Under the pieces are notes generated by a model that was not told where the DNA came from, did no database searches, and saw nothing but the letters and a program-made list of their open reading frames with translations. 64,000 nt of DNA. Origin: Octopus vulgaris. Taxonomy: Eukaryota. Position 1 is the stretch's first letter, and each line of letters begins with the position of its first letter. The stretch lies in NCBI GenBank assembly GCA_951406725.2, contig OX597840.1:16306001-16370000 (forward strand), written 5' to 3'. The position numbers and the translations under genes are program-made. Below, piece after piece: positions 1 to 64,000 of the stretch.

Positions 1-431
1 ACGCCTATACAAGCAGAAGATAAAGAGTTTAGGTCAAGGTAACCCAATTTAATAGTTTGGGTTACCTAATAAGCTATATACAAACACACACACACACATA
101 TACAAGAAGATTTTTGGCTCTCAGTTTCCATCCACCAGATCTTCTTACAAGGCTTTGATCAGTTTGAGGCTATAGTAGAAGAGACTTTCTCAAGGTGCCA
201 CACTGCAGGATTGAACCCAGAACCATGTGGTTGGGAAGGAAACTCCTTACTATACAGCCATGTCTGCACCTGTGCCTATGTTCTACAAATTGAAGCTCTC
301 CTCTTTATCTACTTCACTGTAGCCTTCTTCTTCCAGGTAAAAAAAAATCTGTTTAGAATTACCAAATTGTCACTATCATGTTCATTCACACATTCTTTGT
401 GCCTTACTTTGTGTTTTTGGTTGTTGTCAAG

Positions 432-629
432 GTAACAGCAGATGGCAGTATTGATTGTCAGAACAACCCATCGATGCAAGAATCTATTGTCTCTCAGTTA
501 CATTACTGTGAGACATTTGCTGCATTGAAACTGCTTGGTAAAGGTGGCTCATTCGTCATCAAATTCTTCACCATGTTTGAAAACAACACAATCGGATTGA
601 TGTACCTCTTAGTCAAGTTCTTTGATCAA
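432..629 (+). CDS. CMTR2: CMTR2 (cap2 2'-O-ribose methyltransferase) internal exon A, catalytic domain
   Basis: tcaag|GTA...CAA|gttagt; 198 nt, phase 0/0; [50 protein letters not shown]... carries the RrmJ/FtsJ D and K catalytic motifs typical of CMTR2. Upstream exons are outside the window. Confidence 0.95.
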
Positions 630-1185
630 GTTAGTACTGCTTTTGTTTTTGTTATTTTTTTTTATTTTGTTTATTGTTATTGTTTTTGTTTAGTTTTTTA
701 CCCCTCAGGTCCACCCTGACCCTGTGGACCTACAATCAAAGGTAATCATTCCATATTTTATTCCACCCTGTCCCAGAAGACCTACAATCATTCCCTCTTT
801 TGTCAGAAACTATTTTGTTCAGTGTTCCCTAAATTTTGAAACATCAATGTGTGATTTCAATGAGATTTTGCCTGCTATATCTAGCATTCTATGTGGAGGC
901 ACCTTGATTTGATGTTGCAGTGTTTAGCTCCAGGTCAGTTTTGATTCAGAAGTTCTACAACACTATATAACACTATTTTTGTCCTTGGGTAGCAAATATG
1001 CTTACCCTTAGAAAGCATGAAAAATGGCTAATATTTCCTTCAAATTTTGCTTTTGTTATGATATTTATTCAAACCCCAAAGAATCCCTCTCAACACATGA
1101 CTATGATGTTCCTCCACAACTCCTGCTCATCATAAAAGATGCACACATTGTCAGCCGCTAAAAGACATGCTCACGTGGTTAAGAT

Positions 1186-1620
1186 CAAGCAAATCTGTGG
1201 TATTGAGCAGAATATTTGCTATAACGATATTTCTGCTTCAGCAACTTGGCACTGAATCTGTGTGAAATGTAATGGAAAATAGGTCAGCTTCCAAACATCA
1301 TCATGTCCAGGTCAGAAAAGGCAAAGTTTAAAGGAACCAGTAGTCATTTCTTTTAATTTCTAGATAGAAGCAAATAGGACATAACTCTTACTGACCAAAG
1401 ACAACAAGCAAATCTGTGGTATTGAGCAGAATGTTTGCTATAATGATATTTCTGCTTCAGTAACTCAGCACTGAATCTGTGTGAAATGTAATGGAAAAAA
1501 TAGGTAAGTTTGAAAATGTTGATATCCAGGTCAGAAAAGCAAAGGGACCAGTAGTAATTTCCTTTGATTTCTATATAGAAGCAAATTGGAAATAACACTG
1601 ACCAAAAACAAGTAAATCTG
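1186..1620. repeat. ~220-bp diverged tandem duplication (2 copies plus partial)
   Basis: caagcaaatctgtggtattgagcagaat...ttctgcttcag recurs at 1186 and 1405, partial near 1597. Confidence 0.7.
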
Positions 1621-2510
1621 AAATTAAAAAAAAATTGAAAATTTTGCTACACAGTGTAATCAAAGGGTTCCAACCATGACTATCCCATCTTTTATTTATA
1701 CATGGTAAATGTAGAACTAAATTTTCCAATGTGTTGTACTTTGTTATAGTTCTTTAACCCTGGGACAGTATTAATCTAGAAAATTGTTGAAAGGCAATCT
1801 AGCCTTGACCATCCCATCTTTTATTCAGTTTGTCCAGAACTGCACTATCCTATGTCTGTGATGCTGTGGTTTAAATCTGTGAGTCAGGTTTGTTCCTGCA
1901 GAGCCAGGATCTACGTGGTATATCTGTAGCTGTATGTAGGACAGTTATAGGACAATAAGAGACGATCAAGACTCTGAGCAATACAGTGGGGTGGGAGGTT
2001 ATTTCCAGACCCTGTGTTGACAGAGCCTTTCGTAATGATGTTTGTAGTGATAATGGTGATGGTGATGTTTGATGCAATAGTTATGATGATGATGATAATT
2101 GTTTGTGATGATGATGCTGATGATGTTTATGATGATTATGATGGTATTGGTGGTGATTGTGATGATGATGATGCTGATTTATTTATTTTTTTGATAGTGA
2201 TGATGATGATAATACAAACAACATTAAATACAGTTAAGGCGGTGAACTGGCAGAATCGTTAGCATGCCAAGCAAAATTCTTAGTGGTGTTTCGTCTGTCT
2301 TTATGTTCTGAGTTCAAATTCTGTCGAGGTCAGCTTTGCCTTTCATCCTTTCAGGGTTGATAAAAAAGTACCAGTTAAACATTGGGTTGGTGTAATTGAC
2401 TTACCCCACCACTTCCCTGCCAATAATGCTAGCCTTGTGTCAAAGTTCAAAATCAATGTTAAATCAACATTGAAACTAATATTAAATGCCTCTCTATGTC
2501 TCTTCCACAG

Positions 2511-2640
2511 GTGAATGTGATCAAACCAGCCACCAGCAAAGCTGGGAACTCCGAGGTTTATGTGGTCTGCCTCAACTTTCTCGGACTTAAGGTTTGCCCA
2601 CAAGAAGATTTTCTCACAAACCTGGAATGTCTCATTTTCA
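2511..2640 (+). CDS. CMTR2: CMTR2 exon B
   Basis: ttccacag|GTG...TTC A|gtaagg; 130 nt, phase 0/1; [23 protein letters not shown] contains the [13 protein letters not shown] signature with the catalytic E. Confidence 0.95.
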
Positions 2641-3542
2641 GTAAGGTTCCCTTCTATTAAGGTTTTGGATTGTGTTTTTATTATATTCAGGATTGCCTTT
2701 AGCTTTTCGGTAGTCCAGGGTCAATGAAATAAAATGGGAATGCTTCCTTTCCTTCTTGTATAATCAACTTTTGAATGACTTCTGATGACTTCTTTGACCA
2801 GTACAATGTCCTTGGAATGTGTGTTTTCAAAAATACAAAGACCGTTTCCTGTTCTTTTATTTTTTACTTGCTCGAGTCAATTAGTCTGCGGCCATGCTGG
2901 GACACTGCCTTGAGGCATTTTTAGTTGAATGAAAGCAACCCCAGTACTTAAAAAAAAATCTCAATAAAAATGCAAGAAGTAACTTATACTAAGAAGTAAT
3001 ATTTATCAATATGGTCGTTTGATGTTACTATTGTTTAACCCCAAGCAGAGCATCTACCTGCTGGTTACTGGTGCAACCTGCACCCTGTATATATTGCAAG
3101 CAGGGGACCAAAACCCTACTATCTTCCACCAAATGACAGGATCACAAAACCGAATGGTTTCAGATTATTTGTGCCCATCTTCAGTCATAAACACCCGACT
3201 GTTAGAAATAGTAGGGATTAGCTTCAGCTTGCAATATGTAGAAAAATAAGTGACCATCGGTCACTGATCTTACAACAAGCAGAGTAATTAGAAAAATCTC
3301 AATAAGAGATGAAAGTAGTAACTATACTGAGGAGTAATATTTGTCACTACATTAATATGTTTGTTTGGTATTACTACCATTTTAAACACCAGTATGGTTT
3401 TTTTCCTTTTTTTTCTAAGCCTGGTACTTGTTCTATCAATCTCTTTTGCTGAACTGCTAAGTTATAGGAAAGTAAACATACCAACACTGGTTGTCAAGCA
3501 GTGGTGGAGGACACGCACAGACACAAAAATACACCCATACGC

Positions 3543-3575
<33 letters not shown>

Positions 3576-3649
3576 TATATATGTATGTATATATATATGT
3601 ATGTATATGTATATATGTATGTATATATATATGTATGTATAAATATATG

Positions 3650-3690
<41 letters not shown>

Positions 3691-3692
<2 letters not shown>

Positions 3693-6600
3693 CATCATCG
3701 TTTTCCGTGCTAGCACGGGTTGGACAGTTTGACCGGGGTCTGGGAAGCCAGGAGTCTGCACCAGGCTCCAGTCTGATCTGGCAGTGTTTCTACAGCTGGA
3801 TGCCCTTCCTAATGCCAACCACTCTGTGACTGTAGTGGGTACTTTTTATGTGCCACCGGCACAGGTGCCAGATGGGGCTGACATCGGCCACATTCGGATG
3901 GTGCTTCGGCCACGTTCAGATGGTGCTTTTTATGTGCCACTGGCACAGGTATCACAACTACTATTTCCATTTGATATTTATTTCGATGTTTATGTACTTG
4001 ACTCAACAGGTCTCCTCAAGCACGGCAGGTCATGTGCCACCAGCACAAATGCCAGTCAAGGCAGCGCTGGCATCGGCCACATTCAGATGGTGCTTTTTAC
4101 GTGCCGCTGGCACAGGTGTTGTGACTAAGTTTTCCATTTGATATTTATTTTGATATTGATATTGATGTACTTGACTCAATAGGTCTCCTCAAGCACAGCA
4201 GGTCACTCTATATTCCAAGGTAAGCACAGCAGGTCATTCTGCAATCCAAGGTACTTTGAATGGGCTGAGGCTATGCGAAACTGGTGCAGGAAGCAGCCCG
4301 GGTCTTTGCAGTCACAGCATATCTCCAGAGATCTCGGTCCTTCGTCATTGCCTCTGTGAGACCCAACGCTTTGAGGTCATGTTTCACCACCTCATTCCAT
4401 GTTTTCCTGGGTCTACCTCTTCCCCTGATACCTTCAACTGTTTGGGAGTGGCACTTCTTCACACATCTCTCCTCATCCATCCGCAGTACATGACCATACC
4501 ATCACAAGCATCTCTCTTGCACACCACATCTGATGCTTCTTATGTCCAGCATTTCTCTCAGGGCACTTACACTCTGTCGTGTGTGCACACTGACATTACA
4601 CGTCCAGCGGATCATGTTAGCTTCATTTCTTTCAAGTCTACGTATGTCCTCTGCATTCTAGTGGTGACACTCTCTGAGCATCCACCTCCACTACTAACTT
4701 GGTCACTTAGGTAGCGGAAACTATCAACTACTTCTAGTTTCTCCCCCTGGAGTGTGATGGAATCTGTTTTCTGAGTATCAATGGTGTCTATTGCCCCTGT
4801 GCATCTGCCGCACATGAAAGCTATCTTATCAGTTAATTTTCCTTTGATGTTGCTGCACCTCTCATGCGTCCATAGCTTACACTGGGTACATCTTATGGAG
4901 TTTCTACCTACACCTTTCCTACAGATCGAGCCACCTGCCCGAGGGGGTGTGTGATGAGTACGCCTTCTTACTATAACTTTGGTCTTTGCTACATTTACTC
5001 TTAGGCCCTTTGATTCTAAACCTTGCTTCCACACCCAGTAGTGATTCTGCTATGAGGGCCAGGTCATCAGCATAGAGGAGCTCCCAGGGGCAACCTGTTT
5101 TGAATTCCTCTGTTATTGCCTGGAGGACTATGATGAATAAAAGGGGACTGAGGGCTGAGCCTTGGTGGACCCTACTTCTACCCGAAATTCTTCACTATAC
5201 TCATTGCCAATCCTAACCTTGCTGACAGCCTCACTGTATAGGGCCTGTACAGCCCTTATTGACCATTCATCAATCTCCAGTTTCCGCATCGACCACCAGA
5301 TAAGGGATCGGGGGACCCTGTAAAAGGCTTTCTCCAAGTCCATGAAAGCTATGTAGAGGGGTTTATCTTTAGCTAGGTATTTTTCCTGCAGTTGTCGTAC
5401 TAGGAATATGGCATCAGTGGTGCTATTACCCAGCACGAAACCGAACTGTATCTTATCTAAGCAAATTCTCTCCCTAATGAGATGGGCTATGACCCTCTCT
5501 GTGACCTTCATCACCTGATCCAACAGTTTAATACCCCTGTAGTTATTTCTATCTAGCGCATCACCTTTGTCCTTGTAGCAGTTGACTATGGTGCTGCTAC
5601 ACCAGTCATTGGGTATGACTCCATTATGAACTACCTGGTTTACAATGCAGGTGACTAGGCCATAGCCCACACAACCAGATGTTTTAAGCATCTCAGCAGT
5701 GTTTCCTGATGGGCCAGGGGCTTTTCCTGGTTTCATACCCTTAATTGCCTTAACTACTAGGGAGCTGTCTATTCGGATAGCTGGTCCCTCTACTGGGTCA
5801 ACGTTTGGCAGGCTCTCCTCCTCCCATTCATTCTCCACATTCAGCAGTCTCTTATAATGGCTTCTCCAAGCTTTTTTCTTTTAGAAACATTGAAAGCAAG
5901 TGCACCATCATCCATGCGGATGCATTTCTCTCCTGTGACATCACAATTTTCTCTCACACACTGTCTTGCAATTCGAAATACCTCAGTTCTTTGGTCCTCA
6001 CGTCGCTGGACATTGGCAAACTTCTTCTTTTCTGCTACACCCTTGGCTATGTATACCTGCTGCCCAGCCTCCCTTTTGGCTACCTGGTACAGTTCCCTGC
6101 TACCCCCATCCCTCCAGGCTTTCCAGGTCTGTTTCTTTGCTCTAATGGCTTTGTCTACTGTATTATTCCACCACCACGTAACTCTAGGTCTGGAAGGGAC
6201 TTTGCACTCAGCAAGCTGTCCTGTTGGAATTTCCAGCTACCTTCTATGTCCGTCGTCTGTAGCTCCTCCTCCCTCTCATCAAATTTCTTGGTGAGGATGT
6301 CCCTAAATCTCTGACCATGTGAAGGGTTCTTTAGCTTCCAAATCCTTCTTTTCTGGATTGTTCTGCTTCTTGGTATCCTTCTGGCCTCAAGCCTAAAGTC
6401 ACTAATGGCTAGCCTATGCTGAGAGGTACATTCTTCACCCAGGAGGGTCTTTGTATTTAAGAGCAACCCTGCATCCCGCTGTCTGGTGAGGATGAAGTCT
6501 ATTTGGCTAGTGGAGTCCCCTGACTGATAGGTTATAAGGTGGCAGTCTGGCTTCCTGAAGGTTACATGCATCACAGAATTCCAGTAGTCTAGTTCCCTCA

Positions 6601-7160
6601 TCATTTCTGGTGCCAATACCATGGCCACTGTGTACCCCAGTGAAGATACCCGATTCCCACCCAACATGCCCATTAAAGTCTCCAGCCACAAAGATGAGGT
6701 CCTTGCCACTCGTCTTTGAGGTAGCCTGTAGAAGGGTATCATAAAAGTGGTCCTTTTGATCATTTGGTAGCCCCGCATGTGGGGCATAGGCGGAGATAAT
6801 CGTAGCTGTGCCATTCTGTGAGACTAACCTGAGCTTGAGCACTCAATCGCAAACCCTGACAACCTCTATGACTTTATTCACCCATTTCTCCGCAAGGAGA
6901 ATGCCTACACCCCCTACATCATCCATGTTACCTTGCCAGAAGACTTTATACCTATGTGCCTTGCCTGTGAGGACCCTAGCTGAAGCACCTCTCCATCTTA
7001 CCTCTTGTATGCAGCATACATCAACCCATCTTCTTTCAAGCATCTCTACTATCTCACTAGACCTACCTTTCAGTGTACCAACATTGACAGTGCCAACTCT
7101 GAAAACAGGGAAGGTTTGGGGGGAGGGATGCAATTCAGCGCCTGAAAAAAAGAGGGTTGT
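3691..7160 (-). mobile_element. RTE-clade LINE, near full-length but frameshifted
   Basis: APE endonuclease ([26 protein letters not shown]), RT (QFGF, FMDLEKAF, LLYADDL), C-terminal Cys/His finger, repeat-rich 3' UTR ending in (GAT)n at 3691. Confidence 0.92.
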
Positions 7161-7164
7161 TACG

Positions 7165-9930
<2,766 letters not shown>

Positions 9931-10600
9931 TGTCGGTGGCACATAAAAACACCATCCGAAGACCTGGCAAGACTAGTCAGGCCATAACCTGTGGCCCCTA
10001 CCTGGGACGTAGTCAGTCCACCTGTGCATACCTTCCTTCTTGTGACACTTGTGAAGACCTGTTGAGGCAAGTGAAAATCAAAATCAAATCAAAACAAATC
10101 AAAATAGATGAACATCAATGGAATTTGTATCTTTGTGGTTCCAGTGCCGGTGGCACGTGGCACACAAGAAAACCATCCGAACGTGGCCGTAGCCAGTACC
10201 GCATCGACTGGCCTCCGTGCTGTGGGCACGTAACAAACACCATCCGATCGTGGCCGTTTGCCAGCCTCATCTGGCACCTGTGTCGGTGGCACATAAAAAC
10301 ACTATCCGAGCGTGGCCGTCTGCCAGCCTCGTCTGGCACCTGTGCCGGTGGCACATAAAAAACACCATCCGAGCGTGGCCGTTTGCCAGCATCGTCTGGC
10401 ACCTGTGTCGGTGGCACATAAAATCACCCACTACACTCTCGGAGTGGTTGGCGTTAGGAAGGGCATCCAGCTGTAGAAACACTGCCAGATCTGACTGGAC
10501 TGGTGCAGCTTTCGGGCTCCCCAGACCCCAGTTGAACCGTCCAACCCATGCTAGCATTGAAAGCGGACGTTAAATGATGATGATGATGATGATGATGATG
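9931..10600 (+). mobile_element. 5'-truncated RTE LINE 3' UTR with ~60-bp subrepeats and (GAT)n tail
   Basis: Same motifs as the 3' UTRs at 3691-4250 and 45726-46300, opposite strand; ends gatgatgat. Confidence 0.85.
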
Positions 10601-10609
10601 ATATATATG

Positions 10610-10640
<31 letters not shown>

Positions 10641-10679
10641 GTATATATATGTATATATATATATGTATATATATATATG

Positions 10680-10728
<49 letters not shown>

Positions 10729-10843
10729 GTATATATATATATGTATATATATATATGTATATATGTATATATATATATGTATATGTATATATGTATATAT
10801 GTATATGTATATATGTATATACATATATATGTATATATATATG

Positions 10844-10874
<31 letters not shown>

Positions 10875-10935
10875 GTATATATATATATGTATATATATAT
10901 GTATGTATATATGTATGTATATATATATGTATATA

Positions 10936-10968
<33 letters not shown>

Positions 10969-11037
10969 ATATATATATATGTATATATATATATGTATAT
11001 ATATATATGTGTATATATATATATGTATATATATATG

Positions 11038-11072
<35 letters not shown>

Positions 11073-11237
11073 CATCATCATCGTTTAACGTCCGTTCTCC
11101 ATGCTAGCATGGGTTGGACGATTCGACCGGGGAATCTGAGAAGCCAGAAGGCTGCACCAGGCTCCGGTCTTATCTGGCAATGTTTCTACAGCTGGATGCC
11201 CTTCCTAACGCCAACCACTCGCGAGTGTAGTGGGTGG

Positions 11238-11347
<110 letters not shown>

Positions 11348-11746
11348 ATATATATGTATATATGTATATATATGTATATATGTATATATATATATGTATA
11401 TATATATGTATATGTATATATATATATACATATATATGTATGTATATATATATATGTATGTATATATATATATGTATATATATATATACATATATATGTA
11501 TATATATATATGTATATATATATGTATATATATATATATGTATATATATATGTATATATATATGTATATATATATACATATATATATGTATATATATATG
11601 TATATATATATGTATATATATATGTATATATATGTATATATATATATGTATATATATATGTATATATATATATATATGTATATATATATGTATATATGTA
11701 TATATATATGTATATATATATGTATATATATGTATATATATATATG

Positions 11747-11795
<49 letters not shown>

Positions 11796-12354
11796 GTATA
11801 TATATATATGTATATATATGTATATATATATATGTATATATATGTATATATATATGTATATATATGTATATATTTATATATATATGTATATATATGTATA
11901 TATATATATATATGTATATATATATGTATATATATATGTATATATATATATGTGTATATATATATATGTGTATATATATATGTGTATATATATATATGTA
12001 TATATATATATATGTATATATATATGTGTATATATATATATATGTATATATATATGTATATATATATATATGTATGTATGTATGTATGTATATATATATA
12101 TATATATAAAATTAATTAAGGGTAGAAATTGATATTTATCAATTAAGACCAGTGGTCTAGCATATTAAAAAAGAATCCGAAGATTAAAATATTTATATAT
12201 ACCAATTAAGGACTGAACACGAAAAGTGGACAGTCAACATGCTAGATATAGACGTCAAATCGTCATTCACCACAAAAGATTATGTTCTCAGATCAAACTC
12301 AACACAAAACCATAGCAATAAACAAGTGAAAAATATACGCAATAAAATAATTAC

Positions 12355-12419
12355 CCATGTACTAACTTAGTTTCAGCTGTTATTTTCCGCAAGGAAAACT
12401 GCAGCCATCATCAGCATGG
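12355..12419 (-). ncRNA. Type-I hammerhead ribozyme motif (mirror copy)
   Basis: Reverse complement of 12640-12704. Confidence 0.85.
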
Positions 12420-12639
12420 TCCGTTATAAATGTAATTTGTTGGACTAGATGCAAACACGATACCGAAATATCGCGTGCATGGAGTTCAGCCTATTACATT
12501 TGAATATATATTTTTATATATTGAATATATATATAAAGGCATTTGAAATATATATTCAAATGTAATAGGCTGAACTCCATGCACGCGATATTTCGGTATC
12601 GTGTTTGCATCTAGTCCAACAAATTACATTTATAACGGA

Positions 12640-12704
12640 CCATGCTGATGATGGCTGCAGTTTTCCTTGCGGAAAATAACAGCTGAAACTAAGTTAGTAC
12701 ATGG
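12640..12704 (+). ncRNA. Type-I hammerhead ribozyme motif
   Basis: CCATG-CTGATGA-T-GGCTG(cagTTTTCCttgcGGAAAAtaa)CAGCT-GAAA-CTAAGTTAG-TA-CATGG; intact core, GUA site after 12699. Confidence 0.85.
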
Positions 12705-12856
12705 GTAATTATTTTATTTCGTATATTTTTTCACTTGTTTATTGCTATGGTTTTGTGTTGAGTTTGATCTGAGAACATAATCTTTTGTGGTGAATGACGA
12801 TTTGACGTCTATATCTAGCATGTTGACTGTCCACTTTTCGTGTTCAGTCCTTAATT

Positions 12857-12907
<51 letters not shown>

Positions 12908-13069
12908 CAAAACGGGACAAGAACACAAAACATCCAGATAGACGATACAAAGAAAACAAGGACGAGTCATTTGAAGTTTTCTTTCCTCAGTCAAGTACCA
13001 GATTATTTTTGCAATTTCGGCTGATTATACTTGATTATATATGTATATATATATATGTATATATATATG

Positions 13070-13124
<55 letters not shown>

Positions 13125-13541
13125 GTATATATATATATGTATATATATATATATGTATATATATATGTATATATATACATGTATATATATATATGTATAT
13201 ATGTATATATATATATATGTATATATGTATATGTATATATGTATATGAATATGTATATATGTATATGTATATATGTATATATATATATGTTTATATGTAT
13301 ATATATATATGTATATATATATATGTATATATATATATGTATATATATATATGTATATATATATATGTATATATATATATGTATATATATATACATGTAT
13401 ATATATATATGTATGTATATATATATATATATGTATGTATATATATATGTATATATGTATATATATATATGTATATATATATGTATATATATATATGTAT
13501 ATATATATATGTATATATATATATGTGTATATATATATATG

Positions 13542-13572
<31 letters not shown>

Positions 13573-13769
13573 GTATATATATATGTATATATATATATAT
13601 CATCATCATCGTTTAACGTCCGTTCTCCATGCTAGCATGGGTTGGACGGTTCGACCGGGAATCTGAGAAGCCAGAAGGCTGCACCAGGCTCCGGTCTTAT
13701 CTGGCAATGTTTCTACAGCTGGATGCCCTTCCTAACGCCAACCACTCCGCGAGTGTAGTGGGTGCTTTT

Positions 13770-13816
<47 letters not shown>

Positions 13817-13973
13817 ATGTATATATATATATGTATATATGTATATATATATATATGTATATATGTATATGTATATATGTATATGAATATGTATATATGT
13901 ATATGTATATATGTATATATATATATGTTTATATGTATATATATATATGTATATATATATGTATATATATATG

Positions 13974-14023
<50 letters not shown>

Positions 14024-14165
14024 CATGTATATATATATGTATGTATATATATATATATATGTATGTATATATATATGTATATATGTATATATATATGTAT
14101 ATATATATATGTATATATATATATGTATATATATATATGTATATATATATATGTGTATATATATG

Positions 14166-14220
<55 letters not shown>

Positions 14221-14388
14221 CATCATCATCGTTTAACGTCCGTTCTCCATGCTAGCATGGGTTGGACGGTTCGACCGGGAATCTGAGAAGCCAGAAGGCT
14301 GCACCAGGCTCCGGTCTTATCTGGCAATGTTTCTACAGCTGGATGCCCTTCCTAACGCCAACCACTCCGCGAGTGTAGTGGGTGCTTT

Positions 14389-14485
<97 letters not shown>

Positions 14486-14502
14486 ATGTGTATATATATA
14501 TG

Positions 14503-14555
<53 letters not shown>

Positions 14556-15269
14556 GTATATATGTATATGTATATATGTATATATGTATATGTATATATA
14601 TGTATATATATATATGTATATATATATATGTATATATGTATATATATATATGTATATATATGTATATATATGTATATATATGTATATATATATATATGTA
14701 TATATATGTATATATATATATATGTATATATGTATATATATATATATGTATATATGTATATATATATATGTATATATGTATATATATATATATATGTATA
14801 TATATGTATATATATATATATGTATGTATATATGTATATATATATATATGTATATATATGTATATATATATATATATGTATATATGTATATATATATATG
14901 TATATATATGTATATATATATATATATGTATATATGTATATATATATATATGTATATATGTATATATATATATGTATATATGTATATATATGTATATATG
15001 TATATATATATATATGTATATATGTATATATATGTATATATGTATATATATATATATGTATATATATATATGTATATATATATATATGTATATATGTATA
15101 TATATGTATATATGTATATATATGTATATATGTATATATATGTATATATGTATATATATGTATATATGTATATATATGTATATATGTATATATATGTATA
15201 TATGTATATATATGTATATATGTATATATATGTATATATGTATATATATGTATATATGTATATATATAT

Positions 15270-15300
<31 letters not shown>

Positions 15301-15313
15301 ATATATATATGTA

Positions 15314-15382
<69 letters not shown>

Positions 15383-15391
15383 GTATATATG

Positions 15392-15474
<83 letters not shown>

Positions 15475-15510
15475 TATATATGTATATATATGTATATATA
15501 TATATATATG

Positions 15511-15566
<56 letters not shown>

Positions 15567-16312
15567 CAAAACGGGACAAGAACACAAAACATCCAGATAG
15601 ACGATACAAAGAAAACAAGGACGAGTCATTTGAAGTTTTCTTTCCTCAGTCAAGTACCAGATTATTTTTGCAATTTCGTCTGATTATACTTGAGATTGCT
15701 CCAATCTGGCCAGCCCCAAGGAAAAACTAAGCTAAGAGCATCAGATTCCTTGGAAGAAAGCAGTGAATGTATACAAAAACAAGGATGGAAAAAAAAACGG
15801 ACAACACATGACAGGCTTCTTTCAGTTTGTCTACCAAATCCACTCACAAAGCTTTGGTGGAGCCAGGGATATAGCAGAAGACACTTGCTCAAGGTGTCAC
15901 ACTGTGTGACTGAACCTGGAACCATGTGGTTGGGAAGCAAGCTTCTTACCACACAGCCATACCTGATGCTTCCTTTTAGTATGATGATGATGCTGGGGCA
16001 CTGCCTTGAAGGGTTTAGTCGAGTCCCTGTACAGTGACACATAAGAGTACCTGTGTGAAAATGTGTAAAAGCAACCGTGCCACATCACGTAAAAGTGTCT
16101 GTGTGGTGCCATGTAAAAGCACCCAGCAGACTCTGTAAAGTGGTTGGTGTTAGGAAGGGCATCCAGCCATGGAAACCATGCCAAATCAGATTGGATTCTG
16201 GGTTGATAAAATAGGTGTCTGTTGATTATTGGGGTTGATGTGTTATTGATAAATCTATTCCTCCTAAAATTGCTGGTCTTGTTCCAAAATTTGAATCAGT
16301 TATTATTATTGT

Positions 16313-16350
<38 letters not shown>

Positions 16351-17452
16351 GAGTGAGAGAGAAGTGCATGCCATCAAAGTGATACTGGGGTACAAATATA
16401 CGAAGCCCAGTATACCCATCGTGACTACCCGTCTGATAAATGTACACACCAGGCACATGCATCACAACCAAATGTGCACGACATGGTGATCTCATATCAA
16501 GATAAACAGCGCATGACCTTGCAGGTGGGGCCCAGTTAGAATTTTCTTCTGGTCGAGTAACCCATCTCGCTCAAAAGGTCCCTGAATCAGGGTTGTTTAA
16601 GGATGTTGAATGAAACACCCATGTTTCCAGAGGTGAATTATCCAAACCTCTAAGAATCCCTCTCAACAAATGGTCATGATGCTCCCCCATACTTCTACTC
16701 GTGATCAGAGATGCACATATCGTCAGCCACTAAGGGACATGCTCAACTGGTTATGTCAAACAACTGACAAGCAAATCTGTGGTATTGAGCAGAATATTTG
16801 TTGTAGCCCATCTTTTATACCAAGACAAAACAATGTACATGATAACACTTCCAATCAGTTAAGATCAGAAGCCATGAGAGCCACTGCCTGGTACTGCATC
16901 AGGGCATTTATTATTGTTATTGTTATTATTCTTCTTCTTATTATTATTATATTCCTCTTTAAGATGATGAGCTGGCAGAGTTATTAGCATGTTGGGAAAA
17001 ATGCTTAGTGGCATTTTGTCTGTCTTTACTTTCGGAGTCCAAATTCCACCGAGATCGGCTTTGCCTTTCACTTTGGGGGGGGTCAAATATATGAATACCA
17101 GTTGAGTACTGGGGTTGATATAATTGACTTACTCCTTCCCCCTAAATTGCTGGCTTTGTGCTAAACTTTGAAATCGCTGTTATTATTATCGTTGTAGTTA
17201 TTATTAAAGGCGGCAAGCTGGCAGAATCATTAGCATGCCAGGCAAAATGCTTAGCAGCATTTCGTCCATCCCTACACTGTGAGTTCAAATTCCATGAAAG
17301 TCGACTTTGCCTTTCATTGTTTCGGGCTTAATAAAATAAGTACTAGCCAAACTCTGGGGCCAATTGACTTACCCTCTGCCCTAAAATTACAAGCCTTGTG
17401 CCAAAATGTGAAACCATTATTATTTTCCTCTTTACTTTTTATTTCATATCAG

Positions 17453-17721
17453 ATCAATCGACTTTTGATGGTGACATTTGGAACATGTCTTCTGTGCCAC
17501 CCAGCTTCATTGAAGAACATATCAATTGCTGCAAACGCTTCCATGGCTGGCAGCAGTCAGCAATTCAAAGAAATTTGTCCCTGTTCAAAGAAATTCCTGA
17601 ATGTTATCGATATAAACGACTTGATGTTCTACGAGACCGTTGTTTCAGGGAATACAAGTCACGCTACAAGATCTCCCCACTCCAGAATGGTTCCACAGTG
17701 GTCAATGCTCATGATAAATAT
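17453..17721 (+). CDS. CMTR2: CMTR2 exon C
   Basis: atatcag|AT CAA...TAT|gtatgt; 269 nt, phase 1/0 fits exon B; ...VPPSFIEEHINCCKRFHGWQQSAIQRNLSLF... CMTR2-like. Confidence 0.88.
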
Positions 17722-18985
17722 GTATGTGTATATTAATATTTCAAACTTTCTATTGTTGTTGCTACCATTATCCTTGCAGACTCTGTCATCGACATTGTTG
17801 AGTCATAAATAATTTTCGTTTTTTGGAAGTAAATTGTAACAATGCATTTCAAACTACGGATATTTGAAATTGAAATGGAGACTACCTTTTTTTAAAAGAG
17901 TTTTATCTTCCATTCATATTTAACCTTTTAACATTTAAACTGTCCATATCTGGCCTATATATTCTACCAGTTTTGTGTTCAAACTGGCCAGATCCAGCCT
18001 CTCACACCTACCTTATAATGTAATTCAAAAAATAAAGTCACACCACCGAAATCCCAAAACTGTGAGATAATGCTTGATTAATTCAAAACAATGTGAATAC
18101 ATAAGCATTACATTTGACAGAGTAATTTGAATACTAAAGGGCTCTGCCAGGCCTTCTCACCCTTGTTTAATATCAAATTTTACTCTCCTAAAATGAATGA
18201 ACTGAAAGTGCATATTCAACACGTGATGTTGTTGGAGTTTAAGAATGGAAAAAAATGCCACAGAAACAGCTAAGAAAATACGCAGTGTTTATGGTTGGCA
18301 AGTGCGAAATTGTTTCTCAAAGTTTTGTTCTGGAGATTTGAAACAAGTAAAAGATAAAAGATCGTCATTAGCATCTATAATGATTTCATTTAGGGGTCCT
18401 CTGTGATATGAGTTGTATTTCAAGAGATTCCCAAGATTGTGGAACACTGATGTACTGACTCTCTCTCTGATCTGAGTGAGGGACAGATCCTTTGGAATCT
18501 TACAGGCTACAAAAAGAAAAAAACATAAGCCATACCTGATATAAAGTTACACCTCACTCTCTCAAAAATATGTATCAAAGACAAGCACAACAAACGAAGG
18601 AAGAGCCTACTTTTTTCTGCATGGTTCTGGGTTCAGTCCCACTGCATGGCACCTTGGGAAGTATTTTTCAGTATAACCAAAGCCTTATGAGTGGATTTGG
18701 TAGATGGAATCTGAAAGAAGCTTTTCGTGTGTGTGTGTTGATGTCTTTTTTTTTTTGACATTGCATAATTGTTGTAAACAAGTATCGCTGTTATGCACAT
18801 AGTGTCTTTTGTTTCCAATTTTCTGTGGAAATACGATGGTGAAGGTTGGTGCCAGGGAGAGCATCCGGCCATAGCAAACCTGCCTCAACAAATTCCATCC
18901 AGCCCATGCAAGTATGGAGAAGTGGACAATAAATGATGATAATAATGATGATGGTTAGTAATTTTCATTTTTTTTTTCCTTTCAG

Positions 18986-19141
18986 GTCTATGGCAAGACA
19001 TTTCAGTCGATCAACTTCCAGTACAAACACGAGGGGTCTTTTGCCGAGAGAATGGATAACCTGAATCTGTCATGGCGAGACAGATTAAAGTTGATCGATG
19101 TTTCAAAGTATAAGCCTACCAATGACTGTGCTTACGTGATG
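18986..19141 (+). CDS. CMTR2: CMTR2 exon D
   Basis: polypyrimidine ttcag|GTC...ATG|gtaagt; 156 nt open, phase 0/0; VYGKTFQSINFQYKHEGSFAERMDNLNLSWRDR... Confidence 0.82.
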
Positions 19142-19410
19142 GTAAGTCTGCTCTTGAGAAAAATTCCTTGAGATGTATCCTTCCATAGTTGTATCATGTT
19201 ATCATACAGATTCCTTTCTTTCTCTATTACTTGTTCCAGTCATTCGACTGCAGCCATGCTGGAGTACCGCCTTTAGTCGAGCAAATTAACCCCAGGACTT
19301 ATTCTTTGGAAGCCTAGTACTTATTCTATCAGTCTCTGTTGCAGAACCGCTAAGTTACGGGGACGTAAACACACCAGCATCGGTTGTCAAACAGTGTTGG
19401 GAGGATAAAC

Positions 19411-19494
<84 letters not shown>

Positions 19495-19510
19495 GTATAT
19501 GTATATATAT

Positions 19511-21137
19511 ACCCTTTCACCACTATCCACACTGCCCTTGCCAGAGCACGTTCCGTAGACCGTGCATCTGCTCTCTCCCCCCAAACCCGCTCTGTAGTCT
19601 CCCGCCTCCCTTTTCCCCTCACCACCCCACGACCCTACCTCTCCAATGCACCATTCTTCGAGCTTTCCGGCATCTCCAGTCTGACCCGTCCACTTCACAC
19701 CTCTTCCCTAACCGACCCCTCCCCTCCTTCAAACGAGCCCATAACCTACGAGACCTTTTGGTCCACAGCTCCTACTCTGACCCTACCTCCCAACCTGGCT
19801 CGTTCCCCTGCTCCCGCCCACGTTGCCACACTTGCCCTTACCTCTCCAACACCACCCTCCTCACTGGCACCCATCATCGACCCTATCGCATCATCAACTC
19901 CTTTACCTGCACCTCCAGCAATATCATCTATTGCATCTCTTGCTCTCTCTGCCATTCCCTGTACATCGGACAAACGAGACGCCGCTTGGCTGACCAGTTT
20001 GTGGAACACCTCTGTGACATCCGCCTTGCCAACGACACACTGGTCTCACGCCATTTCCGCTCCACCGGTCACTCCTTGCAACACCTGTCTGTGTTCGGTT
20101 TGTCCTTGCACAGAGGCCATCCGGATTCCTGTTTGCGCCGTGAACAGGGATTAATCTTCTCTCTTCGCTCTTTTACGCCATTTGGTCTCAACTCTTCCCC
20201 CCCCTCCTCATCTAACCTCCCCCTCCTCCTACTTCTCTTCAGTCCTTCATCTTTTCACCCCTACTCTCTTTCCCTCCTCTTCTTTCCTCTTTCTTCTTCC
20301 CTCTTCCCCTTCTCTCTTTCTCTCTGCTCCCTCACTCCCATTCTCTCCCCCCCCTCTCCCCCTCTATCCCCCTCCTCCCTCCTTTCCCCTCCCCCTCCTC
20401 TTCTCCCCCTCCCCCTCCTCTTCTCTTTCATTCCCTCCCCCTCTCCCCCTCCTTCCTCCACCATCGTCTTTAATTCCATCCCCCCTCTCACCCCCTCATC
20501 TCATCTCACCCTCACCCCCTCCTTCTTTCCTTCTCCCCCCTCCCTCATCTCCCCCTCCTCACTCTCACCTTTTCTCTTCTCCCTCCTCCCTCCTCTTCTC
20601 TTTCCTCCTTCCCCCTCATCCTCTCCCCCCCTCCTCTTCTCCTCTTTCCTTCTTCCCCCTCCCCCTCATCTCCTCTCTCTACACTACACCATACGACATT
20701 ACACATCACATCATACATACACACGTCCAGACCTTTCATACGCACTACACCATACGACATTACACATCACATCATACATACATACACACGTCCAGACCTT
20801 CCATACGCACTACATACTCTCTCATACTCACACGCACCCTTATGTTAGGGCGAAGTTATTTGACCCTGTTATCTCCCCTACTTTCGCTCTCACGTCTGAT
20901 CTCTGACTTCTGGCCGGAATCAGATCGCCATGTTGAATCGCTAGCTTCTGCATGCATTTTTTTCTCTCCTTCTTTCTGTGTTTTTTCCTCTCTGTGTATC
21001 TTTCTGTTGAAGAGCGTAGGCTCGAAATGTAAAAGACTTGTTTTATTTATATTCCTGAGCGCCATACTAATACAATTGTTTGTTTGTTCTCCACCTGCCT
21101 TCGTCTTTTGTTTATTTTCATAAAGCTTCCCGTTATA
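19511..21137 (+). mobile_element. 5'-truncated Penelope-like element (Neptune-type GIY-YIG endonuclease, pyrimidine-rich 3' UTR)
   Basis: FKRAHNLRDLLVHS..PCSRPRCHTC..TCTSSNIIYCISCSLCHSLYIGQT..RL..EH..VSRHF..H..REQ..I..L..P.GLN; inserted in TA run. Confidence 0.92.
20999..21036 (+). ncRNA. Minimal hammerhead-like motif with A6U core variant
   Basis: TCTTT-CTGTTGA-A-GAGC(gtag)GCTC-GAAA-TG-TA-AAAGA. Confidence 0.55.
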
Positions 21138-21169
21138 TATATATACGTACATATATTTATACATATCAC

Positions 21170-21222
<53 letters not shown>

Positions 21223-21233
21223 TATACATATAC

Positions 21234-21288
<55 letters not shown>

Positions 21289-21623
21289 TATACATATACA
21301 TACATACATATATATGAACTTTCTGGCCTTGTGCCAAAATTAGAAACCAATATTAATCCTCTGTACTTGTCAGTGATTCTGAAATAATGAACAAAATGGA
21401 ATCAAATTGTCAGGATATTTAGAAGTGTTAGGATACCTTTGATTGAGTACATATTGGCCATATTGTCAATAGTGTTCCTTCTTTTTGAGTGATATCAGAT
21501 TGTGTAAATGGCCTGAAGTTGTACATGCACACATACACATATGCTCACACAACACATAGATCCTATATACATTTCTATGGCATCATAATATATAAATATA
21601 TACACAAACATATACACACATAT

Positions 21624-21832
21624 ATAACGGGAAGCTTTATGAAAATAAACAAAAGACGAAGGCAGGTGGAAAACAAACGAACAATTGTATTAGTATGGCG
21701 CTCAGGAAATATAAATAAAACAAGTCTTTAACGTTTCGAGCCTACGCTCTTCAACAGAAAGATACACAGAGAGAGAAAAACACAGAAAGAAGGAGAGAAA
21801 AAAATGCGTGCAGTAGCTAACGAATCAACATG
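21624..21832 (-). mobile_element. Inverted copy of the Neptune element tail, with hammerhead-like motif at 21725-21762
   Basis: Reverse complement of 20929-21137; motif reads TCTTT-CTGTTGA-A-GAGC(gtag)GCTC-GAAA-CG-TT-AAAGA. Confidence 0.8.
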
Positions 21833-21872
<40 letters not shown>

Positions 21873-22089
21873 ATATATGTTTGTGTGTCTGTGTTTGTCT
21901 CCCCCAACATCGCTTGACAACTGATGCTGGTTTGTTTACATCCCTGTAACTTAGTGGTTCGGCAAAAGAGACCAATAGAATAAGTACTAGGCTTCCAAAG
22001 AATAAGTTCTGGGGTTGATTTGCTCAACTAAAGGCGATGCTCCAGCAAAAGAGTGAGTGAGAATGAGTACCCACATACACACACACACA

Positions 22090-22725
22090 CAAGGTGAGGT
22101 AAATAAATTGTCGTCTAAATTACACAAAAATGAAAATAACACTGACATCTCATTTTAACAGAGATATTTACCAAAATTTCATGAAAATATTTTGAAATAT
22201 TAAAGAGTAAATTCATTCAATAAAATAATTAAATTGCCTTTGGCTTCAACCACAGCCTCCAGATGACTTCAGAATCTCCTGCAACTTTTCTGGATGGTCT
22301 CCTTGTTTAAGTTGGTGAATGCTGCCATCATCCTTGCTTTCAGTTCATCTTTGGTGTTACAAGAAGTTTTGTTGGTCTCTCGTTCAACTGTACCTCACAC
22401 ATAATAATCAAGAGGGTTGCAGTCTGGGGAGTTAGATGGCCAGATGTTAGGGATGATGTGGTCGCAGAAATCGGTACATGTCCTCAGATTGACACCCAAA
22501 CACTCTGAAATGTTCGTATTGGAGCTTCTAGTTTGAATGCCAAGTAGTACAGCATATTGTGTGCAGATTTCTGGCAAAGTGAATTGCATCTTGGTGCTGT
22601 TTTTATCACAGACGGTGCCCAACTGACCCTGCTATGCTGTGTAGCTGATAAAATCCAAAAGAAACAATGTGCATATGTGAAATTAAAAATATAAAATGAT
22701 AACAATTTACACATCGCATCCTGCA
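22090..22725 (-). mobile_element. Deleted Tc1/maT-like DNA transposon
   Basis: WPSNSPDCNPLDYYV motif; homologous to 42869-43708. Confidence 0.8.
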
Positions 22726-22967
22726 CCCCCCCCCCTTATACACATACACATGTTCACACAACATATACATCGTATATACATGTATGTATGTGTGTGTGGG
22801 TATGTATATATATATAAAATATATATATATATCATGATGATTCAACTACTCTATCTGCCTTTCTCCATTCTATCATAAACACCCCTGTAACCTTTATTGG
22901 ACCATGTCAATGTAATATATCATTATGAATGACAACACACACACTTCTATTGACTTTAAAATATATA

Positions 22968-23820
22968 TCAGGTCGTCCCATAAGTTCTGTCCGATTTTAC
23001 CTATTTATAAATTGAATGAAATTTAATAGTATTTTAGAATTTCTAATGGAATTAAAAATTATTTTTATGCATTTGTGTACATTTAAACTAATTAAATATT
23101 ATTTTACAGAATAATAGAATTAAAATTTCTTTGATTAAAACCCTTCCTAACATGGATGTATCCAAAGAGCATTTGAGGCATATAATGCTTTATGAGTACA
23201 AAAAAGGAAACTCTGCAGCCGAAGTGACTTGAAACATTCACTCAGTTTATGGGAAAGAATGCTTGAATGAAAGAACTTGCAGAAGATGGTTTGCAAAATT
23301 CAGAAGTGGAGATTTCAACCTTGAAGATGAAGATCGAACAGGATGTCCAGTTGAGTTTGATGATAAGCTCCTTGAGGCACTACTTGAAGAAAATCCTGTA
23401 TTATCAGTTGAAGAATTAGCAATAAAGCTTAGTTCAAACCATGCAACTGTTCATCATCATCCTCTACAACTTGGAAAGGTTCCTAAACTTGGAAAATGGG
23501 TGTCTCATGAATTGTCCAAAAGCAACCGCAAATCCCGAGTTGACACCTGCTCTTCTCTCCATTCTTGTGAACTCATTTCACCCTTTTTGGATAGACTTGT
23601 GACTGGTGACGAAAAATGGATCTTCTATCGAAATGTTAAACGTCGTAAACAGTGACTTGGTAAAGAGGAAAAGGCTCAACCACAATTGAGAAGGGAACTT
23701 CATGAGAAAAAGGTTCTTCTCTCTATCTGGTGGGATTGCAAAGGAGTAATTCACTTTGAAACCAAAAGAGTTTTACAGTGATGGGATTAAAAAGCTTATA
23801 AATAGATGGAAGGAAAAAAC
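22968..23820 (+). mobile_element. mariner transposon remnant
   Basis: TA|TCAGGTCGTCCCATAAG left end; EHLRHIMLYEYKKG, WFAKFRSGDF, WVSHEL, TGDEKW motifs; stops and deletion. Confidence 0.88.
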
Positions 23821-23880
23821 ATTTAATCACTTGTTTTCTTTATATTTGTTTATTAATGTTTGTTTTTAATTCCTTTCCAG

Positions 23881-24018
23881 AAAGATGCCAGCCGTAAACG
23901 TCTCGCAAAGAATAACCTCAAATTCCTGTCTGGCAAGCCGCTGTCTGTTATCCGCAACTCTCGGTTGTGTAACCCAAAGTTGATTGAGCTTCTCAATGGT
24001 ATCTTGGACAATTGTGAT
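23881..24018 (+). CDS. CMTR2: CMTR2 exon E
   Basis: tttccag|AAA...GAT|gtatgt; 138 nt, phase 0/0; GKPLSVIRNSRLCNPKLIELLN resembles the CMTR2 linker motif. Confidence 0.82.
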
Positions 24019-26135
24019 GTATGTTTTATTAATTATACTATTAACAGGAGCAAGACCCAAGGGAGGGAGGGGGAGCTGAGGGACACATGCCCCACTCAAG
24101 AAAAGAAGTGCACCCTTCTGAATAATGTTATTACACCCTTTTCTCCTGGAATTGAATTTGTGCCCTCCCTTTGAAAAATTCCTGGGATTGCGCCTGATTA
24201 GATATGTTAAGATGGTGAGCAGGCAGAATCCTTAGCACTTTGGCTAAAATGCTTAGCAGCATTTCAACTGTCTTTACATTTTGAGTTCAAATCCCACTAA
24301 GGTCAATTTTATCTTTCATCCTTTCAGGGTCAGTATAATAGACTTAGTCCTTCCTCTGAAATTTCTGGCCTTGTGCCAAAATTCGGAACTTTGCTTTATG
24401 GAATTTCATCCATCTTTATGCTCTGAGTTCAAATTCTGCTGAGGTTGACTTTATCTTTTAATCTTTCAGTGTCAGTGTAATTGACTTAGTTGCTTCCCCT
24501 GAGATTGCTGGCCTTGTGCCAAAATCTGAGACCTATGTTATTACATTTTTTGTGACATAGGTGATCCAAAGCTATGTAATACCCAGCAACTATATATGTT
24601 TTATAACATGATATGTAATGTGATCTTTAGGAATGAAGAATTTCCATTATTATAGAATACTAGACTACCTGTGACCCATTGGGTCACTGACGGTTCAGGT
24701 TATAAAACATTGAAGCTGATTTCAACATTGCACTGAAATGAAATTGATTGTTTATACCATCTATTAGAAATGGAACTTCTGGGATAAACTTGAACTCCAG
24801 TAACAGCATTTATTTATGACATATGTGCACAGTTACTACAAAAATTCAAAAGGAATTGTTATATAATGTAAACATAAAATTAATGGAAACAATTTTTACA
24901 GTATTATATATTCCTTTTTCAAGGTTATGTTACTTTTTAAGTATTTTCCCATTATGCGCTATTTTGGCTAGTTATGAAGGTACCCCCCAAAAACTGTGTA
25001 TCTCAGGAATCCGTGGTCTGATTTATGTAAAACTTTTTTTTATTCCATTTGTATTCACATTTCAAGAGAACCTTACTTTCAGAATATTTTCCCATTATGC
25101 GCCACTTTGGCTGTATTAAATTTCTGACAAGCAAGTTTTAGTAGTATATAGATAAGGCAGCAAGCTGGCAGAATTATTAGCATTTCAGACAAAATGCTTA
25201 GCAGCTTGTCTTTCAGTTCTTTACATTCTGAGTTCAAATACCACGAAGGTTGACTTTACCTTTTATGCTTTTGGGGGTCGATAAAGTGAATACCGTTTGA
25301 GCACTGGGGTTGATGAAGTTAACTTCCCCATCTCATTAAAATTGTTGGCCTTTTGCCAAAATTACAAAGAATTTTTACAGAATATGTCAATGTAGTAGGG
25401 TTATTTTTGTTTTGTTGTTGTTGTCATTGTTAGCCCCAACTGAACGTGGCCAATGCCAGTACGCCCAGACTTGGCTCCTGTGCCTGTAGCATGTAAAAGG
25501 CACTATCTGAATATGGTCGATGCCAGGCCTGCCTGACTGGCTCCTAAAAAGCACCCACTACACACTTGAAGTGGTTGGCGTTAGGAAGGGAATCCAGCTG
25601 CAGAAACCTTGCCAGATCAGATTGGAACCTGGTACAGCCTACTAGCTTGCCAGTCCTCAGTCAAAGCATCCAACCCATGCCAGCATGGGAAACGGACATT
25701 AATCAATTATGCTGAAAGCACATGGCTTAGTAGTTAGGGTTCTTGGTTCACAGTCACGAGGCAATGAGTTTGATTCTTGGTGGAGCATTTGGGTTCTTGA
25801 GCAACACACTTTATTTCACGTTGCCCCTGTCCACTCAGCTGGCAAAAGTGAGTTGTCATTTGAAGGGCCGACCAGCCTTGTCACTCTGAATCTCTCTGAG
25901 AACTACATTAAGGGTACATGTGTCTATGGAACCCTGATCTTCGTAAACGACAAAGTATCTGTTTATTTATTTGTATTTCATGGTTTAAAAAAAAGGGCGG
26001 GAAGTGAATGTAAGAATAAGGAACACAGCTGTGGAATGGTTGAGAGGAGGTGGAAAGTCAAGGTTCATGACCTGTGGAGGTCATGGGAAGGAGGAGTTTG
26101 ATGAGGAAGTTGATATTTAAACATGAACATCTTAA

Positions 26136-26797
26136 GTGTAGGAGTGGCTGTGTGGCAAGTAGCTTGCTTACGAACCACATGGTTCCAGGTGCAGTCCCAC
26201 TGCGTGGAACCTTGGGCAAGTGTGTTCTACTATAGCCTCGGGCCGACCAAAGCCTTTTGAGTGGATTTAGTAGATGGAAACTGAAAGAAGCCCGTCGTAT
26301 ATATGTATATATATATATGTATATGTGTATGTTTGTGTGTCTGTGTTTGTCCCCCCAACATCGCTTGACAACCGATGCTGGTGTGTTTACGTCCCCATGA
26401 CTCAGTGGTTTGGAAAAAGAAACCGATAGAATAAGTACTAGGCTTACAAAGAATAAGTCCTAAGGTCGATTTGCTTGACTAAAGGTAATGCTCCAGCATG
26501 GCCACAGTCCAATGACTGAAACAAGTAAAGAGAGTAATATCTAAAGCAGTGGTCTTCAACTATTTTTACCTGTAAACCCCTTTCGTTTCTCTTTTACATG
26601 GGCAGAGCCCCATAACTAATAGATGTTTAAAAATTCTTATCAGGATTGGCTGTGTGGGAAGAATCTTGCTTCCCAACCACATGGTTCCAGGTTCAGATCC
26701 ACTCCATATCACCTTGGGTGAATGTCTTCTACAATAGCCTTGGGCCAACCAAAGCCTTGTGAGTGGATTTTGTAGACGGAAACTGAAAGAAGCCTGT

Positions 26798-26845
<48 letters not shown>

Positions 26846-27070
26846 CATGTATGTGTGTCTGTATTTGTCACCCCACCATCGCCTCATAACTGGCGTTAGT
26901 GTATTTGTGTCCCAGTAACCTAGCAGTTCAGCAAGAGAGACCGATAGAATAAGTAAGTACTAGGCTTACAAAGAATAAGCCCTGGGGTCGATTTGTTTGA
27001 CTAGAACCCTTCAAGGCATTGCTCCAGCATTGCCGCAGTCAAATGACTGAAACAAGTAAAAGAATAAAAG
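26136..27070 (+). mobile_element. Two tandem tRNA-derived SINEs with internal microsatellite (representative; many more copies, e.g. 37641-38010, 27480-27900, 29660-30040)
   Basis: A-box-like TGGCTGTGTGG, B-box-like GGTTCAG(T/A)TCC, shared body ccttgggcaag...gaaactgaaagaagcc and tail gactgaaacaagtaaaag. Confidence 0.8.
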
Positions 27071-28199
27071 AATATTTTCGTAATTGAACATCATTAGGAA
27101 TTGTAAAGTGGCAAGCTAGCAAAATGCTTAGCAGCATTCCATCCGCCCTTATGTTCTGAGTTCAAATTCCACCAAGGTCGAATTTGCCTTTGCATAAAGA
27201 ATTGTTAAAATATTTTTTGTATTGTAGAAGTATAACCGATTCGTTACACATAAATTTTAACACAGACATCTTATATGGATGCACCCCACCTCAAACAAAT
27301 GACATGTGGTCCCTGGTCAAGAACTGCTGATCAAGATGAATGTATCTGTAGATAAGGAATTTTGTGGGATGCAGCTCTGGAGGGATGGCCACAGAATTTA
27401 ATGTTGGGTAGTTGGGTGGGTTGAGAGTTATATTCCTCTAATTTCTAGTCATCAGTGTGTATTGAAATATCTCGTTCGTCTTTAATCTTTTTATTTGTTT
27501 CTGTCATTAGACTGTGGCCATGCTGGGGCACTGCCTTGTGGAATTTTAGTCAAACTAATTGACCCCAGTACTTCTTTTCTTTCTTTTTTCTTTTCTTTCT
27601 TTTTTCTTTTTTTGAAACCTGGTACTATTATTCTGTTGGTCTTTTTTACTGAACCACTAAATTACTGGTATGTAAACACACCAACACTGGTTGGCAAGTG
27701 GTGGTGGGGGACAAACAGACTCAAAGGCACACACACATTTATACGATGAGCTTCTTTCAGTTTCTGTCTACCAAGTCCATTCACAAGGCTTTGGTTGGCT
27801 ACAGTAGAAAACACTTGCCCAAGGCACCACATGGTGAGACTGAACCTGGAACCATGTGGTTAGGAAGCTAGCTTTTTGCCACACAGCCATGCCTGCATTT
27901 GTACAATTTTATTTTTCTGTGTCAGGAGTAGGTGTGTCCTGAATGTATAATTAGCACAAATGTATTATTAGCATAATTAGTAAGTTATCAGTTGGTTAAT
28001 TAATTATCTTAGGCAACTAGACTTTTGTACAGACATTAATTTCTTTAGTGTATTGGTTACAAAATGTGTGCCTATGTGCATATTTGCACGTATGCACACA
28101 GCTTAAAAGGAACATTGTTTGGGCATGAGAGACAAAATAAGGATAAAGAAAGAGGAAGTGGTAGATTAATGGATGGAATAATTCACTGTGTGGAGAATA

Positions 28200-29637
28200 C
28201 GTGGGGGTACCCAGAAGTAACTGGAAATGTTTTCTGGGATAAACCCATTGTATTGGGTTGTCTGGAAAGTTCGTGCCGATTTTTAAAGGAAGGAAAAAGT
28301 CAATAAATACTTACCATTGCATTTTTAATCAACCAAATATGAACCATTTTGTTGCCCAATGCATCCCCATCTTTCCTTTAACTTGAAAATACCCTCTTCC
28401 CAGAATTGAGGTGGTTTTATGGCAAAGAATTCATCCAGGTATCTTTTTACGTCATCCATGGAATTGAAATTTTTACCATTAAGACTATTCTGCAAAGATC
28501 TGAATAAGTGGAAATCCGAAGGAGCAATATCTGGTGAATATGAAGGGTGGGGTAACACATCCCAGCCAAGCTGCAGCAATTTTTGTCTGGTTCCCAAAGC
28601 ATCAAGTGCCGAAAATGAACTTTCTTATCTTCCATTTTAAAGGGTTACAGAATTAACACAGGTTATAGGAACATAAATCTTCTTCCACGAAAAGATAGCT
28701 TAAACTGTGCTCTGAATGGAGGTGTAGTCAAATCCTATCTTATGGACTTGACCATGTTCTAAAATAAGTTGAAAGGTAAGCTACTATAAATTGGCATGAA
28801 CTTTCCGGACAACCCAATAGTTCAAACTTCTGCCACTAGAATCAACTTGATGTGACCCTCAGGCATCAGTCTCCTGAGTGGTGGCGTCTGTTCATGTCAT
28901 ACTGCCATGTGATGCATTTTTGTTTTGCAGTGCTTCTCCCCTGTTCATTGATTTTTGTGATGGCTGAAACGAAGGAACAGCATGCTTCTATGAATTTCTG
29001 TTTTCTACTTGGTTGCCGAAACAGTTTTCATGTCAAACAGCTTACAAGGATGCTACCATGAGTAAAACACAAGTTTACAAGTGGTTTCCACACTTCAGGA
29101 ATGGTCCCTTTTCGCTAGAAGACCAATCTTGTTCAGGACGATCGTCAATCTCCAGAACAAATGAAAACATGAAAATTCATAAACTGATCTTGGAGGACCG
29201 TCATCAAACAATTGATAAACTTGTTGAAATGACAGGTGTGTCCTGGAGCTCTTGCCAACAAATTTGAATGAGGAATTGCAAACAAAAAGAGTTGCAGCAA
29301 AATTTGTGCCTTGCTCATGGAAGATGAAAAGCAGTCACGACTGAATGCATGTCGTTAACGGAAAGAACAGTTGGAAGTTGATCTGGACCTTTCTTCAAAG
29401 GTCATGACTAGTGATGAAAGGTGGTGCTATGGAATTTGCAGATGTGGAAAAGAGGTGAAAAAAAATGATGGAGGCGTTAAAAGGAAAAACACTTTACAAA
29501 AGTTCCAGCACTGCTTTGAATAGTGGAAAATGCACCTGGGTCAATGCACTGCTTCAAATGGAGAATACTTTGAAGTGTAAACATGTAAAAGTAAATAAAA
29601 TATTGCAAAATTCCGGTTTCTTTTGGGTACCCCCTCG
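28200..29637 (+). mobile_element. Degenerate mariner (irritans-like), host of a nested insertion
   Basis: TA|CGTGGGGGTACCCAGAAG ... TTTTGGGTACCCCCTCG|TA TIRs; AYKDATMSKTQVYKWF HTH remnant. Confidence 0.82.
28253..28817 (-). mobile_element. Internally deleted mariner (~565 bp) with TA TSD
   Basis: TTGGGTTGTCTGGAAAG / CTTTCCGGACAACCCAA TIRs; HPSYSPDIAPSDFHLF motif. Confidence 0.92.
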
Positions 29638-30105
29638 TATATGTAACTTTTTTGTTTGTTTCAGTTATTTAACTGTGGCCATGCTGGAGCATTGGCTTTT
29701 TAAGGGTTTTAATTGAACAAATTTACCCTCCCCCCAATAGGACATTTTTTTTAAAGCCTAATACTTATTCTATTTTGCTCTTTGCTGAACTACTAAGTTA
29801 TGGGGATGTAAACACACCAACATCAGTTGTCAAGCAGTAATGGAGGGAACAGATGTAAAGACACACACACACCCATATGACGGGCTTCTTTCAGTTTCCG
29901 TCTGCCAAATCCACTCACAAGGCTTTGGTCAGCTCAGGGATATAGTAGAAGACACCTGCCCAAGGTGCCACGCAGTGGGACTGAACCTGGAACCATATGG
30001 TCGGGAAGCAAGCTTCTTACCACACAGCCATGCCTCCACCTATTTAATTTTTTTTTATATTTAAATTATTTGTTTATTATATTTTTTTTTATTTTTTCCA
30101 CTCAG

Positions 30106-30246
30106 CTAACCAACACCAATGGTGACTTTGACCAGGAAGTCATTGCTGACCTGTCCACTACAATGCAACAACTATTCACTGGTCACTGTTCCAATATCTG
30201 CTGCCTGGCAGAGGATTTTGATTTCTTCAGCAAATTACAGATACAG
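30106..30246 (+). CDS. CMTR2: CMTR2 exon F
   Basis: long T tract ctcag|CTA...CAG|gtgagt; 141 nt open, phase 0/0; supported by splice signals and frame, weak by homology. Confidence 0.75.
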
Positions 30247-30964
30247 GTGAGTTGGGCATGGCTGTATTCTGCTATCATGGAAGTGACTAATGGGTGGAGG
30301 AGGGGAAGAGTTAGTCTGTTGAGGTGTCTGTCACAGAACTGTTTGCCATCATCACCACTGTGGTGTAAGTTGTTAAATATCACTGGCACATTGCTGTTGT
30401 ATTTTGTCATATTACTGGCAAAGAGAAGGTAAACAAATACCTAGTGGCTCTTGTTTACCTGCTAATTAAAATGAAAATAATTTCAATCAAAATTTTTTTT
30501 TTGTCTAGTATTTAGTAAACCTTTCTCTGTCGATGTTGTCCATACTTATCTCTCTCTACCTAACTTTCTATCTGTCTATCTCTCTCTTTCTGTTTTGCCC
30601 TTCATCTAGCATAAATTTGTCCCCACAAGGTTTGCAGTATTGCAAACTACAAGATGGTGTCACTAGTGCTGGCAGTAAAAAAAAATAGCAACTGGTACAC
30701 TCTATGAAGTGCTTGGCATCAGGAAAGGCATCCAGCCATAGAAATTATCCTAAAGAAAACATTGGAGCATGATGCAGTCTTTGGGCTCGTCAGATCCATT
30801 CAAAACATTTAATGTATGTCAGCACAGAAGATGAATGTTAAATTGATGATGATGATGACTTATATGTATGTGTGTATATGTATTATATAAAAGAAAAATA
30901 ATGATGCTGTTATATAAATGTATATGTATATATATATATACATAAAACTTTTGATATATTTAAT

Positions 30965-31035
<71 letters not shown>

Positions 31036-31039
<4 letters not shown>

Positions 31040-34000
31040 ATCACAACTTGACCAATAGAACAGAGCCTCTTATACCTTGTGAACCCAAGATTAATCTTAA
31101 GGACCACAAGAGAAATTTCCTAGAAAACCCCTTGGTAAGACTCATATGTCCAACTAAGTCGGACATTGGCCGACTTAGTAAATCTATCTTGGACAATGTT
31201 CTACCCCAAATAACCCCTATCCTTCCCTTAAGTCTATGGTTTAATACTGATGAAGTAATAGATTGGTTTAATTCTCTAGTTAGCATTAGCAGTTTCTCTT
31301 TTATTCAATTTGATATCAATAATTATTATTCTAGTATATCCCCAATTTTGCTAAATAAATCGCTTATTTTTGCCATGAATCACTCCCTTATATCTAGAGA
31401 AGAAATTGACATAATCCTACTAGCTAGAAAAACTATCATAGAATTTGAAGGTAAATTATGGACTAGAGTAGATACCCCTAATAATTTTGATATACCCATA
31501 GGCTCCAGCGATTCAGCTGAGATAACTAATTTAGTAGGTGCATATTTATTAAAGTGCATAAAAAGGGAAATCCCTGAATTACAGGGTGGTCTATATAGGG
31601 ATGATGCTCTGTTTGTTGTTCCTAAATCAAGCATTGAAAGGATTAAAAAGAAAATTAATAAGTTCTTTAAAGATTTTAACCTTAACATTACTTATGAACC
31701 TAACACTAAAATAGTCAATTTCCTAGATATTACCTTAAACCTTAATTCTAAGCTACATTACTCATTTAGAAAGGAAGACGAAATCACTAGATATGTAAAT
31801 AAGTTATCTAATCATCCCCCAAATATAATAAAATCATTAGTTAAAAATATCTCCCTAAGAATTTCCAAACTGTCATCTAATAGTGATATATTCACTCTCA
31901 CTCTAAACATTATAATACCGCATTATCTAAAGCAGGATATGACCATGAAATTACCTTTCTCGATAAGGATAGTTTGTATCTTCCATACAAGGAAGAGAAT
32001 ATAAACTACGTAAACAAGAATAACTATCGTGCCCAACATAAAAATAGATTTATGGTGACGAAAAATCTAGTGTACAAACCAAATTATATAAATAAAAATA
32101 TTGACCAGTGCATAAGTAACTTTGAAAAAAACTAATCTAGATAAATCTAAAAAGCATGCAAATAAAAGTAATACGAATAATAACTCTCGTGAGAACAGTA
32201 ATAATACATCTCACCCCAACTCTAATTTAAGAAAATATAAAAAAGAAAATAATGTCATTTGGCTAAATATTCCTTTTAACTGTGCGATTTTATCGAATGT
32301 ATACAGTAAATTCAAATCTATACTAGAAAAAAATTTTTAAACTTCTCATAAATATCATAGAATAATTTCTAAGAGAACAGTTAGGATTTCATATTCAACC
32401 CTCCCAAATATGTCCACCATAATAGCTAGAATTGATAGTGAAAACATTAAGTTAGCCAGGAGTAGTAAGATTAGTATCAACATGAATAGCAATAATAATT
32501 GTAATAATAGTATCAAAAATAAAAATAATATTAATAATAATTATCAAAATGAGAACAACAACAATAATAATAATATCAATAATAGAAATAATTATAATGA
32601 TAAAAATAGGGATAATATAAATAAAAATAATACCAAAAATGATGATAGCAATAATATCTATAGCAGTAATAACTTTGATATAAATACAAATAATAATAAC
32701 AGCAATATCAATAATGTAGATAATAGAGGTATTGTTATGTTAGATGTGAATGATAGTGTGAATGGATCAATAAATAGTAACCCCACTTTGGATAACAATA
32801 TTACCTATAATAATGAAAATAATATTTATAATAATTTGAATAACAGCAATGTGAGGGAACTGTCCTTAAATAATTCCAAATCTGAAAATTATCCCCCCAG
32901 TTGCAATTGTAGGATTAGCTCAAATTGTCCGGCATCTGGTCGTTGTTCAGTCCAAAATGTAATCTATAAATGTACTATAATAACTTCTAATAATAACTTT
33001 TTTTTACATCAGTTGTTCTATTAATTTTAAACAGAGAATTAACAATCATCTTTCCTCTTTCCGATTAGATCATAAGGCAGGTTGCACTACACTATCTAGC
33101 AAAATTTGGGAACTCAAAACTAATAATATTAAATATAACCTAAAATGGAAAATAGTTAGAAGGGCAATACCTTACAGAAATAATAGAGTAGACTGTCAAC
33201 TCTGTTCTATGGAGACCTACGAGATTTTAAAGTATAGAAAAAATAAAAATCTACTAAATAATCGTCTAGAGTTAGGTCTGTCTTTCATTCATTCAAAAAT
33301 CGGAACTTTAAAATATTTCAAATAGAAATTTGAAGGTTTTCCTATTGTTTTCTAACTGTATCTTTTTAACATAATGATAAATAGAAAATATTGTTATATT
33401 TCGGAATGGTCATATTGCCAGTTTAGCCAATAATATACTATGCCAACTTTTAATTGACTTTATAGTCAACTAAATTAACCTTACTTAAATCATAGAATTG
33501 CTCATTTTCCCAATTCTATTCTAAATTTAACATGTAATACTATTCCCCCAGTTATAATCTGACTTTCACTATAAATTTGACCATTTGCTATTGAATTTAA
33601 TTGACCTCTAGATAGTGACCTAAATTCTTTCTCACCATATAAAAATAAAAGTTAAAATAAAAATAAATAGCCTTCTATTCTAGTGTTAACCTTGATTTTC
33701 TTACTGTATCTTTCTCTGCCTAAAACCCTCTTATTTCTTTCCTTATATCTCCCTTTCTCCTAACTCCTACTATAAATTCTGATGGCTTTCATTTGAAAGC
33801 AAGGTTTGGTGAACCTTACGGTCTCTTAAGAATTTAATGTTCCTCCCACACTGACCTAAATTTTCTGTCACCATAGAAATAGACTGACCCTTCTTTCTAG
33901 TGTCAATCTGTCTTTGTCCTTTTACATCCCCCACTTTTTTTCCCCTTCTGTTCTTTTCTCCAGCTAATCTACTCTCCTCAACCTACTATACTACCATTCC

Positions 34001-34430
34001 TATCACTAAAGAAATTTTTTCTTGCAACAGTTAGATGTGAACTTAATCTTGATCTGACTGGCATCTTTCTTCATGTTTCCTGAAATTCATATCCACAACT
34101 TTATCAGTATTTTTACCTTCTCCAGGATGTTACTAATTGATTTGAGAACTTTACATTGTTGGAAAACATATATGAACTTAATCCTGGTTTGCCTGGCATC
34201 CTATTTCAAGTTCCTGAAACTCATATCTACAACTTTATTGGTATATTTGCACTCTCTAAGATGTTACTAATTGATTTAAGAACTTTACATTATTGGAAAA
34301 CCTATATGAAATTAGCTGAAGATTACTTGACATATTATATTTGCTGTAATATTTGCAGCTTTAATAGATTATTATAGTATGAAACAATTGTACTAAATTA
34401 CCGGATCCATTCTTGTTGCTTATCTTTTGG

Positions 34431-34432
<2 letters not shown>
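31036..34432 (+). mobile_element. 5'-truncated Penelope-like element (RT plus C-terminal GIY-YIG, probably Hydra-type), frameshifted
   Basis: LKDHKRNF..RLICPTKS, QFDI..YYSSI, GLYRDDAL, VNFLDITL; CNCRISSNCPASGRCSVQNVIY; frame at 33002-33325 FYISCSINFKQRINNH..TTLSSKIWELK..KWKIV..CQLC..LLNNRLE; ~134-bp duplication 34039-34306; ends in TA run. Confidence 0.92.
34312..34396 (+). ncRNA. Type-I hammerhead ribozyme motif in the PLE 3' end
   Basis: TTAG-CTGAAGA-T-TACT...(GCTGTAAtatTTGCAGC)...AGTA-T-GAAA-CAATTG-TA-CTAA. Confidence 0.8.
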
Positions 34433-34481
<49 letters not shown>

Positions 34482-34577
34482 GAGTAAGCACATAAATGTG
34501 AAACAAGGTGGTAAAAAGAGTACTCAAATACCAGTAGAAAGCTTTGTTAAAAGTTTTTAAAAAATATTTTAGCAAAA

Positions 34578-34615
34578 CTGTCCGACGAACGGGAACGTGA
34601 AACTCCGAGTCACAG
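34578..34615 (+). ncRNA. Minimal hammerhead motif with U4C core variant
   Basis: CTGT-CCGACGA-ACG(ggaa)CGT-GAAA-CTCCGAG-TC-ACAG. Confidence 0.65.
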
Positions 34616-34648
34616 CTTTTGTTATATTTCTGCTGCTTTTAAATAAAG

Positions 34649-34681
<33 letters not shown>

Positions 34682-34934
34682 TTACTGTACACACACATAT
34701 ATATATAATTGATGAAGGAAACGGAAAATGGATTTAGTCTGAATCTTTACTTGTCCTGCAGCAGTCCCTTAGGGGTAAGATAATGTGCATCTAGTTGTGT
34801 TGACACAATCAATGCAGGCTGTGTCACTTCAGGTGGTTGGTGCAAAAAAAGATGTTGCACTAGATATACTGAGATCTTGACATTTTTGTTCTCTCTCTCA
34901 CACACATATACATATGCATTATTTTTCCTTTGCA

Positions 34935-35208
34935 AGAGCAAACATGAAACCCTACAGAAAATATTGGGTTGTCCGGAAAGTTCATGCCTTTATTTAAGGC
35001 GGCGAGCTGGCAGAAATGTTAGCACGCTGGGCGAAATGCATTGCCGTATTTCGTCTGCCGTTATGTTCTGAGTTCAAATTCTGCCGAGGTCGACTTTGCC
35101 TTTCATCCTTTCGGGGTCGATAAATTAAGTACCAGTTACGTACTGAGGTCGATATCTGTCCTTGTTTGTCCCCTCTGTGTTTGGCCCCTTGTGGGTAGTG
35201 AATAAATA
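34935..35208 (+). mobile_element. tRNA-derived SINE of a second family, with 5' extra sequence and 17-bp TSD
   Basis: aaggcggcgagctggcagaa...gagttcaaattc...gcctttcatcctttcggggtcgataaa; flanked by attatttttcctttgca at 34918 and 35209. Confidence 0.8.
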
Positions 35209-35226
35209 ATTATTTTTCCTTTGCAG

Positions 35227-35376
35227 GATCTGAAAATATTTGGTAGGGAAGAGGAAAATAAATCCCTTCAACAGTTAACGCTAATTGTCAATGTAACTTC
35301 TCCAACAACGCTGCTTGGCAAAGGAGAAATTCTGGACAAAATGTTGCTGCTTACCAAAGTCTCTTTTGCTCTTCAA
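35227..35376 (+). CDS. CMTR2: CMTR2 exon G
   Basis: tttgcag|GAT...CAA|gtgagt; 150 nt open, phase 0/0; DLKIFGREEENKSLQQLTLIVNV...FALQ. Confidence 0.78.
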
Positions 35377-35479
35377 GTGAGTGTGTCTTAAAGCACTGGC
35401 TTCTATCTCTTCAACTGTCTTAAATATTTTTTGTTCTCTTTGTTGTTTAACCCTGGTTCAGTCCCAATTGAGCAGATCA

Positions 35480-36587
35480 ATGGTATTCCCAAGAAGTTTT
35501 GGAAGTCAGCTGGAAAGATTCTGGCTTCAGTGTTTTGGGTCAAAGATAGAGTACTCATAAAATACCTGCCAAAGGGCCATGTCATCAATGCAGAATACTA
35601 CATGTCTCCTTTGGATGAACAGCATGAAGCTGTGGAAAACTGAACTGTGGTGTCCTGTTCTTGCAGGACAGTGCATCAGCACACACAGTACATGAAACCC
35701 TACAGAAAATATTGGGTTGTCCGGAAAGGTCGTGCTAATTTATAGTAACTTACATTTTTCGACTTATTTTAGAACGTGGTTGAGTCCATAAAATAGGATT
35801 TGACTACACCTCCATTTAAAGCAGAGTTTAAGCTATCTTTTTTGGGGAAGAAGGTTTATGTTCCTATAACCTGTGTTAATTCTGTAACCCTTTAAAATGG
35901 AGGATAAGAAAGTTCATTTTCAGCACTTGATGCTTTGGGAACCAGACAAAAATTGCTGCAGCTTGGCTGGGATGTGTTACCCCACCCTCCATATTCACCA
36001 GATATTGCTCCTTCAGATTTCCACTTATTCAGGTCTCTGCAGAATAGTCTTAATGGTAAAAATTTCAATTCCTTGGATGACGTAAAAAGATACCTTGATG
36101 AATTCTTTGCCATAAAACCACCTCAATTCTGGGAAGAGGGTATTTTCAAGTTAAAGGAAAGATGGGGACGCATTGTGCAATAAAATGGTTCATATTTGGT
36201 TGATTAAAAATGCAATGGCAAGTATTTATTGACTTTTTCTTTCCTTTAAAAATCGGCACGAACTTTCTGGACAACCCAGTACATGACTTTGGCTTTGAAT
36301 TGGTAGATTAACCACCTTTCTTTCCTGACTTAGCTATCACCACTTTTCACAACTGAAGAAACATTTCAAGGAAATGAAATTTCACTCTGATTCGGAAGTG
36401 ATCGCTGCTACTGAGGCCTGGTTGGTGGTCCAACCTTCCAAGTCCTTTTTACAGGGTTTAGGAAAACTGAAGGACGGTTGCAATAAGTGTTTGAATCTGA
36501 GTGGGGAATATGTTCAATAAAATCATAATTAACTTATCTTCCTGTATTTTCTTTTACTCAAAGCCAGGAACTTTTCAGCACCCCTTG
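35480..36587 (+). mobile_element. mariner remnant interrupted by a nested mariner
   Basis: SAGKILASVFW..YLPKGHVINAEYY; LQDSA..H; right end ggaacttttcagcaccccttg|TA. Confidence 0.75.
35712..36279 (+). mobile_element. Internally deleted mariner, same family and deletion as 28253-28817
   Basis: TA-flanked TTGGGTTGTCCGGAAAG TIRs; HPPYSPDIAPSDFHLF. Confidence 0.92.
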
Positions 36588-36845
36588 TATATACATACAC
36601 CAGTTTCCTACAGTTTCTATCTGCCAAATCCACTCATAAATCATTTGTTGGACCAGGGCCAACAGTAAAAGACCCTTGCCCAGGGCACCACATAGTGGGA
36701 CTGAACCCAGGACCATTTGGTTACAAAGAAATTCGACCACAGCTGTACCTGCATCCAGTTGACTATTTTTGTTTTTTTCTATCTTATTTAATTGGTGTTT
36801 TTAATCTAATTGTGTCAATGAACTCTTTTATTTTAATTACTCTAG

Positions 36846-36944
36846 AAACTGAAGGCTGATGACAATCTCCTGCTTCTGACTCATTCCTTTCTCACAAGAT
36901 TCTCCGCTGGTCTTCTCCTTCTTGCTTATGATTGCTTCCAGAAG
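36846..36944 (+). CDS. CMTR2: CMTR2 exon H
   Basis: tctag|AAA...AAG|gtttgt; 99 nt; KLKADDNLLLLTHSFLTRFSAGLLLLAYDCFQK matches the TRF-x-AGL...CF motif of the C-terminal MTase-like domain. Confidence 0.88.
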
Positions 36945-38089
36945 GTTTGTAGGTTTATGGTTTTTTTGTAATTTATTGTTTTTTTTTATGGTTTAGTCTC
37001 AGCAGGAAGAGACGGACCTGTGACCTTTTTTATAAAGTGTCCAAGATTATATATTATTTTGCATCAATACATAACGACTGGCAAAATCGTTAGCGTGCTG
37101 GGCAAAGTGGTTAGTGGCAAGTTATCCGTTTTTACGTTCTAAGTTCAAATTCTCTCAAAGTCGACTTTGCTTTTCATCCTTTCAGGATTGATAAAATAAG
37201 TACCAGTTGAACACTGGAGTCAATTTAATCAACTTACCCGCTCCACTGAAATTGTTGGCCTTGTGACAAAATTCGATATCAATATATACAAAATCTAAGG
37301 TGGCAAGCTGGCAGAATCGTTAGCACGCCAAGTGAAATGCTTAGTGGTATTTTGTCCATCTTTACATTCTGAGTTCAAATTCCGCCAAGGTCGACTTTGC
37401 CTTTCATCCTTTCGGGGTCGATAAATTAAGTACCAGTTGCATACAAGGGTCAATCTAATCAACTGCACCCCATCAAAAATAAGTACCATTTGAGCACTGG
37501 GGTCGTTGTAATCAATTTGCTCCCCACAACCACCCACGAAATTGCTGGCCTTGTGCCAAAATTTGAAACCATTATTAATAAGGTGGGGAGCTGGCAGTAT
37601 CATTAGAACTTCAGACAACATGCTTAGTGGCATTTTATCATAGGCGCAGGAGTGGCTGTGTGGTAAGTAGCTTGCTTACCAACCACATGGTTCTGGGTTC
37701 AGTCTCACTGTGTGGAACCTTGGGCAAGTGTCTTCAACTATAGCCTCAGGCAAATCCTTGTGAGTGGATTTGGTAGACAGAAACTGAAAATAGCCCATCG
37801 TATATATGTGTGCGTGTGTTTGTGTGTCTGTGTTTGTCCCCCCCCCCCCCATCGCTTGACAACTGATGTTGGTGTGTTCACGTCCCTGTAACTTAATGGT
37901 TCGGCAAAAGAGACCAATAGAATAAGTACTGGGCTCGATTTGTTCAACTAAAAGCGGTGCTCCTGCATGGCCACAGTCAAACGACTGAAACAAATAAAAG
38001 TAAAAGAAAGGCTCTTTATGTTCTGTGTTCAACTCTGCTAAGGTTGACTTTTCCTTCCATCCTTTTGAGAATGCATAAAACATGAAGGT

Positions 38090-38520
38090 CGGCTAAAATG
38101 TTCATAGGCTGACCAAGCTACTCTCATGCAATCTGACCAGTGTTGCAGTTCTTGGATCCCATTGGTGAAGAAGCTTTCATCCTGTTACTCAAATGAGTTA
38201 ACAGCAGACATGCTGTCATCATCACTGCAACACTGGTTTCCAGTCAAGTGTTTTTTATAATGTTGGGAAACAAATGATAGTCAGAAGGGGCCAAGTTAGG
38301 GGAATAGGGAGGGTGAACAACTAGTTCAAAGCGACAGTAACACACAACAGCCATTGAAAGCAAGGACTTGTGTGCTGGAGCACTGTCTTGATGAAACAAG
38401 ATCCCTTTCATCAGTTTTCCTGGGCATTTCATCTCGATAGCCTTTCGTTACTGTCTCAGAAGTTGGCATAGTACCCTCCATTGATGGTGTGACCTTTTTG
38501 AAGATAGTCAATAAGAAATT
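38090..38520 (-). mobile_element. mariner catalytic-domain fragment
   Basis: ILFHQDSAPAH..HPPYSPNLAPSDYHLF. Confidence 0.8.
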
Positions 38521-38936
38521 ATTGTACACTAGCTGGCTCCGTGTTGTCAAAAATGACGGTTAATTGTAGTATTTTATATATAAATAAGGTAATAAATGGA
38601 ATAGTGTATTTGTTCCTCATCGCTGCTTGATAATGTTGGTTCATTTACACCTCTTCTGTGACTTAGCAGTTTGGTAAATGACACTGACAGAATAAGTAAC
38701 AGGCCTTAAAGAAAACATTTATAAATACTGGGGTTGATTTATTTGGCTAAAACCCTTCAAGGTATTGCTCTAGCATGGCCACAATTCAATGACTGAAGCA
38801 AGTAAAAAATATAAACTATATATGGGTATATGTGTGTGTATTTGTCTTTATGTGTGTGTATGTCTTTATGTGTGTGTATTTGTCTTTATAGTGTATATGT
38901 CTTTCAATACAGTTGAACCAATTTTCTTCAAAACAG

Positions 38937-39120
38937 ATCGGGATATTTCCCACGCCTCATGCTGGAACTTTGAAACAGTTGGTGTTACTTTCAGACTTTA
39001 CTTCCTGTCCTGGGTACATTGCCAAATACTTGCAGGTTCTTGTACAAACCTATGAGCGCCATGGATCAAGCCAGGAACGAGACGTCTTAGAGATTGTTCC
39101 AATGAAAATTCTGAATAAAG
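38937..39120 (+). CDS. CMTR2: CMTR2 exon I
   Basis: aaacag|ATC...AAA G|gtttgt; 184 nt, phase 0/1; ...DVLEIVPMKILNK matches the CMTR2 C-terminal VL-x-x-VPM motif; an in-frame alternative acceptor exists at 38913. Confidence 0.85.
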
Positions 39121-40559
39121 GTTTGTGTAAATGCATTATCACCATCACCATTTAATGCGCATTTTTCCATACTTGCATGGGTCAGACAGAATTTGTTGAG
39201 GCAGATTTTCTGCAGCTCGATGTTTTTCATTTCATCCACCCTTGTTTGTTTCCAAATAAAGTAATATTTCCCCATGGGAAACTCGAAATAAACATCACCA
39301 GCATGACACTGATGCTTGTTTAAAACCATCCTTGACAAGGGTACATACAAACACACGTATATGTGTGGAACACATGGGAGCAGGAGACCCAGGAAGACAT
39401 GGGATGAAGTACTGATGAACAACCTCAGGAAACTAAACTTTTCAGGTGAGATGATAAAGGACCAAGACACCTGGCTGTACTCAAGAAGCCCCATACCCAC
39501 AGTAGACGTGTTAAGACCAACCCTGCAGGTGATGTAAAGCACTTGTGACAATGCCACGTAAAAGCACTCATGGTGATGCCATGTAAAATTGCCCCTGTGG
39601 TGCCACATAAAAGTGACTGTGCAGCGTCACGTAAATGAGCCCATGCAGTGCTACGTAAACGTTCTTGTGTCAGTGCCTGTATAGTCCCACTTAAAAGTGC
39701 CCAGCACACTCTGCAAAGTGGTTGGAGTTAGGAAGAGCATCCAGCCGTAGGAACCAGGCCAAATCAGACAGGATCTTGGTGCAGCTCCCCAGTTTACCAG
39801 TTAAACATTCCAAGCCATGCCAGCATGGACAGCAGACGTTAGATGATGATGATGATATATGCATACATACATGCATATCTATATACCCACACTCACACAC
39901 ACACACATCCTTTTTTCATCATTATTTCAACATGCCCTTTATAATGCTTTGCATTGGTCTGATGGAGTTTGAGGCAGATTTTTCTATGGCCAGATGCACT
40001 TTCTGTTGCCAACCCTCACCTGTTTCCAAGCAAGGTAATATTTCCCCCAATGGCCAGACATGTGCTCATGGAAGATTGGAATTGAAGGACACTGCTTATA
40101 TGACAGTGACACTCATTTACAATTATCGCACAATGTCAAAACAAGAAGACTCAAACACACACACATACACTCATGCATATGTGCACACACACACACATGC
40201 TTTAATATTTTGCTTAGGCATTGCAATACTAATAATCTTGTGTTAGAACTCAATATACGTGTGAAGCTATAGGGTAATACTGAAGCACTTAACTACGAGT
40301 GCATCGCATCTTTTAGCAGAAACAGCTGTAAGCTAATGAAGTTCATAACAGAATTATTTATCCCTTTATCATCCGAGTTTCTTATACGTATATATGCAAG
40401 ATAGCTGTGTGGTAAGTAGCTTGCTTTACCAATCACATACTTTCAGGTTCAGTCCCACTGCGTGGCACCTTGGGCAAGTGTCTTCTTCTGTAGCCTTGGG
40501 CCGGCGAAAGCATTGTGAGTAGGTTTGGCAGACAGAGGCTGAAAGAAGCCTGTTGTATG

Positions 40560-40596
<37 letters not shown>

Positions 40597-40599
40597 GTA

Positions 40600-42192
40600 T
40601 TGTCTTGAAGATGTGTCAAAACCAACTTGCACCCCCTCTAGCCAATCTGTGGCGGAACTCATTGGATGCTGGATATATACCAGAAGACCTTCTATCCCAG
40701 TCTGTTGTCCCAGTTTTCAAAAAAGGAAACAAATCGCTTGCCGTGAATTACCGTCCAATCTCACTCACCTCTCATATCATCAAGGTATTTGAGAGGGTGC
40801 TGAGATCGCGTATGACTCACTTCCTTGAGAGTCATAATATGCTGAACCCCAACCAGCATGGATTCCGTAATGGGAGAGATTGCCTGACGCAGCTACTGCA
40901 TCATTTTGATGACATTTTGAGAGCCTTGGGAGAGGGTTCCAACACTGATGTCATCTACCTTGATTTCAGCAAGGCCTTTGACAGGGTTGATCATAAGATC
41001 CTTCTGAGAAAGCTGTCCAATATTGGTGTCACTGGAAAGCTGCTGCAATGGATCAAGTGCTTCCTCTCTAACAGAACCCAACATGTTGTAGTCGAAGGAG
41101 TCAAATCCAGCCCAGCCAAAGTCAGCAGTGGTGTCCCACAAGGCACTGTGTTGGGCCCACTTCTCTTCATCATCTACATAAATGATATTACTGACACCAT
41201 CAAACACAGCAACATCAGAACCTTCGCTGATGATTCCAAGCTCCAGAAGGTCATCAATGGCGTGGATGACCGAATAAACCTTCAGTCAGACCTACTGGCT
41301 GTTGTCCAATGGGCGGAAAAGAATAACATGTTGCTAAATGAAGACAAATTCGAACTGATCCACTTTGGAAGAGAGGACGCTCTGAAACTCCCATACTCTC
41401 TTCCTTCTGGAGAAATTCTCATGGCATCCAACAACATCAGAGACCTGGGAGTAACAGTGGACAACAACATAAGCTGGGCTACACATATAAGCAGCAAAGT
41501 TGACATGGCCCGCAGAATGTGTTCCTGGATTCTCAGAACCTTCCAGTCGAGAGATTCCCACGCTATTATCCTTCTCTTCTCCACTTTTGCCCGACCCCAC
41601 CTTGAATACTGCTGTCCACTGTGGTCTCCCTACACAAAACAAAATATTATGAGAATTGAAGCTCCCCAAAGGTCAATCACAAAAAAGATAGATGGCATGT
41701 CAGACCTTGACTACTGGGGTAGACTAGAGAAGCTGAAATTGTATTCACTCCAACGACGCCGTGAACGCTACATTATCTGTATGATGTGGAAAATATTCCA
41801 TCAGCACTGTCCGAATGATGTTGGCATCACCTTCAAAATGCATCCAAGGCTTGGACCACGTGCCATCCGTCCACAACAAAAATCTAAATCGCATCACATA
41901 ACGACAATACGGCACAACTATTTCACCTCAATTGGACCCGCTCTCTTCAACATTACACCAGGACACGTCAAAAAAGAAACTGACCACACAAAATTCAAGA
42001 AGTCTTTGGACAAATTCCTTCAAACAGTACCGGACAAACCATCCACACCCGGATATGTCTCCGCAAACAATAACTCTCTGCTCGAATGGGCCTTGGTGCC
42101 CAAATCCTGAACTGAAAGACTTCGCCAGGTGGTGCTATTAAGTTAGACATGGCCTGGGCCAATACTGGCCAAAAACCTTTCTAAGTTAAGTT
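40600..42192 (+). mobile_element. 5'-truncated CR1/L2-group LINE with uninterrupted RT frame to 42110
   Basis: NYRPISLTS, QHGFR, YLDFSKAFD, SGVPQGTVLGPLLF, FADDSK, RPHLEYC; tail ctaagttaagtt; splits a SINE at its TA tract. Confidence 0.92.
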
Positions 42193-42197
42193 ATATG

Positions 42198-42232
<35 letters not shown>

Positions 42233-42303
42233 GTATATATATATATATGTATATATATATGTATATATATATGTATATATATATATGTATATATATATAT
42301 ATG

Positions 42304-42336
<33 letters not shown>

Positions 42337-42868
42337 GTATATGTTTGTGTGTATATGTTTGTGTGTCAGTGTTTGTCCCTGCCACCATCACTTGACAACT
42401 GATTCTGGTGCGTTTGTGTCCCCATAACTTAGTGATTTGGCAAAAGAGACCGATAGAATAAGTACTAGGCTTACAAAGAATAAGTCCTGGGGTCATTTGC
42501 TCAACTAAAGGCGGTGCTCCAGCATGGCTGCAGTTAAATGACTGAAACAAGTAAAAGAATGTATGTATGTATATATATATATGTGTGTGTGTGTGTATGC
42601 ATATATGTATATATATATATGTGTGTATGCATATAGGTATGCATGTATATGTATATATATGTGTATATATAATAAGGTAGTCATAATGGTGGATGATCAT
42701 ATATTTTTTTTATTTCTTTACATCTCATTAAAAATTCTACTGCTTTCTTCTGTTATTGGATTTATCAAAAAATGGTTCAAATTTACATTTCTTGGCCTTT
42801 TTATAAAGAATTTCCAGTGGTTTGCCAAGCGAGGGAGAACAAAGAAGAAAAAATCTTTCTCTCTCTCT

Positions 42869-43708
42869 CAGGGTGTGGTGACTAAAGTGTCTAAATTAAG
42901 CAAAAATGAAAATAACACTGACATCTCATTTTAACAAATGTATTTACCACAATTACATAAAAATATCTTGAAATACTAAAAGAGTAAATTTATTTAATAA
43001 AATCACCATTGGCTTCAATCATGTCCTCCAGACAGCTTCGGAATCTTCTGCAACTCTTCTGGACAGTCTCCTTGTTTAAGTTGGTGTTTATCTTTGGTGT
43101 TACAAGGAGTTTTGTTGGTCTCTTTCTCAATTGTGCTCCACACATAATAATCAAGGGGGTTGCAGTCTGGGGAGTTAGGTGGCCAGGTATTAGGGGGGAT
43201 GTAGTCACAGAAATTGTCTGACAGCCATGACTGGGTTCTCCTGCTTGTGTGGCATGGTGCAGAGTACTGTTGCCAGACATAGGGTCTGCCAGCAGCCACC
43301 CTCTTGACCCAAGACAGCACTACATCCTCCAGGCACTTGATGTAGGCCTCTGTGTTTAGTCTAAGGTTGTGTGGGAAGTTGAATGGAGGCGTAACATCGC
43401 TATCACTAGTGATCACTCCAAGCACCATGAAGTTGACTGGCTGTTTGATTTTTATCGCTCTTGGTACTTATCCTCAGATCACCACCCAAGCACTCTGAAA
43501 TTCTTGTATTGGAGCTTCCGGCACAAAAATACCAATCAGTACAACATGTTTCCAAATTTCTGGCAGAGTGAATTGCGTTATGGTGCTGCTTTTCTCACAG
43601 ACAGTGCCCAACTGACCCTGCTATACTGTGTAGTCGACAAAATCAAAAACAATGTGCACACACGAAATTAAAAATATAAAATGGTAGCAATTTACCCATC
43701 ACACCCTG
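42869..43708 (-). mobile_element. Tc1/maT-like DNA transposon, internally deleted
   Basis: CAGGGTGTGGTG ... CATCACACCCTG|TA TIRs; WQQ-x-SAPCH..WPPNSPDCNPLDYYVW. Confidence 0.88.
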
Positions 43709-43720
43709 TATATATATGTT

Positions 43721-43762
<42 letters not shown>

Positions 43763-44015
43763 GAGCAATAAGAAAATGGAGGGGATCAATAGGTGGTTCA
43801 TCAACTTTTAGACATTATATTATGCCTATTTAGTTATTTACTAAAATGACAATTACAGGAATATACATACATGTATAACATATTATGCTTTACATATAAA
43901 ATATATTAATATACTATCAAAATATCAAAATATAACATACAGGAATATAAATTTGGAAAAATATCTTACAGCTGTTTCAGCCACGAGGCAAAAATACCTC
44001 ATGTATGTGTATATA

Positions 44016-44051
<36 letters not shown>

Positions 44052-44603
44052 GTGTGTATCTGTTTTCTCTCTTTCATCTTCCTTCTCTTCTATCTGCTGC
44101 CTGTGACCCGTCACTGATTTTCTATTTTCTCTGCCTTTTCACCACCGGATGCTTAGTCTGCTGGTCAACTTTTCCTTCTCTCTTCCTAATTCTGTTTTTA
44201 TATATCCATTTGAAGATTTCTTCCAGGTATTAATCCACCTCCTTCGTGTTTGACCACAAGGCGCTATTTACTGCCTTCGTCTGTCGTTTCAAATTACATT
44301 TGTTTACTTTTGTACGTCCACTCCATACTTACGTACGTCCACCCCATACTTTCATGCATCTACCCTGTATTGTTTTGCTTGCTCAAGCCTTAATTCTATG
44401 CAAATCTTGTGTGTGCTGCTGATATATGAAGTTCCCAGTCTTATCGTTAAAAGCACGAAACTGGGTATTAATATTTATGATCAATAACTGAAGAAGGATT
44501 AGGGTCCCTGTGTCTGTCCTATGTGTACGTTTTGTAGTAGTTGATGCACTTTTCATTTATGGACTAATTGAATGCCATGCATCCCGACTTTTGTTAACAG
44601 TAA

Positions 44604-44640
<37 letters not shown>

Positions 44641-44665
44641 AATGAATATGGAAGACTTCTATAAA

Positions 44666-44749
44666 TGGCTGAAAATTGCTCAACATTTTAAAACTGATGT
44701 AATACTTACAATGTTTAATAAAATGAAGTAGCATGAAACGATCGTACCA
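44666..44749 (+). ncRNA. Hammerhead motif related to 34312-34396, with G8A change
   Basis: TGG-CTGAAAA-T-TGCT...AGCA-T-GAAA-CGATCG-TA-CCA, followed by the same aattaccg...ttgttgcttat tail. Confidence 0.65.
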
Positions 44750-45200
44750 AATTACCGAAGATATACTTGTTGCTTATTTTGAATATATATATATATATGT
44801 ATATATACACACACACATATATGCATATATATTATATAATGTCTGTCTATACACAGACACACACATATTCATCATTGTCATCATGAATATATTTGACCAA
44901 ATGGTTAAGCAGTTCCCTTTTCATGAAATCCCAGGTTCAGTCCCACTCTGTAGAATCTTCAGCAAAAAAAGGGTGCATTCAAACCGGTATGCTTTTGAAT
45001 CTCTTTAACAATTCACAATAATGACTTTTATCACTTTTATTCCTACCTCAGTTCATCTAATTGTATATATCTATCGTTACTTTTTCGATTTCCAATGTGC
45101 ATTTTCGCTTATTTTTCTTCTTACTTTCCCCTTACATTTCCACGTGTAGTTTCTATTTTCTTTTTGTAACATATTTCTATTATATATGTCTATATCTATG

Positions 45201-45232
<32 letters not shown>

Positions 45233-45725
45233 ATTGATGAAGGAAATGGAAGATGGATTTAGTACGAATTTTTATTCAGTACGACAATTGTTTTGACCCA
45301 TCCGACAGCTGTCCCTTAGGAGTACGATATTGTGCATCTAGTTGTGTTTTATCAATCAGTGTTTGGTGTCCCCTAAGGAACAGCTGCAGAAGGGGTCAAG
45401 ACAATCATCGTCATACTAAATCCACCTCCTGTTTCCCTCATCAATTATAAACTCAATAAACATTGTGGATTTCCTGATTTCGATCCAATGAAAATTATAT
45501 TGCAACTGCGGATGACAGCCCAAACCATGAATGCGCTTCGATTGGCATTAATAGACCCAAAATCCAAATAGTTATATATATAATGTCTATACCTCGTTCA
45601 GAGATTTATTATTGCTTGTTTACACTTTTTCGAGATCAGTGACGAAAAGTCACTGGAAAAGGATATATGTATTTGCATTGGGACCCCTTCACATCGAAGA
45701 CTGGTGATATATATATATATATATA

Positions 45726-48700
45726 TCATCATCATCATCGTTTAGCGTCCGTTTTCCATGCTAGCTTGGGTTGGACGGTTCGACCGGGGATCTGGGAAGC
45801 CAGAAGGCTGCACCAGGCTCCAGTCTTATCTGGCAATGTTTCTACAGCTGGATGCCCTTCCTAACGCCAACCATTCCGTGAGTGTAGTGGGTGCTTTTTA
45901 CATGCCACCTGCACAGGTGCCAGGCGAGGCTGGCAACGGCCACGGTCGGATTGGTGCATTTTACGTGCCACCGGCACGGAAGCCAGTCGAGGCGGCACTG
46001 GCTTTGGTCACGATTCGGATGGTGCTTTTTACGTGCCACCGGCACGGAGGGCGGCGCTGGCATCGGCCACGATTCAGATAGTGCTTTGTACGTACCACCA
46101 GTCTAGGGGTCCTGGCATCTGCCGGGTGCCAGTCATAGGATTGGTTCAATTTCGATTCCGATTCCGATTTCACTTACCCCAACAGGTCTTCGCAAGCAAA
46201 GGGGGGTTGGCATGAGTGCCTGTCGTCGGATGAGGTTCGATATCGACTTCACTTGCCTCAACAGGTCTTGTCCAAGGGAGGAAAGGCATGCGTAAGTGGG
46301 CTGGACTCACTTGTCCTGCCTGGTCTTCTCACGTACAGCATATTTCCAAAGGTCTCGGTTGCTGGTCATTTCCTCAGTGAGGCCTAAAGTTCGAAGGTCA
46401 TGCTTCACCACCTCGTCCCAGGTTTTCCTGGGTCTACCTCTTCCACGGGTTCCCTCAACTGCTAGGGATTGGCACTTTTTCACACACCTATCTTCATCCA
46501 TTCTCGCTACATGACCATACCAGCACAATCGTCTTTCTTGCACACCACAACTGATGCTCCTTAGGTACAACATTTCTCTCAAGGTGCTAACGCTCTGTCG
46601 AGTATGTACCCTGATATTACACATCCATCGGAGCATACTGGCTTCATTGCTTGTGAGCTTACGCATGTCCTCAGCAGTCACGGCCCATGTGTCACTGCCA
46701 TGTAGCATGGCTGTTCGTACACATGCATCATACAGTCTGCCTTTTACTCTGAGCGAGAGGCCTTTAGTCACCAGCAGAGGTAAGAGCTCCTAAACTTTGC
46801 CCAGGCTATTCTTACTCTAGCAGTTACACTTTCAACGCACCCACCCCCACTACTGACTTGGTCACCTAGATAACGGAAGCTATCAACTACTTCTAGTTTT
46901 TCCCCCTGGAAAGTGACGGAAGTTGTTTTCTGCAGATTTTCAGAGGTTAATGCTCCCGAGCATCTGTACCTTTTCTACAGATCGAGCAGGGCCATCTTCC
47001 TGAAGACATTTGTGGATTGTCTACCTTCCTACTTATTAGTACTTTGGTTTTAGCTAGGTTGACTCTAAGGCCCCCTCGATTCTAAACCCTCCTTCCACAC
47101 ATGGAACTTCTCCTCCAGTTCTGATAGTGACTCAGCAATTAGAGCAAGGTCGTCAGCATAGAGGAGCTCCCAGGGGCAACCTGTCTTGAATTCCTCCGTA
47201 ATTGCCTGGAGGACTATGATAAATAGGAGGGGGCTGAGTACTGAACCCTGGTGGACCCCAACCTCTACTTTGAATTCTTCTGTGTACATGTTGCCAACCC
47301 TAACTTTACTTACGGCATCCCTGTACATGGCTTGCACAGCCCTCACCAGCCATTCATCTATCCCTAGTTTCCTCATTGACCACCAGATAAGGGATCGGGG
47401 GACCCTGTCAAAGGCTTTCTCCATGTCAACGAAAGCCAGGTACAGGGGCTTATCTTTGGCTAGGTATTTCTCCTGCAGCTGCCTTACCAGGAATATAGCA
47501 TCAGTGGTACTTTTCCCTGGCACGAACCCAAACTGCATCTCATCTAAACTAACTCTCTCTCTAATTAGTTGGGCTATGACCCTCTCCGTAACCTTCATTA
47601 CCTGATCCAACAGCTTGATACCTCTGTAATTATTTGTATCTAGGGCGTCACCTTTACCTTTGTAGCAGTTGACTAGTATGCTGCTACACCAGTCATTGGG
47701 TATGATTCCTTCGTGTATCACCTGGTTAACTATACGGGTGACTAGGTTATAGCCGACACTGCCAGATATTTTGAGCATCTCTGCAGTAATTCCTGATGGG
47801 CCTGGGGCTTTCCCTGTCTTCATGCTTCTAATTGCTTTAACTATGAAAGAATTGTCAACTCGGATGGCTGGTCCCTCTGTTGGGTCAACATTCGGCAGAC
47901 TCTCTTTATCCCATTCATTTTCTTTATTCAGCAACCTTTCATAGTGGCATCTCCAAACCTCTCTCTTTGCATCCTCATTTAGCGCAAGTGAACCATCATC
48001 CATGCGGACACATTTCTCTCCTACCACATCACGATTCTCTCTCACACACTGTCTTGCAACACGAAATACCTCAAGTCTTTCATCCTCATGGCTCAGAACA
48101 TTGGCAAATTTTTTCTTATCCGCTTCCCCTCTGGCTAAATAAACCTGTCTCCTAGCTTCCATTCTGGCTGTCTGATACAATTCCCTGCTACCACCGTTCT
48201 TCCAGTCCTTCCAAGTCTGTCTCTTTTGTCTAATAGCCCTGTCAACCACAGTGTTCCACCACCACGTTACTCTGGGTCGAGATGGTACTTTGCTCCATTC
48301 ACAGATCTGGTCGGTGGCTGTCAGCAGATTGTCCCGTAGAAATCTCCAGTTGTCTTCCACATTAAGTGAAGCTATATCCCCTTCTATTTCGTCAAAGGCT
48401 TCGAGTAGTATGTCTCTAAATCTCTGTCCATTTGCAGGATCTTTAAGCTTCCAGACCCTTCTCCTCCAAGCTGGTCTTCTTCTGGGCAACCATTTAGCCC
48501 TGATCCTGAAGTTGCTAACTACTAATCTATGTTGAGGAGTACATTCTTCGCCCGAGAAGGTTTTGGCATTTATAAGCAGCCCTCTTTCCCTTTTTCTGGC
48601 AAGGATGTAGTCAATCTGGCTAGTGTGTCTGCCAGAACAGTCGGTGACTAGGTGAGAGGTGGGTTTCCTGAAGTTGGTATTGCAAACCATTAGGTCATTT

Positions 48701-48990
48701 GCATCGCAGAACTCCAGCAGCCTGGTTCCCTCCTCATTACGAGAGCCAAAACCGTAGCCTCCATAAACGCCATGGAAGCCCCCGACATGCCGTCCAACAT
48801 GTCCATTGAAATCACCTGCCACAAAGAGAAGGTCACTGTCATTTGTCAACGAGGTGGTCCGCAGTAGGGTGTCGTAGAATTGGTCTTTCTGTGCTTCCGG
48901 TAGCCCTGGTTGAGGGGCATATGCCGAGATGATGGTAGCTGACCTATGGTGAAGCACTAATCTAATTTTAAGTACTCTGTCACTTACTAC
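45726..48990 (-). mobile_element. RTE-clade LINE, 5'-truncated, with long open EN-RT frame
   Basis: AGDFNGHVG, SQIDYIL, QFGFVPG, DMEKAFD, GVHQGSVLSP, LLYADDL; 3' UTR and (GAT)n tail at 45726. Confidence 0.93.
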
Positions 48991-49988
48991 GTACAAAAAT
49001 AGTTGAGGGTTCCAGTTGATCTGATCATTCGGAGTAGCCTGTTTGTGGAATTTACGTGCAGGTGGTTGAGTATTCCACGGACACATATTACCCTTAACTT
49101 AGTTTTCAGGGAGATTCAGCATGACACACTAAGTGTGACAAGGCTGGCCCTTTGAAATATAGATACAACTCATTTTTGCCAGCTGAGTGGACTGGAGCAA
49201 CAGGAAATAAAGTGTCTTGCTCAAGAACACACCACCAGGAATTGAAATCACAACCTTATGATCAGGAGCTGAATACACGAACCCCTTAGCCATGTGTCTC
49301 TAACAGGATATTCTTAAAGAAATTAAAACTTTGTTGTACCAAAACAAAAGAAAAAAAATGTTTGCTATTACTGCAATGAGGTGTGTGTTGAGAGAGATTT
49401 GGTTTTTATTTCTAGCAAGCTGAACAACCATGTAGAAGCTTTCTCATCAACTCATTTTGTTATTTATTACAAACCCAAACTAAATGATCTTGTTGTTGTT
49501 GTTTAAACCCAGGTCAACAACCTCCTTTCTATTTTTAGCATGAGAAGCTATTTATATTTTTATTTCATGTGTTCTTCCTTCGTTGTTTTGAGGGAGAAAT
49601 ACAACTGCTATTTTTAAGTAAGGTTGGGTCTTAGTCATAGCAGGTCTAGATCTCATGAAGATCCCTGATTGGGTTTGTCAAGGCAAAAGGTTTTTTGCAT
49701 ATCATTTCTTCAGAGCTGACACACACACACACACATATAGGAACATTTTATAAACAAACTTTATTGGTATTTTATAGACAAAACTGTAAATTTCACCACA
49801 TGAGGGCAACTTTTTTCTCTATTCTAAGTGTAAATACCTAATCTCTCTTTGCTGTCTTCGCAGGTCTACTGTGTTCAAAATTACTTTCTTGTCTGTAAAA
49901 CACACACACACACACTAGAATATAACCATCCAACTCATGCCAGCATAGAAAACTGATGTTAAATGATGATGATGATATATGCTTTATT

Positions 49989-50032
<44 letters not shown>

Positions 50033-50583
50033 TGTCTGTCTGTCTGTGTGTGCATCATCATCATCATCGTTTAAGGTCCATCTTCCATGTATACATATAT
50101 CTATACACACACACACACACACATACACATATACACACTTCCATGCAGACATACACACACACAAACACACATACATACACACACACACACATATGCATAC
50201 ATACGTACACACGCATATAAATCTGGGCCTTATTTTAATTACCATCTCCTGTTATGTCACATGACTGCAATAATCTATGGTCTGCCTATATTAATGTCAC
50301 TGTGTCATGTGACTACAATAAAGACTATACTTGGGTCATATGGCTTTTATGATATTTAGGAAGTTTCAGGCGATATTAAATACAAGAGAAATAGGTTCAT
50401 GCCTACTGGCTACAATTACTTTCCTCTTTTGCATGTTTATTATATTCATAAGTATTCATAGCATGAGTGAGTATGTATATATAATTTGTCTACAAGTGTG
50501 TAAGTTTGTATAGACATTCATACACACATTATATATTAATGCATATGCATTTTTGTGTGGGAGTGTGTGCGTCCCCCTATATG

Positions 50584-50615
<32 letters not shown>

Positions 50616-50861
50616 TACACAAACATGCCAGAGTATACTCGTGTTTTTTTACGTGTATGTTGATTGTATTTGGTCTGTACTTGTAGATATATGTGTAACT
50701 GGAAGGACAAGTCTGTATGTACTCAAGTAAATACATGTGTGTCCTTACACGCTGTTGATAGATGGATATGCTGTTCTTGACTCTACTTTTGGGTCATTTT
50801 ATTAAAATACCTTGATTCTAGTTGATCCTGCAGATACTTATATATGTATATATATATATAA

Positions 50862-51610
50862 GGAATTCAAAACTGGATGTCTGTGATAACTACTGTACAC
50901 TGATGACCCTACTCTTATTGCAGAATCTGTAGCAGAATTGGAGAAGAAATTCCAGGTATGGAAGCAAAACCCAGAATCAAAGGGCCTTAAAGTTAACCTA
51001 GCTAAGACCAAAGTTGTTGTTAGTAAGAAAGCAGATAAGACTCTCTTTCCATCAGGTAAATGGTCCTGCTCAATATGTAGGAATGGAGTGAGAAGTAATT
51101 CCATTTGCTGCACCCATGTAAGAGATACAATGGAATTACAGATAGAATAACAGATAAAGTCACCTCCATGTGTGGCAGATGTGCAGGAACAACAGCACTA
51201 AGAGTACATGGGATTTAGACTCTCTCAAATGTCTAGGAGGCTCCCTTGAGGTAATAGATGGTTTCTGTTGCCTAGGTGATCAAATTAGCAATGGTGAAAG
51301 ATGTTCTGAAAGTATTGTTTCTAAAACAAGAATAGGATGGAGGAAGTTCAGAGAGCTATTACCTCTGTTGACAACAAAAGGGTAAACTGTATGATGCTTG
51401 TGTACGAACAACTATACTCCATGGTTGAGAGACATGGGCTATGAATGCAAAAGACATGCGTAGACTAGAGAAGAATGAAGGCAGTATGATCTGCTGGATG
51501 TGCAACATCAGTGTACATGAACGACAAAGTGTGAATGTATTGAGAGAAAAGTTGAGCATAAGAGGACTCAAATGCAGCATGCAAGAAGAAGGATGATGAT
51601 GATGATGATT
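50862..51610 (+). mobile_element. Old RTE LINE 3' fragment
   Basis: LLYTDD..LEKKFQVWKQ..SKGLKVNLAKTK..WSCSICRNGV; ends in (GAT)n. Confidence 0.85.
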
Positions 51611-52192
51611 AAACTAGTACTTAGTATTTTTTCATAGATTACATGTTTATTAAATTTTTACAAGAAGAAGGGTCGACAGTGGCTTTGAAGTTTCAGCCTC
51701 CTTGATTTCATGTGTGAGTATATTCGAACACATATATGCAATGCCAGATTTATGTATGGGCTATGACCCAGGAAGGTCAAGTTTGGCTGGGGGAACTCTT
51801 TAACTCAGAGCAACCTGAAGCTTGAAGTTAAAAATTAGAAAATTGTATTTTATAGCAATAAAATAAATAATTTGTAATTATTTTTATCTGTTAAAATTAT
51901 TGAGTCTTTTCTTAATTTGCAGGGTTCTTTTAGGTTTAAAAAGCCATTAAATTTAACTGAATTCTGGTGAATGTATCAAGTTCTTTTTAAGTTTTAGGGC
52001 TTCTTCAGCCTATTTGGGGCTCCTAGATTTAATTGGGCTCTCTTTATTTTCTTTTGAATTAGTGAAATGGTAGGGGTCCCACTTGGTCTGAATCCAGCCC
52101 TGTATGTATGTGTGTATTTATTTATTTGTTTATTTGTTTGTATAATTATTTATTTATTTGTTTATATATATATTTATATTTTTATTTATCAG

Positions 52193-52287
52193 ATGTTGAA
52201 TTCTTCTCAGAATTGATGAAAAGTAACGAAAACCTACTGAAATGTTTCATATTCACGAAACTCAATTGGGAGAAGGAGCACGTTTAA
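52193..52287 (+). CDS. CMTR2: CMTR2 terminal coding exon
   Basis: tttatcag|AT GTT GAA...GTT TAA; phase 1 fits exon I; (D)VEFFSELMKSNENLLKCFIFTKLNWEKEHV*. Confidence 0.75.
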
Positions 52288-53394
52288 CAACACAACTGTC
52301 CTGGTCTTTTTGTTTTTAGCAACACAACTGCCCTGACCTGCCTTTCATGTCTTCATGATTTTCTTTCCATTTTATTTTTTTTTTCATATTTGTTTTATGT
52401 TTTTTCATTCCACTCTCATCTTGAAGTCATGACTGCCAGCAGTGAACAAGCCCCAGAGATTGGAAGAAAAGTTTATGACAAAGAGATAGACAAGATTCTA
52501 AGCAACCAAGATATAATGGAATCAAGCCAACAAAGGAGTGTGAGTGTGTGTGTATACTGACATCCAAAGGGAACAGTAATCCTTTTTTGGTGTGATTGGA
52601 AGCACTCACTCCAGAAACAGTCTGTAAATGTCATCTCCTCCAAGAGAAGTCTGTGTATCACCCTTCCCCAGAGATAGTCATTATGTGTGAATCTCTGTGT
52701 GTGTGTGTGTGTGTGTGCATGTTAATATTCTGTAAGGAATGTGTGTTGTGTAACCTTTTCTCAAAGACTCTGTATATGTGTGTTTGTAAGAGACACTCTT
52801 TCTTCAAGGATTCAAAGACAGTTTCCAAGTGGCATCCCCCCACCCTGTGGACAGTTTTGTGAGCTTCCAGTTATGGGAAGTGATGTGGCATGTAAATCAT
52901 GGGTCATGAGTCATTTCACATTTGTCACAATGGTCTGTAAGGGACAGTTCTACTCTTCCCTCTCATACCTATACTAACTGCTGTGATTTTCTTCATTCTT
53001 CTTCCTTTGTCCCCTAATTTGTCCTTTAAGACATTACTATATTTTTTGTTCTCCTCTTTGCCCCCCCACCCCAATTCCATTATATGTTCATTCTATTTTC
53101 TACAACATCCAGCTCTAACTTCAGTTTCACCACTCAAGGTTTTGAAGTGACTTTTATTCATCAAACTCATTTAGGATATTTTCAAGAATTTATATATAAA
53201 AAAAAAAAAATGACAGTTATGTGCAATATTCATTCTTAAAATGGTGCTCAAACGGCTGTGTGGTTAAGAAGCTTTCTTTGCAGTCTCATTGTATGGTACC
53301 TTGGGCAAGTATTTTCCTTTAAAGCCCTAGGCTGACCAAAGCCTTGTGAGTGAATTTGACAGATGGAAACTCTGAAATTCACATGTACATACAT

Positions 53395-53455
<61 letters not shown>

Positions 53456-55349
53456 TGTGTTTGTCTTCTGATAACTGGGGTTGGTTTGATTATATCCCTG
53501 TAACATAGTACTTTGGCACCAATAAGATAAATACTAGACTGAAAGAAAATAAGTACTGGGGACAATTTGTTTCAATAAACCTTTCAAGGCAGTGCCCCAG
53601 CATGGTCACAGTCCAATGACTGAAACAAGTAAAAAATAGAAGATGCTCCAGCAGATTTGAACATAAATATGTTAATCAGTTTTGTATTTTACCTTTGGAA
53701 TAGATAGCTTTGACTGAAGAGATATAATGATGTTGAAACACCTGTGTCTGAAAATCTCCTAATGTTAATGAATTGTGTTGTCAACACACAATGTCTGAAG
53801 GGAGAAGTTGTTTGCCAAAGGCAAAATACAACAGAGATTAACATATTAGCATTCCTTCTACCAACTCATGCCTCATTGGTTGTCCATCACTCCCTACCCC
53901 CACCCTTCAGCCCTACCTCGTCTTTACTGTTGTTGCTTACCTTCCAATTTTGCCATCTTTTATTCCTCCATATACACTTGTAAGCCCCTGCCCATCCATA
54001 CGCCTAGCTGCTGTTCACTTCTAGTCACCTTGTACCTTGAGGGGCCACCTGGACTAACAACTCCTACTGATCATTCTCACCCTCTTTTCTAATTGTGAGT
54101 AACCATGTAGAGCCTACTTGCCCCTCCACCCCTTCCTTTCTTTCATACTTTAACCCTTCATTTCCTTGCATAAAACCCACCCTCACCACACTGGGTTTTG
54201 TTGTGTTGCAAGCTGCATGGTTACCTCGTTAGTGTTGGTGGCATGAAAAATGCATCCATTCTGTGCTGTAAAGTGGTTGGCATTAGGAAGGGCATCCAGC
54301 TGTTGAAACCATACCAAAGTAGACTCTGGAGCATGATGCAGTGCCTGGACCCTTCAAATCCTGTCAAACTGTTGACATGATGACAATGATGATGATGATG
54401 AAATTCGTCAGAATGTGTTCAGTTAAAAATAAATCTACCCCTCATTGTATTGATATTCTCAGTTTTGTGAGCTGATAATAATGGACCCCCCCCCAAAAAA
54501 AAAAACAAGGTGCATTTATAGAAAGAAGAGAAAAGAATTTCAGTTAAAAAAAGCAAACAATTGGCTGTGAGGTTACTGACGATGGATTGTTGCTGCTGAC
54601 TGCATGGTTACGAGTTCAAACCTTGAGAACACTGAAGTAGCAGAGTTGTTGGAGCAAGGAACTAAATACTTTGTGGCATTTATTCTGACTTTTGCATTTT
54701 GAGTTCTAATCTCACCAAAATCAACTTTGCCTTCCAGCTTTCTGGGGTCGGTGAAGGAAATGCCACTCTAGGATGGTGGATTGACAGAATCATTAGAGCA
54801 ACAAACATGTCGTGTGATATATTCCTTCCTGCTCTTTGCATTCTGATTTCAAATCCAGCTGAGGTCAATTTTGACTTTCGTCCTTTCAGTGTCAACAAAT
54901 AAAGTGCCAGTGTAGCAGAATCAGTAGAGCATTGGATGGTGGCACTTTATTTCACGTTGCTCCAGTTCACTCAACTGTAGAAATGAGTTGCGACGTCACA
55001 GGTGCCAAGCTGTATCGGCCTTTGTCTTTCCCTTGGATAACACTGGTGGCGTGGAGAGGCCAGTATGCATGGGCGACTGCTGGTCTTCCATAAACAACCT
55101 TGCCCGGACTTGTGTCTAGGAGGGTAACTTTCTAGGTGCAATCCCATGGTCATTCATGACCGAAGGGGGTCTTTATACCTCCAAGAAAGTTAGGGGTTGT
55201 GAATCCAGCCCACTAAGGGATAATATCTATCCAATATACTGCTAGTAGAATACCCAATTATTAATATACAAGTGTTTTTTATTGCATTGCAATTAACTTA
55301 CCTAGTGTATTAAATGGGTGAAGGTAAAGAGATATTTTACCATTAATTT

Positions 55350-55724
55350 ATATAGCAAATAAGAAAATGGAGGAGAACAATAGGTGGTTCATCAAATTTA
55401 GGACATTAAAATGTTAACTTATTTATTAATTAAACTGATAATTATAACATAGATACATATAGCATATTATTCTTTGCATATAAGATATAGTAATATATAA
55501 GGATACCAGTAATTATTATAAAAACATTAATATAAATTATTTTACCAATTTATATTCATGTTTTTATAGTAATGTATCCCTATATATTACTATATCTTAT
55601 ATGCAAAGAATAATATGCTATATGTATCTATGTTATAATTATCAGTTTAATTAATAAATAAGTTAACATTTTAATGTCCAAAAGTTGATGAACCACCTAT
55701 TGTTCTCCTCCATTTTCTTATTTG

Positions 55725-55730
<6 letters not shown>
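55350..55730. repeat. ~380-bp near-perfect fold-back of a TA-targeting element tail
   Basis: tatagcaaataagaaaatggaggagaacaataggtggttcatc ... gatgaaccacctattgttctcctccattttcttatttgctata; same family as 43760-44003. Confidence 0.85.
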
Positions 55731-55786
<56 letters not shown>

Positions 55787-57469
55787 TCCTGCACTTTACA
55801 TTTCTGTATTCTGAGTTCAAATCCCACCATGGCTTATTTTGGCTGGGAAATTTAATATGTAGCCCATTTTAATACCACTTGGCCACTAAGTGTCTTTACT
55901 AGGGTCCATTCTAATGTTACTGAGTTTAATACCATCATCTGGTCCTTTGGTAGCTTTAGTCGCAAGCATTTGGATTAAGTCTCCAATTTGAGGATACCTT
56001 CTCTTTGCCCCCTCTCAGAGGCCCTGTAAAGGGTTACAGGGTCTGTCTCTTCTCAAGACTAAGTGACACAACCCCTCCAACCCCCATCACCTCTGGATTC
56101 CTTAGCTTATTTAGGCTGTTGTTCCAGTTTCATAACTGATTTTGTCTCGAGGCAAGAGTTTGTGATGCTAACTTGGCCCACTATAAAACTTGTGCCCTCA
56201 ATACTTAATGGCATTGTAAAAGTGCTTTTGTGACATAGGAATGTCTTGGGCATTTCCACCTGGTTGAGTTCATCCTTCTTCAGGTTTAAACATGACTAAT
56301 TTCTTCTAGAGAAAGGAAATGAGAAAGAAGTGACCTTCAGTATTTAATTTATGGGGCATGAAAGGATGAAAAGTACAGATGACATCAGCAGGATTTGAAC
56401 TCTGAGCACAGAGAACTGGAACGAATATCACAAAGCATTTCATCTAATGCTCAAAGGACTCTGTCAGTCTGATGACTAATGATGTGGACACATGTTTAAA
56501 CTTTAATCCTGCAGGTGGTGAGGGTGGGTGTCAGTTCTGCTGACCACTGTATCAACTGTGACTGATATTTCTGCTGTTTAAGAAATTATTGAATGAAAAT
56601 TGAAACAATAAAATGAATTTGTTAAATTAAAACACAAAAAGCAAATACATGTGAAATAAATGTAAAATAAAAGCACACATAAAATATCTGTTGTTGTTTA
56701 ACCCCAGGTCACTTTTGATCAAGTAGACCCAGAATCAAAGATGTCCTAATTTGAATCATTCCACCCGTTTTTTTTTTGTTTTTTTTTCCTGGTAGCAAAA
56801 GGTCATGAGGTTAATAAGCTTGTTTTCCAACCATGTGGTCTTGAAGTTTATTCCACTGCATGACACCATGGGTAAGTATCTTCTACTATAGCCCTAGGCC
56901 AACTAAAGCCTTGTGGGTGGATTTGGAAGATGGAAACTGAAAGAAGTCTGTCATATAGATGTGTGTGTGTGTCGTGTACTGTGGTTTTGATATCAGGTGA
57001 AGGTTATATGCAAGCATATCATCATACAAGCAAAGTTGTTTGTTAAGTTTTCCCTGAAATACATGTCTAACCATGGAGAAATATTGCCTTGATTGGAAAC
57101 AAGTGAGGATTGGCAACAAGAAGGGCATCCAGCTGTTGAAAATATGCCTTAACAAATTCCATCTGCAAATCATCAGTTTATATATACATAGAGATATGGC
57201 TGTGTGGAAAGAAGCTTGCTTTCCAATCACATGGTTCTGAGTTCAGCCCCACTGCGTGGCACCTTGGGCAAGTGTCTCTGCTATAGCCTCGGGCTGACCA
57301 AAGCCTTGTGAGTTGATTTGGTAGATAGGTCATTCAGCTGTAAAAACACCGTCAAAATGGACACAGTAGCTTGGGGTAGTCTTCTACCTGGCCAGCTTCT
57401 GTCAACCATCCTACCCATGCATTCATGGAAGGCGGACATTAAATGATGATGGTGATTATATATATAATA

Positions 57470-58201
57470 TTAGGGGGTATAACTCCAAACTTACAGGGAA
57501 AAATTCAATTTAGTATTAAATCAAATTTCACAATATAAATATATAAAATATAAATTAGAGATAAAACCACTATTATGCAACTCAAACAGTGATAGACATA
57601 AACCAATAAATAAATAACAAGTAATATATATAATAATAATTGTTTTTTCAAAAAGTATAAAATGAATGATAAATATAATATAATAAGTAAAAACACTGTA
57701 CGTTTCATGGCTACAATTAAATTTGAATTACAATTAAGTTTAAATTCAATTGAAATAAATTCGAATTAAAATTATAGTCAATCTTCAGGTTAATGATAAT
57801 AGTTAAATAAATAAGCAAATAGAGTTAAATAATATTTATTTAAGAAATAAATAAAATAATAATTTTTCTTATAGAAAAAAAATCCATTATCTAAATTAGA
57901 AACTTAAAACAGGATTATTTCCTACAACACATTTAGTATGTTAAATATTTATTTTTAAGGTAAAAAAATAGATAGAAATATGTATTTATCTATGAAGATA
58001 TAATTTGGCTTTAAAAAAAACCTAATAAACTCTTGGATATCTTTAACTCAGTTATAGTCCAATATTTAATTACCAAATTATTTAACAAAATAATCACTAT
58101 TCATATTTTTAGATTTAAATTCACATCTAATAATTATAAAATATTTAAAAATAAGTATCTAAATTTAGATACTTATTTTTAAATATTTTATAATTATTAG
58201 A
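57470..58201 (-). mobile_element. AT-rich PLE-type tail with hammerhead-like core (57690-57792) and terminal perfect palindrome
   Basis: Minus strand CTGAAGA-T-TGACTATAATT...AATTGTAGCCA-T-GAAA-CGTA; helix I is imperfect. Confidence 0.55.
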
Positions 58202-59957
58202 GTGGACACAGGTTTTTATTCTGAACGATTCCATTAAAGGACCTCTTACCTCACCTGATTCTGGATCGTATCGTGTACTGTCACACTCACCCAAAAATTT
58301 CAAAGTCAACGTTAATGGTGGAAAAGAAACAGTTATCCATGGACAGAATAAAAAAGGCTTTCTCAGAGAATCTCATTCCAGAACCTAACATATCAAGCAC
58401 ATTCACTCCTAAAACAACACCTCCACAAGTACCGCAAAAACATCATACCTCTGAACCTTATATCACAAGAATGGCTGAACAGTACATTGGCCACAAAAGT
58501 TATCCGGAACTATTTATATTTAACATTGTGTTACAAAACAAACTGTTTGCTATTTCTTTATACAAAAGAACATTTGTTCAAAAACATTTTTCCCATTGTA
58601 TTTTTCATATTGCCATGTTTTGCATTTAGTTTGATGTGCATAGCTGTGTAGCTAAAGGTTTGCTGCACCAAACTCTGCAATTATATTCAGTACCCATCAC
58701 GATGCATGTATTGGTTTTCTATTTTACTACTTGTTTTGCAAGCAAATGTTTCTGCTACTGCGTTTTGCTTCGTATCTGCCCTAGATCATTACAATGATTT
58801 TGCTTCTCGTCTGAGGAGGGAGTTATGTAGTAAACCCTGGAGATCAAGCTGGAAAGCAAAACAAAAAAGGGATTTAACGAGAGTAATCTCCCTCGACCTT
58901 ACCGAACATTCTATTAACTTCCGGATGACATGAAAGTCAGGGACTTCCAGTTCATCCCTTATATAAAGGAACACATTTCTAGTTTCGCGCCTCTCTTGCC
59001 TGTTGGTTACTAGACATGCATTGAGTCACGTCACATGCATACACATCCGCACGCAAGGATGTTCGCCTTATTAGCTTTGAGACATGTGGTTGCAAAATAT
59101 GTTCATGTGATGTTACAAGCTTTTCCTTGGATCTTTTTAGCATAATTTCCAGGTAACTAAAAAATTTTAAACTTCGTATACTGGTAGAATGTGTTTATAA
59201 AACATCATTTTCTCTTGGCTTTCTTGAGAAAATTCTGTAGTTTGTAACATATTTCGTCTTTAATTTCTTGCATTTCGGCAAATTTAACCAATCAATGACC
59301 GTCTATTGAGGTGAAAGCATTCTGTGCCGTATGAATATGTCCCTCGTTTAAGAAACACATTTGTGAAAAAAAAAGATACCCTTCCCCCACCCCTAACCCT
59401 AACTAACCCTAAATCTAAAATAGATTGAAATGCAATAGATCGATACTAGGTCATAATTATGGGTGTCATATGAAATTGTCACCCATAATTATGACCCTAG
59501 TATCGATCTATTGCATTTCAATCTTTTAGTTTTAGGGTTAGGGGTTGGGGAAGGGTATTTTTTTTTTCACAAATGTAAATAAACCCAATGTGTTTCTTAA
59601 ACGAGGGACATATTCATACGGCACAGAATGCTTTCACCTCAATAGACGGTCATTGATTGGTTAAATTTGCCGAAATGCAAGAAATTAAAGACGAAATATG
59701 TTACAAACTACAGAATTTTCTCAAGAAAGCCAAGAGAAAATGATGTTTTATAAACACATTCTACCAGTATACGAAGTTTAAAATTTTTTAGTTACCTAGA
59801 AATTATTAAAAACTGCCGTTCAAACCAAAAAGATCCTTTTCCTTCAATTAACCTTATATGTTAACGCATTACATCCAGTAATGAAAAGGTTATGAGTTAG
59901 TACGAACATCTTACAAATTCTTATTTTCGTGTTGTTTACGTACAAGATGGTGACCCC
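58202..59957 (+). mobile_element. Gypsy LTR-retrotransposon remnant: integrase C-terminus, PPT, LTR (58826-59944), PBS-like sequence
   Basis: VFILND..KGPLTSP..GSYRVL..FKVNVNG..SMDRIKKAF and TR..TVHWP; PPT GAGGAGGGAG before TGTAG; TATATAAA; ends TACA then TGGTGACCCC. Confidence 0.75.
59129..59836. mobile_element. Fold-back MITE with GGATC..GATCC ends and 8-bp TSD TTTTCCTT (Merlin-like)
   Basis: ~345-bp arms, ~8-nt spacer; TSD at 59121-59128 and 59837-59844. Confidence 0.88.
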
Positions 59958-59997
59958 TCTTTCTCGCATGCAATTATAAAAAGTATAGGATGTCACT

Positions 59998-60455
59998 TAC
60001 TGACAATCACTATAACCCTATGTCTGGCAACAGCACTCTGCCCCCTTCCACACAAACAGGAGAACCCAGTCATGACTGTCAGACAATTTCTGTGACCACA
60101 TCACCCCTAACATCTGGCCACCTAACCCCCAACACTACAACCCCCTTGATTATTATGTGTGGGGCGCAGTTGAGCGAGAGACCAACAAAACTCCTTGTGA
60201 CACCAAAGATGAACTGAAGGCAAGGATTATGGCAGCATTCACCAACTTAAACAAGGAGACTGTCCAGAAGAGTTGCAGGAGATTCCGAAGCTGTTTGGAG
60301 GCCATAATTGAAGCCAATGGCGATTTTATTGAATAAATTTATTCTTTAGTATTTCAAGATATTTTTATGTAATTTTGGTAAATATATCTGTTAAAATGAG
60401 ATGTCTGTGTTATTTTCAATTTTGCGTAATTTAGACGACAATATATTCACCGCTC
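59998..60455 (+). mobile_element. Tc1/maT-like transposon 3' fragment
   Basis: Homologous to 42869-43300 in the opposite orientation. Confidence 0.78.
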
Positions 60456-61174
60456 TGTGTGTGTGTGTATATATATAAACTATCTGTATACATACAGACA
60501 GGTATGTGTATGTGTATACATATGTGAGTGCGTGTGTGTGTGTGTATGACAACAACACTAACACTAAATATTTCAAACTTATAGTAAACAGGTTAGCCAC
60601 AGGTATTACTTTGGGGGAAAATAATAAATTGCATTGCTTCTGGCCATCAACCAAAACTTTAATTAATATGTCTAATTTTATTTAATTTTCATTTCTTGCA
60701 AACTATCAAAATCTCAGAACCATATTCTCTATCTGCATGTATTTTGAACATAAAATCATCAGACATACTTATCGAAATTTTCCTGCAGCGCACAGTTGGC
60801 TTGCTCTATCACGTGACTTTTATACTACTATGGAATTTTTTCTCTTCTTCAATTTCTGAGCAGTGTTGAGTGTCTATGACAAATGGAAAAATTACAAGTA
60901 TCGGGTCATCCCATAAATAATGCAGTTATGTATGTATGTATGTATGTATGTATGTATGTATGTAGGTAGGTAGGTAGGTAGGTAGGTACGTACGTACGTA
61001 CGTATGTCATTATTCAGTTTTATTTCAAGATTTCTTGCCAATAGAGAAAGAGTTGGTTTCTAACCTAGACCCAAGGCTCCCTCATTGGAATTTCAAAAAT
61101 ATCAACAGAGTATGTATGCATGCATGCAAGTATTCTCATGCATATAGTTGCATATCTAGACATGCTCATATATA

Positions 61175-62390
61175 TTGGGTTGGCAACTAAGTTCCCGCCG
61201 TTTTTTAAATTAAAATTTTTTTTAAAGGTTTAATAAAAAATAACTAATTAATCAATAATGTAATTCACCCTTGTTTACAACTTCTTCCCAACGTTCAACA
61301 AGATTTTCAGTACCTCGTTGGTAGAAATCACCCGATTTGGACTCGTAAAATTGATCCAACCAAGCTCTCAATTCTGCATCAGTATTGAATGAAACTCCGC
61401 ACATTTGAAAGAGGTGGAAATCCGTTGGTGTCAAATCAGGAGAGTACGGCGGGTGTGGCAGCACTTCCCAGCCATGTGTTTGAATGGCTTCCTTGGTCAT
61501 ATTGGTGATATGAGGGCGGGCGTTGTCGTGCAGTAGGTCGTGCATGCTGCCAATGAGGTCTTTTCTCTTGAATAGCTGTGTTGAGTCGTTCCATCTGTTG
61601 AACATAGAGTTCCGCGTTGACCGTTTGGTTCCGTTCAAGCAATTCGTAATGGATAATCCCTTCCCAGTGTTACCATACGTACAACATCGTTTTACGCGGA
61701 AGAAGATCTTGCTTCACGCGTCGCTTGTTTTCATATTGATGTACAGGCACCATTTTTCGTCGCCATTAACAATTCGGTAAAGAGATCGTTGCTTGTGTTC
61801 ATGAGTTGAGCGGTGACGAGCAAGTAAACCAGCAGAGATTGTGGCTCGTTGATTTTTGTTGTTGTCACTTAAAGCATGCGGAACTCATGCTCCATACTTC
61901 TGAACCTTTCCCATTGAGTGAAGATGCTTCTCTATAGCAGTGTGGGAGCATTCCATTTTCTCTGCCAGTTTCCGTCGTTTGACGAGAATTTTCGTGCAAA
62001 GTTGGTTTAATTGTTCTTCATCGAACTCAACAGGACGGCCAGAACAAGGTGCGTCTTTGAAGTCAAAATTTCCATTTTTGAACTTGGTATACCAATCACG
62101 AGTGGTTCTTTCAGCTATGACACCCTCTCCATACACAGTATAAATGTCGCGAGCAGCTTTTGCGGCCTTAGAACCTTGATTAAAATAAAAAAGGAGGCGT
62201 CGAAAATGCTCGTTTTTCTTAACTTGACATTCTATTTTAATATGAAAATAACTAAAATTAACTAGAAAAAAAAAAGATTCCAAAATGATTCAAAAATAGA
62301 ATTCTCGAAAAAATAGATTCCAAAATTTAAAAACGCAATAAATTCTAAAATAAAAAAAAAAAAACCGCGGGAACTTAGTTGCCAACCCAA
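61175..62390 (-). mobile_element. Near full-length degenerate mariner with TA TSD
   Basis: TTGGGTTGGCAACTAAGTTCCCGC TIRs; KNEHFR, WYTKFKNG, LHDNARPH, HPPYSPDL. Confidence 0.93.
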
Positions 62391-62732
62391 TACTTAAATA
62401 AAAAACTTCTGGGAAGTTTTACAGATTTTTACAGTTCCAGTAATGGATTGGGTCTGTAGCCTTCGAATCAGCTTCTTTCTGATTTTGAGAAGCCTAATTG
62501 CTCAAGATTGATAACCTAGGCAGTGTGTTGCACACCCCAGTGCTCCAGTAATTACAGGTATAAACCTGAGCTTGTAATTTGGATAGAGTAACTAAATTTC
62601 TCAATAGTTCAGTGTACTTATTTTCTTTTTCACTGATCATTAGCTTTATGTTAACACCTGCCAGGCAGCTGATTTCCACAATTGTACACAGTTTCTCTTA
62701 AATCATTATGTTAGGTCTATTGTATTTACATT

Positions 62733-63241
62733 GGTGCATGCAGTCTACCGCAGTATCCTGAGTTAATTTTAACCATTACAATACTGTTAAAGGATTTCTA
62801 TAGACGTATTATTTTTACAGAGGAAACAGCAATTGCACATAGAAGTATAGACAATCAAGCCTTATTTCAGACCAAAGGCCCAAGGACAGCGAAATATAGG
62901 CTGGTATTCTCCACTTGTCACGTTTTCGTTTTTCTGGCATGATGCAAAAGTCTGTTTCATGTGATGTATCCAGAAGATTGTCTTATAAAAATGCAACTGC
63001 TGTTTCCTCTGTAAAAATTATACGTCTATAGAAATTCTTTAACAGCATTTTAATGGTTAAAATTAACTCTGGTTAAGAGGGTAAGAAAAGGTAGACCGCA
63101 CGCTAAAAGTAATTTCACAGTGTAGACGAGATACTGCGGTCCACCGCACGCTAAAAGTAATTTCACAGTGTAGACGAGATACTGCGGTCCACCGCACGCT
63201 AAAGTCGAATACTGCAGTAGACCGCATGCTAAAGTAGCACC
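62733..63241. mobile_element. Merlin-like MITE with GGTGC..GCACC ends and 8-bp TSD TTTACATT
   Basis: TSD at 62725-62732 and 63242-63249; inner inverted repeats 62760-62837/62992-63069; 48-bp subterminal tandem 63095-63205. Confidence 0.82.
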
Positions 63242-64000
63242 TTTACATTTTATTGAGGTTTTCACTGGAATATACCACCAGAACTCCTTTTTGTTATGAG
63301 TGGCTATGGCTCCACCATTCTGTGAGTTCTTATTTCTTTGTCCTTGGAGTTATATTTCCGACAGATCTCGTTATACAGTGGCCAAGCAACAACATCATGT
63401 CCCATCGCTAGATGATACCGTGATAACATTTTCAGACAACTGCTTATGATGTGGGTGATATCTTCGGTGTTAACTCCACAAAGTATGCATCAATTGTCCC
63501 ATTTTGCTGTTTTTCCTGTATCTCTGTCTCTTTTGTGCATCAGATATTTGGTTGATATTTTCTGTTCCTGGATTGCAAACGCATATCCTTCAAAGTGGGA
63601 GGTAGGAATCTGGTTGTTGGTCCATGATAGACTGCTTTGATGAACATTGTTACTATCATCTCAGAGTTTTCTACTAACATGTCCATGCATGGTCTTCTGC
63701 TGATATACGCTCATCTTTTCATCTGCGACTTCTCTGGGTATGTATTTAAGGTAATCAGGCAAGGAATGCTGCCCAAGGAGCTGCTTTGCAAATCTTATGA
63801 AGTTATCAGCCTCATGTATGCAAACTTGGTCGAAAGATGGACTTCGACACTTGGTGGTTAACAGATGTTGCCGAAGGGGGGATATGATACAGCATTCAAA
63901 AGCAGTCAAGACGATATTAAGCCTCTACCGCCTTGTTTTCTTTTCAGTTAGAGGCGGTCACTGTTGATGTGGAAATTATGTGTACTGGTTAGTATCTTTC

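Follow-up and report, generated by a model that had tools for sequence, protein, structure and literature searches.

The 64,000-nt stretch of Octopus vulgaris DNA analyzed here (the window) carries two hammerhead motifs, copies A and B, which share flanks but differ by paired changes in all three helices, and the first-pass annotation took these changes as direct evidence of selection on RNA structure and on a palindromic helix III that fits dimer cleavage. Which elements carry the motifs, and does the claim extend beyond two copies? Our reading, to which we give a probability of about 0.8, is that both are hammerhead-type motifs from the pseudo-LTR at the 3' terminus of Penelope-like elements (PLEs) of the Hydra clade, that the changes were fixed between subfamilies and likely kept by selection on the source RNA, and, as we infer, that the motifs would cut themselves when two of them pair. 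The features are as follows.

31036..34431, + strand: 5'-truncated, frameshifted element assigned to the Hydra-clade PLEs; a (TA)n tract borders it on either side, and its 3' end holds copy A
31036..32004, + strand: reverse transcriptase (RT) fragment with GSSDSAE and YRDD; frame breaks downstream
32341..33325, + strand: Asn-rich linker with CxCx5C, then a GIY-YIG-type endonuclease with CxxC; two frames
34038..34314, + strand: tandem duplication of 134 bp within the 3' untranslated region; helix I marks its end
34312..34396, + strand: copy A, type I hammerhead motif of subfamily A1, with intact core CUGAAGA/GAAA/UA
34432..34478, no strand: (TA)n tract bordering element A on its 3' side; (TA)n is the target favored by the clade
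44639..44783, + strand: insertion B, entire (~145 nt), comprising the hammerhead and ~35 nt of 3' end; no ORF
44666..44749, + strand: copy B, type I hammerhead motif of subfamily B1, with G8A at 44674

Both motifs lie exactly where they had been placed. Copy A reads (T)TAG CTGAAGA [58 nt, T TACT ... AGTA T] GAAA CAATTG TA CTA(A), with a helix I of 4 bp, a 58-nt helix II arm closed by U·U, and CAAUUG as helix III; from the standard hammerhead layout, the predicted cut falls after 34392. Copy B reads TGG CTGAAAA [59 nt, T TGCT ... AGCA T] GAAA CGATCG TA CCA, with a helix I of 3 bp, a 59-nt arm, and CGAUCG as helix III. The difference between CAATTG and CGATCG, taken alone, is what two CpG decays would produce. 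Copy A is a full match to the core CUGANGA, GAAA, and UH with helices I to III, whereas copy B individually fails because of G8A. The triple paired change is real: 7 of the 10 helix pairs are identical, 3 have both partners replaced (A-T to G-C in each case), and no pairing is lost. When the 23 differences were placed at random among the 70 non-core positions, 0.11% of 200,000 placements gave this three-pair pattern; if 6 changes are taken to fall within the 20 helix positions, its chance is 0.3%. Unconstrained folding gave the full hammerhead fold for neither copy, and an Rfam scan showed no hammerhead among the 150 of 199 matches listed, in an output swamped by (TA)n miRNA artefacts; the long arm and the missing helix III loop would defeat the Rfam hammerhead models.

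The element ending in copy A is 72.9% identical over 2,371 nt to a full-length relative in L091, which has a 373-bp repeat at both ends, a 984-aa open frame, and one hammerhead motif per pseudo-LTR, 4,650 nt apart on one strand. The domain order of that frame recurs in the window element in broken frames. L091 has both Hydra-clade motifs RWK and DKT (the window copy is truncated upstream of them), together with the CxCx5C linker, CQLC (CxxC), and CVH (CxH); the window element has kept CxCx5C and CQLC, and its CxH has decayed. The motifs of the window RT fragment match by eye the Hydra RT rows of the published supplement, and the linker/endonuclease stretch has 150 scored matches in the genome. 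The GIY-YIG label follows the motif description of PMC8557442 and is putative; a Pfam search with three frames of element A returned neither an RT nor a GIY-YIG match. Judged by eye, there is no CCHH, an absence typical of the Hydra clade. (TA)n insertion, another trait of that clade, was scored in 200 copies, of which 104 end at (TA)n (mostly 34 to 39 nt beyond the cut site), 80 continue into the tail, and 16 are other or unscored. The L091 unit, with its long Asn-rich linker and long 3' part, exceeds at 4,650 nt the <3 kb of the Hydra clade, a length that PMC8557442 gives as a tendency and not a rule. Membership in Naiad/Chlamys was rejected, as the endonuclease is C-terminal. Motifs and element context thus point to Hydra-clade PLEs for copies A and B; two lineages only are tied to a PLE protein, and among the larger loci 2 of 39 motifs had an upstream Hydra-like ORF match within the DNA examined.

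Insertion B is flanked by (TA)n tracts, its ends being approximate because they merge into the repeats, and is a fragment of a subfamily sister to that of copy A. We rejected the idea that A and B are the two pseudo-LTRs of one element, since they belong to different subfamilies and separate (TA)n sites with unrelated intervening DNA, and also that they are dimer partners, as the computed heterodimer reaches -1.9 kcal/mol versus -6.4 and -10.0 for the self-pairs. We regard the two copies as relics (dead or truncated) of different subfamilies, A being catalytically intact in sequence. Over 131 columns copy B departs from the B1 majority solely by G8A, a private lesion; genome-wide, G8 occurs in 1,192 copies and A8 in 20, and a transposing G8A sub-lineage was rejected, as the 20 are scattered over several subfamilies. 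The matched stretch of a copy at C15:65703535 is identical to that of copy B.

Genome-wide, the motif family gave 1,333 matches (783 with a pairing-blind pattern; controls, 0). In 17 representatives, 88.5% of 425 cells are paired versus 79.1% after shuffling, and 53 cells are double changes versus 20 shuffled (0 of 500 shuffles as high), although the representatives are mutually related and the shuffle control is not a probability. RNAalifold independently recovers helices I and II and a distal hairpin. Between subfamilies, then, the positions do not vary independently of pairing, and the paired changes separating A from B are fixed subfamily differences; within the A/B lineage, each of the three may represent only one to a few events. 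Individual copies behave differently. Non-CpG mutations in 88 copies hit helices at 53/1,394 (3.8%), flanks at 78/1,935 (4.0%), and the arm at 194/4,231, and within subfamilies 52 helix mutations break pairs and 34 keep them. Copies therefore decay neutrally, and selection acted on source elements; the RNA of active source elements was likely under selection that kept the paired changes. The evidence for RNA-structure selection that had been seen in two copies thus emerges between subfamilies in the larger sample but not for these loci; inside subfamilies, helices change as fast as flanks do, and most of the changes cost a pair.

Helix III bears on dimer pairing. Of 95 sampled motifs, 55 have a perfect helix III palindrome, as do ~22 of 38 families on average, against a shuffled null for the 38 families with a mean of 4.3 and a maximum of 13 in 10,000. 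The inner pair is Watson-Crick in 27 of 38 families versus 9.9 expected by the null. A monomer cannot form this inner pair. With G·U allowed, 83 of the 95 motifs are self-complementary, and in computed folds the helix III 8-mers do not fold alone and pair as homodimers. CGATTG, which retains two G·U pairs, outnumbers CAATCG (A·C) genome-wide by 1,999 to 344 (5.8:1) and is the majority state in two subfamilies; family-level states are 15 G·U versus 3 A·C (p=0.008). The palindrome is accordingly preserved at the RNA level but not strictly in the DNA, and its proposed fit to dimer cleavage holds on the larger sample (22/38 palindromic families, G·U above A·C). For the putative dimer pairing, such genome-wide numbers are a much stronger basis than a pair of copies.

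Could the helix III change be simple CpG decay, two deaminations turning CGATCG into CAATTG, and the remaining pair of changes be chance subfamily differences? CpG positions in helices do mutate faster (37/362 versus 53/1,394 for non-CpG), and each of the four products that one decay step can make from CGATCG is present. Yet in copies the decay is strand-symmetric (7:6:5:4 of 64), in contrast to the 5.8:1 preference for G·U; CATATG, CAGCTG, and CTGCAG, unrelated to CpG, dominate other families; and helix I shows T-A, C-G, G-C, and G·U states across representatives. The family palindrome statistics and the G·U/A·C asymmetry largely refute this explanation, which we consider very unlikely. A palindrome of six bases is a typical kind of protein site in DNA, so the sequence might instead be a DNA-level site for the element endonuclease or a host factor, with no RNA pairing. 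At least 9 different palindromes are in use, however (9 of 16 possible in one sample, 13 on adding a second list read by eye), and G·T is favored over its strand mirror A·C, a bias that symmetric recognition of double-stranded DNA would not yield; we give this alternative very little credence too. Pairing between RNAs remains our preferred reading.

The extra U's noted after A9 and before G12 are both present, but they face each other as 10.1:11.1, making two insertions unneeded, and are better read as a U·U mismatch. Relatives have G-C, G·U, or A-U at this position; by subfamily, it is U·U in A1, B1, B2, C, and E, which lack the typical (not universal) G10.1-C11.1 closing pair of type I hammerheads, and G·U or A-U in A2, Y, and Y2. 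Similarly, the helix II described as ~55 nt is a genuine long arm (58/59 nt) but not one continuous helix: a basal stem of ~10 pairs with mismatches leads through an AT-rich internal region to a distal 7-pair hairpin. The arm is a folded, covarying extension beyond the catalytic core, most likely tolerated outside it and serving another 3'-end function. A candidate polyadenylation signal lies in the arm, 24 nt before the cut site, only in the A/B lineage; as a general rule for long arms it is unsupported (sense AATAAA/ATTAAA in 3.9 of 38 families versus 5.4 shuffled). Long-arm matches number 39,826 genome-wide versus 1,419 in the control, i.e., ~38,000 above control, and shorter-arm matches ~15,000 above control. 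We found no published 45- to 75-nt helix II arm or such abundance in the literature searched, which covered two of the three supplement files of PMC4209133.

Since a single motif has too short a helix III to fold on its own, two motifs would pair through self-complementary 8-mers (ACNNNNGU) into a double hammerhead. The likely partners would be the two pseudo-LTRs of one tandem transcript, and cutting at both would release unit-length element RNA. In genomic copies the cut site is intact and the sequence continues past it for ~37 nt before stopping; the RT template must therefore have been uncut or re-ligated (circular) there. Activity may be low, since U·U replaces the highly conserved G10.1-C11.1 pair (PMC4209133), and even PLE hammerhead dimers have low activity in vitro (PMC4209133). 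For a Poseidon element, PMC11167929 describes insertion in vitro that needed no hammerhead cleavage, and it saw no RNA-seq ends at the cut site. Might the structure, then, be selected mainly as a noncatalytic RNA signal, a dimerization or protein-binding element that sets the RT start 37 nt downstream, with weak or incidental cleavage? The U·U closing pair, the long structured arm, the uncut site always present in copies, and hammerhead mutants without effect on in vitro insertion (PMC11167929) would all suit such a signal. We nevertheless think it quite unlikely, as the catalytic letters are kept in source elements (G8, 1,192; A8, 20) and N7 varies freely among A, T, G, and C, as a catalytic core would predict; the cut-site letter was preset to non-G by the search patterns.

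The favored mechanism, cleavage by a dimer, belongs to a known class. Palindromic, dimer-cleaving PLE hammerheads have been described (PMC4209133, PMC6765202), and for PLE hammerheads the additional U's, like the notion of palindromes and dimers, are already in print (PMC4209133, PMC8557442). Our motifs share with the Hydra-clade PLE hammerheads (Craig et al. 2021, PMC8557442, File S2; the comparison also used the Hydra magnipapillata row of Cervera and de la Pena 2014, Fig. S2) the type I form near the 3' end, (TA)n targets, and a short helix I. The published Penelope-x_HM rows (AUGG CUGAUGA U UGCC ... GGCA U GAAA) have the U·U closing of copy B and nearly its helix I and II bases. Loop II, however, is 3 to 10 nt in the published Hydra rows, whereas the octopus arm has 58 to 59 nt with its own covarying hairpin; most of those rows have a helix III with a 1- to 3-nt centre, unlike the even 6-nt palindrome of the A/B lineage; and in Hydra-1_Obim, the octopus member already published, helix II is short. 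The PLE dimer hammerheads of PMC4209133 (Cervera and de la Pena 2014) and of Lunse et al. as cited in the review PMC6765202 likewise have a short self-complementary helix III, but in their published consensus a single extra base follows A9 and the pair is G10.1-C11.1 where copies A and B have U·U, their reported helix II is at most 7 to 8 bp, and copies reach ~9,000 per genome, compared with ~38,000 long-arm plus ~15,000 shorter-arm motifs above control here. Non-LTR retrozymes (PMC7229834; bioRxiv 10.64898/2026.07.22.740005) are also type I, thought to act as dimers, and related to PLE pseudo-LTRs, but they are short tandem noncoding repeats, whereas the octopus copies lie dispersed and represent the 3' ends of elements with coding capacity.

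The two-copy observation is therefore ordinary, and what is new lies in how long helix II is and how often such arms occur. A more speculative extension, which we hold to be unlikely, is that the palindrome is a family-specific pairing code, with dozens of PLE families living side by side in the genome on different palindromes, whereby an RNA is cut only with its kin, and that the arm is a second module (a protein dock or, here, a poly(A) signal) in the ~38,000 motifs missed by short-loop searches. The scale, ~38,000 long-arm motifs in at least 38 families, above the counts of one published survey, is the useful part, and it suggests that PLE ribozymes are undercounted when a search descriptor allows only a short loop II. 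The octopus families amount to a natural experiment that gives strong statistical support to the dimer model through inner-pair covariation and G·U over A·C, and their young, near-identical full-length elements are ready substrates for studying the role of PLE hammerheads in retrotransposition.

Both hammerhead motifs reported by the first-pass annotation, at 34312-34396 (copy A, at the 3' end of a 5'-truncated Penelope-like element [PLE]) and 44666-44749 (copy B), were confirmed; a descriptor scan of the window returned five hammerhead-like candidates, which comprise both motifs, two more in inverted orientation at 12417/12642, and a weak match at 3187. Seven of the ten helix pairs are identical between A and B, and the other three are altered on both sides, each from A-T to G-C. 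The copies show 23 differences over 70 non-core positions, and three double changes with no broken pair arise in 0.11% of random placements; the triple paired change that had been noticed between them is real.

Genome-wide, the lineage that includes both copies gave 1,333 matches with a tight pattern and 783 with a pairing-blind one, which ignores the paired positions (control, 0 in each case). Clustering of 200 lineage copies yielded eight groups of 6 to 57 and 17 others. The three paired changes are fixed differences between the groups of copy A (A1) and copy B (B1): A1 copies have A-T at pair 2 of helix I (38/40), pair 3 of helix II (40/40), and the outer pair of helix III (40/40), where B1 copies have G-C (11/11, 11/11, and 8/11, respectively). 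In other groups, helices I and III also take G.U states, and C-G and G-C occur toward the outer end of helix I. Among 17 representatives, 88.5% of 425 cells are paired (shuffled, 79.1%) and double changes number 53 (shuffled, 20), figures that are not probabilities because the sequences are related. RNAalifold, unprompted, recovers helices I and II and the distal hairpin of the helix II extension (the arm).

Within groups, 88 copies from the pairing-blind set (taken from loci that cover 90 of the 100 matches listed first) differ from their group majority at 3.8% of non-CpG helix, 4.0% of flank, and 4.6% of arm positions; 52 altered helix pairs are broken and 34 kept, and among 64 copies, the counts for the four CpG decay products of CGATCG are 7, 6, 5, and 4. 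These 88 copies thus give no sign of selection within groups, the helix rate being close to the flank rate and more pairs being broken than kept. Taken together, covariation between groups and neutral change within them mean that the covariation is a record of selection on active source elements, with genomic copies mostly decaying. Copy B differs from the B1 majority at one of 131 columns, G8A. The lineage has A8 in 20 copies and G8 in 1,192, and G8A is scattered over several groups, a distribution consistent with recurrent private mutation.

The extra U residues that had been remarked on in both motifs, after A9 and before G12, are present and lie opposite each other. Since these positions are A-U in 13/13 copies of sister group A2, G.U in 28/28 of group Y, and also G-C, they are best read as the U.U state of pair 10.1:11.1. 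This state is not new: it already stands in Hydra rows of PMC8557442 and PMC4209133, with neighboring bases nearly as in copy B.

The first-pass annotation had also held that a palindromic helix III fits dimer cleavage. A long-arm pattern, with the four central helix III letters free and 45-75 nt between the core halves, gave 39,826 genome-wide matches versus 1,419 in a reversed control (at 15-44 nt, 16,350; control, 1,668). Loci covering the first 100 listed matches provided 95 distinct sequences in 38 families; helix III is a perfect palindrome, of nine kinds, in 55/95 and self-complementary with G.U allowed in 83/95. With one random member per family, a mean of 22/38 are perfect palindromes versus a shuffled mean of 4.3 (maximum of 13 in 10,000). 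Watson-Crick inner pairs are seen in 27/38 versus 9.9, and helix I reaches at least 3 bp in 57% versus 8%. Because one strand has no loop that would let its two central letters pair, this inner-pair covariation needs a second motif; the proposed fit is borne out, with cleavage itself predicted. The symmetry is at the RNA level: genome-wide counts, dominated by a few large families, are 1,999 for CGATTG and 344 for its reverse complement, CAATCG, and at the family level, G.U states number 15 versus 3 for A.C (P = 0.008). Computed 8-mer pairing is -5.8 kcal/mol for the G.U form and 0 for the A.C form. Copy A pairs with itself at -6.4 kcal/mol and B with itself at -10.0 kcal/mol, but A with B at -1.9 kcal/mol, and A and B are therefore unlikely to be partners.

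A broken reading frame about 990 nt upstream of copy A has motifs of a reverse transcriptase (RT), then a linker rich in Asn that contains CxCx5C, and then an endonuclease that contains CxxC; Pfam recognized none of the frames of this element. Searching with the endonuclease retrieved L091, a relative that is young and full-length and shares 72.9% identity with the window element across 2,371 nt. It has a 373-bp repeat at each end, one hammerhead per repeat (4,650 nt apart), and an open frame of 984 aa with RWK, DKT, CxCx5C, CxxC, and CxH, and it ends at (TA)n. L091 matches the features listed for the Hydra clade of PLEs in the passages of Craig et al. (PMC8557442) on that clade, which count octopus among its hosts; unlike L091, which exceeds 3 kb, the clade tends to be <3 kb. 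Copies meet (TA)n at two positions in L091:1708-1829, separated by about 120 nt, and an inverted copy ends at 1829, which suggests that the tail is far longer than published PLE tails (30-40 bp). Insertion B, which holds copy B, spans about 145 nt, is flanked on each side by a (TA)n tract, and has no open reading frame (ORF).

Other elements in the window
7165-15566: degenerate (TA)n array, 8.4 kb, several embedded insertions, some repeated
12189-12871: inverted duplication, 693 bp, arms 95.8% identical, between (TA)n tracts
12642 (+) and 12417 (-): third hammerhead family, one per inverted arm, 33-nt helix II, helix III CTAAGTTAG
19512-20150: part of the endonuclease of a different type of PLE, with CxxxxCxxC linker and CCHH-like pattern, 91% identical to a copy at another locus (L139)
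40602-42107, 47065-49098, 5128-6842, 23233-23655, 43015-43467, and 61252-62289: other transposon remains; among them a LINE RT (Pfam RVT_1, E = 2e-31) and, by eye, two minus-strand endonuclease-RT copies and mariner-like transposase fragments

The inverted duplication looks like an inverted truncated insertion typical of PLEs, and the (TA)n array gives rise to false miRNA matches in Rfam. The fragment at 19512-20150 we take to be Neptune-like; a simple pattern found no hammerhead near it in 19-22 kb of the window.

The data show a hammerhead in both terminal repeats (pseudo-LTRs), a conserved core, covarying helices, and a self-complementary helix III. In the inferred mechanism, two motifs of one tandem transcript would form a double hammerhead, which would cut out a unit-length RNA. 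Such excision was proposed by Cervera and de la Pena (in passages of PMC4209133), and the dimer proposal for PLE hammerheads is summarized in part of a review (PMC6765202); the interpretation first placed on the paired changes was largely correct but had been published before. Genomic copies read through the intact predicted cut site, most ending 34-39 nt past it, so the template RNA was uncut or re-ligated there. This is compatible with a circular intermediate, and it also agrees with in vitro work on a Poseidon element, in which unprocessed RNA was the main template and cleavage was not required (PMC11167929).

Published Hydra-clade hammerheads in PMC8557442 have a loop II of 3-10 nt, whereas the window motifs carry an arm of 58-59 nt that is predicted to fold. 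Against mononucleotide shuffles, the arm folding z-score averages -1.8 over 38 families and is below -2 in 13/38. Of the other long-arm families, the largest also belongs to the PLEs, with a Hydra-like endonuclease in 1/15 loci (E = 1.7e-7), and PLE origin is assumed for the remaining ones. An upstream ORF hit was obtained for 2/39 motifs in larger loci, a number that 5' truncation and long 3' ends would lead one to expect but that is not proof of PLE origin. In one very young long-arm family (L257-L271), 40 copies share about 100% identity across 221 nt; its helix III is CACGTG, and its endonuclease is apparently without the CxCx5C linker cysteines (by eye).

Nearly all copies of the A/B lineage have AATAAA (ATTAAA in group E) in the arm. 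In copy B, it lies at 44717-44722, 24 nt before the predicted cut site, with a U/GU-rich stretch downstream; its counterpart in copy A is AATAGA. It is possibly a poly(A) signal in this lineage, and signals of this type are not general across the 38 long-arm families.

Neither a long-arm class nor such counts were found in the searched literature, although Lunse et al. or one supplement file of PMC4209133 may hold such variants. Craig et al. (PMC8557442) note Naiad "half cores" with a spacing of 35-50 nt, and their table includes two plant PLEs whose loops II are long. What is new here is the arm, which sets these motifs apart as a long-armed form of the PLE hammerhead.
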